Shown: positions 1 through 64,000 of the stretch, piece after piece
Layout: each line of letters begins with the position of its first letter
How positions within the stretch are numbered: the first letter of the stretch is position 1
IMG/VR virus record: IMGVR_UViG_3300020048_000108
Length of the DNA stretch: 64,000 nucleotides
Direction: 5' to 3' (one strand)
From: an uncultured virus (IMG/VR IMGVR_UViG_3300020048_000108)
Lineage: Duplodnaviria; Heunggongvirae; Uroviricota; Caudoviricetes
Notes under the pieces: generated by a model
What the model was told of the DNA's origin: nothing
Databases searched by the model: none
Seen by the model: only the letters and a program-made list of their open reading frames with translations
Made by a program: the position numbers and the translations under genes

Positions 1-309
1 TTTAATATCATTAAAGTTACCAAACTTGACGAAGGTATCATCTTTATCAGGAATAAGATTTTTACGAATTTCAGGAAGAACAGAGACATTGTTAAATGAA
101 CGTTCCATTTCTTGAACTTTTCGTTGGGTTACTTCCAAATTCCATTTGCCACGACCAACCTTAAATTGCTCAAGTCGTTTTGTGACAGTTGGATAAGAAA
201 TATTTTTAGAGACACAATATCCACGAACATCGGCAGCAGTAAATTCTTTGCCAAAGGTGGTCTTAAGGTCTCCAAGAATTTGATCGTCGGTCATGTGAAG
301 GCGGGTCAT
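1..309 (-). CDS. cobS: CobS-like AAA+ ATPase, N-terminal part (runs off window edge)
   Basis: Manual translation MTRLHMTDDQILGDLKTTFGKEFTAADVRGYC...GRGKWNLEV...NLIPDKDDTFVKFGNFNDIK resembles the cyanophage CobS N-terminus; directly downstream of the vWA/CobT-like gene; not in the ORF track. Confidence 0.8.
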   Translation of the reverse strand, partial: MTRLHMTDDQILGDLKTTFGKEFTAADVRGYCVSKNISYPTVTKRLEQFKVGRGKWNLEVTQRKVQEMERSFNNVSVLPEIRKNLIPDKDDTFVKFGNFNDIK

Positions 310-337
310 AATGTGGGTGGTTTGTTTCAACTTAAAT

Positions 338-395
338 ATTATAGGGCAAAGGTGGTGGTCTTGCAGACCCCGGTGGTCAGTTCTCCAACTGGCAC
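338..395 (-). promoter_or_regulatory. Palindromic-box promoter (box 374-395, TATAAT 338-343)
   Basis: + strand tggtcagttctccaactggcac 30 bp from attata; same geometry as six other copies. Confidence 0.7.
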
Positions 396-423
396 TCTCA
401 CCTCCCAATAATTCTATATTTAT

Positions 424-2598
424 TCAGACGACAAGTTCTATAAACTCACCAAGAACCTTTTTGTTCATCTTTTTACTTTTTAGACTTTTCACAAAGGCAG
501 ATTTAATTTGCGATTTCGATGCATCTTCAGCAACCTCAAATTCGGTATCTTGAGAAAGTGCAGAAGAAGAGAGACCAAAGTATGCATCATAACCAGATTT
601 GGTGATTGTAAAACTTTTCATTTTTTTCCAATCGGACATAATTTTTACATATTCTTTATCACGTTGGTCATGATAAAGATTTACGAACCGACTTGTATCA
701 CGTCCATTAATAACACGAATACCAATAAAGTTTACAGTAGGAAACTTATTCTTGAGATTATGAAGAAGAGTGTCGGTATATTGGCTATACCCATATTCAA
801 ATTTATACGTGGTTCCAATTTTTCTATCGCGAAGAAAAGTGTTCTTGGCAGTTACGGAACGAATACCAATGTAAGTTTCCTTTACATCATTTGAACGAGA
901 ACGATTGATTTCTACATGATATGGAAGATGATTTGCTTCACCATCGGTCAAGATTACACACTGAACTTTTTGAAGTTTATTCTCTGTCTGAAAATATGGA
1001 AGAATTTGATGCAAAGAAATTAACGATTCATTCAATGGAGTTCCGGACAAATTGAGACGAGACGAACAAGTATATTTCGTTCCATATGGATCGGACATAT
1101 AATTTGCAATACGCCAAATGTTCATCATCTGATGTTCTAGTTTTTGGTTAGTCACCTTACTGGTGAAAAAATTCATCAATGAAAAACTACTATCTACGCT
1201 AATAAGTCCTTCCTTTTTTTCATAGTGTTGAGGGGGAATTTTTCCTTCATTGTAATTTGGATAATTCCATTCATTCGTAAATGCATAAACTTCAAAAGGA
1301 ATTGAAACTTTTTTACAGAACCAAATCAAATTAAAGAGTTGTTTTAGAGTATCCATCAAAATATTTGACATAGAACCACTCCAATCTAAAATAAAAATCA
1401 AACCATGATTTTTACCATCAGGAATTACACTTACTTTTTTAAACAAGTCCTCATTAAACATATAAGTATGAAGACGAGTAGTATCAAGAATACCTGTACG
1501 AGCAGTTAATGTGCGAGAATAAGCATCTGCTGCCTTACGACACTCAAACTCTTTTACCAGATAGTTAACTTCTTTTTGTGCAGATACTTTAAATTTTTTG
1601 AAAGAAATATTTACATCTTCGTAAAGATTATTCGTTTTCTGTCCCAATTCTTTTTGTGTATTGTCAAATTTTATTTGTTGTTTGGAAAAATATTCATCAA
1701 TAACCTGATGAACTTCAGAATTTTTTGCAATTACGGTTTCAAGATTAAGTTTGGGAATTTCAATATATGTATTTTCACATCCCTCATTATTCACCAAATC
1801 TTTAATTTTTTCATTAAGAGAATCAGCAGTACGAACTTCTGGTTCTTTATTCTGTTCATAATTTTCAACAATTTGAGGTGTTTCGGAAGTTTCTTCAGGA
1901 TTATCAGATTCTTCAGATTGTTTCTGTTCTGAAGTTTTTTCTTCAGATTCTTGTTGTTCAGATTCTTCAGATTGAGATTCTTCTTCTTCACCAGAAGATG
2001 TCCCACTTTCTTTCTGATCATCTTCAATATTAGAAACTTTTTCTTGTTCTTTTTCTTTTTTACAATATTTGTAAAGAACTTCTGCTGTATAAAGAGCATC
2101 CTCAAAAGTTTCAATATCAGCAATCATATCAATGATTTCTTTCTCTTCCGAATTAAAATCAAGATTGATAAAATTGCCAACCTTAAAATAAAGATTTGCA
2201 CGGTCTGCAAGATTAAAGGTAGAGACATCCTCCCCTTCCAATTGAAAGAAATCTTGCTCATTCAGTTGCTTATACCCGGCAAAGAAAGTCTTTGCAAGAC
2301 CAGCATATTTACGCTTCATTAGTTTCTCAACACGGGCATCTTCTACCACATTTACAAACTGTTGAGGAATTTTGTAATCTTTAGACCAATCAATATCATC
2401 GGTAAAAATTGAATGCCCGCACTCGTGGGCGACAAGTAAATCATAGACATTATTACTTGCTTTCTCCCAAAGAGGAAGAGTTAGAACCCGAGTATGAACA
2501 TTAAAGCAGGCAGTATCTACTTTTTTATGCTCAACAATAATATCTTCTGTTGCTAGAAGACGAGCAAGCATTCCCTTTACTTCAAGATTAACAGCCAT
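424..2598 (-). CDS. CobT-like protein: N-terminal HExxH metallopeptidase-like domain, acidic linker, C-terminal vWA domain
   Basis: HECGH and NVVEDAR motifs; MIDAS motif DWSGS, LSGTPL, LTDGE; adjacent to cobS. Confidence 0.85.
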   Translation of the reverse strand: MAVNLEVKGMLARLLATEDIIVEHKKVDTACFNVHTRVLTLPLWEKASNNVYDLLVAHECGHSIFTDDIDWSKDYKIPQQFVNVVEDARVEKLMKRKYAGLAKTFFAGYKQLNEQDFFQLEGEDVSTFNLADRANLYFKVGNFINLDFNSEEKEIIDMIADIETFEDALYTAEVLYKYCKKEKEQEKVSNIEDDQKESGTSSGEEEESQSEESEQQESEEKTSEQKQSEESDNPEETSETPQIVENYEQNKEPEVRTADSLNEKIKDLVNNEGCENTYIEIPKLNLETVIAKNSEVHQVIDEYFSKQQIKFDNTQKELGQKTNNLYEDVNISFKKFKVSAQKEVNYLVKEFECRKAADAYSRTLTARTGILDTTRLHTYMFNEDLFKKVSVIPDGKNHGLIFILDWSGSMSNILMDTLKQLFNLIWFCKKVSIPFEVYAFTNEWNYPNYNEGKIPPQHYEKKEGLISVDSSFSLMNFFTSKVTNQKLEHQMMNIWRIANYMSDPYGTKYTCSSRLNLSGTPLNESLISLHQILPYFQTENKLQKVQCVILTDGEANHLPYHVEINRSRSNDVKETYIGIRSVTAKNTFLRDRKIGTTYKFEYGYSQYTDTLLHNLKNKFPTVNFIGIRVINGRDTSRFVNLYHDQRDKEYVKIMSDWKKMKSFTITKSGYDAYFGLSSSALSQDTEFEVAEDASKSQIKSAFVKSLKSKKMNKKVLGEFIELVV

Positions 2599-2621
2599 TT
2601 GGGTTTGTGTGATATGTGAGT

Positions 2622-2679
2622 ATTATACAAAAAAACCCCTCCTTGCGGAGAGGTCTTGTGGCAGTTTGGAAAGTGGTTC
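2622..2679 (-). promoter_or_regulatory. Palindromic-box promoter (box 2658-2679, TATAAT 2622-2627) overlapping a terminator-like hairpin
   Basis: gtggcagtttggaaagtggttc 30 bp from attata; intervening hairpin followed by a T-run on the minus strand. Confidence 0.65.
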
Positions 2680-2691
2680 AGTTCCCACTCA

Positions 2692-3381
2692 TCAAGATCC
2701 AAGTCTTCCAGATTTTGTAATAGCACCAAATAGTCCCTTCTCTTTAGTAGTTCTTGGTCTTGCATTAATTCTATTAATTCTTTCAAGTCTTGCAGCACTG
2801 TCTTTTGTTGCTGCTTGTGCTTCTGGTGTTTGTCTTTCACGATGACTTGATGCCTTTTTTTCCAACGATATACGTCCTAGATGAGTTTTTCTCTTTTCAC
2901 CAGCAACTCTTGCATTAGCAGATTTCATTAGTCTATGAGGTTCAGGAAGACCTCTCTGTGCTGCTGCTGATGCCTCAACAATACCTTCTCTCCAATCTTC
3001 ACTCATATTTGCCATAATAGCAGTTGCTGATTCTTCAGTATCGGCATAACCTTCATCAAGAAGATGTGAGAGAATGATGTCGTAAATATCTACTTCTTCT
3101 TTTTGAGTTCTTTCAACTTCTCTAATTTTTTTTGCTCTCTTTTTAAGGGAACTCTCTTGTTCTTTTGCACCTAATCTTATTGCTCTAGACGTTCTCCAAC
3201 TTGGACTACTAGCAACACCCCCCGCAATATTAGCATCCATATCTAAATTGGATGCTTTAGTTTTCATTTTTTGTCTTGGAGTTTTACCAGAAGAAAGTTT
3301 ATCATCAATATTAACTTTACCTTCATTTATAACAACTTCCATATATGCTTCTTGAAGATTGCGAATGTCTTGTGCGTCCAT
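2692..3381 (-). CDS. Hypothetical protein, probable late-expressed internal head protein
   Basis: 229 aa; TATAAATA upstream; N-terminal LQEAY and internal YDIILSHLLDEGYA...IMANMSEDW modules seen in cyanophage hypotheticals. Confidence 0.6.
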   Translation of the reverse strand: MDAQDIRNLQEAYMEVVINEGKVNIDDKLSSGKTPRQKMKTKASNLDMDANIAGGVASSPSWRTSRAIRLGAKEQESSLKKRAKKIREVERTQKEEVDIYDIILSHLLDEGYADTEESATAIMANMSEDWREGIVEASAAAQRGLPEPHRLMKSANARVAGEKRKTHLGRISLEKKASSHRERQTPEAQAATKDSAARLERINRINARPRTTKEKGLFGAITKSGRLGS

Positions 3382-3396
3382 TTTTACTAATACGTT

Positions 3397-3540
3397 TTAG
3401 TTATTTATAAAAAAAACACCCCTTTCGGAGTGCTTGTTCTTAAGTGCCTGACGACGTGCCTTTGCTTGTCGTAATGCTTGTGGTTTGAGTTTCCGTTTCT
3501 GCTCCTTTTTGGAGTGATGGTAGCGGTTTGGAACTTGCAT
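3397..3540 (-). CDS. Small basic hypothetical protein (47 aa)
   Basis: Manual translation MQVPNRYHHSKKEQKRKLKPQALRQAKARRQALKNKHSERGVFFINN. Confidence 0.55.
   Translation of the reverse strand: MQVPNRYHHSKKEQKRKLKPQALRQAKARRQALKNKHSERGVFFINN
3402..3409 (-). promoter_or_regulatory. T4-type late promoter TATAAATA
   Basis: Exact match 20 nt upstream of the ATG at 3381. Confidence 0.75.
3408..3435 (-). terminator. Rho-independent terminator
   Basis: CACTCC-GAAA-GGGGTG followed by a T-run on the minus strand. Confidence 0.65.
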
Positions 3541-3554
3541 GGTTCTTTAGTGTG

Positions 3555-5267
3555 TTAGGACATCATACGGGAAAAACCCTTGACTTTCTCAAAACGGTGG
3601 ACACTTTCAAATCTGTCCTCAAGACCAGTCTTATGGGAAATTACAAATATATTAGCATCCTTAATCACATAACGGATAATCTTAAGAAACTCATCAGTTC
3701 CAAATCCATCAAGAGAACTATCAAAAACTTCATCAAGAATTAAAAGATTCGTATTTACAGAATTCTTAAATCTTGCAACTTCTCTCCAAGTAAAGAGAAG
3801 TGATAAATCAATTCTCATCTTTTCACCTTCGCTAAAAGAAGCATAAGAGAAATCTTCGTGAATTGGAGACTGGACGGTTTCGTTAAACTCCTCATCAAGA
3901 GTAAAGTTAATATAGAAGTCCATCATTTGCAAATAACGATTGACTTGCTGATTAATCAGAGGCAGATACTTCTTGATAATTTTTGATTTTACTCCACCGT
4001 CTTTAAGTAAACTATAGGTGAAATCGTAATAGTTAATTGAGTCTTTTTTAGTTGAAAGTTCTTCGTATGTATTTTGGAGATTGTCTCTAAACTGTTCTAA
4101 TTTTTCATGTTCAGTATTTCTGTTTTCAAGTTTATTGGTAATAGTTTGAATTTCAGATTCAAGATTTCTGATTTGTCTTTGACAACCAGAAATTTTGATA
4201 TTATTTTGAGAAATGCCATTCGTTAGTTTTGAAATCTCCTTGGAAAGATTAAGGAATTGACGCTCTCGCTCTTCTTCCTCTTTAATTGCCTCCTCCAGTT
4301 CTTTATAACCAGATTGCAACTCTTTTGCTTTATTTTGAGCGTCATTAATTCTATTTATTCTAAAATCCTCACCAATCTCTTGTGTGCAGGTAGGACAAAC
4401 CGTATTTTCTTTAAAGAACTTGTGTTCTTTGGTAATGGTAGATACTTTTTGAGAGATTTTGCCTTTTAGATTTCCCAACTTACGAAGTTTATCAGCATAT
4501 CCAACTAACTTATCTTGTTCCCTAATATACTCACGAAGAGGTTCTTCTAGAGAAGAATTTTCATTCATTAAAAGTCCACTCTCTTCAGTAAGAGACCTGA
4601 TTGAAACTTCTTTATCTTTAATATTTCCCTTTCCACGATTTTCTAATTCTTCAATAAAGTCCTTTTGCATTTGAACTTTATCCATCAATGATTCTTTTTT
4701 TAGATCAAGGGTTTTGACTTCATCACGAATTTGACGGATCTTATCTTTAACAATCATATTCATAGAAGAGAAGATTTTAATATCCAGCAAATCTTCAATT
4801 ACTTCTCTACGATGAGATGTAGATAATTGCATAAAAGGAACAAAAGTACTACTACCCAAAATTACAATTTGAGTGAAAGACTTATAGTTCATTTTCAGAA
4901 CATTTTGCTCTAACCATTTTTGTTGATCTAATGCTGCAGAAGATTGATCCAATACAGAATCGTTCTTATAAATTTCAAAAACTGCTGGTTTAATTCCTCT
5001 TACAACTTTCCATTCAGTTGTTCCAATGGAAAACTCAACTTCAACTCTACAATCTTTTTCATTGATTGTATTGACTAATTGTGGTTTGTTAATTTTACGA
5101 AATGGTTTACCAAATAGGGAGAAACATAGAGCATCTAAAATAGTACTTTTACCTGCTCCATTTGTGCCAACAATTAAATTTGTAGAATTTTTAGTAAAGT
5201 CAACTTCTGTGTATTGATTGCCAGTAGATAATAGATTTTTCCATCGTATAGTTTTAAATATAATCAT
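3555..5267 (-). CDS. gp46: Recombination endonuclease ATPase subunit (SbcC/Rad50-like)
   Basis: Walker A GTNGAGKST, zinc hook CPTC, signature FSEGE, Walker B LILDE. Confidence 0.95.
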   Translation of the reverse strand: MIIFKTIRWKNLLSTGNQYTEVDFTKNSTNLIVGTNGAGKSTILDALCFSLFGKPFRKINKPQLVNTINEKDCRVEVEFSIGTTEWKVVRGIKPAVFEIYKNDSVLDQSSAALDQQKWLEQNVLKMNYKSFTQIVILGSSTFVPFMQLSTSHRREVIEDLLDIKIFSSMNMIVKDKIRQIRDEVKTLDLKKESLMDKVQMQKDFIEELENRGKGNIKDKEVSIRSLTEESGLLMNENSSLEEPLREYIREQDKLVGYADKLRKLGNLKGKISQKVSTITKEHKFFKENTVCPTCTQEIGEDFRINRINDAQNKAKELQSGYKELEEAIKEEEERERQFLNLSKEISKLTNGISQNNIKISGCQRQIRNLESEIQTITNKLENRNTEHEKLEQFRDNLQNTYEELSTKKDSINYYDFTYSLLKDGGVKSKIIKKYLPLINQQVNRYLQMMDFYINFTLDEEFNETVQSPIHEDFSYASFSEGEKMRIDLSLLFTWREVARFKNSVNTNLLILDEVFDSSLDGFGTDEFLKIIRYVIKDANIFVISHKTGLEDRFESVHRFEKVKGFSRMMS

Positions 5268-5526
5268 AATCAGAATCTGGGGGAATTACAATGTCATCAG
5301 AAGTAATAAGAGTATATCTATATCCATTCATTTCACAAATTTTCAACATTACTTCATCTTCAATTTCAATCACATGCATTTCCGGGTAATCATTTTCCTC
5401 CATCATCATAGCATATCTTGAAGCATCGTCTTCTTCTGAAAATAGGTAAAGAACTTGATCTCCATCATCATCCGTGACCGAATATGCACCTTCAGATTCT
5501 CGTCCGTTAATGGTTAGAATAAACAT
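5254..5526 (-). CDS. Conserved acidic hypothetical protein between gp47 and gp46
   Basis: 90 aa ORF tightly packed in the operon; usual cyanophage position. Confidence 0.75.
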   Translation of the reverse strand: MFILTINGRESEGAYSVTDDDGDQVLYLFSEEDDASRYAMMMEENDYPEMHVIEIEDEVMLKICEMNGYRYTLITSDDIVIPPDSDYDYI

Positions 5527-5527
5527 C

Positions 5528-6562
5528 TTAAACTAGTTCACATGCCTCTTGATAAACATCTTGCAGTAATTTTTGAACTATAGATTTATCAAGATTTACT
5601 TCTGCCTCCTCAATATATCTATTCAGGATAGATATAGTATCTTCTGATTCAAATGCCTCAAAGTTTTCAGATTCTTGAATTTCAAAATTTTCAATGATTT
5701 TTAATTCTGCAATATTTGAAGAATAAAGTTTATCAATGAATTTTTCAAATTGTTTCAAATCTGTTTTCTTACGGACAATGACTTTTACAATTTTATTTTC
5801 ATATTGCCGAACATCAAATAACTGATGATCAGTATCTTCATAATAAATATTATGAAACATTTTATATGGATTATCAACCGAAAAATGTTCTAAAGTTTCC
5901 GTATCAAAGATAGTAAATCCACGAGTATCATTTACATCATTCCAATATATCTCATAAGGATTGCCCGTATAGAATACAGTTCCATTATCAGAACGAGTGT
6001 GGTAATGACCAGAAAATACTTTTTTGAAATTTTTAAAAATATTTGCTTCCAGTCCATGTTCCATTACAAGCGAACGATTTACTCTAAATCCCTGAAGTTC
6101 AAGATGTCCCATTATAACTTTTGCTTTGCTCTTCTTAATCATCTTAAGTGATTGCTCTTCATTTTCCATACAAATCCATGGAAGTAGAAGAATATCAAGA
6201 TTATCAACTTTTATCTCTGTTGGATATGAATAAGTTTTAACGTTAGTATAATCTTTAAGAAGAAGTTGTGGAGAATTTGTATTATTTGTATTCTTATAGT
6301 AGGAGTCATGATTTCCTACTATCATATGAACATTATATTTGGATAAAGGTTCAAATACAACTCTTTTTGCCCATTCTAAACTTTGATAATCAATTGATTT
6401 GCGACTATCAAATGCGTCTCCCATATGAATGACTGTAGTAATCCCGTACTGTTCCAGCGTCGGAAAAAATACATTCTCATAGAAGAGTTCGAAGTAATCA
6501 TGAAAGAGTTTTGAACCTTTCCTTGCGCCAAAATGGCTGTCTGTAATCAAAGCAACAAGCAT
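5528..6562 (-). CDS. gp47: Recombination endonuclease nuclease subunit (SbcD/Mre11-like)
   Basis: Metallophosphoesterase motifs DSHFG, GDAFD, GNHD, SGHYH. Confidence 0.95.
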   Translation of the reverse strand: MLVALITDSHFGARKGSKLFHDYFELFYENVFFPTLEQYGITTVIHMGDAFDSRKSIDYQSLEWAKRVVFEPLSKYNVHMIVGNHDSYYKNTNNTNSPQLLLKDYTNVKTYSYPTEIKVDNLDILLLPWICMENEEQSLKMIKKSKAKVIMGHLELQGFRVNRSLVMEHGLEANIFKNFKKVFSGHYHTRSDNGTVFYTGNPYEIYWNDVNDTRGFTIFDTETLEHFSVDNPYKMFHNIYYEDTDHQLFDVRQYENKIVKVIVRKKTDLKQFEKFIDKLYSSNIAELKIIENFEIQESENFEAFESEDTISILNRYIEEAEVNLDKSIVQKLLQDVYQEACELV

Positions 6563-6564
6563 AA

Positions 6565-7104
6565 TCAGTAACGAAGTTTTGAATGAACTGCATCCTTAAT
6601 GGAATTATAGTCGCTGTAGTTGGATCCGTCAATAGTGTTGTCATCTCCAAACACTTCGCTGAACCCACTCCTTTCAATGATTTTATTTTTGATTTCCAAC
6701 TGGCGTTTTTCTCTTTGAATACGACGAAGAAATGCAAAGTGAATGATTTGAGTAAAATATGCGAAAGGATTTTGTGACTTCTCTGGATTAAAATTGTGAA
6801 TATATTGCACACAGTTCTCAATTCCATCTGAAATCATATCTTCCTTAAACATATAATTTACAAAATTTGGTTTGAAAGATAGGTGATTTGCAATCTTTAA
6901 GAAGCAGTCTCCAATGTAGCGAGGAATAACTGGTTTCGTATCCCAATTTGTTGCTCTATCTTCTTTTGTAAGTTCTCTACCATACTTTTGAATAAAAGTT
7001 ATTTCAACATCTTCACGATACTTAATAAGTGCAGCAAGAAACTCCTTATTATTGACGTAATGTTGTGACCTTTTTCTTTTGGCCATAACTGCTGTAGTTA
7101 TCAT
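6565..7104 (-). CDS. gp55: Late transcription sigma factor
   Basis: HYVNNKEFL, FVNYMFKEDMISDGIENC, NPFAYFTQII motifs; upstream of gp47. Confidence 0.95.
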   Translation of the reverse strand: MITTAVMAKRKRSQHYVNNKEFLAALIKYREDVEITFIQKYGRELTKEDRATNWDTKPVIPRYIGDCFLKIANHLSFKPNFVNYMFKEDMISDGIENCVQYIHNFNPEKSQNPFAYFTQIIHFAFLRRIQREKRQLEIKNKIIERSGFSEVFGDDNTIDGSNYSDYNSIKDAVHSKLRY

Positions 7105-7129
7105 TAGTCTTTCTCATTATTATGTATGA

Positions 7130-7158
7130 ATCATAGCACCAAATCAAATATTTGACAA
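7130..7158 (-). promoter_or_regulatory. Sigma70-like promoter for gp55
   Basis: TTGTCA-17 nt-TATGAT on the minus strand. Confidence 0.6.
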
Positions 7159-7180
7159 GCCTCTGAAATATTGGTATAAT
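7152..7180 (+). promoter_or_regulatory. Consensus sigma70 promoter, antisense to the UvsW operon
   Basis: TTGACA-17 nt-TATAAT exact. Confidence 0.7.
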
Positions 7181-7207
7181 ACCTTTGTGAGGGTTGAAAG
7201 GGTGGTA

Positions 7208-7606
7208 TTAGCTAATACTAAAGAGCTTCTCTAAAAGATCTTTAGCATCGTTGATATTTGAGATGTATCCCATTCTGCGATTTAGTTTAGATTGATTTCC
7301 GTTTTCTTTATACGATTGACGTACATAAGATTGATACATCATAATCATTTCAATATCAGAAGATTCTGATAGAGTTAGGACATCTTCTAAATTTAAAATA
7401 AACATATCTTCAGTTGTTGTCTTTAACCATGGTTCTATTTTATATCCAGCAATACCACCTCTTCCTTTAATTTCAGAAACAATAATTGGATTTGAAACTA
7501 TGAGCATAGTTTTATCTACCTCTTCGGAGGCAGCAACTTTAGCAAATATTTCTTCGCCTGATTTCAATTTAACTGTTGCAAAAAAATCTTCTTCAATTTC
7601 CATCAT
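7208..7606 (-). CDS. Conserved cyanophage protein (possible Sm-like fold)
   Basis: 132 aa; VKLKSGEEIFAKV motif; typical position between uvsW and gp55. Confidence 0.7.
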   Translation of the reverse strand: MMEIEEDFFATVKLKSGEEIFAKVAASEEVDKTMLIVSNPIIVSEIKGRGGIAGYKIEPWLKTTTEDMFILNLEDVLTLSESSDIEMIMMYQSYVRQSYKENGNQSKLNRRMGYISNINDAKDLLEKLFSIS

Positions 7607-9102
7607 TTTTTGAGATTTATGGTAAGTATTTCGTAATTAAACTGCTCTTCATTATAAATTTTAATTCTTTCGATAAGATGATTTAGAGTATAATTTTTTT
7701 TTGAATTGCACGTGCAATCATCAGATATATCATAAAGAATTGCTTTGGTTTTGNNNNNNNNNNTGGTTTTGTTTTTTCCTTTTCTGAGCACTCTACCAAT
7801 TGATTGCAAATTTCTTATTCTTGATTTACTTGGGGAAGCAAAAACAATATTGTTCAAGTTTCTAATATTGATACCAGTACTGAAAGTTCCGTAAGAAGCA
7901 ACGATAATGGCATTATTTTCTTCTTCAGTAATCTCTCTTACCATTTCTCTTTCTTCAGTATCCACTCCACCATGAACAAAGAATACTTTTCGATCATTTT
8001 GCTTACTACTATTTATTAAATCAAAAAGTATTGCTCCATGTGCTTCTACTCTTGAAAATAAAACAAGACTATTTCCTTTCAAATCTAAAGTTAAATTTGT
8101 AATAAATTTATTTCTTTTTTCATGACCGATTAAATATTGAATCTCATCTTCATAAGTTTCAAATTTTTGGGGTGGATGTTTGAGAACAAGACAACGAATA
8201 TCTAATTGTGAAAGATGTCCTTGTTGCATCAATTCTGCGGTTCTTGTTACTTTATATGATGGACCAAATAATCCTTCTAAAACCCATTTGTGAGTTTGAG
8301 TTCCATCTAAAGTTCCGGTAAAACCAAATCGATATTTTGCATGATGAAGTTTGGTCATGATTTCTATCAATGACTTACTCTTGAATAAATGTGCCTCATC
8401 ACCTATAATGACGCCATAATCTTCAAAGAATGAACGATCTAATTTATAGACGGATTGCCAAGTAGTAATGGTAACTGAATGTTTGTTTGTCTTTTCTTTA
8501 CCAGAATAAATTTTGTGGCAATATGAATCCGCATCCCAACCATAGTCTTCAAAATCTTTATACATCTGTTCNNNNNNNNNNTCAACTAGAGATGTAGTTG
8601 GAACTACTAAAAGAATTTTTTGACCTTTATCGACAAAGTATCTTACGACTGAATAAATCATTAGAGATTTTCCACTTGCCGTGGGACTTATTAATAATTT
8701 TCTATTGTATTTTAAAGATTCATATACTCCCTCTATTTGATAATCTCTGGGAGAATGTGAACAAATGGAATTCATATAATCCTTTACGCCTTCATATGAG
8801 ATGGTTTCATCAACTTCAAATGGAAGACCGTAAAATTTATTTTTTTTGAATTCGTAAGTGTAATTGTGGAGATTGAGTTTATCAATTACCTTATCTAACA
8901 GACCAACATAAATTTCTCCGGTGTGAGCACCTAATAGTCTTATTTTTCCGTCCCAGTGCCTACTTCTATACTGGGACATAAATTTTGCTGACTCCACCTC
9001 AAAAGTAAAATATGGTTGAAGTTCATAAAGAATATGAGACTCACAAGTCAATTTAATATAAACTTCATTTTTCTTTTCTATAATTACGTCGCTCATAGTC
9101 AT
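7603..9102 (-). CDS. uvsW: RNA-DNA/DNA helicase UvsW (spans two N gaps)
   Basis: SPTASGKS, DEAH, QSIGRVLR motifs; WDGKIRL N-terminus. Confidence 0.93.
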   Translation of the reverse strand: MTMSDVIIEKKNEVYIKLTCESHILYELQPYFTFEVESAKFMSQYRSRHWDGKIRLLGAHTGEIYVGLLDKVIDKLNLHNYTYEFKKNKFYGLPFEVDETISYEGVKDYMNSICSHSPRDYQIEGVYESLKYNRKLLISPTASGKSLMIYSVVRYFVDKGQKILLVVPTTSLVXXXXEQMYKDFEDYGWDADSYCHKIYSGKEKTNKHSVTITTWQSVYKLDRSFFEDYGVIIGDEAHLFKSKSLIEIMTKLHHAKYRFGFTGTLDGTQTHKWVLEGLFGPSYKVTRTAELMQQGHLSQLDIRCLVLKHPPQKFETYEDEIQYLIGHEKRNKFITNLTLDLKGNSLVLFSRVEAHGAILFDLINSSKQNDRKVFFVHGGVDTEEREMVREITEEENNAIIVASYGTFSTGINIRNLNNIVFASPSKSRIRNLQSIGRVLRKGKNKTXXXXKTKAILYDISDDCTCNSKKNYTLNHLIERIKIYNEEQFNYEILTINLKK

Positions 9103-9126
9103 AATAATAATGATACGACTATTTAT

Positions 9127-9561
9127 TTACCCAAGTCCAGCATTAAATCTCATAAACTCAATTGCATTTTTTATTTGGTAAGTTCTATTTTGAATTACTT
9201 TGAGAATACTTTCCAAATAAACTAGCATTGTGTCATAATAATCAATTTTAAGGCAAACACCAGACAATTTTTCATCCGCATCAAGATACTTTTGGAGAGT
9301 ATCCTTATCTCTAATTTTTTTTGGAAACGGATCTTTTTGATATACTTCTGGATCTGCTTTTCCACTATAATATTCATAACGATTGTGACGAATATTTTTT
9401 TTTTGTTGATCTGCTTTTTTTCTCAAGAGAAATATGTTATTATAAATTTCAAAATACTTTGCGTGAAGTATTGGAATATTCAAAGATTCTGTGTGAAGAT
9501 TATCTGGATCTATTTTAGAATCCTCCTCCCACATATTTTGAATATTTTGCAAATCAATCAT
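9127..9561 (-). CDS. uvsY: Recombination mediator UvsY
   Basis: YEYYSGKA, YLDADE, NRTYQIKNAIEF motifs; synteny. Confidence 0.88.
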   Translation of the reverse strand: MIDLQNIQNMWEEDSKIDPDNLHTESLNIPILHAKYFEIYNNIFLLRKKADQQKKNIRHNRYEYYSGKADPEVYQKDPFPKKIRDKDTLQKYLDADEKLSGVCLKIDYYDTMLVYLESILKVIQNRTYQIKNAIEFMRFNAGLG

Positions 9562-10121
9562 AAAGGATCACCATTCAAATCTGTTATATCATAGATAGTA
9601 TACTTGAAAGTTACGTCTGCTGTAAAGTACTGAATATCTTGATCTGTAGCATCAAATTCTAAATCTGACAAACTTACCGGAAATACATCTTTATATTTTA
9701 CTTTAAAATTTACATTTTGAGAACTTGTTAGAATATTCATCGTTGCATCAGAATAAATATTCATCAATTTACTATCTGTGGTTTCAATAAATGTGCCTTC
9801 TTTCTGTAGGTTATAAATTTCTTGAAGATTTTCTGGATATCCAAGACCTCTCATCCAATGCTGAATTTCCATATAATTTTCAAGATTTTCGTCTACAAGA
9901 AATCTTATGTTTAAATCATTGAAAACAAGTTTATCACCAGGAATATCGATATCCTTTAAATATGTTGGTTGAGTAGCAGTTCCGAGAGTAATACCTGGAA
10001 TATTTGCTTGATTGCTAAAGAAAGCAACTTTAGGTGCTCTATTTAAAATAAACTTAAAACCGACCGGAGTCAGAAAATTTCTATTCTGTATCTGATTTTT
10101 AAAAATATTCGAAGTTGCCAT
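9558..10121 (-). CDS. gp3: Tail tube terminator / tail completion protein
   Basis: NRNFLTPVGFKF, FLVDENLENY, FPVSLS motifs; downstream of gp23. Confidence 0.85.
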   Translation of the reverse strand: MATSNIFKNQIQNRNFLTPVGFKFILNRAPKVAFFSNQANIPGITLGTATQPTYLKDIDIPGDKLVFNDLNIRFLVDENLENYMEIQHWMRGLGYPENLQEIYNLQKEGTFIETTDSKLMNIYSDATMNILTSSQNVNFKVKYKDVFPVSLSDLEFDATDQDIQYFTADVTFKYTIYDITDLNGDPL

Positions 10122-10138
10122 TTTTTAATTATTTAGAT

Positions 10139-10164
10139 AAAAAAAAGGTCCCAAATTGGGACCT
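10139..10164 (-). terminator. Rho-independent terminator after gp23
   Basis: AGGTCCCA-ATT-TGGGACCT followed by a T-run. Confidence 0.75.
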
Positions 10165-10185
10165 CTGAAAATATGTGAGAAAGAC

Positions 10186-11622
10186 TCACATGAGATTTTT
10201 GACCGCAACTCTTCTGTAGTAACGGTTAGCATTGATCTGAAGTCTTCCTAGACCTTGATCAGTGCCTTCTGCGAATGGGTTTGCAACCATACCATAACGG
10301 GTTTTGAATCCGATTTTGGGTTGGAAGGTGTTCTCACCAACGGCACGAACCATTTGGAGAGGAACATAAGGACAATAGAAGAGTCCAGCGTCATAAGGTG
10401 AAGAACCCTTATAACCAACAACATAATACTGGTTGCCAGGACTTGCGTTAGATGTAGTCAGGTTAGCTGCATATGGGTCAATATAGACCTTAAATTTGCC
10501 CATTAGAGTACCAGCAAATGTATTGCCAGTATCATCAACGTTCAGATTTGAGTTAAGTGCAGGGGTGTAATCAAGAACACCGGCCATGGTGAGTGCTGAA
10601 GCAACGTCTGCAGAGCAGAGGATAATATTGCCTTTCCCACGACGAGTTCTTTGAGCGATTGCGTTCGCATCTCTTTCGATCTGGAACAGAAGACCCTTGA
10701 ACTTCTCAACTGACCAACGACCATTTGAATCAACGTCAAGGTCAAATACACCAGCAGTAGCAGTGTTTTGAACAGCACCTTGTTCAGCAACCTTGTAGAT
10801 GGTTCTGATGACTTCGCGGTTGATTTCAGCAAGAATCTCTGTTGAGAGAATGTTTGCTAGTTCCGCTTCGGCATTCAGACCATGAATTGCCTTGAGGTCT
10901 TGAGCAAGCTCAAGTGAGTACTCAGCCTTGAGTGCGCGTGACTTTGCAGTAACGGTAACTTTCTCGATTGAGAAAGCCATCTCGTTGAATGAGTTAGCAG
11001 CAGCATCTCCAAGTGCTTCAGAATCGCCTGTAACCATCCCCTGACCAACGTTATATGGTGATGGGTTGGTAACTGCAACACCAACTGGGTTGAGGAGAGA
11101 TGGGTTTGATCCTGACTGTGAAGTAGTACCAAAACCAACAGCACCGTCAGTGAAACCAGCAGTACGATCTCTGTTGCTATTTTCGCCAGACCATGCGGAA
11201 TCAGCTTCGTTGTAGAATGATTCAGTACCGCTTTGGTTCCTATAGCGTGAACGCATTGCGAAGATGAGTCCAGTAGGACCGCTCATTGGTTGAACGCCTG
11301 CAACGTCATAGGCGATCAGATTAGGCATTGAACGTCTGATCAGTGAGATCAGAACTGGATCGAAACCGGCAGTAGGACCACCAGCAAGTGAGTTGCCACC
11401 AAAACCACCAGAAGCACCAGCAGCGTTACCGCTCATGGTTGGACCAGCTTCCGAAAGGAATGATCCAGAGGTTTCAAAAGAAGATTGATCGCGAAGGAAT
11501 CTTTCTTGGTTTTCTAGCAGGACAGCGGTTACAGCTCTACGATGTGAATCTTTGATTGAATCAACACCCTCATAATTGAGGAGAGGTGCCCACTTTTCCT
11601 GCAATTGTTCAGAATGGAACAT
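10186..11622 (-). CDS. gp23: Major capsid protein
   Basis: GVQPMSGPTGLIFAMR, ELAQDLKAIHG, FQPKIGFKTRYG. Confidence 0.98.
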   Translation of the reverse strand: MFHSEQLQEKWAPLLNYEGVDSIKDSHRRAVTAVLLENQERFLRDQSSFETSGSFLSEAGPTMSGNAAGASGGFGGNSLAGGPTAGFDPVLISLIRRSMPNLIAYDVAGVQPMSGPTGLIFAMRSRYRNQSGTESFYNEADSAWSGENSNRDRTAGFTDGAVGFGTTSQSGSNPSLLNPVGVAVTNPSPYNVGQGMVTGDSEALGDAAANSFNEMAFSIEKVTVTAKSRALKAEYSLELAQDLKAIHGLNAEAELANILSTEILAEINREVIRTIYKVAEQGAVQNTATAGVFDLDVDSNGRWSVEKFKGLLFQIERDANAIAQRTRRGKGNIILCSADVASALTMAGVLDYTPALNSNLNVDDTGNTFAGTLMGKFKVYIDPYAANLTTSNASPGNQYYVVGYKGSSPYDAGLFYCPYVPLQMVRAVGENTFQPKIGFKTRYGMVANPFAEGTDQGLGRLQINANRYYRRVAVKNLM

Positions 11623-11671
11623 TTGCTTTTACCTTTGTTGTGTGTTTGTTTACGTTTGAATTATACTAAAT

Positions 11672-12877
11672 TCAATTTTTGCTGAATGCTGAAAAAGTTT
11701 TCAGATAAGCAGCCATTGGACCAGAGATAGACTCGTGGCCACCGCTTACTCCCTCTGAAAGAGTATCAGATCTAGCAGATGGAGAAAATCCTCTTGATGG
11801 GAAGTATGATTCCCTCAATGTCTCCAATTTTTCACGATATCCTTCTTCACTTTCAAACTCAACACTTTCGGCAAGTGAAGCAAGCTTATCTTTCTGAGTG
11901 TCTGCAAGACCTTCAGAAATTTGATCTAAGATTCCATCAGCAACCGACTCTGCAAGACGCCTGTTAAGGGAAACGTTCTTCTCAATTTGCTCGTTGAGTT
12001 TTGTCTCCATTTCATCAAGTTTTTCTACCATATTCTCTAAAACATTATACTTATCTTCAGGGATTGATACATAATGATCTTCAAAAAGTCCTTTCAGACC
12101 AGTCATAAAGGACTCAGTAAGTTCTTCTTTGAGTCCACCTTCAATTACAAGAGAGTTCTCAACGAACCACTCTTCGGAAACATACTCAAGGTATGCATCC
12201 ACACGCTCTGAAAGTTCGGATTTAATTTCCTCTACTTCTTCAGCCAGAGCAGTGGCATATTGATCTTCAAGTGCTTCTTTAATATCATAAACTTTTGATC
12301 TAAGAGCAGCTTCAAAAATTGTTCTTGCCTTTTCCTGAAATTCCTCCGAAAGATCTTCGCCCTCAAGAAGAGCATTGACATCTTCTTCGATGTCAAATTC
12401 TTCTTTTACATCTTCATCTTCATCTTCACTGTCTTCATCTTTTTTCTTTTTGTCCTTATCATCTTCTTTAGATGTAGAAGGATTTTCTGTTCCGTATTCC
12501 TTCTTATCTTCTTTTTTATCACTCTCACTTCCTTCCTTTTCCTTTTCAGAAGCTTCTAGAAGTGACTCATCCTCATCGTAATCGTAGTCAGAATCTTCTT
12601 TGCTGACAGTCTGCGCTGGCATTGCTGCTTTTGCACCTTTATTGACAACATCTCTAACTTGCTTTAGAGTTGCTCCCGGTGTTTTCAGTTTTGCTGAATC
12701 GTCAGTTGAACGATAGTTGGAAGGGTCAGGTCCGCCCAGATCTTCCCAATTACCGGTTTGTCCTGGTGTTGTACCAGACATACTTGGCATCGTATCTGCT
12801 GCCTTAGCATTTGCATTGACTGCAGTTTTGGATTGCTTTGTGCCTACTTCCATTTCTTGTAAATCTCCACGAGACAT
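11672..12877 (-). CDS. gp22: Prohead core scaffolding protein
   Basis: LSEEFQEKARTIFEAA, acidic coiled coil; between gp21 and gp23. Confidence 0.92.
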   Translation of the reverse strand: MSRGDLQEMEVGTKQSKTAVNANAKAADTMPSMSGTTPGQTGNWEDLGGPDPSNYRSTDDSAKLKTPGATLKQVRDVVNKGAKAAMPAQTVSKEDSDYDYDEDESLLEASEKEKEGSESDKKEDKKEYGTENPSTSKEDDKDKKKKDEDSEDEDEDVKEEFDIEEDVNALLEGEDLSEEFQEKARTIFEAALRSKVYDIKEALEDQYATALAEEVEEIKSELSERVDAYLEYVSEEWFVENSLVIEGGLKEELTESFMTGLKGLFEDHYVSIPEDKYNVLENMVEKLDEMETKLNEQIEKNVSLNRRLAESVADGILDQISEGLADTQKDKLASLAESVEFESEEGYREKLETLRESYFPSRGFSPSARSDTLSEGVSGGHESISGPMAAYLKTFSAFSKN

Positions 12878-12914
12878 TTGAACTCTCCGATTAACCTTTG
12901 TTAATAACTATATT

Positions 12915-12922
12915 TATTTATA
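12915..12922 (-). promoter_or_regulatory. T4-type late promoter TATAAATA
   Basis: Exact match upstream of gp22. Confidence 0.75.
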
Positions 12923-12932
12923 ATTTAATAAT

Positions 12933-13586
12933 TTACAACGAATTCAAAAAATTATTAAATAAATCAATCTTATGTTCTTCAAGTCTCCTTTGATCAACAA
13001 GAGTATTGATTCTTCTCTTTGTTGCTTGTGCTGCTTGTTCTTTCAGAATTCCACCATCCCATATCCATTCCTTTCCTTCCATAATTCCACGAACAAAAGC
13101 ATCAGGTGCAGAAGGATCAGCAACGATATCGGCAGCAGTAGCAAGCATAAAATCTTCACCGACTTCTTTATAACCTTCTCGGGTTTCTCTCAGTGATCCA
13201 ATACCACGAGAAGAAACGCCAAGAGTTACACCAGAACTCAGAAGAGCTTCAGCAATTTTTCCCATTGGAGTAGGAAGAATCATTGCCTTACCAATAAAAT
13301 CATTATCTTTTTGAACAAGTTCCACAATTGAATGAGAAACACGATCGAGATTAATTGTTGGACCATCTGGATGTCCGAGTTCGCCCAAAGCACGACCTTT
13401 ATTGATGTATTGTTCAGTATATCTTTTAACTTCGCGTTCCATTACATCACGACGATACCATCTACCATTGCGATTTTTTTGTTCTGTTTGTAGAAATGGA
13501 CCTACTACAAAAAGAGTTTTTTTGCCGTTAATACTTTCGGTAATAACTTCTACTGATTCTATTTCTTCGGTAATGAGTTTCATCAC
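12933..13586 (-). CDS. gp21: Prohead core protease
   Basis: ALGELGHP, GVSSRGIGS, DIVADPSAPDAFV. Confidence 0.96.
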   Translation of the reverse strand: MMKLITEEIESVEVITESINGKKTLFVVGPFLQTEQKNRNGRWYRRDVMEREVKRYTEQYINKGRALGELGHPDGPTINLDRVSHSIVELVQKDNDFIGKAMILPTPMGKIAEALLSSGVTLGVSSRGIGSLRETREGYKEVGEDFMLATAADIVADPSAPDAFVRGIMEGKEWIWDGGILKEQAAQATKRRINTLVDQRRLEEHKIDLFNNFLNSL

Positions 13587-14131
13587 GCCTGCCCTGAAAT
13601 TTGTACTTGTTGTGCATAAACAACACCAGCAGAACCTTCTGTTACTGCTGCTAATCTGTATGAAAGACTTACTGAAGCACCTGATGCTGGATCAAACGCA
13701 GTCACAATACCGCTTGAGTTATAACCCACTACAAATCTTTTTTGGAAGAACCCTTCAACATTAGAACTTGTATTTACTGAAATAACTGGTGCATGAACAA
13801 AATTGTGAAATGCCGAACCTGTTAAAGTTACAAAATCACCAACTCCGAATGGTGCTTGAGTTCCTTCTGGACAATCTATAGTAGTCGTTGTTCCGGTAGT
13901 AATTCCAGCAACTCTATTTGATGCTTTTGTCATCGCAAGAGTTGCAGAACTTCCTGCGGGAACATAGTAGTCTGCATTTGTAGCAATTGGATTTGTCCCA
14001 ATTGCTACAAATGCTCCTGAAGTAACAGAAACAACTCTCACTACATCGGACTTTGCTGTGAATGATGTTGTCATTCCTGAAGTGGCACTTGTTGAAAGTG
14101 AAATGCCAGCACCAACTGGTCTATGTGCCAT
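13583..14131 (-). CDS. Conserved hypothetical, probable virion protein
   Basis: 182 aa, S/T/G/V-rich, in the head operon. Confidence 0.65.
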   Translation of the reverse strand: MAHRPVGAGISLSTSATSGMTTSFTAKSDVVRVVSVTSGAFVAIGTNPIATNADYYVPAGSSATLAMTKASNRVAGITTGTTTTIDCPEGTQAPFGVGDFVTLTGSAFHNFVHAPVISVNTSSNVEGFFQKRFVVGYNSSGIVTAFDPASGASVSLSYRLAAVTEGSAGVVYAQQVQISGQA

Positions 14132-14171
14132 TATTTTTTATATCTCATTTGATAATTATTTATCAAATTTT

Positions 14172-14336
14172 TTATTCCCCTTCAGAATCTTCGGCATCAC
14201 CAAAAATTGATTGTGCAACGACAGGACGAAATGCATCAATTTGTTCTGCTGATTTGGCAAAAAGTAAATCTTTAATTTTATCACTAATCTGTGAGGGCGA
14301 CTCATCAGTAGCAATCATATCCAGAAGATCATCCAT
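14172..14336 (-). CDS. Small acidic protein between portal and protease (possible prohead core protein)
   Basis: Manual translation MDDLLDMIATDESPSQISDKIKDLLFAKSAEQIDAFRPVVAQSIFGDAEDSEGE; TATAAATA at 14365-14372 upstream. Confidence 0.7.
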   Translation of the reverse strand: MDDLLDMIATDESPSQISDKIKDLLFAKSAEQIDAFRPVVAQSIFGDAEDSEGE

Positions 14337-14367
14337 TTTTTTATTTTATAATAATAATCTTTTTTAT

Positions 14368-16107
14368 TTATATCTGACCACCTTTGGGCATCTTTGTTAC
14401 GGGTGTAGACATTTCTGCAGATTTTCCATCGGCTTTCGTTGCTCCTCCTCCATTTACACCATCGGTATTTGGTTCCATTATGGGTTTACCGAGATCCATT
14501 CCAGCAGCTGCTGGTTGCATTCCTGGTTCTAATGGCATTCCAGTCATAGGATCAACTGGAATACTTGGATCAGGAATAGTACCATCTTTAATTTCTTTTT
14601 TGATTAATTTATCCTGTTCAACGATTTCTTCATCCGTTTGACGAAGAATCTTACGTCTCACATAATCTTGTGAGAAATACTTTCCAACATATGGTTCGGC
14701 AACTTGCACCATATTTATTCTTTCATTCAGAAGTTCTGCATCCTTAAGTTCTGCAAAGTGATTATCATATAAGAAGTCATATTGTATATGCTCATCCATA
14801 ATATTCCAATCTTCTGGAGTGATGATATTTTTGAGAATTAATTGAGTTTTCAACATATCATTAAACATGGCAGAAAATCTTTTTCTCAATCTCGCAACAA
14901 ATTTGCTAAATTTAACTTCATCACGAAGAATTTCTGAAGAACGTCCAAGATTAAATCCACCTTCTCCATCCATTCTTGATGGTGGCACATTTAAAGAACG
15001 ATAAAGTTTTTTCTTAAAATATTCAATGTCAGTAATTTCCCCCAGATTCTGACCACCAGGAAGAGTAGAAATTTCTGTTCCACGTCCTCCTTCCCTACGT
15101 GGAAGCCAAAAATCTTCAAGCATTGCCATGAATTTTTTGTCATCACGAATTTCTCCAGTTGTGGAGTCATATACCTGTTTATTACGATATCTCATCATAA
15201 CATCACGAAGATATTGTTCTGCTTTAACTTTTGGAAGATTTCCTACATCAATGTAAAAAATTCTACGCTCTGGTGCCCTAGAAAGGCGATAAATTACTAA
15301 AGAATCTTCAATCATGCGAAGTTGATTGAGCGATTTGATTGCCTTATTTAAGTATGAAAGAGTTGATCCTTTATTTCTATCAACAAGTCCTGATGTGCAA
15401 TATGTAATAGAATCTTTAGCAAATTTAATTGCACCAGCACCAGTACTTCCCCCCAAAGAGAATGAACTACTAGTTGGTGATGACATTTTTGGATTGTAAA
15501 TGAAATATTCCTCAATTTCAGGAAATTCATAATTCATTGGATTGTCTTCATTTGCATTAGCAATCCTATATTTTCCCAGATTATTTTCTGATTGTTTTTG
15601 TTGGCGCACATGACGCATCTTTATTGCGTCAATATATCTCAATTCTTTAATCCCTTCATGGGGATTTTTTAAATCAATTACTTTGTGATAATATAATCTA
15701 CCATCAATATACCAATTTCTATAAATTTCGTGAGATTTCCTATCAAAATCTAAAAGTTCTAAAATATGTTTGAATTCATCTCTAATTTTTTTCTTAATAC
15801 CATCACTCGCATTAAGTTTTGATAGTTCAATTGATACTGGACTATCGTTTGTGTCGGATACAATTGCTTCACTTACAATATCCTCAATAGCACTATCACA
15901 TTCTGGGTGAAGTGCCATCTCACGATATCTTTTGATTAAATCAAATTCCGTTCTATAAACACCTTCAATATCTACATAAGATCCAAAAAATCCACCACTT
16001 AAGTAAAAATCACTCCCGTCCTCACTGTTAGGTGCGACGGGAGATACAGTAGTTGGAGATGATAATGTTTCATCATCTCCAATAGAAAATCCAAATAGTT
16101 TTGCCAT
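14368..16107 (-). CDS. gp20: Portal vertex protein
   Basis: IYRLSRAPERRIFYIDVGNLP, EDFWLPRREGGRGTEI. Confidence 0.98.
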   Translation of the reverse strand: MAKLFGFSIGDDETLSSPTTVSPVAPNSEDGSDFYLSGGFFGSYVDIEGVYRTEFDLIKRYREMALHPECDSAIEDIVSEAIVSDTNDSPVSIELSKLNASDGIKKKIRDEFKHILELLDFDRKSHEIYRNWYIDGRLYYHKVIDLKNPHEGIKELRYIDAIKMRHVRQQKQSENNLGKYRIANANEDNPMNYEFPEIEEYFIYNPKMSSPTSSSFSLGGSTGAGAIKFAKDSITYCTSGLVDRNKGSTLSYLNKAIKSLNQLRMIEDSLVIYRLSRAPERRIFYIDVGNLPKVKAEQYLRDVMMRYRNKQVYDSTTGEIRDDKKFMAMLEDFWLPRREGGRGTEISTLPGGQNLGEITDIEYFKKKLYRSLNVPPSRMDGEGGFNLGRSSEILRDEVKFSKFVARLRKRFSAMFNDMLKTQLILKNIITPEDWNIMDEHIQYDFLYDNHFAELKDAELLNERINMVQVAEPYVGKYFSQDYVRRKILRQTDEEIVEQDKLIKKEIKDGTIPDPSIPVDPMTGMPLEPGMQPAAAGMDLGKPIMEPNTDGVNGGGATKADGKSAEMSTPVTKMPKGGQI

Positions 16108-16136
16108 TATTAAATTTAAACTTATCGTACTATTTA

Positions 16137-16751
16137 TTAGGAACCAGATCCGGCAGCTTCTGGATAGAAGTACTGAACTTGTAATTCCACAGTAAAATCT
16201 TCAATGGTATCAGTAGTATCATAAGAAAGGTCAATTGCCGAAACTGATGTTGGAAAAACATCAACAAATTTGTATTGGGCAAGGATTTTTGCGTTTGATC
16301 CCACAGTTGCTGTTCCTTGTTGGTTAGAATTGTTTCTTCCAAGTTGATAAACAGTTGCTTGCCCCATATAATCAGATGGATTTGTTTTGCCAGAATGATC
16401 ACCATATTGAGCAATGTTTTGCATCCAAGCTTCAAATGCTCTTCTGTGGGCAAAGTTTTCGTCGTTGATCACAGTTAGTGTCCAAGGTTCAAAAGTTCTG
16501 TCTCCAGCAACTTTTAAAATACGACCTCTAAAAGGTACATCGACTGGAGCAACATTTGATGCGGGAAGTGCAGCTGCTTTACAGAGAAATCTGAAGTTGT
16601 CAGAATCAAATCCAGTATTGCCATCACCTTGAATACCAAGGGTTACTCCTTGCGGAAAAGTAACTTGAACTTCAAATAAGTTGGGGCGAGCACCGCCGCC
16701 AACTAGTTTTGATTTGAATTGAGAAATTCCTCTTGTTGGAATTGTTGCCAT
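16137..16751 (-). CDS. gp19: Tail tube protein
   Basis: GGARPNLFEV, FRGRILKVAGDRTF. Confidence 0.95.
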   Translation of the reverse strand: MATIPTRGISQFKSKLVGGGARPNLFEVQVTFPQGVTLGIQGDGNTGFDSDNFRFLCKAAALPASNVAPVDVPFRGRILKVAGDRTFEPWTLTVINDENFAHRRAFEAWMQNIAQYGDHSGKTNPSDYMGQATVYQLGRNNSNQQGTATVGSNAKILAQYKFVDVFPTSVSAIDLSYDTTDTIEDFTVELQVQYFYPEAAGSGS

Positions 16752-16787
16752 TTTAAGTTCCTCCTTCTGTAATTAATTTAGATAAAT

Positions 16788-19211
16788 TTAAACGGTTCCA
16801 GCAACTTCTTCAAACGAGATACCTGTTCTCGTCGCAACAAAGGTAAGAGTTACGTAGTTGATCGATTTGGTTGGTTTTAGGTAAATATCGGCTCTAAATT
16901 CGTTATTATCAATTACATCAGGAGTATTATTTGTTTCATCGCAAACAACAAGGAATCCATAGAGTCCTCTTTTTGCTTGAATGTCACGAAGATATGGTTC
17001 AACAATATTAACAAAATTTGCTCTAGTAATCTGATCATTCAATTCAAAGAGTTGTGCTTGAGCACTCCTTTGAAGTGACTGTTCTATTGTAAGGAATAGG
17101 CGACGAACATTAATTCTATCAAATGCAGACGAATAACCAAGAGCAGTTTTATCACCAAAAAGAAGAATACCAATTCCTGGTTGATTTACAATAGAATTAA
17201 CTCTTAAAGGATAAAGTTGATCTCTTTGAGCTTTTGATGGATTGTATGCAAGTTTAATCGCATTATTCAAAATACCTCTTTGTTGTCCTGCAGGAGAGAA
17301 CCAAGGATATGAAACAATATTTGTTCTGCACATCAGACCTGCAACGTCACCATTACAAGGAATATAGCGGAACTTGTTATTGAAGCGATCATAAGTATAC
17401 TTATATCCACTATCAAAGACTGCATAAGAAGAAGATTGTAGTGGACTAAAGAACCTAATAATATTTTCGGTCTGTGTATTTGTATCTGTAACATTGACAA
17501 CAGATGCCTTATGTGGAGAGATGACCGCAATACAATCTCCTCTTTGCTGTGCAAGAGAGATTAAATAGTTTGCTTTTGCTTGTGACTCGTAAGGAGAAAT
17601 AGCATCTCCACCAAGTCCAGGACCCATAAGTAAATAATCAACTTTGATCTCATCTTTATTTGAGAAAAGAGCATATGAAGTTATCAAATCTCCAAGAGTT
17701 GCCGTCATTCCTCCACCAGAATAATCAAAACCACCAGTAAGATTATAAGTTACGTTGCCAATAGCACTAAATGTAACTCCTTGAGCAGGAATATTCCATT
17801 GTCCAGCACCTTCTGTAATTGCATTAAATGCAGTTGAGAATCCGGTTGCTCGTGGAGTTGTATTATTGTAAGTATCTGTTCCTACAGAAGGATTATCCCC
17901 AGCATAAACATAAGAAGAATAAGTAGCAAGATAATCTTTCCAGAAAATCTGTTGGGGAGAATTTACTGCAGATACTGCATCAATTGCTTTTGACAGATTC
18001 AAATGCTTTTCAAGTAAGTTTCCTTGAATACCAGTTACTGATCCAGTATCATCAACAATTACAACGTGAAGAGCATCATTTTTACCATTTCTATCAAGTG
18101 AATAACTATTAGAAACTGGTTTTGGTGCAATAGACTTCCAATAAATTGGAGTATTTGTTAAACCGAGTTGTTGTTGATCGTACCAATCTACTACGGTATC
18201 TGCTGTAGATGATCCTTTTACTCCACCAGCAGTAGTTCTAGTAAAAGTAAATGTGGTGGTTGCAATCCCTACATTAGTTGCTGCTAGTGAAAGAGAAATG
18301 CTACTAATACCGATGGCAGAAATTGTAGTTCCTGATTGAATGTAGAGTCCAGATACTGTATCACCAGTTGCTAATCCTACCGTAGTAATACCAGTGATGT
18401 AAGTAGCAGAAGATACAGGTTCTGTACCTGTTGTTGACCCCAATGCAACAGTAACAGATTCTGTTAAAAATTTGATATCATCATCTTCGCCAAATGAAGA
18501 TGCAATATCATTCTGTGCATAAGTAATAGGAGTTTCGGTCCCATTAGAAACTCTTGAAACAATTTTTACATCAAATGAACTAGTACCAGATGTTGATGTA
18601 GTAACACCAGTAATAATTCCCTTAAGATAACCATTGAAGATGTTAGTCGCACCAGATGTTGGATCTGGAATAGTTACACCTTGAAGAGCAGTTGTAACAC
18701 CATATCCAACTTTTACTCCAGAAGCCCCTGGATTTGTGGTTGCAATACCAATTACCTGGTCTGCTTTGTCGTCAATTACACAAACTTTAAGATTGTCTGC
18801 CCAAGATCCTGGGTTCTTTGCTGCAAATACGTAATTTGCAATATCATCTGCCCAGTTTTCTTCATAATCATTAAAGTTTTTAATATTAATGCCATTGGTA
18901 TACGCAACACCAACACCAGCATTTGCATTTGCTAAGGTGTTTCCACCAGTTCTAACAACCTTAAGAACGCCACCATAAGAAAGATATGATGATGCACTCA
19001 TCCAATACTCGTATTGTGCATCAGTAGAATCTGGTTTTCCAAAAACTTGAATGAGTTGATTTTCTGTTGCTATGTCAATTGCTTGATCAACTGGACCAAT
19101 GGGGAACGGACCCGCAATCGCTCCAACATTGTCCAATACATTATCAGCCCTTCCTACTGTTAAATCAACTTCTCGGGTAAGAACACCTGGAGATAATTGA
19201 GGAGTCGCCAT
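16788..19211 (-). CDS. gp18: Tail sheath protein
   Basis: SPGVLTREVDLT N-terminus; PWFSPAG, FDRINVRRLF. Confidence 0.96.
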   Translation of the reverse strand: MATPQLSPGVLTREVDLTVGRADNVLDNVGAIAGPFPIGPVDQAIDIATENQLIQVFGKPDSTDAQYEYWMSASSYLSYGGVLKVVRTGGNTLANANAGVGVAYTNGINIKNFNDYEENWADDIANYVFAAKNPGSWADNLKVCVIDDKADQVIGIATTNPGASGVKVGYGVTTALQGVTIPDPTSGATNIFNGYLKGIITGVTTSTSGTSSFDVKIVSRVSNGTETPITYAQNDIASSFGEDDDIKFLTESVTVALGSTTGTEPVSSATYITGITTVGLATGDTVSGLYIQSGTTISAIGISSISLSLAATNVGIATTTFTFTRTTAGGVKGSSTADTVVDWYDQQQLGLTNTPIYWKSIAPKPVSNSYSLDRNGKNDALHVVIVDDTGSVTGIQGNLLEKHLNLSKAIDAVSAVNSPQQIFWKDYLATYSSYVYAGDNPSVGTDTYNNTTPRATGFSTAFNAITEGAGQWNIPAQGVTFSAIGNVTYNLTGGFDYSGGGMTATLGDLITSYALFSNKDEIKVDYLLMGPGLGGDAISPYESQAKANYLISLAQQRGDCIAVISPHKASVVNVTDTNTQTENIIRFFSPLQSSSYAVFDSGYKYTYDRFNNKFRYIPCNGDVAGLMCRTNIVSYPWFSPAGQQRGILNNAIKLAYNPSKAQRDQLYPLRVNSIVNQPGIGILLFGDKTALGYSSAFDRINVRRLFLTIEQSLQRSAQAQLFELNDQITRANFVNIVEPYLRDIQAKRGLYGFLVVCDETNNTPDVIDNNEFRADIYLKPTKSINYVTLTFVATRTGISFEEVAGTV

Positions 19212-19265
19212 GTTTTTCTCCTGATACTTTCAGTTTATCTAAAAAATATTTATTAAAAATCATAT

Positions 19266-21905
19266 TTACACATATTCCCACATATATGCACGATCACCGT
19301 ATTCATCAACAAACCATCTATCACCATCAGTATCAACAAAACTTTCTTCTGAAAATCCATCAGAAACAAATCCAAATGGTGCCATATCCTGTTCTATTTG
19401 ATTTTTTTGGTCTTCATAAAGTCTCTTTCTGACATCTTGATCAGTCAATTCTTTGAAATAATCCTGGGCAACCAACCAAGCATAGATTACCAAGCACATT
19501 GCCAAATCATCATTACATCCTTCTTCTGCTTCAAAGGAATTATGTTTCTGTATGAATGTTGTTAATTCACATATGATTTCATAATCATTTACATAAAGTT
19601 TATCTTCCTCAATCATAGTTTTTAAATTGAGGCAACCAATCTTTTTGACAGTTTTTGACATCTTAACTCCCAATTGAGTTTTTTTCCCAGAAAACCCCTG
19701 ACCAACAATTTGACCTGCTCTACCTCTCATTGAACACATCAAAATATTATTATATTCCAAATCATATTGGAGAATAGATGCTACTTGGTCTCCAACATCA
19801 TTTACTTCACATAAAATGTATGCGTTGTGATAACTCCTTGCTATATCGTAAATTATATTTGGAAATAGCATAGGTTTGATTTCATTATTTCTATATTTTG
19901 CGACAACTTTATGTGGAAATGTTGTAATATCAACAACAGCAAATGCAGAATAGTCGCTACCTACGCCTCTAGCAACGTCCACAGTCATTAAATAGTCGTG
20001 TTCCTCCTCTGGATCCACATAAACGTCTAAACCTGCGCTACGGGTCTTGGGGTGGTCATAGACGAGGGTTCTGAGTTTGGATGGTGCAATCAAAGTATCT
20101 ACAGATCCTAAAAATTCACATTCAAATTCAACTTTGAATTGCTGTTCTGATGTATTATCAATTGTTTGCTTTTTCCATATAGAATCTCTTCCTGGAACTT
20201 CACTCCAATGAACATCAGTAAATACGTATTCATTTTTACCACGTTCAGCATCGTGCCACATGCGGTAGAAATGGTTCATACCATGTGGAGTTGAAACTAT
20301 AATAACTTTTGTACTCTTACCGGAAGTGATAGTGGGATATACAGAAGCAAAGAAAGAATCTGCAATATGATTTGGAACGAATGCAAATTCGTCAAGAAAT
20401 AGAATATTAAATGACATTCCTCGGACAGCAGATGCAGATGTAGATGCCGCAAGAATTTTGGATCCGTTTTCTAATTCAAGAGAACCTTTGTTCCAAGATA
20501 TAATTCCCTGTTGCATCCATTTGGGCAAGTTTTCGTATGCCGTTTGAAGTCTATCTAAAAGTTCCCTTGCAGTTGCTGCTTTGTTTGCAAGAATGCCAAT
20601 ATTCACATTATCGTTAAAAACTGCATAATGCAAAAGAAAAGATATTACAGTAGTGGAGTTATGAGTTGGTATAAAAGTTTTACCGCACAAGAATAGATGA
20701 TCCTCACTATCTACTTGAATACAAGCAACCGGAACACTATCAACTTTTTCTATCTTATGAATATAATGTCTATTTTCTTGTATTCTAGTTGTTCTTTGAT
20801 TATCGATATTATCCAATTTTCTTGGAAGATTAAATACTTGCTCTTTAGTTGTAAATGATACTGTATGGTAATAATTACCTTTTATCTTTTTATGTCTTAT
20901 ATTTGATTTTATTCCTAATGTCGATAATAGTTCTACGACTTGCAATATGAGATCATAATTTTTTTGATAGAATTCAAATGATCTGGTATTTTTTGTTACT
21001 GACCCATCAGTATCCATTAATCCACGAAGTAGTTCCAATCTATCTTCATAAGAAGATCTTAAATAATTTTGTGGAATATGTTTGTTCTTTAATAGATTTT
21101 GTAACTTTAATTTTAATCTAAAATTTCTAACTTTAAATCTTATACAGTTTCCATCTTCTCTTTCATCTTCAACATCTATTCTTTTTTTATAAAATGCATA
21201 GTCATCTTTATGTGCAATTATTCTTCCATCAGAAGAATATCCATCTCCCAACCAAACTCCAAGAAGATATGGATCAATATCCAATGAATTTTTAATGAAA
21301 TTAATTGGTTTAGATTTATTAATATATAAAGACCCCCGAACTCCTTTCCCCCTCTTATTTTGTACTTTGGATTCGTATCTATCATATATTTCTTGTGACG
21401 TTATAACCGTTTTCCCAGTTCTCCAATAAGAACTATCAACTTCCCATAAATGATCTGCATCTGCGACTATTTCTTCACCATTATCAAAGTATAATTTATA
21501 GCAATTGTGATTATACATTGTTTCGGTTTTCATAGTTACCGAAACACTATCTCCAGAAGGAGATAGAATAACATCCCCAACTTTTAACTCTCCCATTGTT
21601 GTCCAACTATTTGGAGTTGGAATTGGAGTATCTAGTGCTAAGGCTTTCCCAGTCTGCCTAGGCATCTTACATATATTAAATCTATTATTATGAAAATTAT
21701 TAATTAACTTTTCCTGAAATGGATACAATTCAAATGGCATCAATCCATGATCCAAAGTCACAATCTTCACATAATTCTTTGCAAAATAAACAGGATCATT
21801 TTTGCAAAGAATAAACTCCTGAATTTGTTCTTGAGTAAATTCAATTGCAGTATTTGCTTTTTTTAGTAGAGGATTGCCAAGATAAATCTCATTATTGGTA
21901 GACAT
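19266..21905 (-). CDS. gp17: Terminase large subunit, intein-containing
   Basis: PRQTGK|STT Walker A split by the intein; LDEFAF Walker B; C-terminal DDLAMC nuclease motif. Confidence 0.96.
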   Translation of the reverse strand: MSTNNEIYLGNPLLKKANTAIEFTQEQIQEFILCKNDPVYFAKNYVKIVTLDHGLMPFELYPFQEKLINNFHNNRFNICKMPRQTGKALALDTPIPTPNSWTTMGELKVGDVILSPSGDSVSVTMKTETMYNHNCYKLYFDNGEEIVADADHLWEVDSSYWRTGKTVITSQEIYDRYESKVQNKRGKGVRGSLYINKSKPINFIKNSLDIDPYLLGVWLGDGYSSDGRIIAHKDDYAFYKKRIDVEDEREDGNCIRFKVRNFRLKLKLQNLLKNKHIPQNYLRSSYEDRLELLRGLMDTDGSVTKNTRSFEFYQKNYDLILQVVELLSTLGIKSNIRHKKIKGNYYHTVSFTTKEQVFNLPRKLDNIDNQRTTRIQENRHYIHKIEKVDSVPVACIQVDSEDHLFLCGKTFIPTHNSTTVISFLLHYAVFNDNVNIGILANKAATARELLDRLQTAYENLPKWMQQGIISWNKGSLELENGSKILAASTSASAVRGMSFNILFLDEFAFVPNHIADSFFASVYPTITSGKSTKVIIVSTPHGMNHFYRMWHDAERGKNEYVFTDVHWSEVPGRDSIWKKQTIDNTSEQQFKVEFECEFLGSVDTLIAPSKLRTLVYDHPKTRSAGLDVYVDPEEEHDYLMTVDVARGVGSDYSAFAVVDITTFPHKVVAKYRNNEIKPMLFPNIIYDIARSYHNAYILCEVNDVGDQVASILQYDLEYNNILMCSMRGRAGQIVGQGFSGKKTQLGVKMSKTVKKIGCLNLKTMIEEDKLYVNDYEIICELTTFIQKHNSFEAEEGCNDDLAMCLVIYAWLVAQDYFKELTDQDVRKRLYEDQKNQIEQDMAPFGFVSDGFSEESFVDTDGDRWFVDEYGDRAYMWEYV
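20658..21644 (-). mobile_element. Class 3 intein (329 aa) with LAGLIDADG homing endonuclease
   Basis: Begins ALALDTPIPT, ends FIPTHN followed by extein Ser; W in ADADHLW, C in PVACIQV, T in PTHN; LAGLIDADG blocks LLGVWLGDG and LRGLMDTDG. Confidence 0.92.
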
Positions 21906-21906
21906 T

Positions 21907-23616
21907 TTAACACTTCCAACGTTTTCTTGCTGCTAATCCCCTTTCTCCATCCCAACTTCTACTACGAGAGCAAAAATTCTTACGACGTTGTGCTGCTTTA
22001 CTTCCTGGTTCTACATCACCAGTAACTGGTGCTTGAAGATGTGAACCAGTCGCACGATTATATTTTTCTCTTCCCTTTGCAGTAAGTCCTGCCCCCTTAC
22101 TTACTGACAGTTTTTCTCCTCTACCAACAGATAATACTGGACCTTCTTCTTCAATAGTTTCTTCTCCTATAGTTTTATTGTTTAAAAGATAATTCTTTGA
22201 TCTTGAGTTTATGATCTGAATTAATGGCATTCCTGCCTGAAGTGTTGAAACATTAAAGTGAAGAACTATTGCACCTGGATATATCTTTTGAATTTCTGTA
22301 GTTACATCTTTTCTTGATGGCATACTAACTTGGGGAAAGAAAATTCTAATTGAATAGTTTTTTCCTCTCCAACTTAAAATGACTGCAATAATATTTCCAG
22401 TATCTGATTGAAGACGAGTTGCCTCATCAAGTTCATTGTTTGCCATAAAAGTACTCTTTGGAGATACCATTGGTTCTGGTTTAATCAAATCAATAAATTC
22501 GACATATAATTTTCCATTTGCATCTTCGATGGTCACATTTTCATTTTTGGTTTTATTTCCCCAATTCGCAGCACCAACTTTGCGACATTTTACAACTGCT
22601 CCAGATGCGTAAGCACTTGGCCATACTTTATATCTGGATTTTACCTTTTCTTTACAAGCATCTTCATCAACAAATTCCTCTGTTGCAACATTTATTGCTT
22701 TACCTCTTCTATTTGGATTTGGATCTTCTTTTCTTTTACGTCTTGCTGCTTTTTCTTCTTCATCTGGAGACATTTCTGTTGCCATTTTAGAACTACCGCA
22801 CTTTGGTTTAGTAGTTTGTCCTTCTTGCTTTGCACATGGTTTGCCTGCATACTTCCCGCCTAACTGAACCCATCCAGGGTTTCCATCTGAAGACTTACTT
22901 TTACTAAACCAATCATGAAGAGAAGAATCGCCGGATTTTGATGCCTCTATGAGTTCTCCAAGAATTTTATTTACAAGTTTCTCTTCTTTTACTTTAGTTA
23001 CTTTTGTTAGAGAAACTGCTGCATCTGGAGTTAATGCCCCAGCACCCCTAGAAGTCTTAATTTCAAATCCAAATTTATTGTTTTCATCAATACCAACAGT
23101 AACTTTATTCCACATGTCCTTTCCATATCCACATTCAGATGCGGTTTCTTTTTTATCGCAGAGAGGGCAATATCTTTTTTCTTCTTGTGCTTCTTTCATT
23201 GATTTTACCCAAGTGTCTGGAGTTTTGTCATGAACTTTAACAAAAGAATTGTGCAAATTTTTTGCAGAAATATCATGTTTTTTCATAATATTTTTCATTA
23301 GATTGTCAATACTATCATATGTTGGATGAGATAATTTTTTAAGACCATTTTCAAGTTCAGAAATTGCACTTTCTTTTACATCTTTGAACTTTTTATGTTC
23401 TTTTTTTGCCTCTGCTTCCATCTTTTTTAAACGAGTATAGTAATCAGGAATTTCGTCTAAATGTTGAAGTGCAATATCCATTGCAAGAGTATGATCTTTA
23501 GTATGCTCATGCTCAATTGGTTCCCCAATGTCCAGTTGTTTTTGAATGAAAGAAGCGTCAAGGCGATGCTTCTTTGCAATTTGTTGAACTGAAGGATGGG
23601 GTTTTAATTTTTGCAT
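21907..23616 (-). CDS. Multi-module hypothetical protein, probable internal head protein
   Basis: 569 aa of short modules (EHEHT...LQHLDEIPDYYTRL; CPLC; WPSAYASG; RRKNFCSR...RKRWKC) separated by Glu-ending linkers. Confidence 0.6.
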   Translation of the reverse strand: MQKLKPHPSVQQIAKKHRLDASFIQKQLDIGEPIEHEHTKDHTLAMDIALQHLDEIPDYYTRLKKMEAEAKKEHKKFKDVKESAISELENGLKKLSHPTYDSIDNLMKNIMKKHDISAKNLHNSFVKVHDKTPDTWVKSMKEAQEEKRYCPLCDKKETASECGYGKDMWNKVTVGIDENNKFGFEIKTSRGAGALTPDAAVSLTKVTKVKEEKLVNKILGELIEASKSGDSSLHDWFSKSKSSDGNPGWVQLGGKYAGKPCAKQEGQTTKPKCGSSKMATEMSPDEEEKAARRKRKEDPNPNRRGKAINVATEEFVDEDACKEKVKSRYKVWPSAYASGAVVKCRKVGAANWGNKTKNENVTIEDANGKLYVEFIDLIKPEPMVSPKSTFMANNELDEATRLQSDTGNIIAVILSWRGKNYSIRIFFPQVSMPSRKDVTTEIQKIYPGAIVLHFNVSTLQAGMPLIQIINSRSKNYLLNNKTIGEETIEEEGPVLSVGRGEKLSVSKGAGLTAKGREKYNRATGSHLQAPVTGDVEPGSKAAQRRKNFCSRSRSWDGERGLAARKRWKC

Positions 23617-23624
23617 TTTTACTT

Positions 23625-24059
23625 CTATTTATCTTCTTGATTTATACCATTCTTTAAGAATTTTCCTAATTCTGCAGTAGATCCAACAAAAAGAGCATTG
23701 GTGACATTTGTGGGACCTTTAGAAATTTTTTCTTCTTCAATATCTTTCAGTTTTTTTTGCAAATCCATTAACTTATCCGTAGCATCTGCAACATTTTTGA
23801 TCAATTGTCCGGCAACTTCATATGCTCTAGGCATTTCGCTTTCGTGAGCCAGTTCAAGAATTCCATTAATTGCCTCTTGTCCCTTTTCAATAATGGAATA
23901 TAAGTTTCCTCTTGTATAATCATAATCTTTCTTAATGTCATCAGCAGATGAAGTTACCTTTTGAATTTTATCTTCAATTGTTTCAATTGCAGGCGAAATA
24001 ATTTCTCCAGAAACATTAAACGTTTCGTTTAAATTTTCAAATTTTTTTGTCATTTTCAC
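23625..24059 (-). CDS. gp16: Terminase small subunit
   Basis: DYDYTRGNLY, PRAYEVAGQLIK, NALFVGSTAEL. Confidence 0.92.
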   Translation of the reverse strand: MKMTKKFENLNETFNVSGEIISPAIETIEDKIQKVTSSADDIKKDYDYTRGNLYSIIEKGQEAINGILELAHESEMPRAYEVAGQLIKNVADATDKLMDLQKKLKDIEEEKISKGPTNVTNALFVGSTAELGKFLKNGINQEDK

Positions 24060-25036
24060 AATTCATTAAATCCGAAATTATCTCCAGATTCAATTAGTGC
24101 ATCATCTGCTGCAGTAATACTTTTAACTGATGTTCCAGATACGTGTGCAGTAATAAGAGTGCTGTCGGAACCTCTTATTACTGTTAAAGTATTTCCTAAC
24201 TTGGATTTTATATATAATTCCTCATTATCAATAGAAATATATGTTCCAGAAACTATACCTGATGCGTCATTAACATCAACATAGTTAGTTTTGTCGTCAA
24301 TATCTTTAGTTATAGACGCAATAACATTCCCAGTATAGTTTTTAATTGCTCTTGGTTCGACGGAATATGTAATATCCCTTACCCCACTAGCAACATATCC
24401 AATAGAAACTTTTTTGATAATATCTTTAGACACATCTGAAACTGGTCCAAACAGATATGTTTTTGCAGTAAAGCGGAGAGTATATATTAGAGATCTCCTT
24501 GTATCATAAGTTCCTTCATATTGATCATCCATTGAAATTCCATCCAAAACAATTGGAATATCTCTTTTTTCTCCAATAGACTTGACAAGATTTATTGATA
24601 AACTATATCCTGGTTGAAAATATGGTAAAATTTGTTCTATAATTTGGAGCATATCATCATTCAATTTTGTGAAGATATTGAGCTCAAACTGCATATTATA
24701 AGGAACCGGCATATATGTTTTCCTTATTTGAGTGCTATCATCACTAAGACTAGATGTGAATGTTTGAGTTGTTGTCAATTTTCTTGAGGAATCATATGTC
24801 AATCCAACAAATTCAAAAGACATTCTTGGTAAAGAAATTTGAACTGGCTTGTTGAGATCAGGAACCTGTTCCAACCTTGCCAAAAATTTCTGAGTCGGAC
24901 CATATGCAAGAGGAACTTTTATAGTACTGACGACATTATCAGAATCATCAACATGTTTGATGGAAATGTCGTTAAATAACGAACCAAATCCAACAATTGT
25001 ACTTCTTAGTATTTCGTGATAAAAATATTCAAACAT
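24056..25036 (-). CDS. gp15: Tail sheath stabilizer / tail terminator
   Basis: KVPLAYGPTQKFLARL, LPRMSFE, QIIEQILPYFQP. Confidence 0.92.
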   Translation of the reverse strand: MFEYFYHEILRSTIVGFGSLFNDISIKHVDDSDNVVSTIKVPLAYGPTQKFLARLEQVPDLNKPVQISLPRMSFEFVGLTYDSSRKLTTTQTFTSSLSDDSTQIRKTYMPVPYNMQFELNIFTKLNDDMLQIIEQILPYFQPGYSLSINLVKSIGEKRDIPIVLDGISMDDQYEGTYDTRRSLIYTLRFTAKTYLFGPVSDVSKDIIKKVSIGYVASGVRDITYSVEPRAIKNYTGNVIASITKDIDDKTNYVDVNDASGIVSGTYISIDNEELYIKSKLGNTLTVIRGSDSTLITAHVSGTSVKSITAADDALIESGDNFGFNEL

Positions 25037-25082
25037 TTTGGGTAATATTTATATTATCTATATGATAAGTAACGTATATTAT

Positions 25083-26475
25083 TTAGGGAGTTCCAAATGG
25101 ATTTACATCACTAAAATCAATAATTGCATCTGCTTCCTGCTCTATAACCAAATTTTCTGCAAACAAATCGGAGGTATTATCTTCAATTATTGTTCTCAAT
25201 TTGTAGAATGCTGATGAAGAAGTGCCAACAATGACATCTCCATTGGCAAAATTGCCATCAATTTCATATACNNNNNNNNNNTTGCAATTCTCCTGTTACT
25301 ACATTCCAATCTCTTACTTTTGCTGTAGTACCACTGATGCTTCCCATAACAGATTCGTTGTAAATGTATGTTCCTATACCAATCATATATGGAGAAGATA
25401 TATTTATTGATGGTATCGACGTATAACCAAGACCAGAATCTGTGATTACAATTTGAGTTACAATTCCAAAATTATTAATTTTTGTATATGCTTTGGCCAC
25501 AACTCCACTAAATCCCGGAGAACTAATTGTCACTGTTGGTGGTAATGCATATCCAGAACCACCATTTGTGATTGTTATGATTCCAACAATTCCACTTCCA
25601 ATAGTTGCTGTTGCTATTGCACCAGAACCACCACCATCAAAGAAAAGTACAGAAGGTGCGACTGTATATCCATAACCAGGATTTATTAGTTCAACACCCT
25701 GAATTTTGAGTGATGTTTTTGATCCGGCACAATCAATGATGCCACCAATCATTGTTGCAATTCCAGTAGCAGTACTGCCACCAAAAGGTGCGGAAGATAT
25801 TGCAACTCTTGGTGGTGATGAATATCCATCTCCCCTATTCGTTAAAGTGATATATCTTACTCCACCATTTACAATATTGGTAATCGCAGATGCAGTAACT
25901 CCAGAACCAATCAGACTTAAAGTTTGTATATAACCTTCATTTTTAATATTATCATCAATTTCTATGATACTTGTATCAATAATTTCATCTTCATATTGGA
26001 ACAATTCACATTTTAATATATAAACATAATTTTTTTGAAGTTGATAAAATGGTTGCTCGTGTTCAACAAATTTAATTTCAAACAAACGATCGCCCAAAGG
26101 AAAATAAACTAAATCACCTTCTCTCGGTCTTGTTGACAATTCTATATTTGGTAAATTTTTGATGAGAGGAGATATATAATTCTCGTACCTATCTTTAGAA
26201 ATTGTCAATGATAGGTCATTAAGTGGTTGAACTCCAAATTTTGATAAGATTGTGCCCTGCCCCTCATATCCATCATATGTATTGACGTATGCTTCAAGAG
26301 GATATGCATATCCAAATTTGGATTGAATGACTTCTTTAATTACTGTCTTTTTTGTAACATATTGTCTTGGTATATAATAAATTTCAACTCCATACATACG
26401 AAGTTGCTCATTGACCAAATCTTGAATCAATGATTGCTCTGTTTTTGAACCTTGTAGAAAAAATGGATTTAACAT
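25083..26475 (-). CDS. gp14: Neck protein; C-terminus continues past the N gap at 25272-25281
   Basis: RPREGDLVYFPL, FVEHEQPFYQL; beyond the gap another frame reads VYEIDGNF...DAIIDFSDVNPFGTP*, a typical gp14 end. Confidence 0.88.
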
Positions 26476-26476
26476 A

Positions 26477-27331
26477 TTAACCAATCATATCGAATGGAGG
26501 CAATTCATAAGTATTTGACATCTTCTCCATTAATACATCAATTTCTTTTTGTGCATCATCAAAGAGTTGTCTTCCATTTAATTCAATTCCACCAGGAAGT
26601 TTGACTCCTTGGAATTTAATTAGATTTTGTCCCCATTGACGTTTAATTAATGAAGTAAGATACGGTTTTATGAAAGAATCATTCCACACTCTAGAATAGT
26701 CATTTGGATCTAAAGTGCTGTAACAATCGATAATTATATATTGACCCGGATTGACAGAACCCCAATCAATATCTAAATAAAGTCTATCTTGTCTTTTGTT
26801 AAATCTGATTTGTTTTTGTGTGGTCAATAAGAAGTCAAGGTCCTCAAGGTATGTTTTAACCATTGCATAACTTAAAAGTTCAGTTGTCCCCCACGAATAA
26901 ACATCATTTAAGAATAGTTGATATTTGACGCTGAACATACCATGACTAATAGTATTTGTGCCATCGAAAAGAAATAATTTATTCACACCCATGACATTAG
27001 GTGGCATTTGTAAATAATTACTATTTTCAGTATAACTGAAAGTCGTTGCAGTACCTACAATATTTGCAGTTGCCGTGATAGTTGTAAGTCCTACTGCTGA
27101 TGGAGCTCCTGGTCCACCAGGAGCTCTTCCCCGGTCAATATCATTCTGAGTGATTTTGTACTTATAAAATGTTGGATAAACACCATCAAAATGTCTTTCC
27201 TGAAAGAATTGGATAGCATCATCCACTAGATCATCAATTTGCTCGTCCGCAACATTTACTTCTAAAACAGGAGCACCCAGTTTTCTTTTGCAATAATCAA
27301 TCAATTCTTGTCTTGTTGATGGTTGTGCCAT
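26477..27331 (-). CDS. gp13: Neck protein
   Basis: LIDYCKRKLGAPVLEVNV, KRQWGQNLIKF, LPGGIELNG. Confidence 0.93.
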   Translation of the reverse strand: MAQPSTRQELIDYCKRKLGAPVLEVNVADEQIDDLVDDAIQFFQERHFDGVYPTFYKYKITQNDIDRGRAPGGPGAPSAVGLTTITATANIVGTATTFSYTENSNYLQMPPNVMGVNKLFLFDGTNTISHGMFSVKYQLFLNDVYSWGTTELLSYAMVKTYLEDLDFLLTTQKQIRFNKRQDRLYLDIDWGSVNPGQYIIIDCYSTLDPNDYSRVWNDSFIKPYLTSLIKRQWGQNLIKFQGVKLPGGIELNGRQLFDDAQKEIDVLMEKMSNTYELPPFDMIG

Positions 27332-27495
27332 TAGAGTTTAGATACTACTTCTTGTTGTTTTAAATATAATTTTGCATATGCCTTTGCAAAATTTCTTACA
27401 ATTTGGATATCATCTATACTATCTATATCTCTTGATACCTTTTCATATTCAAACAGTTTGTTGATATTTTCCAATTCAATACTAGTTAGATCCAT
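27331..27495 (-). CDS. Small helical protein (54 aa), possible NblA-like phycobilisome degradation adaptor
   Basis: Manual translation MDLTSIELENINKLFEYEKVSRDIDSIDDIQIVRNFAKAYAKLYLKQQEVVSKL; stop overlaps the gp13 start; missed by the ORF track; function tentative. Confidence 0.55.
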   Translation of the reverse strand: MDLTSIELENINKLFEYEKVSRDIDSIDDIQIVRNFAKAYAKLYLKQQEVVSKL

Positions 27496-27715
27496 TTACC
27501 AAGCTCCTGAGAAGATCTTTAATTTCAGTTAAATCGTTTTTAATTTCATATACATCGCTTTCAAGATTTTTAATTTTTTGAGATTCTGTATATCTTTTTT
27601 TGTAATTTTCAACATACGCATTGTATGCATTCATATCAACATTTACAATTGCATTTGAATAAACATCACGAACAAGATGGTCTTTATCCTTTACTCTTAT
27701 ATAATCCATAATCAA
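27482..27715 (-). CDS. Conserved hypothetical coiled-coil protein
   Basis: 77 aa; LVRDVYSNAIVN; C-terminal EIKDLL heptads. Confidence 0.7.
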   Translation of the reverse strand: MIMDYIRVKDKDHLVRDVYSNAIVNVDMNAYNAYVENYKKRYTESQKIKNLESDVYEIKNDLTEIKDLLRSLVNGSN

Positions 27716-30700
27716 CTAATATATGTTTTGGGTTTAATCGTGGCAATTGCCCTAAGTTGGGAAACAATCGGTGGAGTTGCCTGATTTGTTCCTGCCATCG
27801 TAATTTTTATTGCAAAGGCATTGAAATCCGGAAGTTCATCAACACTATATTCATAATCTCTGAAAGATCGATCTGAAGTTTGTTGAGTATAAAAATCAGC
27901 AGAACCATCATTCATTGAAGAATTTATTACTTGATTGATGCCATTCCCGTCTGTTTGATAATTTGAATATCCAGGGAAAAATTCATAATTTTCTGACAAA
28001 TCAGGAGCATCATCTCTAAACAACTGGTAAAGAACTCTAATGTCATTGGTATCATTTCTACTTGCAGATAGAAGAACTTTAAGAGAGTTTGCTGGAACTG
28101 CCAATCTAACAGGTTTTGATAGATAAATTGTAGCGTGTTTATCGTCATAAAGGCTTCTTGTGTTGTCATCATATGAATAATTTGATGATGTTAGAATTCC
28201 CACAGGATCATTGATGATATTTGACGTTAATACAGTAGAAACATTAATTGTATCTATTACGGGAGAAACTCTCCTATCATTTGAAGTCATATAGAATTCC
28301 ATTGTAAGCGATCTATTTCCGGGAGAACTTTGGATAAATCTACTTTCATTTACTTCAGAACAAATAAGTTTTGGGCGGGCAAAATATGTAGTTTCCGTTA
28401 ATGGAATATCTTCAAATCCATCATCAACAAATGATGGTTGAGTTACTGAATCACTACCGACACTTGTTGCTGTAAAAGTTCTTATCTTTGCGGTAATATT
28501 AGTTTTTGCGGGAATGATATGAGCAACATTTGGAGTAATTTCTTCAAATTGAATATTGTTAGAAATTACTGTTCCAGATTGTCCAGTTTGAACAGTTTCT
28601 TTGAAGTATAAATCTGGTCTATTTTGACCAATTTCAACATTATCAAAATCTTTGTCTGAATTTTCTATTTTTATGAAGAAAGAATCAATATCTGTCTTAT
28701 GTGTGTTGTTATCAACTTGGGAGATATTGTGAGTTTTATTTAATCTTCTGAGAGAGATTCCATTAAATTCATACTTATATACATATGTTCCAACATCATA
28801 TGATTGCACTTGATTGCCATCAATAGGTCTTGTTAATGTTGTAAGATTATTACCAGAAACTCCAGTATAAGATATAATTTCTTTACCAATGATTACATAT
28901 CCAGGATTTAATGCACTTACTGCGACCCCTTCAAATTTGTCAAATCCTACCGATGATAATATGGAAATTGATGTTGCTTCTTCTGAGGTGAGATTGGTAG
29001 AAAGTTTTGAATTTGTATCAGTATTTAAAGGTCTCATTTCACTTATTGTGACATAATTTTCCAAAGAATGCATTCCATGATTTTGATTATATATTTTCAT
29101 ATGTAATCCATCATTATATTGATCCTCAGTAACAGAAGCAACAGTAACTCCAGGTCCAATGTACGTTACGATTCCAGAAGAATTTGTATAACTTAGAGTT
29201 GTAATTCCAGAAGCAAATGTTCCTTGGACATTTGAGATTACAAATGAATTGTTAGATCCAATACTTGATACGACTACTCTGGCACCATATCCAACATTCT
29301 TTCCAATAGATGGGAGGAGCAAAGAATCTCCTTGTTTGTATCCAAATCCACCAGTGATAATAGTTACCGAATTAACTCCAGATCCATCTACAGTAACACC
29401 AACCGTTGCAGTTGCACCTTGTCCATACCCAGTTTCAGTGACCAAATTGACGTTGGTAAATGTTCCTGCAGTATATCCAATACCCGCAGTTGTAATTGTT
29501 ACTCCAGAAGCAATGGTGATACTGCCGGCAATTCCAGCAAGAATTCCTGTCGCAGACTCTTGAGAAATATTTACTCCAGGAATAACTTTATTGACATCAT
29601 ATCCAGTAGAACCAAGACCAACAACAACAGTTTTTGATAAAGGAAGTAAATTATTTGCAGAAGTCACATTGACTTTATTATTTTTCAATCCAAGTTTTGG
29701 ATTAAAAAATCTAACAAGACCTTCTGTGACAAAATCTGCTCTATAAATTCTATATTTTAAATCTTCCAACTGGGAAGCAGACCAAGTTGATCCATTTTGG
29801 GATTTAAATAAACTTCCCAAAGTTGGTTGTGCCGATAACTTTATCCCTGTTTGAATATCAGTTTGTCCAAGAACAGAAATAAACACCCTATAATTTGAAC
29901 TATCCGACAACAATACCATCGCAAATTCTGAAGTTTGTTGACTTCCGATAGGTGCTTGTCTGATTTCTTGTTGTCTTGGACCACTCAAATAAACTGGGGA
30001 GGGGAAAGTAATTCTTGTAGGAATTGAACCATCGATTGTGATATTAATTTCATCTGGTGTTAAAGTTACCTCCGAAAATGGAATAACAATATTACTTGGA
30101 TATCCATTAATCATTGGACGAAGCTGGAATGTAACTGGAATACTATCATCCTTTGTTTCAAAAAATACGTCAACAGAAGTTAGGAAAATTCCAGTATCTT
30201 CCTTAACGTAGAAAGATTGTGCAAGGGGATCATGTGTTTCCCACAATTTTATTTGTTGAGGGCCTCCACTACCACCAGAAGTAGATGTGTTTGTGGTGGT
30301 TGTATTGGTAATTGTATTTGTAATATTAGTTGTATTGATATTGTAACTTGAAATAGTTTTAATATTCCTTGTTGTTAGGATATTTGTCTCTGTAATATTA
30401 GTAACTCCAGAAGAAGTAAATTCAGCTTCTGCAGAACTTTCCGATACTGAACTGCTATTACTAGATTGAACTTGGTTTAACGATATAGTATCAATGACTG
30501 TAAAGGTATTTTCTCCATTGGTCCACTTTGGGTTTCCAGATACGTTTGGATCCGGAATATATAATGATCCAATTAGTCTTCCACTATTATCAGAAACTAG
30601 ACGGATATTTGAAATTGTTGCAACAGCTCCTGAAGTTTTTCCAATAAGTTTCATATTTGGAGAAATTTCTCCATAATAGTTAACTTCTGATGGTAATTGA

Positions 30701-33700
30701 AGTGCCCTTGTATCAACATTGATAAATGTTGAAGATTCACTATAAGTTGACTGTGGTGCCTGTTGAGTATATGGGACTAATTTAAAAACTTCTATTGGAT
30801 TATTATATGAACCGGTTTTATGATTTGGAGCACAAACTCTAAAACTGACTTTTTTGGATATAAAATTTGGATCGCTCTCTACAGTCTCTCCAATTTCAAA
30901 CTTGCCAGAAATCATTCTAATTTCCAGAAGTTTTGGAATAAAATAGTTACTCACATCTATTCCTTGGAAGAACGGATAAAATTTTGTTACAGGTCTTAAT
31001 CCTTTTACGTCAAATTCGATATTTCTACTTCTCAAATATCTTACTGGTTGAGTATAGTTTGAAATTGATTGTGAAGTAGTATCAGTGGAAACCACTTGAG
31101 GGGGAACAATAATAGATGTAGTATTTTGTGTTTTTTGCGTAGTTGTATTTGTTGTTGATGTTGTACTTGAAGTTGGAGTACCACCTCCAGATGTGGGAGA
31201 CCAATCGATTCCTATTCTATTATTGGAAGTCTTTGATTTAATTTGAGTTATATATTGTGCTGCAACATCAGGAGGAAGAAGTTGGTTAATTAAATCATAA
31301 TCTGCTGCAGTTACAGCATTTTTCCAAACTTCCAGGTGAAGAATATTGCCATTTAAAATTCCAGATTTTCCCAACCTAGTTCCTGCTGCACCTTTCAGAC
31401 CAGTAGTTGAAAAACCACCCGCCCTACTAAATCCACCGGGTTTACAGTTTGTTGAAGAATTATTTTTTATAAGTTTATTGATGTTAGACCAATCATAAGG
31501 ACCAACTCCAGTATTTGGTGATGATGAATTTGTATAAACTATTTTATTCTCAACTACACTGTTTGTAACGGTTGTATTCACATCTAGGTGAGTTTCTGCA
31601 GTTTTTACCTCATTGTAACTTGTGGATGTAACTGCTTTTTCATCAATCCAACTATCGATAGATGGGTAAAGTTGAATTGAACCTGCCCAATATTTTACTA
31701 GGAATGGTGTTACATTTTCAGTTGTTGAAGCATAAGGTTGCTCATAATATAAAATTTCGTCATAGTTCAGTGTAATCAATTCTCCTGTTTTGCGGATATT
31801 TAATGATCCAAGATCATTTACATAACTATGATCTACATTTGGATTGTATGTTTGACCAACTCCAGAAATAGATTCTGATCCCAATTGAAGATCTAAAGAA
31901 GTAGTATAATGCAATGGTCTTAATGTTTTTGTATCACTATCAATTGCAGATCTGAAATATGGATTTTGAAAATCGTGATATTGATGTGTACTGAAATCAT
32001 CTACAAAGAATCCACATTTGAATCTATCAAGTCCAGTAGTAGCATCTTTAATCGAAAAATTTTCCGTTTTACTTTCAAGCATCGAAAGCGTTGTGAATTT
32101 CTCAACTCTTTGAATTCTATCTTCAAGTAAAGAAATATCCGACATTCGATATCTTCTATGCTCTGACATATCAACATTAATGTTCTTTACATCATAAACA
32201 TAAGGTGGGATAAAGACAGTAGCAATGTCTAATACATTCGCCTTTAATGCAGGTGCAGATGGGTTTTCTGCCGACAATCCTTTGGAAACTTCAAATGTGC
32301 CATCCTGATTTAAGAAAACCCTATCGATTCGTGAAAGATAATATGAATATGATGTAATAATAGATTTTCCTGGCGCAAGAATATATTTTGAATATTGACC
32401 GTCACTTGCAAAATTTCTTGTATCAAATTCGAATGGTGATTTTGCTGATAGAGTATATGGGGAGACCCTAGGTCTTATATCGATATAATCAGTAAGTCTC
32501 AAATTCTTATACAAAGGAACATCATTTTTAAATCCATCTGTAGGATAACTATTTGCTGTAATAAATTCTCCAGTATCTGTAGAATCTATTATATAATTTT
32601 GAAATACGATTTTCAATTTCTTTGTGGGTTCTATAACATTACTTTTTCTAGTAATTCTTGAGTAGTCATAGATTGTATCCCTCTGACCATTATCCAATAA
32701 AAAATTTTGTGTGATATTCTTATCACCAAAGGTTTTTGAAGAAATTTGGGCCTGAATTGCAGAATCTTTTCCTTTTACAACTTCACCTTCAGAGAATTCG
32801 AATGTGTTTAAATATACATATTCTAAACTATTTGGGTTTCCATTTGTATCTACTCTGTTAATAACCAATCCAACTGCACCAGAATCCTGCCCGATTATTT
32901 GTTCTCCAATTACGAAATCTCTGTTATTATTTGATGGTCCTGTAAATGAAATTAATCGTAGTACTGGCAACAGTGGATTAGAAATTCCTGAAGATTCATA
33001 TACCGCAAGAACTCTTACAACATCAGGAACGTTTAAACATATTTCTTGATCTTGAACTCTTAGTCCATAAACTTGGGAATATGTTAATCCATCATTTAAT
33101 GTAGTAGTTCCAATCCCAGAAGATGATGATTTTGAATAATTAACAATTAAAGTACTTGCTTTATTTAATTTCTTGGTTTTTGAATTTGGTTTTAAATTCT
33201 TGATCGTTGTAATTACATTTGCTGTTCCGCTGGTTTTTGATAACCCATTAACTGTAAGTACATTTCCTAATGTGTTATCATACTGGTCAAATGTCAATTG
33301 TTCAATCGTACCATCGCTATATGTAATTAATATATTATTATATTCAAAATCATCAAAGTAAAGATCTACATCAAGAGTTCCTGAAGATGGAACTCTTAAA
33401 CTTCCACCAGAAAATGCAATATTGTAAGACCTTCTTTGAAAAATTTCATTGTCATCTAGGCTTAATGAAGATACATTACTTTTATTTAATTGAGTAAGTA
33501 ATGAGGAATCTCTGGATGAAAATGTTGAAGAAATTTTAACTATATTGGAAACTATGGATGCACTTGCTGGTAAATTGCCAGAACAGACTTTTGGAATAGA
33601 TGGTAATGCCCTGATTGTAAAACTAGTAGAACCTGCGCTTATACTATTAACTTTATTATAAACAATATCTTGACCAGTAATTGGATTTGCATAAGAAATA

Positions 33701-35529
33701 ATATCACCAACACTTAAAAGAGTTGCAAAATTGGTTGAAATACCAGCAGTTACTGTGCTAATTCCAGAAGGACCACCACTAATGCTAAACTGAGACCCCA
33801 AAGGAGCAATTAAAGAAGATCTATCTAGAATTAAATCCGCATTAAATGTAGTTAATCCAACAGATCCTGAAGAAAATATTGATTTGACATCAGAAAGTGA
33901 ATAATCTCTAACAGAATTAATTAATCTGCCATTATCGATTCCATTAATTATAATCGGTTCATTTTGTAAAAACTTCCCAGATACTTGATACAATGATAAA
34001 GAATTAGATGATGATACGCTAGATTTTAAATATCCACTCGCATTACTTCTCTTACCTTTGATAAGAGCCGGTGTAGTTTGTGTAATTGTTGTTGTTAGAC
34101 CAATTGTGGTATATGTTTGAACATCAAACAATCTCAAATCAATTCTGCTGAATGAATCAATATATCCCTGTTGTGGAATAAAGTCATAAACTCTTGCCAC
34201 ACCAATTTCAGTTCCTGATGCAATGTATGATGTACCAGATCCACCAACTGCTCCTAGACGATCGCTCATCAATTTAACAGTCGAATCAGTTCCCAGTCCT
34301 ATTGAAGCAGCACCATATGCATTATTAACTACGGCTAAAATACCAGCATTGTATCTAACTACTTGATTTTTAATGGAAGAAGTATCCCGTGGTTTTGATA
34401 CATCCAATAAACGAGAAGATATTGTCTCTACATCATATCCATTTACATATGCCTTTCCTGGACCAATCTGATACACCATCATTTCTTCAGATGGCGCATT
34501 TCCATTTATAGTGGTTTGACCTTCAAAATATACTCCATTACTCAAAACTCTATCATTCAAACTATCTTTTACAAATAGGCTAAATGGTTTGACATAAAAA
34601 TCCCCAGATCCTTCAAATGTTCTTCTTGCCAAATAATCTCTGACTAAATTATATTGCGAATTAACCTCAAAAAATTGAGGAACTCCATTATCTACTCTCA
34701 AAATTTCAACGAAACTATCTGTTTCGTTGTCATCAAGTGCCTTTTTGGTCAATTCCAAATTTAACTGAAATCTATCTGCTCCGGGGGCAGCATAATTTGA
34801 AAATCCTTGGGCATTATCAAATAGACTTTCTTCTTCATCTGATGTTATTACTTTTTCGACAACATTGAGACCAACTTTATACGAAGGTTCCGTTGAATAC
34901 TGTCCAAGAAGAATTGTTTGCTCGTCCACATTGGCAAATATTCCCCTCACAAAATAAGTTCCACTTGATACTTTTACTAAAGAACCTTGTGATGTAGAAT
35001 TGGTTGCAATAGTATTACATATTCCCTGTCCGACCTGAATTGAAAAGTTGCCATAAGTTATTGGATTGGTATCAACAATTAAAGTTTCTCCATCTTGAAA
35101 CAATTTATTCTCAAAATTTTCTCCACCACTTTGATGATAATTGATGTAAAGTGTATAATTTCCTCTTTCAGAATCAGTATTTTTCAACAAATAAACAATC
35201 TCTGCGGTCACGCCGCTAACATAACCCCTAATTTTTTTCTTTATCAGTTGATCAAAATATAATGAGATTGGTGATCCATTAAAATTTGGTTCAATTTCTA
35301 CTGCATAAATTGGATTGTTGTAACTTAATTGCCCACCATACACCCTAGATCCTTCTTTAAAAATATTCTTTCCAAATTGTTCTACTTGGTTTTGTAAAGT
35401 AGACTGGAGTGTAGTTAATTCTCTAGCTTGAACTGGATATCCGGGTTTGAATAATACCCTATAAAAGTTTTTATTGGCATCAAAATCGTCAAAATAAGGA
35501 GAGACGTTAAGATTAGTTTCCTGGGGCAT
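27712..35529 (-). CDS. VrlC-like large virion (baseplate/tail) protein
   Basis: 2605 aa; NVSPYFDDFD...QARELTTLQ, APGADR, DPLAQSF motifs; downstream of gp8. Confidence 0.85.
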   Translation of the reverse strand: MPQETNLNVSPYFDDFDANKNFYRVLFKPGYPVQARELTTLQSTLQNQVEQFGKNIFKEGSRVYGGQLSYNNPIYAVEIEPNFNGSPISLYFDQLIKKKIRGYVSGVTAEIVYLLKNTDSERGNYTLYINYHQSGGENFENKLFQDGETLIVDTNPITYGNFSIQVGQGICNTIATNSTSQGSLVKVSSGTYFVRGIFANVDEQTILLGQYSTEPSYKVGLNVVEKVITSDEEESLFDNAQGFSNYAAPGADRFQLNLELTKKALDDNETDSFVEILRVDNGVPQFFEVNSQYNLVRDYLARRTFEGSGDFYVKPFSLFVKDSLNDRVLSNGVYFEGQTTINGNAPSEEMMVYQIGPGKAYVNGYDVETISSRLLDVSKPRDTSSIKNQVVRYNAGILAVVNNAYGAASIGLGTDSTVKLMSDRLGAVGGSGTSYIASGTEIGVARVYDFIPQQGYIDSFSRIDLRLFDVQTYTTIGLTTTITQTTPALIKGKRSNASGYLKSSVSSSNSLSLYQVSGKFLQNEPIIINGIDNGRLINSVRDYSLSDVKSIFSSGSVGLTTFNADLILDRSSLIAPLGSQFSISGGPSGISTVTAGISTNFATLLSVGDIISYANPITGQDIVYNKVNSISAGSTSFTIRALPSIPKVCSGNLPASASIVSNIVKISSTFSSRDSSLLTQLNKSNVSSLSLDDNEIFQRRSYNIAFSGGSLRVPSSGTLDVDLYFDDFEYNNILITYSDGTIEQLTFDQYDNTLGNVLTVNGLSKTSGTANVITTIKNLKPNSKTKKLNKASTLIVNYSKSSSSGIGTTTLNDGLTYSQVYGLRVQDQEICLNVPDVVRVLAVYESSGISNPLLPVLRLISFTGPSNNNRDFVIGEQIIGQDSGAVGLVINRVDTNGNPNSLEYVYLNTFEFSEGEVVKGKDSAIQAQISSKTFGDKNITQNFLLDNGQRDTIYDYSRITRKSNVIEPTKKLKIVFQNYIIDSTDTGEFITANSYPTDGFKNDVPLYKNLRLTDYIDIRPRVSPYTLSAKSPFEFDTRNFASDGQYSKYILAPGKSIITSYSYYLSRIDRVFLNQDGTFEVSKGLSAENPSAPALKANVLDIATVFIPPYVYDVKNINVDMSEHRRYRMSDISLLEDRIQRVEKFTTLSMLESKTENFSIKDATTGLDRFKCGFFVDDFSTHQYHDFQNPYFRSAIDSDTKTLRPLHYTTSLDLQLGSESISGVGQTYNPNVDHSYVNDLGSLNIRKTGELITLNYDEILYYEQPYASTTENVTPFLVKYWAGSIQLYPSIDSWIDEKAVTSTSYNEVKTAETHLDVNTTVTNSVVENKIVYTNSSSPNTGVGPYDWSNINKLIKNNSSTNCKPGGFSRAGGFSTTGLKGAAGTRLGKSGILNGNILHLEVWKNAVTAADYDLINQLLPPDVAAQYITQIKSKTSNNRIGIDWSPTSGGGTPTSSTTSTTNTTTQKTQNTTSIIVPPQVVSTDTTSQSISNYTQPVRYLRSRNIEFDVKGLRPVTKFYPFFQGIDVSNYFIPKLLEIRMISGKFEIGETVESDPNFISKKVSFRVCAPNHKTGSYNNPIEVFKLVPYTQQAPQSTYSESSTFINVDTRALQLPSEVNYYGEISPNMKLIGKTSGAVATISNIRLVSDNSGRLIGSLYIPDPNVSGNPKWTNGENTFTVIDTISLNQVQSSNSSSVSESSAEAEFTSSGVTNITETNILTTRNIKTISSYNINTTNITNTITNTTTTNTSTSGGSGGPQQIKLWETHDPLAQSFYVKEDTGIFLTSVDVFFETKDDSIPVTFQLRPMINGYPSNIVIPFSEVTLTPDEINITIDGSIPTRITFPSPVYLSGPRQQEIRQAPIGSQQTSEFAMVLLSDSSNYRVFISVLGQTDIQTGIKLSAQPTLGSLFKSQNGSTWSASQLEDLKYRIYRADFVTEGLVRFFNPKLGLKNNKVNVTSANNLLPLSKTVVVGLGSTGYDVNKVIPGVNISQESATGILAGIAGSITIASGVTITTAGIGYTAGTFTNVNLVTETGYGQGATATVGVTVDGSGVNSVTIITGGFGYKQGDSLLLPSIGKNVGYGARVVVSSIGSNNSFVISNVQGTFASGITTLSYTNSSGIVTYIGPGVTVASVTEDQYNDGLHMKIYNQNHGMHSLENYVTISEMRPLNTDTNSKLSTNLTSEEATSISILSSVGFDKFEGVAVSALNPGYVIIGKEIISYTGVSGNNLTTLTRPIDGNQVQSYDVGTYVYKYEFNGISLRRLNKTHNISQVDNNTHKTDIDSFFIKIENSDKDFDNVEIGQNRPDLYFKETVQTGQSGTVISNNIQFEEITPNVAHIIPAKTNITAKIRTFTATSVGSDSVTQPSFVDDGFEDIPLTETTYFARPKLICSEVNESRFIQSSPGNRSLTMEFYMTSNDRRVSPVIDTINVSTVLTSNIINDPVGILTSSNYSYDDNTRSLYDDKHATIYLSKPVRLAVPANSLKVLLSASRNDTNDIRVLYQLFRDDAPDLSENYEFFPGYSNYQTDGNGINQVINSSMNDGSADFYTQQTSDRSFRDYEYSVDELPDFNAFAIKITMAGTNQATPPIVSQLRAIATIKPKTYIS

Positions 35530-35535
35530 GATTCT

Positions 35536-37107
35536 TTAAAATTGCAAAATGACTTTGATATCTTCTTTTTGATTTGGGGACCTAGTAATTGAAGGTCTGT
35601 TATCAACATAAATTACATTTCCAGAATATTTTTTAACTTCTGGATTTGAAATACCACCATTAAAATTTTGACCAAGATAGTATGTCTTATTATTTATTGC
35701 GGTTGTTATACCAGTAAAATTTTCATCGATCAATAAGTTCACTGATCCACCATTAATGGTTAAACTTCCACCAGTACTTGGATAATTTGTAAATCTGACC
35801 AAATTTAATCCATAATTTGGAGAAGTATTCTGGGATTCTCCGGAAGTAAATGCAAATCCAACAAGAGTTTTGTCTTGCCAGTATTTGAGAACACCTGTAC
35901 TTTGATCATAAGACACAACCCTACCGACCGCAGTAATTCCAGTACCTACGGTTTGGGTAATATTTGAATTTGATGCAAAAATTGCAGTATTATATCCACT
36001 ACCTGTCAATTTTAATGCATTTAGTGAACTTGCCTTTTCTAAAGAAAGAATTGATGTAGCATTGTATGCTTGTGGGTTGCAAACTAAACCAACTCGTGCT
36101 ATTTGATTTCCTGTAATAAAATCTGGATTCTGCGTGTCATTTTCAATTCTGGAGTAAATTAAAACATTATATGCACCAAGTTCCCTATAAATATCTGCTC
36201 CATGACCCCCTTGAGGTGGAATAATGACATTGAATGTTGGTTCTACACCTCCAGTATCGATATCTACAGGAACATTGCCACCAATAAGATCTACAGTTCC
36301 GTATGTATACCCGGAACCACCATTTGACACTGTAATTGAATCTACTTTTTGGTTACTGTTGATGAAAATAGTTGCTTCTGCCCCTATCCCGTCTCCTTTG
36401 ATAGGAACTCTTGTATAAGTTCTTCCTGCAATTCCAACTTTAATACCACGATTAGTAATCGTAACAATTTTTAACTGACCATTTGGTGGTGCTGCGTTGA
36501 GTCTAACTGATGTATTTTCGCTATTAGTTTCCCAATCTTTGGGAACGGGCATAAAATTAATAGAATCAAACTTTACAATATCACTTGGTTTGATTGTATA
36601 CAAGTATTTCCAAATATAACCATCACCAGAACTTCCTGCTGCTTTGGGTTCTAAGTCAGCAAATGACGGTTCGTCTAAAGATGGAGATCCCTGTGGATTT
36701 TCTGGTGTAGTTCCATTTTGAAGGCAAATATAAACTTTATAATCTTGATTTACTACATAATAATTTGATGTATATAGACTAAGTGCTTCTGATGGATATG
36801 CTGGTCTATCTCTACTAATATCATGGCGATACATGTCGTATGTTGTTCCAGAAGACCATGTAATTTTGCGAATAACTTGCTTTACATCATCTGCTTTAAT
36901 TTTTTTTAAAGCGATCATAGTATCCCAATAATCATTTTCTTGATCAAAGCAGTCTTTTGGTGCTGGTGGAGTGGTATTCCAATTTATATCATATTCTGTA
37001 GGATTGGTAAGACCTATAAAAGAGTACATTGTAGCATAAGAAGTTGCCGTTGAGACAAAACTTTTTGCATTTAAAATTCTTATTTGATCAGTTATAATTG
37101 CAGACAT
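35536..37107 (-). CDS. gp8: Baseplate wedge subunit
   Basis: YKVYICLQNG, DGYIWKYLY, YVDNRPSITR. Confidence 0.9.
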   Translation of the reverse strand: MSAIITDQIRILNAKSFVSTATSYATMYSFIGLTNPTEYDINWNTTPPAPKDCFDQENDYWDTMIALKKIKADDVKQVIRKITWSSGTTYDMYRHDISRDRPAYPSEALSLYTSNYYVVNQDYKVYICLQNGTTPENPQGSPSLDEPSFADLEPKAAGSSGDGYIWKYLYTIKPSDIVKFDSINFMPVPKDWETNSENTSVRLNAAPPNGQLKIVTITNRGIKVGIAGRTYTRVPIKGDGIGAEATIFINSNQKVDSITVSNGGSGYTYGTVDLIGGNVPVDIDTGGVEPTFNVIIPPQGGHGADIYRELGAYNVLIYSRIENDTQNPDFITGNQIARVGLVCNPQAYNATSILSLEKASSLNALKLTGSGYNTAIFASNSNITQTVGTGITAVGRVVSYDQSTGVLKYWQDKTLVGFAFTSGESQNTSPNYGLNLVRFTNYPSTGGSLTINGGSVNLLIDENFTGITTAINNKTYYLGQNFNGGISNPEVKKYSGNVIYVDNRPSITRSPNQKEDIKVILQF

Positions 37108-37125
37108 TTTTACGTTTTTATCTAT

Positions 37126-40100
37126 TTATGTGATATAATTTTGATATTTTAGGGGATTGTATCTTTGCACAATTGGTGAAGTGCTAATTCCAAGAATACC
37201 ATTGTTATATATTGTAAAAGTCTGTGGATTTGTTCTGTATTGTGCCGAAATTCTTCCCCAACTATATTCACCATACAATCCACTGGATCCAATACCCGTC
37301 AGTCCATTATAACCAGAAACACTCACCGTCACTTTGGCAACATATGTTGTTCCAACTCCAGGAACCGTAGTTTGTGCAATTGATACTGCAGAAACATTAT
37401 AGATATTATCCAAAAATGTGCTTCCAACACCAACGATACTACCTCCAAAGTTAAGAGATGTAACTCCATTACCAACATTTGAATTGTGTATAATAAAGTA
37501 ATATCCCGTTTGAATTCCACTAACAGTAACTGATGTTCCAACAATAGTGGTATCCCTCAGAAAAGAATCTTGTGGAATATATAGATCAAATACAATTCCC
37601 GTAGAAGCAACACCAACTGTTGTTGTTTTTATTCCAGTAATCATTCCAAAATCGCCTTGATAAGTCACCTTAGAAATTATTTCTGTATTGGGAGTTGGGG
37701 GTTCTATTATTACAAGAGGTGGATTTGATGAAGTATATCCAGATCCTGCATTTACTACAAATACGGAAGAAACTGTTCCCCCAATGGAAATTGATGACGT
37801 AAATGTTGCAATAGTTCCTAACCCAACCGGAATAGGATCTCCCTGAGCATATGATGTCATTGGTACAGAAATTCCATATCCAATTGGAGATGCAATTGAT
37901 ACTGCAGGTGGAGTTGAATAACCACTACCACCATGTAAGATTGCAATAGAGTCTATTGTTCCATCAGATGCAACAATAGAAGTTGCAGATGCAGAAACTA
38001 CTGAATTTTGTGATATGATTTTGATCTTATCATTATTTGAATTTAATTCATTTGTCGAATTGAAGAATGTCTTTACACTCTCCACAAATAAAACTGTGGT
38101 AGAGATTCCAACATTTTGAATTAAAGTTGTTGATGGTTGAATAATTGCTTCATATATTTCCCTGTCTTTTGTGGTGGATTGTCCATCAATAATTCTATCT
38201 TCAGTTTGTTTACGCCACAATAATGGCCTCAATAAATTTGGATCATTTGTAATTCCTGGTCCAGAATATAGATTTGTATTAATAACATCACTAGAAATAA
38301 TTTGTGTAACTAATCTTTCATTTTCCTGAAGTAAATCTGAATCTCCATTTATTTTTACATTGTCTCCAACTTTAATGGTTTCAAAAATATCAATATTTAC
38401 GGTATCAACATCACTAGTTCCTTTATAGAAAAGAAGTTTAGACCTATCACCAAATTTGGGTGCTTCTGAAAATATTATAGTACTTCCACCATTGAAAAAA
38501 TAACCTTTACCGGGAACCTGCAAAATATCATTAATAAAAACTAATAAATTTGATTTGATGTCGATATTTGATCCTTTTTTTATTTGAATACTCGTTTGTT
38601 TTTTGTCAATTTTAATTGGAAAAATGATTTTAGACCCGTCAAATAGACTATCAATTGGGTCAAGAACTTGCAAATCTCCAAATGACCATCCGGTAAATTT
38701 ATCACTAAAAGTTCTATCTACTACTATGCGAAATTCTTTAAATGCTAACGACGTATTTGTTGGAATTCCTACTGTTCCTCCGGTTCTAATTGTAAGAATT
38801 TCTCCCTGATTGTAACTATATCCAGAATTTTTAATTTCAAAGTTAATTACACTCGATCCTTGACCAACTATGATATCTACAGTTGCTTCAGTTCCAACTC
38901 CAGTGGATGAAGATGAACTATAAATTAGAGGTATATTAAAATATGATAATGGTGAATCAAATATAACCAAAGGTGGATTGGATCTAGTATAACCAATTCC
39001 TGGATTAGTAATCGCAACACTTACAATACGCCCATCACTGACTGCTGCTGTTCCAATAAATTGAATATCTATCTCACCAACACCCAAAGTAGTGACACCA
39101 ACTCTCACCATTGTTTGAACCCCCACTCTATATCCAGAACCACTATTTCCGATACTAATAGAAGAAATTGTTCCTGATGTAGAAACAACTGCAGTTCCTC
39201 CTGCCGCAACAAGAGGTTGATAACCAAATCCACTAGTAGATCCAACTGAAACGATAATACCACCACGAGGAATATTTTTTGTATTGATATCATATGGTAC
39301 AGAAACAGAACTAAACCCGGTAAAAGTTATACTTGTAATACCAGAATTTTCTACCAAAGAATAATCTACCACAGATCCAAATTTTGAAGGACCTTGGAAA
39401 ATATCATTGATTAAAATAACTGCATTATTTGTGGAAAATCCTACCACATTTGATTTATTTGATTTTAATGTAAATTGGGTATTAAGTCCAACAAATTCGG
39501 ATGAAAGATCATCAAAAACATAATTGTTATAATAAGATTTATTTTGACTATCGGAAATTGCAGATCTTAAAAATACTCTTCCATTAAATGATGAGTAAGT
39601 TGATATTCCAAGATAATCTCTTTGATCCGGAGGATTTGTTGATGTTCCTATGGGAGTTGGTCCATATGGAGCATCAACAAAATTCAAAGTATTTCCCACA
39701 ACATTATAGTCACCAATAACTTTTTTTACTAAAGAACCTAATGCATGTGTTGCTATTGCAGTACCCATCCAAGATCTTTGTACATCAACTCTATTGGTAA
39801 ATGTTCCAACACCAATAGAGTTGATTCTCATTATTTCATTGCTAATTTGAATTAGATCTCCAGCAAAAAATGCAACTATATTTACAAAATCGACATTGCT
39901 AGATGTCGTGCCAATTCCGGAAGAAGTTAATGTGGTAGTTGAAGTTGAAACAATAGGAGATTGAATTGAATTGTCAATTGTTATCAATAATTTGGAATTT
40001 TGATTATTTGAAGTAAATTTGTGAAGAGTACCAATCCCAGCATTAGAAATATTCAAAACTGACGGAATAGTTCTTAAAGATTCTGAAGCAGATGCCGCAA

Positions 40101-43100
40101 CTTTGACATAGATGTCACTTGATTTTACGATATAAACAGTTGATGGAAGTTTATCTGTAACTCCTATTCCAGGAATTGAAGTTGTAGCAATTCCTATTGC
40201 ATTTGTTGTTCCGGTGCTAGAATAAGTATATGTTACTTCCTCTCCAGTCACGAAAAAATGATTCGGTATGCTTATAATATTGTCGCTGGTATTAACTACA
40301 TCAACATCACTTCCATTGAAAATTGTTTCAAATATTGGACGACCCCTGTGATTTAAAACAAAAGATCTTTTGGTGCCAAATTCTTCACTTATATCGTCTA
40401 TAGTAAGAACCCTATTTCCAACTGATTGAATATAATCCTGTAAATTTAGAGAATTAAATATAATTTCATTTGATTTTATATTATTGTCAATATTGATTGT
40501 TGTTTCTCTTGCTAGATCATAATCATTTACATAATTTAAATCAACAAATCCATATAAATCTGTAATTGCAGTAAAATCTCCACCATCCTGTGATGTTTGT
40601 ATCCCAATACTAATATTATTAGACTCAATAATTAAATCACTGAACTTTTTGAATCCAACCGTATGATTGAGATCATTAACTGGTTTGATCCAAGTATCTA
40701 TTGGAATTTCGGATTTTAATGAATATGAGAAGTATTGATAATAATCACTATCGTGAATTCTTTGCAAGTTATTACTCAAAAATCCAGTCTCTTTCTTCCA
40801 TCCATTTCTGGATATTGAAAAGGAATCTACATCATAAATGCATTCGGCAGATGATAATATATCAATAACAACTCCTTGAGTAAAGGATGAATTTCCAGTT
40901 AAAATATCTCCAATATCAAAAACATCTTTGGTTGCTATTTTTAAATATTCACTATTTATATCCAATCTCTGAACAATTCCTTTTGAATTTGATGAATTTG
41001 ATGAAATAGTTTCTCCATCGTAAAAAATATTGGTTCTCAAAATTGGGTTGAATTTTGGGAAATATTTTTCTGGAATAATTCTTCCAGAAGAATTAATTGG
41101 ATCAGAAATTCCAGGAACTTCATCACCAGAAAGATAGTCGGTCATATTGTAAGTTACTGTTCCGTTATTTCCTCCTATGTTTGGATCTGTTGATATTAAA
41201 GTAAATAATGTATAATTGTACCTATCAGAATTATATCCCCTCTCTGTTGATCCTCCCCCAACAGAAACATTTTCAATCAATACTCTATCCCCAACTGCGA
41301 AGGGAAAGGATGTGGAAGTACTATATCCAACACTTAACGTTGCAGTAACATTTTTTGATACTGAATCAAAAACAATACTACTAATACCAACTCCATTAGA
41401 ATTGTTTATTGGTATTATTCTGGGAGTGACGTTATAAATGCCTTTTGTATTTTTTAAAATTTCAACTTGAGAACTTCCGAGTTGATAATTTAGAATAATA
41501 TCAGATACAATTTTATCCGTAAATCCATCCAAAACAACCAAATCTGGAGAAATATAATAGTCTTTCCCTGATGAGGTAATTCCTATAGATTCAAAAGAGT
41601 AAAATGGATCTACCTTTACAATTGTAGGTAATTTTGCAATTGGTCTAATAGTATAGTCCGAAGAATAATCGAATCCAATATCCAAAATCTCTTTCTTGAT
41701 TACAGATCCAATACCAACTCCAATTGTCTTTAGAATAGCACCATTACCACTTTGAGTTTTTATTGAAGAAATTGTAGGTAAACTTATAAAATCATTTCCC
41801 TTAGATGTGACATCTATTGAATGTATTGGTCCATATGCGGAAGAAGAATTGGTGTAATACTTTAAATCTCCTTCCGAGAACGAATAACTAGTTTTTTCTG
41901 CATATTGTAGTATATTATAATTAAAACCAGTTGTAGAAATAGCATTGATTCTATATGATCCATTATATGCACTATCTACTACATTCAATTGATTGTGATT
42001 AACTTGTTCATCATCAACAATGATTTCTTTTTTGCCTATAGTATTATTTTGGATATTTATTGGTTCCAATCTATAGTATAATTTTTTTGGAACATTTTCA
42101 TTTAATGCCAATACTATTTTAGCATCACTTGAGATTCCCACAAAACCGGATCTTACAATCTCAAAGTAAGAATTTGAAGATGTAGAATCAAATTTATTCT
42201 TAAATTTAGAATCTGTATAGAAATTTAAATCAAAAGCAGAATATGAAATTGAGTTTTGATTAAAAGATAATGAAGAATCTGAAACATCAAAAATAATCGT
42301 TTGATTTTTTATTGCATTAATTGGGGGATTGATTTCAAAAATAGTCCCAAAAGATGATGATGTTATATTTACGGTGGTTGGAATTGGTTTTTTTGTCGAG
42401 TAAAGAGTTTCTGAAAGTTTAATTGTATCAGAATCTATTACTATAATATAATAGATTTTTTCATTTAATAATCCACCAGAGGGTGAAGATGATTTGTGAA
42501 TTATTTTTTGACCTTGTGTATATCTATGATTATTAATTTTGATTGTACCATTTTGAATATCGACATCAATACTCGCAAATGATTTTGGATTTGTAACTAG
42601 TCTTCTATTGTAATCATTATATGAAATAACTACGGTCGTAGAAATTCCAGATTTTATATCTACAATTACAGAATCTCCAACAGATAATCCTGTAGTTGAA
42701 GAAGTTGATACTGTTACAATATTCTTACTTACTTGACCTATTAGTGTGTTACTATAATTTGTAACAAAACTATGATATACTCCAGTACCAATTCCTGTAA
42801 AATATAAAAGACCCGTGGAAATAGTTCCAATTCCAGAAAAAGTTCCTGTAGAACCAAGTCCTACTTGTAAAGTGGAGATTCCAATTAAATCATTTGATAT
42901 TTTTGCAACATAAACGATCGAATCATTCAATAAAAATGAATTTGAAACTCCATTGGTTGAGATTGATAACACATTTCCCCCATTAGAAGAATATGATAAC
43001 GAATCTCCAGTATTTAATTTGTGATTTGGTAAATATATTGTTTGTGATGGGATATTAATATATGTAATTCCTGCTCCAGGATTTGAAAAATAAATCGTAC

Positions 43101-46100
43101 TTACAACACCAGTCGTTATTCCAAGTCCTACAGATTCTTTTGGGTTGAAATAAAATTCTTTATTTAAATTATATTCATATGAAGTAGACGAAATTCCAAA
43201 ATTTAATTGAAGTTTTCTGGTCTTTTCTGTAAGGACAACTCCTATATTGTATGTGGTCAATCCAGAAGTTCCATTATAATTTCGAAGAACTCTAATTCTT
43301 GAGTTTAAAGAATCGATATTGAGAACTTTTATTTGTTCATTTTCAATTTGATATATATCATTTTCTTTAATGTTAGGATGCTCTAAAAATCCAGAAACAT
43401 TGAAATATGTGACAATACCAGTATATTGTGCAGATCCAATTTCATCTCTCAGGTTAAGAGAATTTGGTTGTATTGAAATATTTGAATATGTTTTATTCTC
43501 ATATGGAGTGATTATTGTTACGAGGTCATTATCTGAAAAATTGTGTGGTAGGGTTGCAAATCCAATAAAATTTCCAAAATTGCCAGTTGCAACAAATTCT
43601 ACGTTAGAAACTGAAGAACTTGCAATACTAATTTGCGATATTTCTTTGCCCTCTATTGATGATACTTTGGCACGTACATTTCTTCCACCACTATTAATAG
43701 TATCGAATACTATAGAATCTCCTACTTTATACCCATCGCCACCAAATATAGTCTGAATAGATTGTATAGATCCGGTTGTTGAACCCTTAACTTCTGATAA
43801 TTGTGGATGTAATTTGTTTGGATTTAAAATATAATCATATCCACTTTTTTCCTTGTTTAAATTGTATGGAGTTGTATTTCTTAACAATTTGGATGATTTA
43901 AAATCAAAATCATCTTGATTTGAAGATGCCGAAAAGTTAAAATCTATTGGTTTTGATCTAAAATAATTTCCAATAACATATGGAAATACTGGTGTTTTAT
44001 AATTTTTAAACGGGGAGGATGAATTTGGATCTACAATCGAACTTATAGTACAAAAATATGCATATATTCCATTTGGATATTCTGGAGTTATACAGAATCT
44101 CCCATTAAATTCGTCAAGATCTCCGATATTTTGATATTCGTAATCATCAACGAAAAACCCACTCAAATATCCTTGGGGTCTATTTTCATTTCCTATTAAT
44201 ACATAACCAGATGTCATATTTCTAATAGAACCACCAGTCCTAGGATTATCATAACCATACGGACCATAAATTGGGTTTCCATCATATGCCCATCCTAGGA
44301 TTGGAGAATGGGCAATTGAATCTTCTTCCTTAGAAGTAAATTGAAGATCTTTGCTATACACAAAAGAACCATTGTATAAACTTTTGGATAAAAGTGATTT
44401 TCTTAAATTTCTTGAAGCATATGCATGAGTATATTGCAACCCCAATTTACCAACAATACCATTATCTACAATTCCATCATCATCTGTAATATTGCCGGTT
44501 TCAATTAATCTTTCGACTAAATTTATCTTCCAAGATTTTATTTGGCAAATAAAATTAGCACCTTTTCCCGCAGAAGAAATTGTAATATTCGTTTTTTCTG
44601 AAGTGTATGAATTACCGCCAGAAATAATTTTTACGGATATGAGTGTTCCATTTGAAAGAATTGGTGTTAATATTGCACCAATACCATCTCCTTGGATATT
44701 TAAATTGGGCGGTGAATTGTATCCATAACCAGGACTATTAATTATAACATCAATAATTTCTCCATTGGATACTAATGGTGTAACTTGAGCACCAGATCCA
44801 GAATTTAATAAAAATTGTGGTTGTTTATCATAGTTGATAATTTCTTCTGATCCGTAAGAAGACCCACCATTCTCGACGAATACTGATTCAATTTGTCCTC
44901 TAAAAATTGGTTGAAGAACTGCATTGAAGTTTTGGGGATTTATTATAGATACTCCTATTCTTCCAGATATACTTACATTTATTGGTGGATAATTAAATAT
45001 GTGAGTTCCACTTCCACCAGAAGTCAAATTGATGTATTGATTTGTTTGATAATAAAAATCACCATTTTCTGTTGTGCCACCAACAGTTCCAAAACCAATT
45101 TGCGAAAGTTTGAACTTATTTTTGTCAAGTACCGTTACATAATATGAAGATGTAGATAATCCACCAATAGGAGTTGATGTTGGTGTATATGAAATTATTT
45201 CACCACTAACATATCCATGGTTTTTTATATTAACAACGTCAGCAGCAGTATCAATTCCAACACTAGTGACTGTTGTTTTTTTATTATTGTAATTAATTCC
45301 GGAATTTTCTACAAATATAGATCCTATTTTTTTCTTTTTATCTTTTGATCTTAAAGTGTGATTTCCAATTCCATAATTGCTTAAATTGATCTCATTAATT
45401 TTAGAACTAGCATCTCCATAAGACTTATGAAGTTTAACTGTATATTCATCTTGAAGAGAAATAAAGTATGAAGAATTTGTAGATAACCCGGCAATTGCTG
45501 TTCCACCATTTGTAACGTATATTACTTCTTCAACGTCTCTAAATTTGTGATAATCTGGAAAAGTAATTGTATTGTCATTCAAATCCACAAGTCCCGCGTT
45601 TACTTGTGAATTAAAATTTATAGAATAATCAAAAGATACTAATTTGGTTCTTGCAATTGCACCTGTCCCATTTCCACCTGTGATATTAATTACAGGTTCT
45701 TCTAGGTAATCAAAACCAGGATCTATAATATCAATTCTTTCCAATCCACCAATTATGGAACAATATGCAGATGCTCCAGTTCCAATATAATCGTTGATAG
45801 TTAGTATCGGTGGATTTGTGATATCATAACCAAATCCGGGAGAGGATGGTTGTACGCTTTCAATTGGACCATAATAAATATTATCTTTAGATTTATAATT
45901 GAGTAGTTCAACCCCATTTATAAAAATTCCCGTCAATCCTGGATTAGTTTCATATTTATTACTATCATTTTGTGGATCTGATAGTTTTCTTACTAATTTT
46001 TGGGGTTCTAGTAACTGAATATCCAAATTTTCGTAGCAAAAATCGCTGAATATAAATTTTCCTGAAGTTATAGTTCCGACAAAAGTTAAAAAATTGTTAG

Positions 46101-47988
46101 AATATATATTTGCCCGGCTTCTTGCTATTTTTATAGTAGTATTATTTACCTTATATACAAAATATATTCCATTGGGTATGATATCACCACTATAAACGAC
46201 AGAATCTCCAGTATAAAATCCATGAAATTTTCCAAAATTTAAATCGGTTCCGTTGAATGTACCACCAAATACGATTGATCTATCATTAATTTGTAATTGT
46301 TGGTTTAAATATGAAGGTATTGAAGGTGCAGTAACATACAGTGATTTTTCTTGGTCAGTATAAACATTTTGTACATTAGCATCATATATTGATATTGATG
46401 TATAATTCGTAGAATTTGCTTTTAAAATATTTTTTCTTACGGTATAATATAGAGAAGTATCTAATTCTCCCTGTCCCTTAATCGTAAATGAATTTTTGTT
46501 GTTGATAAAAATAACATCCGCGATTTTTTCTGCACCATCAGATGATATTAAAGTTGCAGAATCTCCAATAAAAAATATATGATCATCATAAAGATTGATC
46601 TGATACGAATATGACAAAGAATCTGCAAGTTGAATAGAAGATACCTCAAATTTTGTAGCAATATTAAATAACCAATTATTTGCCTTGTGCCCATCTAAAT
46701 CTTTTCCTAAAGTTCTTATTGATACAAGATCTCCCTTATTGTAATATTCACTCCCTGATGCTATTTCAAAATCAGATAAAACACCTGTTATTCTAACTTT
46801 GATTATATTGGATCGGTCGATTCCACTATAGGCATATGCATAAGAATCTAAAGCAACCTCTTGTCCTATAGGAATTTCTTGATCTATATTTGTACAATTA
46901 AAAAATTGTGTTATAGTTTTTGAATCGTAGTTAATTGATAATGTAGTTCCATTACTTAATTGTGCTATTAACGTTCCATTATTCGGAAATCCTATAGTGG
47001 AATCGACATCTAGAATACTAGAGTTTAACGAAACCGACGTGGTTGTTTGTGTTTTTGGATGAATTGAAAAATTTCCAAAAACCGTTCCTTGCAAATTGAT
47101 ATCTTTTGTGGAACTATAATCCAAATTTAAAATATAATAATCCTTATAACCTCGTGTTATTTTCTCTACATGAATGACGGTTCCTCTTGCACCAATAAAG
47201 AAATCTGTAGAATCTTGGTATATTGTTGTATTTTGCAATTCTAAAGGATCTCCCTCTATTGCCTCTACGATTAAATTTTTAGTAATAGAATATTGCGCAT
47301 CAGATGGTTGAATTAAAAAATCTCTTGGTTTGATAATTTCAACATCTTTTCCATACAATGCCCGGAATAAAATCTCAAATGAAGTATTTGTTCCTTTCGT
47401 TGAATAAAAATCTTTTGACTGCTTTACAAAAAGTCTTTCATCCAATCCAGAATAAAATTCTCTATCTGAAAATCCCGGATTGATTTGTTTTTTGATCTTT
47501 TTAAAAAACTCCTTTAAAAAGAGAATACTTAAATTTCGTACAATAGATCCTGAAGAGTGATCATTAGTATTTGTTTCTGTAAATACCAATTGATCGGGAT
47601 TTGTTTTGCTTTGATATGATGTTGTACCACTAAACCCACGAATGCACCCAGTAAAGGATGTTGAAGTTTTTCCTGTATATGTAATAATTTCTTCATCAAT
47701 CAATAAAAGACCATATTTATCGACAAATCCATAGGTTGACTCTACGTTAATGATAGAATCAAAAAAAGTTACATCACTACTAAGAGATGTAGAGTCTGTA
47801 AGATTGGTTAAATTGTCAATTTTTACATATTGATCAATATTTTGAAGTATGTCTGTTGTTCCTCCCAGACTCTCAAGAGACAAATAGTATTGGGTCAAAA
47901 ATTCCGAGACAAGTGGAAATTCTTCCCTTACAAACTCAGGAAGTTGTCCTTCTACTACTGAACTAATCTGAATTCTTGTTTCTTTCAT
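37126..47988 (-). CDS. gp7: Giant baseplate wedge initiator (cyanophage gp7-type)
   Basis: 3620 aa; FYSTKGT, HSPILGWAYDGNPIYGPYG, DSDYYQYFSY; many GxGY beta repeats; between gp6 and gp8. Confidence 0.8.
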   Translation of the reverse strand: MKETRIQISSVVEGQLPEFVREEFPLVSEFLTQYYLSLESLGGTTDILQNIDQYVKIDNLTNLTDSTSLSSDVTFFDSIINVESTYGFVDKYGLLLIDEEIITYTGKTSTSFTGCIRGFSGTTSYQSKTNPDQLVFTETNTNDHSSGSIVRNLSILFLKEFFKKIKKQINPGFSDREFYSGLDERLFVKQSKDFYSTKGTNTSFEILFRALYGKDVEIIKPRDFLIQPSDAQYSITKNLIVEAIEGDPLELQNTTIYQDSTDFFIGARGTVIHVEKITRGYKDYYILNLDYSSTKDINLQGTVFGNFSIHPKTQTTTSVSLNSSILDVDSTIGFPNNGTLIAQLSNGTTLSINYDSKTITQFFNCTNIDQEIPIGQEVALDSYAYAYSGIDRSNIIKVRITGVLSDFEIASGSEYYNKGDLVSIRTLGKDLDGHKANNWLFNIATKFEVSSIQLADSLSYSYQINLYDDHIFFIGDSATLISSDGAEKIADVIFINNKNSFTIKGQGELDTSLYYTVRKNILKANSTNYTSISIYDANVQNVYTDQEKSLYVTAPSIPSYLNQQLQINDRSIVFGGTFNGTDLNFGKFHGFYTGDSVVYSGDIIPNGIYFVYKVNNTTIKIARSRANIYSNNFLTFVGTITSGKFIFSDFCYENLDIQLLEPQKLVRKLSDPQNDSNKYETNPGLTGIFINGVELLNYKSKDNIYYGPIESVQPSSPGFGYDITNPPILTINDYIGTGASAYCSIIGGLERIDIIDPGFDYLEEPVINITGGNGTGAIARTKLVSFDYSINFNSQVNAGLVDLNDNTITFPDYHKFRDVEEVIYVTNGGTAIAGLSTNSSYFISLQDEYTVKLHKSYGDASSKINEINLSNYGIGNHTLRSKDKKKKIGSIFVENSGINYNNKKTTVTSVGIDTAADVVNIKNHGYVSGEIISYTPTSTPIGGLSTSSYYVTVLDKNKFKLSQIGFGTVGGTTENGDFYYQTNQYINLTSGGSGTHIFNYPPINVSISGRIGVSIINPQNFNAVLQPIFRGQIESVFVENGGSSYGSEEIINYDKQPQFLLNSGSGAQVTPLVSNGEIIDVIINSPGYGYNSPPNLNIQGDGIGAILTPILSNGTLISVKIISGGNSYTSEKTNITISSAGKGANFICQIKSWKINLVERLIETGNITDDDGIVDNGIVGKLGLQYTHAYASRNLRKSLLSKSLYNGSFVYSKDLQFTSKEEDSIAHSPILGWAYDGNPIYGPYGYDNPRTGGSIRNMTSGYVLIGNENRPQGYLSGFFVDDYEYQNIGDLDEFNGRFCITPEYPNGIYAYFCTISSIVDPNSSSPFKNYKTPVFPYVIGNYFRSKPIDFNFSASSNQDDFDFKSSKLLRNTTPYNLNKEKSGYDYILNPNKLHPQLSEVKGSTTGSIQSIQTIFGGDGYKVGDSIVFDTINSGGRNVRAKVSSIEGKEISQISIASSSVSNVEFVATGNFGNFIGFATLPHNFSDNDLVTIITPYENKTYSNISIQPNSLNLRDEIGSAQYTGIVTYFNVSGFLEHPNIKENDIYQIENEQIKVLNIDSLNSRIRVLRNYNGTSGLTTYNIGVVLTEKTRKLQLNFGISSTSYEYNLNKEFYFNPKESVGLGITTGVVSTIYFSNPGAGITYINIPSQTIYLPNHKLNTGDSLSYSSNGGNVLSISTNGVSNSFLLNDSIVYVAKISNDLIGISTLQVGLGSTGTFSGIGTISTGLLYFTGIGTGVYHSFVTNYSNTLIGQVSKNIVTVSTSSTTGLSVGDSVIVDIKSGISTTVVISYNDYNRRLVTNPKSFASIDVDIQNGTIKINNHRYTQGQKIIHKSSSPSGGLLNEKIYYIIVIDSDTIKLSETLYSTKKPIPTTVNITSSSFGTIFEINPPINAIKNQTIIFDVSDSSLSFNQNSISYSAFDLNFYTDSKFKNKFDSTSSNSYFEIVRSGFVGISSDAKIVLALNENVPKKLYYRLEPINIQNNTIGKKEIIVDDEQVNHNQLNVVDSAYNGSYRINAISTTGFNYNILQYAEKTSYSFSEGDLKYYTNSSSAYGPIHSIDVTSKGNDFISLPTISSIKTQSGNGAILKTIGVGIGSVIKKEILDIGFDYSSDYTIRPIAKLPTIVKVDPFYSFESIGITSSGKDYYISPDLVVLDGFTDKIVSDIILNYQLGSSQVEILKNTKGIYNVTPRIIPINNSNGVGISSIVFDSVSKNVTATLSVGYSTSTSFPFAVGDRVLIENVSVGGGSTERGYNSDRYNYTLFTLISTDPNIGGNNGTVTYNMTDYLSGDEVPGISDPINSSGRIIPEKYFPKFNPILRTNIFYDGETISSNSSNSKGIVQRLDINSEYLKIATKDVFDIGDILTGNSSFTQGVVIDILSSAECIYDVDSFSISRNGWKKETGFLSNNLQRIHDSDYYQYFSYSLKSEIPIDTWIKPVNDLNHTVGFKKFSDLIIESNNISIGIQTSQDGGDFTAITDLYGFVDLNYVNDYDLARETTINIDNNIKSNEIIFNSLNLQDYIQSVGNRVLTIDDISEEFGTKRSFVLNHRGRPIFETIFNGSDVDVVNTSDNIISIPNHFFVTGEEVTYTYSSTGTTNAIGIATTSIPGIGVTDKLPSTVYIVKSSDIYVKVAASASESLRTIPSVLNISNAGIGTLHKFTSNNQNSKLLITIDNSIQSPIVSTSTTTLTSSGIGTTSSNVDFVNIVAFFAGDLIQISNEIMRINSIGVGTFTNRVDVQRSWMGTAIATHALGSLVKKVIGDYNVVGNTLNFVDAPYGPTPIGTSTNPPDQRDYLGISTYSSFNGRVFLRSAISDSQNKSYYNNYVFDDLSSEFVGLNTQFTLKSNKSNVVGFSTNNAVILINDIFQGPSKFGSVVDYSLVENSGITSITFTGFSSVSVPYDINTKNIPRGGIIVSVGSTSGFGYQPLVAAGGTAVVSTSGTISSISIGNSGSGYRVGVQTMVRVGVTTLGVGEIDIQFIGTAAVSDGRIVSVAITNPGIGYTRSNPPLVIFDSPLSYFNIPLIYSSSSSTGVGTEATVDIIVGQGSSVINFEIKNSGYSYNQGEILTIRTGGTVGIPTNTSLAFKEFRIVVDRTFSDKFTGWSFGDLQVLDPIDSLFDGSKIIFPIKIDKKQTSIQIKKGSNIDIKSNLLVFINDILQVPGKGYFFNGGSTIIFSEAPKFGDRSKLLFYKGTSDVDTVNIDIFETIKVGDNVKINGDSDLLQENERLVTQIISSDVINTNLYSGPGITNDPNLLRPLLWRKQTEDRIIDGQSTTKDREIYEAIIQPSTTLIQNVGISTTVLFVESVKTFFNSTNELNSNNDKIKIISQNSVVSASATSIVASDGTIDSIAILHGGSGYSTPPAVSIASPIGYGISVPMTSYAQGDPIPVGLGTIATFTSSISIGGTVSSVFVVNAGSGYTSSNPPLVIIEPPTPNTEIISKVTYQGDFGMITGIKTTTVGVASTGIVFDLYIPQDSFLRDTTIVGTSVTVSGIQTGYYFIIHNSNVGNGVTSLNFGGSIVGVGSTFLDNIYNVSAVSIAQTTVPGVGTTYVAKVTVSVSGYNGLTGIGSSGLYGEYSWGRISAQYRTNPQTFTIYNNGILGISTSPIVQRYNPLKYQNYIT

Positions 47989-47989
47989 T

Positions 47990-49900
47990 TTATAATCTTA
48001 CGAGTTCTCCGTTTGTATAGCTTGATGTGACCAAATAAGTTGTTCCAGATGTATCAGAACCTGAAGAAATTACATCTGATAACATAGTTATACTACTATT
48101 ACTAGTATCTAGTTGTAAATACAAATCCTGCAATCCAATCACATCATTTGATTTTGGAATTGCTGAAATTTGAATAGTTGCATTCCCATCAACAAATTTT
48201 AAAGATGAGATGATTTTTACTGGATTTAATTTAATTTCACCTTTCTCATAATCAATAACACCAACATTTTTTCTTACTATTGATGGTTCAGTAGTAGAAT
48301 TTAATTTGAAGAAAAAGATACTTCCAAATTTTCCATTTGCATTGGGAATATCTGAAAGATATATTGTATCGAATATTCCACTTATAGTAAATCCGGATGA
48401 TTTGATATTATAACCAAGGGCATTTTTAATATGAAATTCATTTCCATAACATATCTCATAGTCGGCAAACTTATTTAATGCAGGTCTCAAATCACGTCTC
48501 ATCAATACTTTCGTGATGTTAGAAGTAATGGATACGTCACTGTCATCAATAATTTTTAAAAATTTACTATATTTGAATCTTGCACCAAATTTATTCAATT
48601 CTGTAGAATCTGCATATTGATTAATATTTGAAGAAACAATTGATTTTACATAATCTGGACTTATGGAAGAATTTGTATTATAATAAACTGTTGATGAGAT
48701 TTCAATATAAAGATACTTCAGATCTAAAAATTCTGGAACAATACCAGCAACAGTATATTTTCTAAGTTTGGATTGTAGATTGATCTTGATTGGTTCTGGA
48801 ACATATGGTCCATTAAAAGGTTTTATTGATATAAAAACCTTTCCATACCTAGGTGGAACCAAATCTTCGCCCCCAAATACAGAAACTGATTCTGTTTCTG
48901 GATAAATTTTTGGAATAATTGCTTCATAATCAGATGAAGTTACTGCACGATTCTGAGCAGAATAAATTTGTGGAGCATACTTTTTAATAGAATCTATGGA
49001 TTCAATTTCCTTTCCACTTTGAGAAGAGGTATTAGTTGTAACCAACGAAATTCCACTTGCTATCACTCTTGCATTATTGTCAATCAGTCTTCCATTGAAG
49101 GAAAAACTTGATATATTATTTCCATATATGCCGTTTGTGACAATATATGACACCTCAATATAATTCGTGTTTTCTAATTTTTGACCAAATACTCCGTCTC
49201 CAAAAATTAACTCATATCTTTGATCTTCAATCTCCTGAATAAAGAAAACTCTTGAATCCGAAGTAACATCAAATAAACTATTGGATAATATAAATTTTCT
49301 AGACGTTGTACTTTCTTCAGTATTTCTAACTTTTGTTGAAATTAAAGAAGTGTCGATATTTGCATTTTCTAAAATAAATTTCTGATTTGGATTATTCGAA
49401 TCGACAGTAAAGTTTGTAGTTAAAAATGTTCCTTCATAGATATCAATACCATCAAAAAGTGCAATTCCATTAACTACTGGAACAGTAATATCCTCCGTAA
49501 TAGCAAAAGAAAAACTTTGACTACCAAAAGAAGAACTTGTGGTGCTTACAGTTCCTTTTTTGAGAGTTAATGTTAGAGGTTTTATTGAGAGATCTGTAGT
49601 ATCAACAAAGAAAGAAATATTTGCACGAGATGCAGTTCTTGATCTTGGGACATATCCAATATTTCTTGCAAGAGAAACAACATTCTCTCTTAATGTTGCA
49701 CCATCAATAAAAACCTCATTGCTAATCATATTAGCATTATATGAGGAAATATATGTATTATAAGCAAGCACATCAATTAATACTGATAGATTAGATCCTT
49801 CAAAATCATAATCAGTAAAATTTGAATTCGATCGAAGGTATTCCTTGATCGAAATTTTAATTTGATCGAAATCTAGATTTGTAAAATTGACTAATGCCAT
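47990..49900 (-). CDS. gp6: Baseplate wedge subunit
   Basis: FTDYDFEGSNLS, AQNRAVTSSDY. Confidence 0.94.
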   Translation of the reverse strand: MALVNFTNLDFDQIKISIKEYLRSNSNFTDYDFEGSNLSVLIDVLAYNTYISSYNANMISNEVFIDGATLRENVVSLARNIGYVPRSRTASRANISFFVDTTDLSIKPLTLTLKKGTVSTTSSSFGSQSFSFAITEDITVPVVNGIALFDGIDIYEGTFLTTNFTVDSNNPNQKFILENANIDTSLISTKVRNTEESTTSRKFILSNSLFDVTSDSRVFFIQEIEDQRYELIFGDGVFGQKLENTNYIEVSYIVTNGIYGNNISSFSFNGRLIDNNARVIASGISLVTTNTSSQSGKEIESIDSIKKYAPQIYSAQNRAVTSSDYEAIIPKIYPETESVSVFGGEDLVPPRYGKVFISIKPFNGPYVPEPIKINLQSKLRKYTVAGIVPEFLDLKYLYIEISSTVYYNTNSSISPDYVKSIVSSNINQYADSTELNKFGARFKYSKFLKIIDDSDVSITSNITKVLMRRDLRPALNKFADYEICYGNEFHIKNALGYNIKSSGFTISGIFDTIYLSDIPNANGKFGSIFFFKLNSTTEPSIVRKNVGVIDYEKGEIKLNPVKIISSLKFVDGNATIQISAIPKSNDVIGLQDLYLQLDTSNSSITMLSDVISSGSDTSGTTYLVTSSYTNGELVRL

Positions 49901-50302
49901 TTATCGTGTTGGATGTAATGCGAATGATAACTGCTGCGGTAATACATCAATTCCTACAATATTATAAGTAATAGTTGCATAAAATTCATTATTATCATAA
50001 TTTGGGGATACATCAACACTTATTAAATCAACTCTTGGTTCGTAAATATCAATAGTGCTTTTAATCTCATCCTTTAATATAGATGCTGTAATTTCATCTA
50101 TATTTTCAAAAAGTAATTTGGAGACTCCAGATCCAAGGCTTGGATTGAAAAATCTTTCCCCTCTTAATGTAAAAATAAGATTTCTTATAGAACGGGAAAT
50201 TGCAGTTTCATTTTTGACCGCAATAATATCGTAATTCAGGGGATTGACCTGAAAAGACATACTTAAATCTTTGAAACCTTTACTTACCCGTTCTACAGGC
50301 AT
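49901..50302 (-). CDS. gp25: Baseplate wedge subunit (GPW/gp25 family)
   Basis: GERFFNPSLGS, YEPRV. Confidence 0.92.
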   Translation of the reverse strand: MPVERVSKGFKDLSMSFQVNPLNYDIIAVKNETAISRSIRNLIFTLRGERFFNPSLGSGVSKLLFENIDEITASILKDEIKSTIDIYEPRVDLISVDVSPNYDNNEFYATITYNIVGIDVLPQQLSFALHPTR

Positions 50303-50338
50303 AAAAAAATTATAAATCTATCTTATTTATCACTGTTT

Positions 50339-50563
50339 TTACATCCCATAAATTGGTTCAGTGCCATAGTTCCAGTCATCATAATCTTCATCGTTACGGA
50401 TTCTTTCATGTATTTCATTTTGAATATGGAAATCGTGTTTTTTTGGCGTAAGGTCATCGTTTGAAATTTCACGAAGCATTTTTTGCTTATTCAATTTAGT
50501 ATCATTAACATTTTCCCACATTTCATAATCATATTTTGCGGTTTTGTTAATTTGATTGGTCAT
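50339..50563 (-). CDS. Hypothetical protein
   Basis: 74 aa ORF with GGAG RBS. Confidence 0.6.
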   Translation of the reverse strand: MTNQINKTAKYDYEMWENVNDTKLNKQKMLREISNDDLTPKKHDFHIQNEIHERIRNDEDYDDWNYGTEPIYGM

Positions 50564-50605
50564 TTATCTCTCCTGATTGTAGAATCAGAACTTTTTACGG
50601 GGTTT

Positions 50606-50821
50606 CTATCCCGTTTTTTCAATTGTTGAAATATCTTTTCTACTGAATGTATAATTTTTTTGAATACGAATATCAGAATTGCGAAAAGTCCAACATTCAC
50701 CACTACTATCTAGAAACACTACCCATTCGAGATCATGTTCTTGAGATCGATCGATACAAAAAAATGCCCAACCATTACCTTTTGGAGTAATGACCGGGAT
50801 TGTGGGATTTAATTGAAACAT
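50606..50821 (-). CDS. Hypothetical protein
   Basis: 71 aa ORF, co-oriented and tightly packed. Confidence 0.65.
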   Translation of the reverse strand: MFQLNPTIPVITPKGNGWAFFCIDRSQEHDLEWVVFLDSSGECWTFRNSDIRIQKNYTFSRKDISTIEKTG

Positions 50822-50838
50822 AAGAATTTATAGGATAA

Positions 50839-50982
50839 TTATTTTCCTTGACCCCTATATTTTTTCTTGCGACCATTGCTAGAAGTTGCACTCAGTAAAG
50901 TACGAGCAGATCTTCCTTGCCTTGTTTTCTTTGGTGCTCCTGATTCAAACAAAGTTTTATTCGTACCACCATTCTTTGCCAT
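50839..50982 (-). CDS. Small basic conserved phage protein (47 aa)
   Basis: Manual translation MAKNGG...PKKTRQG...KKKYRGQGK; GGAGG RBS. Confidence 0.7.
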   Translation of the reverse strand: MAKNGGTNKTLFESGAPKKTRQGRSARTLLSATSSNGRKKKYRGQGK

Positions 50983-51135
50983 TTAAATTTCCTCCAATTG
51001 AATTTCATTAGGATCAACATTTTCCCCCGAGTAAAAACGCTCAGAGAATTCTTGAATAATCTCACCACAATCTTCTGCAGTGAGATTAGAGTAAATTTTA
51101 CGACCTTCGTATAAAAGATTGTAAGATTTTTTCAT
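50983..51135 (-). CDS. Small acidic hypothetical protein (50 aa)
   Basis: Manual translation MKKSYNLLYEGRKIYSNLTAEDCGEIIQEFSERFYSGENVDPNEIQLEEI. Confidence 0.65.
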   Translation of the reverse strand: MKKSYNLLYEGRKIYSNLTAEDCGEIIQEFSERFYSGENVDPNEIQLEEI

Positions 51136-51142
51136 TATACTA

Positions 51143-51910
51143 TCAGATTATGCGAGTTTTTTCATGACCCACACGAACTCTAGGATCGCACCAGATCTCA
51201 AATCCAGCATCCTTTGCATCCAAACAGAAAGATACATCTTCTCCACACATGTCTTGCACATTCCCAGATTCAAAAACTTGCATCTTCGGAGCAAACCAAG
51301 GGTATTCGAGATTTTCAAACACACCCTTTTTAATCAGAACCCAACCAAAACCAGTATAATCAACTGTGAAAGGTTTGCGACGTTTTGAGATACTCTCCAC
51401 AGTTTCGTGATTCATCACACCACCGTTCTTACGGAAATCATCTTCTTCTAACCAATGAGCCACTGAGGTCGTGTGCCCGTCTTCTGTTGCATACCATCCA
51501 GCACTAACTTCACGTTCCGTTCCATCTTCTGCCAGTGCAAGATCGCACAATTGCCAGAATTTATTTGAGTCAAACACAATATCACTATCAATCCATAGTT
51601 GATAGTCGTAAGTTAACTTTCCATCCCATGGAATTTGTTTTGGTCCACGAAGTACATTTGCTCCCAGACATTTACATCGGGCAAAGTTGACCATAGAAGA
51701 ATAGTCTTGAGAAATTTGAATACTCATTCCATTCTGCACTAGATCAAAACAAAGTTGAACAAATGCCTTCAGAAAGATAAATGAGCATCCCCTACCAGGA
51801 AGGCAGAAGACAATCGATTTTCCTCTCATTCTTTCTTTAATTAAATCGTAATTCCACTCTTCGGTGGATACTCTTGGTGCTGCGGCCTTAACAGTGAATC
51901 CTTTTGCCAT
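51143..51910 (-). CDS. Glycosyltransferase-like protein (GT-A fold)
   Basis: DxD motif WIDSDIVF, GFGWVLI, GEDVSFC, VGHEK; late promoter TATAAATA at 51946-51953. Confidence 0.75.
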   Translation of the reverse strand: MAKGFTVKAAAPRVSTEEWNYDLIKERMRGKSIVFCLPGRGCSFIFLKAFVQLCFDLVQNGMSIQISQDYSSMVNFARCKCLGANVLRGPKQIPWDGKLTYDYQLWIDSDIVFDSNKFWQLCDLALAEDGTEREVSAGWYATEDGHTTSVAHWLEEDDFRKNGGVMNHETVESISKRRKPFTVDYTGFGWVLIKKGVFENLEYPWFAPKMQVFESGNVQDMCGEDVSFCLDAKDAGFEIWCDPRVRVGHEKTRII

Positions 51911-51975
51911 AACTTTAATTAATGTTCAGATCAATTTTATCCGTTTATTTATACTTTGTCAATGAGAATAAATTC

Positions 51976-52155
51976 CTAATCTCTGTTCACTAACAGTTCT
52001 TCGAATGATAGGTCATCTACAGTATAATCAGTCTTCATAAGACCAACCATATTTTTGAGAGTATTCCAAGTTGTTTTAAAATCCTCTTCTTTTATACAGT
52101 GAAATAAACACTGATCCTTTGCATATATGTGATATATTTTTTCATTTGCAGGCAT
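51976..52155 (-). CDS. Hypothetical protein
   Basis: MPANEKIYHIYAKD... (ATG at 52155). Confidence 0.6.
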   Translation of the reverse strand: MPANEKIYHIYAKDQCLFHCIKEEDFKTTWNTLKNMVGLMKTDYTVDDLSFEELLVNRD

Positions 52156-52187
52156 AGAAATATTGGGGAAAATTTTTTCTTTCACTT

Positions 52188-52340
52188 TTATTTTGTCACT
52201 GCATTATATATCACCACAACACAAAATCCCAGTGCAATTAAAAATGGGCGAGGGTATCTTATCATCCATCCTGCAAGAACAACCTTCCAAAAACTCCAAT
52301 ATGGTTTCTGAATTGTGCGGAGGTTTTTGTAGGGTCTCAT
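52188..52340 (-). CDS. Small membrane protein (50 aa)
   Basis: Manual translation MRPYKNLRTIQKPYWSFWKVVLAGWMIRYPRPFLIALGFCVVVIYNAVTK. Confidence 0.6.
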   Translation of the reverse strand: MRPYKNLRTIQKPYWSFWKVVLAGWMIRYPRPFLIALGFCVVVIYNAVTK

Positions 52341-52738
52341 AGGTCCGGAGAATTTTTAAGTTTTAACCACTTCCCATTCGTCCCGTGCGGTGGGCATATC
52401 CAATTTTCTTTTCTATTAATCCATCTCAAATTATTAACACTATTATTTTTTTTATCTCCGTTAATATGATCAACTTCTGATAAATTTTTGGGGTTTTGTA
52501 TCAGTGTTTCTGCAATTAATCTGTGAGTATAATATTTGATTTGTTTTAAAGTTTTTTCGTTTTCGTCCTTTAATGAAATATTAACAGACATGTATCTATC
52601 TTTGGGATTTACTCCACCTCTTGGATGTTGATTTATTTCAATTAACTCTAAAGTCTTATCGCGTTTTATTGGTTCTCTGAATACTCTACCGTCTTCAGTT
52701 ACCCAGTATCCTTTGAACCTTGTGGGATGCTTTTTCAT
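52337..52738 (-). CDS. Free-standing HNH homing endonuclease
   Basis: YWVTEDGRVF, THRLIAETLI, VDHINGDKKNNSVNNLRW. Confidence 0.88.
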   Translation of the reverse strand: MKKHPTRFKGYWVTEDGRVFREPIKRDKTLELIEINQHPRGGVNPKDRYMSVNISLKDENEKTLKQIKYYTHRLIAETLIQNPKNLSEVDHINGDKKNNSVNNLRWINRKENWICPPHGTNGKWLKLKNSPDL

Positions 52739-52869
52739 ACTCCGGAAATTTTTTATGAAAGAGAGATATAGGTCGAAAAAGACATACAGTGTAGGTTAGG
52801 GACTTAAGGGTTTTATATACGCCGCCCGCCAGTATAACCAATCAGCATCAAAACACTGTCGAATCACGT

Positions 52870-52899
52870 ATTATAACACTGCAGTGCCCCCAGAGTCAA
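52870..52899 (-). promoter_or_regulatory. Sigma70 promoter with extended -10; the -35 lies in a hairpin loop
   Basis: TTGACT-18 nt-TATAAT preceded by TG; GTGCTCCTAG-TTGACT-CTGGGGGCAC. Confidence 0.6.
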
Positions 52900-52924
52900 C
52901 TAGGAGCACCACAGGTTGTATCAA

Positions 52925-53062
52925 TCAAGCAGCATCAAATACCTCTGCACAACTATCAATGCCCTCCTGTTCAATGTCGGCAACGATTGAATCCAGAATG
53001 GACAGAATCTCATTGCCGTTGTTACCTTGTGCCAGCAGGGAAAGAATGACAGACTTAGACAT
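52925..53062 (-). CDS. Small acidic hypothetical protein (45 aa)
   Basis: Manual translation MSKSVILSLLAQGNNGNEILSILDSIVADIEQEGIDSCAEVFDAA. Confidence 0.6.
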   Translation of the reverse strand: MSKSVILSLLAQGNNGNEILSILDSIVADIEQEGIDSCAEVFDAA

Positions 53063-53141
53063 AATAAAGAAGAAAGGAGTAGAGAACTGTGTGAACAATG
53101 AGTGTCTATTAGAGGGCGCATCTCATTCCCATTTGTGTGAA

Positions 53142-53417
53142 TCAGTCGCAGAGATCTTTCATCATCTCATTGATAGCAAGATCGTTAATCTTTGCCGAAT
53201 CCCACTTCACACCGTCACCAGTCATATAATGATCACAGTTCATCATACAGCGAATGAACTTCTCATAAGGGGTCTCATTCGCTGCACAATAGACTACACA
53301 TGCCTTGGCAGTGTTATAGAGAAACTCATCATTCTGCATCCAGAGAGCAACATTCCAGGTCTCATAGTTTGTCCACCCATTAACAGTTTCGGTGCGGGTT
53401 GCAGTTGCGTTTGTCAT
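53142..53417 (-). CDS. Conserved phage hypothetical protein (NGWTNYETW motif)
   Basis: Start re-assigned to MTNATAT, downstream of the repeat. Confidence 0.75.
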   Translation of the reverse strand: MTNATATRTETVNGWTNYETWNVALWMQNDEFLYNTAKACVVYCAANETPYEKFIRCMMNCDHYMTGDGVKWDSAKINDLAINEMMKDLCD

Positions 53418-53455
53418 GGTTTCGTTTGAGTGGTTTGGGATGTGGTGCTGGTCCC

Positions 53456-53485
53456 TACACCTAGGGGACACTTTGAAGGCCCCAG
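53456..53485 (-). repeat. 30-bp intergenic element, copy 1
   Basis: + strand tacacctaggggacactttgaaggccccag. Confidence 0.95.
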
Positions 53486-53513
53486 AGTAGATTATCTCTG
53501 GGGTTGTGATCGT

Positions 53514-53684
53514 TCAGACTGCCTTACTGATACGATCAAAGTCTAACCAAATGGCACGATCTGTTCCGATTGAAGTCTCAAAGTCCCAGACAAGATGTGT
53601 GGCATTCCTTCTATCAACACTGAAAGTCTCACAGATAGAATCTACTGCCTGACTGAAAGAAGTGAAACGTTTGATAGGAGTCAT
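53514..53684 (-). CDS. Hypothetical protein (56 aa)
   Basis: MTPIKRFTSF...; start re-assigned to avoid overlap with the upstream gene. Confidence 0.6.
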   Translation of the reverse strand: MTPIKRFTSFSQAVDSICETFSVDRRNATHLVWDFETSIGTDRAIWLDFDRISKAV

Positions 53685-53718
53685 TTTGAAGATTGTATGG
53701 ATGAATGTGTAAAGATTC

Positions 53719-54045
53719 TCAGGCAAGTCGCATTCCAGAGAAGAAAGGAATTGTGGAATACTCTGCACCCCACTTCGAACGCAGGAACCAAGTGTATGCC
53801 TTCTGAAATACACCTTCTCCTTCGATTCCGTGCACTTGAAGAATAGCATTCAGGCGGGACTTGGTGGTGTTTGACTGATACCCACCATCATAAAGACGAA
53901 TGAAACCCTCACCAACCTCTGCGATCTTGTTACCGTGCAAGTATACAAAACTCACACCGTTAATGTTAACAACTTCGGTGTTATCTTGCTTCCAATCAGT
54001 ACCGTTGGTGATAGCAGCATTCATCAGAACTTCGATCTTGCGCAT
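53719..54045 (-). CDS. Conserved phage hypothetical protein
   Basis: VYLHGNKIA, TTKSRLNAI motifs. Confidence 0.75.
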   Translation of the reverse strand: MRKIEVLMNAAITNGTDWKQDNTEVVNINGVSFVYLHGNKIAEVGEGFIRLYDGGYQSNTTKSRLNAILQVHGIEGEGVFQKAYTWFLRSKWGAEYSTIPFFSGMRLA

Positions 54046-54094
54046 GATGAGAATTGAGTGAGGTTTGAGTGACTTGGGGATTTTCGTTCTCCCC

Positions 54095-54124
54095 TACACC
54101 TAGAGGACACTTTGAAGGCCCCAG
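54095..54124 (-). repeat. 30-bp intergenic element, copy 2
   Basis: tacacctagaggacactttgaaggccccag. Confidence 0.95.
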
Positions 54125-54133
54125 GCATCTTTA

Positions 54134-54295
54134 TCAGTCCCGGTCGAACTCCTCAATGTATACTTCAACCCTCTCTGATGGTTCAAGGTTGAATAGTTTT
54201 TCAAAGTCAATATCGCGGGCATTGAAATCACTTTGCACATTAAGATCCAGAGTGATTCGTACATGTTGCTTGTGTGCAATCTGATAAGAAACCAT
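54134..54295 (-). CDS. Hypothetical protein (53 aa)
   Basis: MVSYQIAHKQHVRITLDL...; GGAGG RBS and a sigma70 promoter upstream. Confidence 0.65.
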   Translation of the reverse strand: MVSYQIAHKQHVRITLDLNVQSDFNARDIDFEKLFNLEPSERVEVYIEEFDRD

Positions 54296-54326
54296 GGGAA
54301 AGTCCTCCGTTTGTGTTGGTGAAAGT

Positions 54327-54355
54327 AGTCTAATATAGGGTGAGGTAGATGTCAA
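54327..54355 (-). promoter_or_regulatory. Sigma70 promoter
   Basis: TTGACA-17 nt-TAGACT. Confidence 0.7.
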
Positions 54356-54430
54356 GTACCTTGGGGGTATTTATGAGGGGTTGTAGGGGATTTTGGAGGG
54401 GTTCTGTGGGGGTTTTGTGACCATGGGGTA

Positions 54431-54459
54431 TTGACAGATTTGCAAAGTGACGTTATAAT
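54431..54459 (+). promoter_or_regulatory. Consensus sigma70 promoter firing into non-coding repeats
   Basis: TTGACA-17 nt-TATAAT exact. Confidence 0.75.
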
Positions 54460-54485
54460 GCATGCAAAGATCACAAGGTCTCGGA

Positions 54486-54600
54486 GGGTTTAAATGATTC
54501 AAAGAGACTTACACCTGGGGGTTTAAATGATTCAAAGAGACTTGCTAACCTCAAGGGTTATAAGCATTCAAAGAGACTTGCTAACCTCAAGGGTTATAAG
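54486..54600 (+). repeat. Tandem 25-bp repeats, period 33-36 bp (3 full, 1 partial)
   Basis: gggtttaaatgattcaaagagactt at 54486 and 54519; gggttataagcattcaaagagactt at 54555; gggttataag at 54591. Confidence 0.9.
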
Positions 54601-54675
54601 AGTTTTCCACAACTATCTAAAACACTCATATACATTAATTAATACATTTATAATCGTTTTTTATTGTTTTTTACC

Positions 54676-54990
54676 TTATTTTGATGGTAAATGATGTTGT
54701 ATCATCTCAATCCACTGATCTACCCATTCCTTGGATGCAGTAAACTTGATGGTTCTATTGTATTTCTTTTGTCCTCCAATGTGAGTATAAACATCAACTG
54801 AAACATTGCGAGAATCTGATTCATCAACCTGGTATGCACCAAGGACTAACAAATGATTGAAACTATCAACTTGTGCAATAATGGCAGATCCAGATTCGTT
54901 CGATTCAATATCCAGACTCCAAGGATTAGAGACAGGAGAGACTGCAATCCGATCAGTAACTGAGAGAGTAGTGTAACTAGTCATCATCAT
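54676..54990 (-). CDS. Hypothetical protein
   Basis: 104 aa ORF. Confidence 0.65.
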   Translation of the reverse strand: MMMTSYTTLSVTDRIAVSPVSNPWSLDIESNESGSAIIAQVDSFNHLLVLGAYQVDESDSRNVSVDVYTHIGGQKKYNRTIKFTASKEWVDQWIEMIQHHLPSK

Positions 54991-55004
54991 TTTGTGGTTT
55001 TTGA

Positions 55005-55207
55005 TTAGTTAAAACGTGATGCGAAAACTTGTGCATCTTTTTGTTTTTTGAAAGAGCGAAACTCTTTCGTTACCCAATAGCAATCACCTCGCAGAGTGTT
55101 TTCTTTGTAACAATCAACTTGAACATTCCAACCATTTTCAGACTTTCTAACCCAGACTTNNNNNNNNNNACTTTAACATCACCGAGAGTTGGAAGAATGT
55201 AAGTCAT
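55005..55207 (-). CDS. Hypothetical protein spanning an N gap
   Basis: MTYILPTLGDVK/VWVRKSENGW...FASRFN; AAGT is duplicated across the gap; AAGGAG RBS. Confidence 0.55.
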
Positions 55208-55231
55208 TTTGTGGCGAACTCCTTTGACTCT

Positions 55232-55435
55232 TTAAGAATAGCAGGTTTCAGACGCTGTGCTCATTTTGTGTGCCACCTTCTCAACTGGCACAGAGTAACG
55301 TTCTTTATACTGAATCATGTAATCTAGCAGTTCTCCAATATTCTTACGAACGTACTCATTGCGAAGTCCGGCATAATCATAAGCATCGTACAGTTTATGA
55401 TACATTTCATCCCATTCTGTTTGAGTCATATTCAA
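55232..55435 (-). CDS. Hypothetical protein
   Basis: 67 aa ORF; 3' end overlaps a promoter box. Confidence 0.55.
   Translation of the reverse strand: MNMTQTEWDEMYHKLYDAYDYAGLRNEYVRKNIGELLDYMIQYKERYSVPVEKVAHKMSTASETCYS
55235..55291 (-). promoter_or_regulatory. Palindromic-box promoter (box 55270-55291, TATTCT 55235-55240)
   Basis: gtgccaccttctcaactggcac 29 bp from agaata. Confidence 0.75.
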
Positions 55436-55656
55436 ACCACCACATATTCAAGAGTTTGAATACACCAACCAGTTTCGTCAGTGATCATATCTGCAAGATA
55501 CTCTAGAAAGTCTTCTTCATATTCAAAATCTTCTTCACATTCGTATACCTTACCAATCGTTTCGTTTGTGAGTTCAACCTGATAAGATTCGGGCAAAACT
55601 TCATTCTCATCATCACACTCGAAGTCATACTCAATATCAGTGATTTGAACTTTCAT
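55432..55656 (-). CDS. Very acidic hypothetical protein
   Basis: 74 aa, D/E-rich. Confidence 0.7.
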   Translation of the reverse strand: MKVQITDIEYDFECDDENEVLPESYQVELTNETIGKVYECEEDFEYEEDFLEYLADMITDETGWCIQTLEYVVV

Positions 55657-55688
55657 GATTGTTTGTTTGATGAAGTTGTGGAAGTTAA

Positions 55689-55877
55689 TCAGGCAGCACA
55701 GAAGGCAGAAGTATAATCTACTTCGCGAATCTCCATCAGAGCATAATCATAATCATTCTCAAGTTCCTCGCGGTAGGCATCAGCAGCAGACTTGCAATCG
55801 AACAGGCGCAGAGTATCGAACTCTGACCCGTCGTACTCATAACCACCGATCACAGCGTAGACTTGCATTTTGAACAT
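55689..55877 (-). CDS. Acidic hypothetical protein
   Basis: MFKMQVYAVIGG...; start re-assigned downstream of the repeat. Confidence 0.7.
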   Translation of the reverse strand: MFKMQVYAVIGGYEYDGSEFDTLRLFDCKSAADAYREELENDYDYALMEIREVDYTSAFCAA

Positions 55878-55900
55878 TTTGGAGTTTTGCGTTGTGTCCC

Positions 55901-55930
55901 TACACCTAGGAGACACTTTGAAGGCCCCAG
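55901..55930 (-). repeat. 30-bp intergenic element, copy 3
   Basis: tacacctaggagacactttgaaggccccag. Confidence 0.95.
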
Positions 55931-55939
55931 GCATCTTTA

Positions 55940-56125
55940 TCAGATCAAGGTGGGGAATGGTTGTAGAAATACCCATTCATACTCTCCGTCTTCTGGATCT
56001 ACCCCATCGACAACAAACTCGGAATAGATTGCATCTGATGTGGCATAATCTTTGAGAGATACAAAATACATACAACGCTCCATGAACGTATCAGTCAGGG
56101 CATCAATCAGTTGTTGTTTTTGCAT
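55940..56125 (-). CDS. Hypothetical protein
   Basis: 61 aa ORF. Confidence 0.65.
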   Translation of the reverse strand: MQKQQLIDALTDTFMERCMYFVSLKDYATSDAIYSEFVVDGVDPEDGEYEWVFLQPFPTLI

Positions 56126-56163
56126 AATGAAGAAAGTGAATTGAATGAATAGAAAAATGAACT

Positions 56164-56592
56164 TTAGAAAGTGCTAGAGAATACGAAACCATCTACGAAA
56201 TCAAAATCATACTTAAGATTCTGATTCCAGGTTGCTTCCCAATCAATCACCAGACCTGCAGGAAGACTATCATAACCATACACACTCTCATAGTATTCTT
56301 CGGCAAAGGTTTCTTCATCAATGTATGAACCTTGATAAGCATGTCTTACGTTCTCAACATAACCCATATTGCCGTGATAGTTAACGAATGCATCGACAAC
56401 ATCGTAACCAAGATCCTCACCAACGCAGACGTATTCTTCATAATAGGCAATGAAATCATCTTCGGAGTGCAGATCAATGAACTCCAGAATGCATCCAAGA
56501 TCATAAGAATCTTCTTCGATCAGTTGTTGAATCTTCTCTAGAGTTTCCAGAGCAAACACTTCTTTGTAGTTAGCAGTCAGAGTGACGGTCAT
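56164..56592 (-). CDS. ardA: ArdA-like antirestriction (DNA-mimic) protein
   Basis: Highly acidic; C-terminal YQGSYIDEETFAEEY...IDWEATW...DFDFVDGFVF resembles the ArdA C-terminal pattern. Confidence 0.7.
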   Translation of the reverse strand: MTVTLTANYKEVFALETLEKIQQLIEEDSYDLGCILEFIDLHSEDDFIAYYEEYVCVGEDLGYDVVDAFVNYHGNMGYVENVRHAYQGSYIDEETFAEEYYESVYGYDSLPAGLVIDWEATWNQNLKYDFDFVDGFVFSSTF

Positions 56593-56630
56593 TGGTGTAA
56601 TGAATGAGTTTGAAATTGGACTTGAAAAGA

Positions 56631-56870
56631 CTATACAGTAACAGCAGACTTGCCGAAGGTACGAATCAACATCTCTTGAAACTTTTGCTTGTTACCATTC
56701 TCCCAGCGGAGAAGATCTTCGGCAATAAGTGCATCATGAAACTGTTGAGTTTCCATCATCGACAGACCAGGATAGGCACGAGCATTCTTAATACAATCGG
56801 CAGTGTAGTTCAACTGAAACTCAATACCTGCGTCGGTCGAATCTTTCACGAAGGAGTAATCTTTTTGCAT
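56631..56870 (-). CDS. Hypothetical protein
   Basis: MQKDYSFV...; start 20 nt downstream of repeat copy 4. Confidence 0.65.
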   Translation of the reverse strand: MQKDYSFVKDSTDAGIEFQLNYTADCIKNARAYPGLSMMETQQFHDALIAEDLLRWENGNKQKFQEMLIRTFGKSAVTV

Positions 56871-56890
56871 TGTGGTTTCGTTTGTGTCCT

Positions 56891-56920
56891 TACACCTAGG
56901 GGACACTTTGAAGGCCCCAG
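56891..56920 (-). repeat. 30-bp intergenic element, copy 4
   Basis: tacacctaggggacactttgaaggccccag. Confidence 0.95.
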
Positions 56921-56932
56921 GTTAGATTATCA

Positions 56933-57109
56933 TCACAAAGGAAGTTTGCCTAGTGGTTTGCCTTTCTTGTGTGCTTCAATGTAATTTCGTGCTGATGATT
57001 CGGTCCTGCAAAGTTTATCAAGTTGCTGACCATTGTGTATGATAAGATACTGATTTGCATACAAGATTCCTGCATATTCGCCATTATTCACTATGAATCC
57101 TTTCTTCAT
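56933..57109 (-). CDS. Hypothetical protein (58 aa)
   Basis: Manual translation MKKGFIVNNGEYAGILYANQYLIIHNGQQLDKLCRTESSARNYIEAHKKGKPLGKLPL. Confidence 0.6.
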   Translation of the reverse strand: MKKGFIVNNGEYAGILYANQYLIIHNGQQLDKLCRTESSARNYIEAHKKGKPLGKLPL

Positions 57110-57196
57110 TTTTACACTTTCAAAAAAACAGGTGATTTTATTTGACTGGACGACCTTTCATACGGATGGGGCAAAAATCGCAGAAAATCACGTTTT

Positions 57197-57219
57197 GACC
57201 CCAGTGGTGGACTGGGGTC
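57197..57219. other. Perfect 9-bp hairpin downstream of the helicase gene
   Basis: GACCCCAGT-GGTGG-ACTGGGGTC. Confidence 0.7.
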
Positions 57220-57230
57220 TCGTGTGAGAC

Positions 57231-58475
57231 TCACCTGCGAACGGTGCTGATAGCAGGTTCGCCCTCAACAAAAATTGTATTAACAACCGACTCAACTGCG
57301 CTGGCAGTAGCTACACCAACCTTGCTGTACACTGGAATACAAACCAGACCGAACGATTTGGTATAGGAACTCAAATCGCCTGGTTGAATAGCACCAGACT
57401 GCAACTTGGCAGCATCATCATGATGCAAACGAATGACTCGTCCAATAGTCTGCGAGATGGAAATAAAGTCCATGTTTCGCATAAACAATACTGCCTCAAG
57501 TCCTGACACATTGATACCCTCACTCAAAATGCTGTGATGTAGAACAACAAACTTCTTTGAGTTATCCTTACCCCATGCAGATAGGGTATCAAAAAAGACT
57601 TCACGATTGACTTTCTGACCATCAATAACCGCACCAGTCTTGGCAGTAATGTACATCCAAGAGTATCCACGTTGATTGAGTTTGGAGCAGAAATCAGTTT
57701 GTGATACCAGTGCCACGATTTGCTTTGTCGTCTTTGCACAGATCAGAATCTTGCCGACAGAGTTCTCATCAATCGTTTCCAGAAGATTCTCTGAATCACG
57801 ATCGAAGTTAGTCTGCTTTCCGACTAACATTGGCAGTTGCTTGACTACAACTTTAGGGGGCACAATATACCCACCAGCAACTAGTTCAGGAGCAGCAACT
57901 TTGCAGATAACCTGACCATAAACCTCAACATCATTCATTCCAGGTTTACCCACTGCCAGACTATGTTTAGGAGTTGCCGTCAGGAAGAAACAACGATTTG
58001 CATCCGCAGAAAAATACTCTGTTGCAGGAAAGAAGTTACGTTTGACGCTATTATGTGCCTCATCAAAGTAGATCGTATCCACATCAATCTCGGCATCTTG
58101 AAGACGCGAAAGAGAGTTGTAGGTGGTAAAGATAATTTTGTGTGAGGACTTGTGATTCTCTACCCACTGACGAATTACAAGAGGACGAGTAGAAGATTCG
58201 TGATGCGTTTCTCCACTGTGAACGTGAAAGACTTCAGCATTGATGATAAACTCCAGAAACTCGCTAGAGAGTTGCTCTGCAAGCAGAATGCGAGGAGCAA
58301 CAACAACAACCGTGTGAGGAGTTTCTGATTGAAACTGCCGAAGAGCATCATAGATCATCTTGAGAGTCTTTCCACCCCCAGTAGGAACAATCAGTTGACC
58401 CTTATCATACTTCTGCATTGCAGAAATACCACGTTGTTGATGCGGACGAAGTTGAGTTTGCATGAGATTCATCAT
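57231..58475 (-). CDS. Superfamily 2 DEAH helicase (type III restriction Res-like); start may be 58463
   Basis: LRPHQ, PTGGGKT, DEAH, TATP, SEGINV, QTIGRVIR; no nuclease domain visible. Confidence 0.88.
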   Translation of the reverse strand: MMNLMQTQLRPHQQRGISAMQKYDKGQLIVPTGGGKTLKMIYDALRQFQSETPHTVVVVAPRILLAEQLSSEFLEFIINAEVFHVHSGETHHESSTRPLVIRQWVENHKSSHKIIFTTYNSLSRLQDAEIDVDTIYFDEAHNSVKRNFFPATEYFSADANRCFFLTATPKHSLAVGKPGMNDVEVYGQVICKVAAPELVAGGYIVPPKVVVKQLPMLVGKQTNFDRDSENLLETIDENSVGKILICAKTTKQIVALVSQTDFCSKLNQRGYSWMYITAKTGAVIDGQKVNREVFFDTLSAWGKDNSKKFVVLHHSILSEGINVSGLEAVLFMRNMDFISISQTIGRVIRLHHDDAAKLQSGAIQPGDLSSYTKSFGLVCIPVYSKVGVATASAVESVVNTIFVEGEPAISTVRR

Positions 58476-58504
58476 CTAACAAGAGAACAATTTAAAGGAC
58501 CCAG
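58475..58504 (-). repeat. 30-bp intergenic element, degenerate copy 5 (21/30 identity)
   Basis: tctaacaagagaacaatttaaaggacccag, same position relative to the flanking stop and start. Confidence 0.65.
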
Positions 58505-58506
58505 AT

Positions 58507-58668
58507 TCAGTTACCATTCAGAAAGTCGTGAATTGCTTCCTGATACTCTTCAAAGGTCGCGTAACGATTCTGAAGATGTTTGGGAACTTCCTTACAGATA
58601 GGACGATTACATTCTGCAATCGTGTATCCTTTCTGTTGAACGTAGTCAGTATAAACGGATTGAGTCAT
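58507..58668 (-). CDS. Hypothetical protein (53 aa)
   Basis: MTQSVYTDYV... Confidence 0.6.
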   Translation of the reverse strand: MTQSVYTDYVQQKGYTIAECNRPICKEVPKHLQNRYATFEEYQEAIHDFLNGN

Positions 58669-58675
58669 TTTGAGA

Positions 58676-58828
58676 TTAACGATAGTAGGCACAAGAAACC
58701 CAGGAAGGAATACCAGCAGCATCAAGATTAGAGTTGATACGATCTACCTCTCTCTCTGCAACTTCCTCATCATGAGTTTCATAAAGAAGTTCGGCATTGC
58801 CGTCTTGAGTCTGATAAATGTGGAACAT
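58676..58828 (-). CDS. Hypothetical protein (50 aa)
   Basis: MFHIYQTQDG...; start 20 nt downstream of repeat copy 6. Confidence 0.6.
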   Translation of the reverse strand: MFHIYQTQDGNAELLYETHDEEVAEREVDRINSNLDAAGIPSWVSCAYYR

Positions 58829-58848
58829 TTTGAGTCGGTTTATGTCCT

Positions 58849-58878
58849 TACACCTAGGAGACACTTTGAAGGCCCCAG
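58849..58878 (-). repeat. 30-bp intergenic element, copy 6
   Basis: tacacctaggagacactttgaaggccccag. Confidence 0.95.
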
Positions 58879-58890
58879 GTTAGATTATCC

Positions 58891-59154
58891 CTACCACGTT
58901 CCACGTTGTACATGAATCTTGCGAATCTCTCCATAAATGAACTTTTTAAGTTTCTCGTCTGTGGTATTATCAAAGGCATAATGCAGGCGATTTAGGTAAT
59001 CATCCTGTGTGGCACATTTGACTACTTTTGAGTTTGTCATTCCGATTTCATTGAGTGACGAACCTGCTTTCCTTCGTGGTTGGGAGATTGCACCAGATGT
59101 TCTAAACTTGGTAGAAATCTTTGAGAGATTGGATGTTGCAAAATCAAGTTTCAT
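58891..59154 (-). CDS. Hypothetical protein
   Basis: 87 aa basic ORF. Confidence 0.65.
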   Translation of the reverse strand: MKLDFATSNLSKISTKFRTSGAISQPRRKAGSSLNEIGMTNSKVVKCATQDDYLNRLHYAFDNTTDEKLKKFIYGEIRKIHVQRGTW

Positions 59155-59192
59155 AAAGGATAAATAATAGGTAACTTTGGTTTAATTTTCTA

Positions 59193-59912
59193 ATGATACA
59201 TAAACATCACCTTATTCCTAAACATAGAGGTGGAAGCGATGATCCATCAAATCTTGTAAAAGTTACACCAACTCAACACGCTATGTTTCATTATTGTGAA
59301 TGGAGATTGTGGGGAAGTCATAAAGATTTTTGTGCTTACAAAATGATTTTGGGTGATGTTAAAAATCCAGAGTTTAGGAGAGCAAGAAATGAAGCATTTA
59401 AGGAGATTATTTTAGAAGGTGGAAGAAAATGGAGAGAGAATAATCCAGATAAAGTTAGAGAAAATGGAATGAAAGGAAATAAATCTCAAAGGGAAAAACT
59501 TAAGAAATACAATAGAGAAATCGCACAACAAAAGTGGGAAGTTATAACACCAAATGGAGAGATAATAATCATAGAGAACATAGCAAAGTTTTGTTTAGAA
59601 AACAATTTGCAAAAATCAAAAATGACTTTAGTATCACAAGGACAAAGAAAACATCATAAAGGTTACAAATGTCGTAAGATAACTGGAAATGTTAATGAAT
59701 ATGATGGTGAATTGTCTTTATTTGAGTGGGAAATAACAACACCAAATAATGAAGTTTTTGTTGTAGAAAACTTAAAGACTTTTTGTGTTGAAAATAATCT
59801 TAAAGAAGGAATGGTGTATAGAGTTGGAAGAGGAGAAAGAAAACACCATAAAGGTTATAGAGTTAGAAAAGTTGTTAAACAGGTTAAAAACTATTTGGAT
59901 AGGTTGGAGTAA
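59193..59912 (+). CDS. HNH homing endonuclease with duplicated C-terminal DNA-binding modules
   Basis: HHLIPKHRGGSDDPSNLVKVTPTQHAMFH; two WEIxTPN...FCxENNL...RKHHKGY repeats; TAAATA at 59161-59166 upstream. Confidence 0.85.
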   Translation: MIHKHHLIPKHRGGSDDPSNLVKVTPTQHAMFHYCEWRLWGSHKDFCAYKMILGDVKNPEFRRARNEAFKEIILEGGRKWRENNPDKVRENGMKGNKSQREKLKKYNREIAQQKWEVITPNGEIIIIENIAKFCLENNLQKSKMTLVSQGQRKHHKGYKCRKITGNVNEYDGELSLFEWEITTPNNEVFVVENLKTFCVENNLKEGMVYRVGRGERKHHKGYRVRKVVKQVKNYLDRLE

Positions 59913-59918
59913 GTCATT

Positions 59919-60152
59919 TCAGTTACTTTCAGCAATTTGGTTGAGAACGTTACGGGCAAACTTCATAAAACCATAGGCAGTCACAGCACCACAAGGACCA
60001 CTATAACCAGTGCTAATTTCATAACTATCAAGCAAATCTGAACCATTGTAAGTATTCACAATCAGCAGACAAGCATCATACAATGCTGCTTGATGTTCTT
60101 CTTTTGAGTGAAACTGAATTGCGTTGTAACCAGTAGGAAGAGTCATAATCAA
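59919..60152 (-). CDS. Hypothetical protein
   Basis: 77 aa ORF. Confidence 0.6.
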   Translation of the reverse strand: MIMTLPTGYNAIQFHSKEEHQAALYDACLLIVNTYNGSDLLDSYEISTGYSGPCGAVTAYGFMKFARNVLNQIAESN

Positions 60153-60430
60153 ACTAGATTAAGTTGAGGAGCAGGTTGAACAGAAAAGGTGCCGATTCTG
60201 TCGCAAGTGATAGAAACAGTATCATAAGGAGCACCGATTTCATCTACCACTTCCCAGTAATCTTCACCCTCTTCAATTACAGCATAACCGAAAGTTCCGG
60301 CATTTGAGAGTTGATCAAGACCACAACGTTCTGCTTGTCGTTGTGTGGAGAATCGCTCTTTACGATTCCACCAACCGTTTCGGGCAACATCATCAGAAGG
60401 TCCGAAAGTGATGCAGATAAAGTCAGTCAT
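60149..60430 (-). CDS. Hypothetical protein
   Basis: 93 aa ORF starting 25 nt downstream of repeat copy 7. Confidence 0.7.
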   Translation of the reverse strand: MTDFICITFGPSDDVARNGWWNRKERFSTQRQAERCGLDQLSNAGTFGYAVIEEGEDYWEVVDEIGAPYDTVSITCDRIGTFSVQPAPQLNLV

Positions 60431-60455
60431 TTAAAGTCGGTTTGAGTTTGATCCT

Positions 60456-60485
60456 TACACCTAGGGGACACTTTAAAGGCCCCAG
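60456..60485 (-). repeat. 30-bp intergenic element, copy 7
   Basis: tacacctaggggacactttaaaggccccag. Confidence 0.95.
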
Positions 60486-60500
60486 GATAGATTATTCATA

Positions 60501-61364
60501 TTAAAACCTCACCAGGTTAAAGTTAGCAGCAGAAAAGCATTCTCGATTTACAAGTTTGAAAATCAGATTATCGCTCTTGTAGACGAAACCTTCACCGACA
60601 ATCTTCTGATCTTGAATATAAGCAACAGGATTATCCGTTACAATCATACAGTCCATCAAATCTTCCTTAACCTCAATCATCGTAAGATACAGATCTGCAA
60701 GTTCGCGACTACCAAGAATGTGAGTAAGATTGTCCCAGTTCAGTTCATCACCTTCACGAATCAGTGCATTGATTTGTTTCTTTGCTTCTACTGCTTCCTT
60801 TACATTCAGGAAGAGAACATTAGAGGTATCAATCTTTGGGAGATTGATAGGAAGAAAATCTACGCAAGGTTGAACAAACTTCACATTCTCGGTATCACTA
60901 AAGAATGGTGCGCTACCGATTACATAGGCATTCTTCAGTTCATCATCAGTATGCCAAATAGTATGAGGAGCAACAATAATGTTTTGATCAACTACTTCAG
61001 AAAACTTGTAAGTGACCGTATTGGGGCAATAAGTATCAGAACCGCCAAAACCAATAAAATCACATTGATAGATAGACTCTGTGACAGGCAGATAATCAAA
61101 GCAAGCATGAAGAATATCTGCAACCTGACCCGTGTGGTTCTTATCAATTTCTTCATGAGAATGATTGATTTTGAGTTTAACTTTGTTGAAGACAGATTTA
61201 GTGCCGACACACCATTTGCCGTTTGCAGGATTTGTACCAAAAACTACACTGGGACTGCCATCTATCTTAAGGGAAACTTCATAATCAGAATTGAAGAAAT
61301 TGAGGATAGAAAGATCTCCCGTGAGAATGCAATCTTCGAAGTGTTCTTGGTGTTTGTTTTGCAT
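60501..61364 (-). CDS. Conserved cyanophage protein with covalent nucleotidyltransferase (ligase-like) motifs
   Basis: KIDG (motif I), YQCDF (III), EGFV (IV), FKLV (V). Confidence 0.65.
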   Translation of the reverse strand: MQNKHQEHFEDCILTGDLSILNFFNSDYEVSLKIDGSPSVVFGTNPANGKWCVGTKSVFNKVKLKINHSHEEIDKNHTGQVADILHACFDYLPVTESIYQCDFIGFGGSDTYCPNTVTYKFSEVVDQNIIVAPHTIWHTDDELKNAYVIGSAPFFSDTENVKFVQPCVDFLPINLPKIDTSNVLFLNVKEAVEAKKQINALIREGDELNWDNLTHILGSRELADLYLTMIEVKEDLMDCMIVTDNPVAYIQDQKIVGEGFVYKSDNLIFKLVNRECFSAANFNLVRF

Positions 61365-61370
61365 GATCTT

Positions 61371-61429
61371 AGTATGACACAGAATCCGGAAGATTTCAAG
61401 TGGTCGTGTGCCAGTTTCAGAACCGGCAC
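61371..61429 (-). promoter_or_regulatory. Palindromic-box promoter (box 61408-61429, CATACT 61371-61376)
   Basis: gtgccagtttcagaaccggcac 31 bp from agtatg. Confidence 0.7.
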
Positions 61430-61445
61430 ACCTTAAGAGTTTTAG

Positions 61446-61634
61446 TTACTTACGAAGAGGAGAATTGCCAAAGGAACGAAACACAGAAACGACAATGATA
61501 AGCGTCGAAACAATACCAACCATGCCAAGGAAGGTAACACCATTGCCAGTAAAATCGAGAGTATTAACTGTAGTCATTTCAGTCATTTCAGGTAAGTTTG
61601 ATGTAAGATTTGTTGATGATAGTTTGCCACTCAT
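61446..61634 (-). CDS. Small single-pass membrane protein (true start possibly further downstream)
   Basis: Hydrophobic VTFLGMVGIVSTLIIVVSVF segment. Confidence 0.6.
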   Translation of the reverse strand: MSGKLSSTNLTSNLPEMTEMTTVNTLDFTGNGVTFLGMVGIVSTLIIVVSVFRSFGNSPLRK

Positions 61635-61697
61635 TGGATGCCGAAAGTCGTTGATCTACGATTACCCAACGACCTTGAAACTTAATAAGTTTTCTCA

Positions 61698-61832
61698 TCA
61701 GTAATCAATGTTAGAGTTCAGGTAATCGTTAACGTTAAACTTTTCTTCATCAAGTTCGCGAAGTTCGGGAATATCAAGGTCAAAGATTTCACCTTGCATA
61801 TCTTGAATCTCGCTCCAAAGTTCGTCGTACAT
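61698..61832 (-). CDS. Small very acidic protein (44 aa)
   Basis: MYDELWSEIQDMQGEIFDLDIPELRELDEEKFNVNDYLNSNIDY. Confidence 0.6.
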   Translation of the reverse strand: MYDELWSEIQDMQGEIFDLDIPELRELDEEKFNVNDYLNSNIDY

Positions 61833-61860
61833 TGTTTCGGTGCTTGTGGTTGTCTTTGTA

Positions 61861-61918
61861 ATCATAAGGCACCTAGAGCGTCTTCTAGGTGCCACTGCGG
61901 CAGTTTCTAAAGTGTCAC
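61861..61918 (-). promoter_or_regulatory. Palindromic-box promoter (box 61897-61918, TATGAT 61861-61866) with a 10-bp hairpin in the spacer
   Basis: gcggcagtttctaaagtgtcac 30 bp from atcata; ggcacctaga-gcgtct-tctaggtgcc. Confidence 0.65.
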
Positions 61919-61919
61919 A

Positions 61920-62087
61920 TCATACTTCATAGAACTTATAGTGACGAATCTCTGACTGATAGAATGCTTGATCTTCGGAATCATTACAGAAACCGAGAAG
62001 ATAGTTGCACATTTCGACCCGGTGATTACAAACATCTTGCAGAATCTCAGGATTACGTTGGAAGCAGTTGTTAAAGTCAACAATCAT
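61920..62087 (-). CDS. Hypothetical protein (55 aa)
   Basis: Manual translation MIVDFNNCFQRNPEILQDVCNHRVEMCNYLLGFCNDSEDQAFYQSEIRHYKFYEV. Confidence 0.55.
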   Translation of the reverse strand: MIVDFNNCFQRNPEILQDVCNHRVEMCNYLLGFCNDSEDQAFYQSEIRHYKFYEV

Positions 62088-62111
62088 CGGAATTCCCTCA
62101 GCAACAAATGT

Positions 62112-62169
62112 AGAATAACAGGATTTTGTGTCGTTTGGTGATTTTGTGTGCCACCTTGACGACTGGCAC
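62112..62169 (-). promoter_or_regulatory. Palindromic-box promoter (box 62148-62169, TATTCT 62112-62117)
   Basis: gtgccaccttgacgactggcac 30 bp from agaata. Confidence 0.75.
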
Positions 62170-62197
62170 AGGAGGATTCAGTTGATTATAAGGGGGA

Positions 62198-62226
62198 TTG
62201 ACAAAGTACGAAATCTGTATTAGACT
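62198..62226 (+). promoter_or_regulatory. Sigma70 promoter, antisense, into a non-coding region
   Basis: TTGACA-17 nt-TAGACT. Confidence 0.65.
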
Positions 62227-62411
62227 AGGTTTGTCATCAATGAAGATAAGTTGTATCTAATACTTTAAAGGGATGAGGTATAAAAGGGGGAAGGACACCA
62301 CTCCTTCCCTGATAGCAACCTACACCTTTATTTTTTATAATATCACCACAGGAGTAACTTTAACNNNNNNNNNNAGTCAACAATCATTCGGATTCCGTCA
62401 GCAACAAATGT

Positions 62412-62469
62412 AGAATAACAGGTTTCAGCGACGTTTGGTGGTTTTCTGTGCCACCTTTACAACTGGCAC
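62412..62469 (-). promoter_or_regulatory. Palindromic-box promoter (box 62448-62469, TATTCT 62412-62417)
   Basis: gtgccacctttacaactggcac 30 bp from agaata. Confidence 0.75.
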
Positions 62470-62673
62470 ATCATCATTCAATTGTACCTGCAGTTGAGAA
62501 ACAATTGTATCAACGAATGCCAGAACAGTTTGCATTACTTTAAGAACCATTTCTTTACCATTGTTTTCATTGAAGGCACGAACCGAATACTGGAAAACAC
62601 CAACAACGATTGCGGAGATAGTAGCAACATTGAAAATCAGAGTTTGATAGAAGTTTTTGTAGTAATCTTGCAT
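62425..62673 (-). CDS. Hypothetical protein with an N-terminal hydrophobic segment
   Basis: 82 aa ORF downstream of repeat copy 8. Confidence 0.6.
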   Translation of the reverse strand: MQDYYKNFYQTLIFNVATISAIVVGVFQYSVRAFNENNGKEMVLKVMQTVLAFVDTIVSQLQVQLNDDVPVVKVAQKTTKRR

Positions 62674-62707
62674 TTTGTTTTTGGTTTAGTGCTGTGAGGA
62701 TCACCCT

Positions 62708-62737
62708 CACACCTAGGCGACACTTTCAAGGCCCCAG
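62708..62737 (-). repeat. 30-bp intergenic element, copy 8
   Basis: cacacctaggcgacactttcaaggccccag. Confidence 0.9.
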
Positions 62738-62739
62738 AG

Positions 62740-63480
62740 TTAAATCATAAAACTCAAAAGTGGATTATTGATACGATCTCGTGCTACCGTAAAATACTTT
62801 TCTTCCCTTTCAATTCCGATAAAATTTCTATTACAATTGACTGCAGCAACTCCAGTAGTACCACTTCCCATACAAGGATCTAAAATCACATCATTCTCAT
62901 TGGAAAAAGTACGAATAAGATACTCATATAGCAACACAGGTTTCTGTGTTGGATGATACTTACCTTCAGATTCTGCGGTTTTAAAATAGATTACACTTCT
63001 TGGGTAGCGAAGTCCAGTATCATTTTTAACATGTACTTCTTTAGTTTGCACTCCATATGCTTCAGTATCTCTTACTGCCTTACCCTTATCATACGGAGTT
63101 CCTTGTGTCATTTGTGGGTTATATGTGGGTTGTTTTTTATAAAAAACAACCACCTCTTCATGAGCACGAAGAGGTTGCTTCTTTGCATTCAAATAACCAG
63201 AGGACTTTGACTTCTCCCATACCATCGTGTACTTAAAATGTTCATAGTTTGAAGCAATCAGAACACTTGTAAATGGTTGTGCTGCTGTAGAAATAACAGC
63301 ACAATTTGGTTTGCATATCATATCAACTTTTTTCCAGAATGTTGGATAATCAATGATACTATCCCATTCATTCCTCTTATTAAGTGTTCCGTAGGGAAAA
63401 TCTGTCAACAACAAATCAATACTTTGGAGTTCAAGATTGCCCAAAACATTGAACATATCGTCATTGAATAACTGAATCAT
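62740..63480 (-). CDS. DNA N6-adenine/N4-cytosine methyltransferase (beta class)
   Basis: TDFPYG (motif IV) precedes HPTQKP and DPCMGSGTT (motif I). Confidence 0.92.
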   Translation of the reverse strand: MIQLFNDDMFNVLGNLELQSIDLLLTDFPYGTLNKRNEWDSIIDYPTFWKKVDMICKPNCAVISTAAQPFTSVLIASNYEHFKYTMVWEKSKSSGYLNAKKQPLRAHEEVVVFYKKQPTYNPQMTQGTPYDKGKAVRDTEAYGVQTKEVHVKNDTGLRYPRSVIYFKTAESEGKYHPTQKPVLLYEYLIRTFSNENDVILDPCMGSGTTGVAAVNCNRNFIGIEREEKYFTVARDRINNPLLSFMI

Positions 63481-64000
63481 TTTTGCAACCACTCTACAAA
63501 TTTATTATAACTCACCTCGTCAAGTTTGAAGTCGGCACGATAGTCTGCATTGTAAATAGGACGCTTTGAACTGCGTTTGCGGTAAGGATTAATAAAGAAA
63601 ATATTCAAATCCTTACCAGTTAGTTCTTTGAAAAGTGCAAGATAATATGCAAGAGAATCTTTACGACAAGCATTCTGGCCAGCAAAGATTGCAAACTCTA
63701 CATCATCAGGAACATCAGGAGATTGATCAAGTCCAATAAAATTAAGGATTGCACGTTCAAGATTGCAAAGATCCAAATAAGTCTTGCACTCTATCATTTT
63801 TTTCAATACACCTTGAATATAGACGTGAGCGTCAACTTGAAGATTGTTCAAGCACCTACCACCAACTATCATTGTTCTTTTGTAATCATTCTTTTTCGGA
63901 TCAAAACCCAAATATTCACAAGTTTTGAAAGCGAGATTCTCATAGACTGTACCTGAACCAGACCTCGCCTTACCTCCCCCCTTATTTTTATGAAGGAGAG
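63477..64000 (-). CDS. PD-(D/E)xK nuclease, putative restriction endonuclease (5' end outside the window)
   Basis: Frame is open to the window edge (...GSGTVYENL...QVDAHVY...IECKTYLD); ATGA overlap with the methyltransferase. Confidence 0.65.
   Translation of the reverse strand, partial: LLHKNKGGGKARSGSGTVYENLAFKTCEYLGFDPKKNDYKRTMIVGGRCLNNLQVDAHVYIQGVLKKMIECKTYLDLCNLERAILNFIGLDQSPDVPDDVEFAIFAGQNACRKDSLAYYLALFKELTGKDLNIFFINPYRKRSSKRPIYNADYRADFKLDEVSYNKFVEWLQK

What the first reader, a model, noticed from the sequence alone, without database searches (positions are those of the whole stretch)
53456..62737. Dispersed 30-bp element that partitions the hyperplastic region into gene cassettes
SEEN: coding-strand consensus CTGGGGCCTT(C/T/G)AAAGTGTC(C/T/G)(C/T)CTAGGTGT(A/G) at 53456, 54095, 55901, 56891, 58849, 60456 and 62708 (27-30 of 30 identical), plus a degenerate copy at 58475. 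All share one orientation and sit at gene junctions: 2-28 nt after a stop codon and about 11-49 nt before the next ATG. Spacing is 374-2252 bp, each interval holding one to several small unrelated genes. Flanks fall into subfamilies (gcatctttatcag after copies 2 and 3; gttagattatc after 4 and 6, with variants after 1 and 7), suggesting recent copying or recombination. I saw no copy in the first 53 kb. It has no sigma70 -35/-10 and no TATAAATA. It is an imperfect inverted repeat (CTGGGG...CCCCTAG); three of the four substitutions in the C-run are C>T and would keep G-U pairs. KNOWN: repeated promoter cassettes (PeSL) mediate gene shuffling in some T4-type coliphages, but those contain sigma70 promoters. 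INFERENCE: either a non-sigma70, phage-specific promoter (its near-invariant compact form recalls single-subunit RNAP promoters), an RNA processing signal, or a recombination site of an integron-like cassette array. Best candidate here for an undescribed system.
Basis: partly seen in the sequence, partly recalled or inferred. Interest (0 to 1): 0.9.

Follow-up and report, generated by a model that had tools for sequence, protein, structure and literature searches.

The report
Cyanophage promoter paired with packaged protein
A virus of cyanobacteria puts the same short signal in front of its small early genes; in related viruses the signal changes in step with one basic protein that looks packed into the virus particle, so the virus probably injects its own key to switch these genes on.

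Summary
The seven copies are real. They belong to a motif family of a sub-group of T4-like cyanophages (S-SM2, P-TIM68, S-B05), absent from Syn9 and P-SSM2. Best reading: a non-sigma70 early promoter starting at the purine after ..TAGT/..AGGT. In relatives an ATG sits there in 310 of 716 copies and is in frame in 301. Element-bearing genomes encode an unnamed basic ~200-aa protein with a T4-type capsid-targeting N-terminus and a late promoter; six element-free genomes lack it. Its C-terminal part tracks the upstream box (nearest neighbour same box 38 of 39; helicase 8 of 39). Its N-terminal part tracks the downstream half, which accounts for this window's odd CTAGGT tail. The gene lies outside the window but is present in a close relative. 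No RNA or binding data were obtained. Hairpin and integron-like readings fail: breakpoints are no more frequent at elements than at other junctions (p=0.27). The scan found this family, and the link to an injected protein, before on other DNA; the two-ended code and the start-site argument are added here.

The parts
62708..62737 (-). Element copy (3 mismatches); inferred +1 at 62710; heads ORF 62673-62425
60456..60485 (-). Element copy; inferred +1 at 60458; heads ORF 60430-60149
58849..58878 (-). Element copy; inferred +1 at 58851; heads ORF 58828-58676. Relative L213/L214 has an extra gene plus an extra copy here
58475..58504 (-). Degenerate copy (9 mismatches) in front of the helicase; ATG 2 nt after the inferred +1; kept at the same place in L213/L214
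56891..56920 (-). Element copy; inferred +1 at 56893; heads ORF 56870-56631 and the anti-restriction-like gene. L213/L214 has an extra gene plus an extra copy here
55901..55930 (-). Element copy; inferred +1 at 55903; heads ORF 55877-55689
54095..54124 (-). Element copy; inferred +1 at 54097; heads Kyano_Gp96 gene 54045-53719
53456..53485 (-). Element copy; inferred +1 at 53458; heads DUF7249 gene 53417-53142
61408..61429 (-). Second promoter class: palindrome upstream of a sigma70-like -35/-10; the ATG of the DUF6267 gene (61364) is the 7th base after the -10 hexamer
55270..55291 (-). Second promoter class: palindrome about 35 nt upstream of a TAnnnT hexamer
62148..62169 (-). Second promoter class: palindrome (one of a 300-bp duplicated pair)
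62448..62469 (-). Second promoter class: palindrome (other member of the pair)
57231..58475 (-). Helicase used as anchor for relatives
60501..61364 (-). DUF6267 gene: headed by the palindromic class here and by the element in S-SM2, SynMITS9220M01 and L338

Best explanation
The repeat is this lineage's form of a phage-specific early promoter. Transcription most likely starts at the purine right after the ..AGGT (in relatives ..TAGT), so the conserved letters lie at about -37 to +8: a lineage-specific upstream part (-37 to -17), AAAGTG at -16 to -11, and a tail at -6 to +2. It is read with the help of a basic ~200-aa protein of an unnamed family that is made late, packed into the head through a T4-type capsid-targeting N-terminus and injected with the DNA. 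The protein lies along the promoter in the orientation of a sigma factor: its C-terminal arm, helix and tail match the upstream box and its N-terminal segment matches the downstream half. It probably recruits or redirects host RNA polymerase. SHOWN: the repeat, its distribution, the in-frame ATG at +1 in relatives, co-occurrence and segment-wise covariation with the protein. INFERRED: promoter function, position of +1 in this window, early timing, packaging, DNA binding, activation. Cassette gain and loss between copies is a passive by-product of homology.
For: (1) Start site: of 716 distinct copies in relatives, 310 read ATG directly after the tail; that ATG opens a frame of 40 codons or more in 301, against 2 and 11 in the other frames; GTA copies show no such bias (88/5/47 of 211); 68 of the 301 have no other ATG/GTG/TTG in frame within 60 nt. 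A sigma70 -10 at TATAGT or TAGTAT would start the RNA behind that ATG. (2) The DUF6267 gene has its ATG at the 7th base after a TAnnnT-type hexamer in the window, L214, L332 and P-SSM2, and directly after the element in S-SM2, SynMITS9220M01 and L338: the two promoter classes replace each other and both fit a leaderless start. (3) One strand, one region: 12 of 12 matches in the whole S-SM2 genome lie at 42.7-58.5 kb on the coding strand. (4) Co-occurrence: element and protein both present in S-SM2, SynMITS9220M01, S-B05, P-TIM68, G002, G003, G005; both absent in Syn9, P-SSM2, S-SCSM1, S-SRM01, B3, S-SKS1. (5) N-terminal consensus MKTFQEF..EA matches T4 IPI-III as translated from the T4 record; TAAATA lies 23-33 nt upstream of 46 of 46 such genes and within 60 nt in 50 of 54 further ones, against 122 of 1691 ORFs of the same loci and 0 of 24 early-region genes of the window. 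(6) Among 43 distinct proteins the nearest neighbour by the last 62 aa has the same box in 38 of 39 testable cases; N-terminal half 27, adjacent small gene 15, helicase 8. (7) Sliding windows along 49 proteins give a collinear map: N-segment with core (r 0.57) and tail (0.33), arm with -20..-17 (0.53-0.54), helix with box (0.69), last residues with -37..-28 (0.63); last 55 columns with tail 0.02. In 44 held-out loci, with the copy next to the gene dropped, the C-segment again tracks upstream/box/link (partial r 0.28-0.41, 0 of 3000 permutations) and not core, tail or +1..+8. (8) SynMITS9220M01 has a chimeric C-terminus and its box follows the helix alone. (9) The window's odd tail: relative L214 and 8 other loci with three other boxes share one N-terminal type; 37 of their 39 copies have C at -6, against 14 of 676 elsewhere; CTA(A/G)GT 10 against 0.
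Against: No transcript, binding or virion-proteome data were obtained. The protein gene is not in the window; synteny with L214 puts it near 64.9-65.5 kb, and L214 is only 84-91% identical over shared blocks. G001 (82% complete, starts inside the array) also has elements but no such gene. Among 80 helicase-anchored loci 62 show the protein; of the 18 without, 15 hold under 1.4 kb upstream of the helicase, L332 has no element, and L374 and L381 (2.3 and 2.7 kb upstream) are unexplained (counted). None of the window's seven copies has ATG at +1, so its +1 rests on alignment. A copy usually abuts the protein's stop codon, so linkage could carry C-terminus and box together; it does not explain the N-terminal link. 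Loci are related: strict independent-pair tests had only 2-4 pairs each, none in the opposite direction but none significant, and helicase and the small gene also carry some box signal (23 and 21 changes against a shuffled minimum of 24). Held-out exact box prediction was 20 of 45 (29 within one mismatch); 11 of the 16 larger misses had no close training protein, 5 did. In the held-out set the N-segment also tracked the box (0.31), and its links to core and tail were weak (0.18 and 0.22; 104 and 48 of 3000 permutations). The N-terminal types were defined after seeing the data. G003 and L547 carry a few copies with a foreign box. A 74-aa gene just upstream co-occurs as well.
Confidence: 0.6

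Rival explanations
1. The element is a promoter that host RNA polymerase uses without help, and the basic protein binds it for another purpose: shutting early genes off late in infection, or organising and shielding the early region during packaging and entry.
For: The gene is under a late promoter, which also fits a late repressor. T4 internal proteins are basic and DNA-associated (PMC3012670, passages). A host-type -10 can be drawn at nAAAnT (-17 to -12) with purines 6-8 nt downstream (my reading of the profile). Explains the covariation equally well.
Against: A capsid-targeting N-terminus is invariant, so the protein is more likely delivered at infection. With the nAAAnT register the ATG peak would sit about 5 nt inside the RNA; the core spacing shifts in S-B05 and that T is often C in S-SM2 and G005. 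No -35 or extended -10 is conserved.
Confidence: 0.17
2. An ordinary sigma70-type early promoter with -10 at TATAGT or TAGTRT, kept alike by gene conversion (PeSL-like); the covariation with the protein is hitchhiking.
For: Most copies in relatives contain TAnnnT in one of two registers, with a conserved C-A at +6/+7. Copies are homogenised within genomes (position -17: C in 5 of 7 in the window, G in 10 of 11 in L214). A copy abuts the protein's stop codon in most loci.
Against: 7 of 7 window copies read CTAGGTGT, with no TAnnnT in those registers; many lineages read AGTAGT. The in-frame ATG would lie upstream of the start. The N-terminal segment, about 500 nt from any downstream copy, tracks the tail across four boxes.
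Confidence: 0.12
3. An RNA-level signal: longer early transcripts are cut or bound here to create the 5' end or to boost translation, possibly by the same protein.
For: Also explains an ATG at a fixed position and the lack of sigma70 boxes; few terminators separate the units.
Against: No stable or conserved structure; about 35 conserved nt would lie upstream of the cut; positional exchange with a sigma70-like promoter class.
Confidence: 0.07
4. A dedicated recombination site of an integron-like cassette array.
For: Two exact element-to-element gene indels between the window and L213/L214; foreign-box copies in G003.
Against: Breaks at 144 of 304 element junctions against 291 of 669 other junctions, p=0.27. 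No integrase among 56 window proteins scanned. No conserved hairpin. Three other window/L214 differences are one-ended or not at elements.
Confidence: 0.04

Closest known systems
PeSL/PmSL cassettes of T4-type phages RB49/phi1, T4/PST, KVP40/nt-1 (PMC4122927, parts 1-2 of 3 read; PMC2839356, passages)
   Same: Repeated regulatory unit at gene junctions of a variable region; single genes lost or gained between two copies, leaving one copy.
   Different: PeSLs hold a sigma70 -35/-10 (or Mot box), an upstream stem-loop and a Shine-Dalgarno sequence; this element has none of these, often ends in the start codon, and covaries with a phage protein.
Early-gene regulatory element of Syn9 and P-TIM40 (Doron et al. 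2016, ISME J 10:1437; not held, recalled; only its citation was seen, in PMC6359870 and PMC9004378)
   Same: Same genomic region and the same genes; the palindrome-plus--10 class seen in Syn9 also occurs in this window, and its right half resembles the element's AAAGTG core.
   Different: Syn9 has no copy of this element and no homolog of the protein. I could not check whether the paper also shows this motif for S-SM2-type phages.
T4 internal proteins IPI-III and Alt (PMC9026906 and PMC3012670, passages)
   Same: Capsid-targeting N-terminus, basic, ejected into the host; Alt modifies host RNA polymerase to favour T4 promoters.
   Different: No similarity beyond the N-terminus; IPI inhibits a restriction enzyme and Alt is an enzyme; neither is described there as reading a promoter sequence.
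T4 MotA/AsiA middle promoters and gp55 late sigma (MotA box as described in PMC4122927; mechanism recalled)
   Same: A phage protein reads a phage-specific box and redirects host RNA polymerase.
   Different: Those factors are made after infection and are folded domains; MotA promoters keep a sigma70 -10. The protein here is predicted to be largely extended (pTM 0.27) and covaries with both halves of the promoter.
Virion-packaged RNA polymerases of N4 and phiKZ/AR9-type phages, and T7/SP6 promoters (recalled)
   Same: Early genes served by an injected protein; compact promoter conserved up to and across +1.
   Different: No polymerase gene found (control silent); the candidate is only about 200 aa.

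Membership tests
PeSL | sigma70 -35/-10 (or Mot box plus -10) inside the repeat | tested here: not met
   No conserved -35; window tail CTAGGTGT; in-frame ATG at +1 in relatives
PeSL | stem-loop just upstream of the promoter | tested here: not met
   No terminator-like site at any copy; fold z -1.06 to 0.02
PeSL | Shine-Dalgarno sequence before the start codon | tested here: not met
   Leaders are A/C-rich or absent
PeSL | gene indels bounded by two copies | tested here: met
   Two cases, window against L213/L214; no enrichment overall (p=0.27)
PeSL | mini-circles formed between copies | not testable with these tools
   Only contigs were laid; no circle-forming joint inside the element was listed
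Palindromic early promoter of Syn9 type | palindrome about 35 nt upstream of a TAnnnT hexamer (as seen in Syn9; link to Doron 2016 recalled) | tested here: not met
   The element has one half-site-like core and no palindrome; the palindromic class occurs separately in the window
Integron attC array | site-specific recombinase nearby | tested here: inconclusive
   None among 56 window proteins; the genome is incomplete and relatives were not searched for integrases
Integron attC array | conserved single-strand hairpin with covarying arms | tested here: not met
Single-subunit RNA polymerase promoter | T7-type polymerase in the genome | tested here: inconclusive
   0 of 5 element-bearing genomes or contigs match PF00940, but the control did not ring
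Promoter of an extra sigma70-family factor | second sigma gene besides gp55 | tested here: not met
   One Sigma70_r2 match per genome in 5 of 5, including S-SM2; divergent paralogs could be missed
T4-type internal (capsid-targeted) protein [the partner] | N-terminal targeting sequence with aromatic residues at 4 and 7 and a following Glu | tested here: met
   M1, F4, E12 invariant, T3 and F7 nearly so in 46 sequences; T4 IPs; PMC9026906
T4-type internal (capsid-targeted) protein [the partner] | present in virions, processed and ejected | not testable with these tools
   needs virion mass spectrometry

The most novel reading that the evidence does not exclude
A sub-group of T4-like cyanophages starts its early programme with an injected, largely disordered ~190-aa protein, unrelated to sigma70, that takes the place of sigma on host RNA polymerase: its C-terminal helix reads the upstream box, its N-terminal segment reads the melting region, and modules of the protein and parts of the promoter are swapped together, giving a natural protein-DNA code with more than ten box types.
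Probability: 0.3. Interest if true: 0.92.

Novelty: new variant of a known kind. Interest (0 to 1): 0.72.

Why it matters
How T4-like cyanophages switch on early genes without MotA/AsiA is open (PMC5780444 states that they lack T4-like middle promoters and motA/asiA). This gives a named candidate gene (S-SM2 gp065, SynMITS9220M01_053, P-TIM68 AIR93418) and a predicted start base in cultured phage-host pairs, so the question becomes directly testable. If right, it is a compact, orthogonal promoter-factor system for cyanobacteria with a natural specificity code, and it would mean that co-infecting relatives cannot freely use each other's early cassettes. The repeat alone, as a PeSL-like seam, would be ordinary.

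Tried and rejected
No whole genome is held for the window. No RNA holder listed, so no transcript test; four DNA runs kept as contigs were laid: they show strain variants, 10 listed joints, most not at elements, and cannot show RNA ends. Rfam: one chance-level match in 50-64 kb. The exact window consensus has 0 matches in IMG/VR; 17 loci matching the core plus CTAGGT had no box and no array and were dropped. A first pattern with wrong spacing gave 2 loci and was not used. Idea that CTAG/CCTAGG reflects the neighbouring methyltransferase: CTAG is not depleted or enriched (74 against 80 expected, 19 against 18); specificity of the enzyme not determined. SigF/sigmaB- and sigma54-type readings were considered from recalled consensus sequences and dropped because the matching letters change between lineages. 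A small acidic ORF first looked specific to element-bearing genomes but is missing in S-B05. The protein matches nothing significant in PHROGs, Pfam, NCBIfam, PDB sequences or named Atlas clusters; 3107 database proteins match at E<=0.001, none of the best 120 with a functional name (low complexity may inflate the count). The AlphaFold model has no globular fold (pTM 0.27; one confident helix, 144-170), so no fold search was run. Complex prediction with a host polymerase subunit was not available; nothing was folded. A blind test of the N-terminal rule on the CTTAGT lineage failed for lack of data: the three contigs found were already held and none holds the N-terminus. Doron 2016 is not held. 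Ten literature searches showed no paper describing this motif or protein; the library lacks most subscription papers, and Fig. S5 of PMC3037559 (promoter logos) was not seen.


Full report
Setting. The window is part of a T4-like cyanophage genome: gp25 is 60% identical to those of S-SM2 and S-B05, and the first 50 kb hold the usual head, tail and gp55 genes. The finding lies in the run of small genes upstream of gp25-gp6, the same place as the small-gene region of S-SM2 and Syn9. No whole genome is held.

Observation. Gaps after stops are 2-28 nt and the next ATG is 20-49 nt behind the 30-mer. The inverted repeat is not more stable than shuffled sequence and no Rfam family fits. A second class of signal, a palindrome about 35 nt upstream of a TAnnnT hexamer, occurs at four places in the same region; it is the only class seen in Syn9, P-SSM2, S-SCSM1 and S-SRM01.

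The family. A relaxed pattern finds at least 187 IMG/VR loci (scan stopped at its limit; 177 distinct copies, none with the window's CTAGGT tail). Anchoring on the helicase, without using the motif, 79 of 80 loci carry two or more copies. The layout is fixed: a lineage-specific upstream part, AAA(G/C/T)(T/C)G, four variable bases, a six-base tail ending in T, then purine-T. In S-SM2 all 12 matches lie in 16 kb on one strand. The window's tail recurs in three metagenome contigs of close relatives (two of them 99.9% alike): 6 of 11 copies in L214 and 2 of 3 in L212 read CTAGGT, the rest CTTAGT, CTTAAT, CTAAGT or CTTACT.

Where transcription starts. The family's TATAGT looks like a -10 box, but many lineages read AGTAGT and this one CTAGGT. 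Of 716 distinct copies, 310 continue with ATG; it opens a long frame in 301, against 2 and 11 in the other two frames, while GTA copies give 88, 5 and 47 of 211; 68 of the 301 have no other start codon in frame within 60 nt; first ATGs fall at 0 (301), rarely at 1-13 (38), and otherwise from 14 nt on. The copies come from related contigs and are not independent, but the contrast is large. The DUF6267 gene shows the same from another side: its ATG is the 7th base after a TAnnnT-type hexamer where the palindromic class drives it (window, L214, L332, P-SSM2) and follows the element directly in S-SM2, SynMITS9220M01 and L338. I infer that +1 is the purine after the tail, so that -12 to -7 reads TGTCCC-like and is not a sigma70 -10. 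None of the window's seven copies has ATG there; its +1 is carried over by alignment. No RNA data could be had.

A partner protein. No second sigma70-family gene and no T7-type polymerase (control silent) was found. Comparing whole records, three small genes of the same region were present in element-bearing genomes and absent from Syn9, P-SSM2, S-SCSM1 and S-SRM01. One encodes a basic protein of about 200 aa whose N-terminus matches those of T4 IPI-III; in T4 this sequence targets proteins into the head, and many of them are ejected into the host (PMC9026906, PMC3012670, passages). TAAATA stands 23-33 nt upstream in 46 of 46 cases and within 60 nt in 50 of 54 more, against 122 of 1691 ORFs in such loci; in the window it precedes 8 of 16 late-region genes and 0 of 24 early-region genes. 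A profile finds the protein in S-SM2, S-B05 and P-TIM68 and not in Syn9, B3, S-SKS1, P-SSM2, S-SCSM1, S-SRM01 or the truncated G001; only 10 of 50,697 phage records match, and the three new ones I fetched all carry copies. It has no family, solved relative or globular model. In L214 it lies at 7811-8371, 19 nt before a copy; by synteny it would lie just beyond the window's end.

Covariation. Among 43 distinct proteins the last 62 residues predict the box far better than neighbouring genes do (38, 27, 15 and 8 of 39 for C-terminus, N-terminal half, adjacent small gene and helicase; 11, 15, 21 and 23 changes on the trees for 11 states, shuffles at least 24). Along 49 proteins the best-correlated DNA segment moves upstream as one moves towards the C-terminus. 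The chimeric protein of SynMITS9220M01 follows its helix. On 45 held-out loci the box was predicted exactly in 20 and within one base in 29; 11 of 16 larger misses were new protein types with new, internally consistent boxes, 5 were not; 9 further loci had under three copies and were left out, and one search shows one to three copies in each of them. With the adjacent copy dropped, 44 held-out loci repeat the C-terminal link to the upstream half and its absence for the downstream half; the N-terminal link is clear for +1..+8, weak for core and tail, and confounded with the box. The window's tail fits: L214 and 8 other loci share an N-terminal type, and 37 of their 39 copies have C at -6 against 14 of 676 elsewhere (type defined after seeing the data). 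Strict independent pairs were too few for significance.

Cassettes. Window and L213/L214 differ by two exact element-to-element indels, two changes with one end at an element, and one unrelated replacement. Over the helicase-anchored set, 144 of 304 element junctions and 291 of 669 other junctions are broken against the closest partner (373 uncovered junctions left out), p=0.27. This is passive recombination of the PeSL kind (PMC2839356, PMC4122927), not a dedicated system. PMC4503421 (passages) judged PeSL shuffling unlikely for the S-PM2 ORFanage.

Novelty. Ten searches of the held library showed no description of the motif or the protein, but Doron 2016, the key paper on cyanophage early promoters, is not held, and what I say of it is recalled. 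Earlier notes of this scan report the same family on other genomes (seen, before my comparisons) and one reports the link between the upstream half and an injected protein (seen, after my); these are leads, not support. Added here are the start-site statistics with the DUF6267 comparison, the two-ended collinear map with a held-out repeat, and the explanation of the CTAGGT variant. Verdict: real; most likely a non-sigma70 early promoter served by a virion-packaged factor (0.6); a sigma-replacing factor is the boldest open reading (0.3).

Noticed in passing
window 61408-61429, 55270-55291, 62148-62169, 62448-62469, 375-395 (all minus strand): Palindromic promoter class of Syn9 type coexists with the element; its right half reads like the element's AAA(G/C)TG core. 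Why the two share this core is unexplained.
   Followed up: partly
window 62075-62484: 300-bp duplication, each unit with a palindromic site, with an N gap between; a contig of run X1 skips one unit, so it may be a strain variant or an assembly artefact.
   Followed up: partly
window 59193-59912 (+): HNH homing endonuclease in antisense orientation; absent from L213/L214 and skipped by a contig of run X1.
   Followed up: partly
window 54360-54675: Non-coding stretch with an exact 36-bp tandem repeat (54530-54600) and a perfect sigma70 consensus on the plus strand at 54431-54459.
   Followed up: no
window 56164-56592: Anti-restriction protein family match (phrog_36653) inside an element-headed unit.
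   Followed up: no
window 62740-63998: N4/N6 DNA methyltransferase with an unknown upstream partner, ending 2 nt before the first copy.
   Followed up: partly
window 19266-21905: Terminase large subunit of 879 aa, long for a T4-like gp17; an insertion such as an intein was not checked.
   Followed up: no
G003 49298 and 51021; L547 3083: Single copies carrying another lineage's box inside an otherwise uniform array, as if cassettes arrived with their own promoter.
   Followed up: no
window against L214, position -17 of the element: C in 5 of 7 window copies, G in 10 of 11 L214 copies, including orthologous sites: copies are homogenised within a genome.
   Followed up: partly
S-SRM01 (MW015081.1) 81.7-84.2 kb: Three genes with capsid-targeting-like N-termini, two with a late motif, inside the early region of an element-free phage; possible counterparts for the palindromic class.
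   Followed up: no
L413 9271-9495 (S-SM2 49271-49495): A 74-aa gene (phrog_3262) just upstream of the basic protein also co-occurs with the element but tracks the box poorly.
   Followed up: partly
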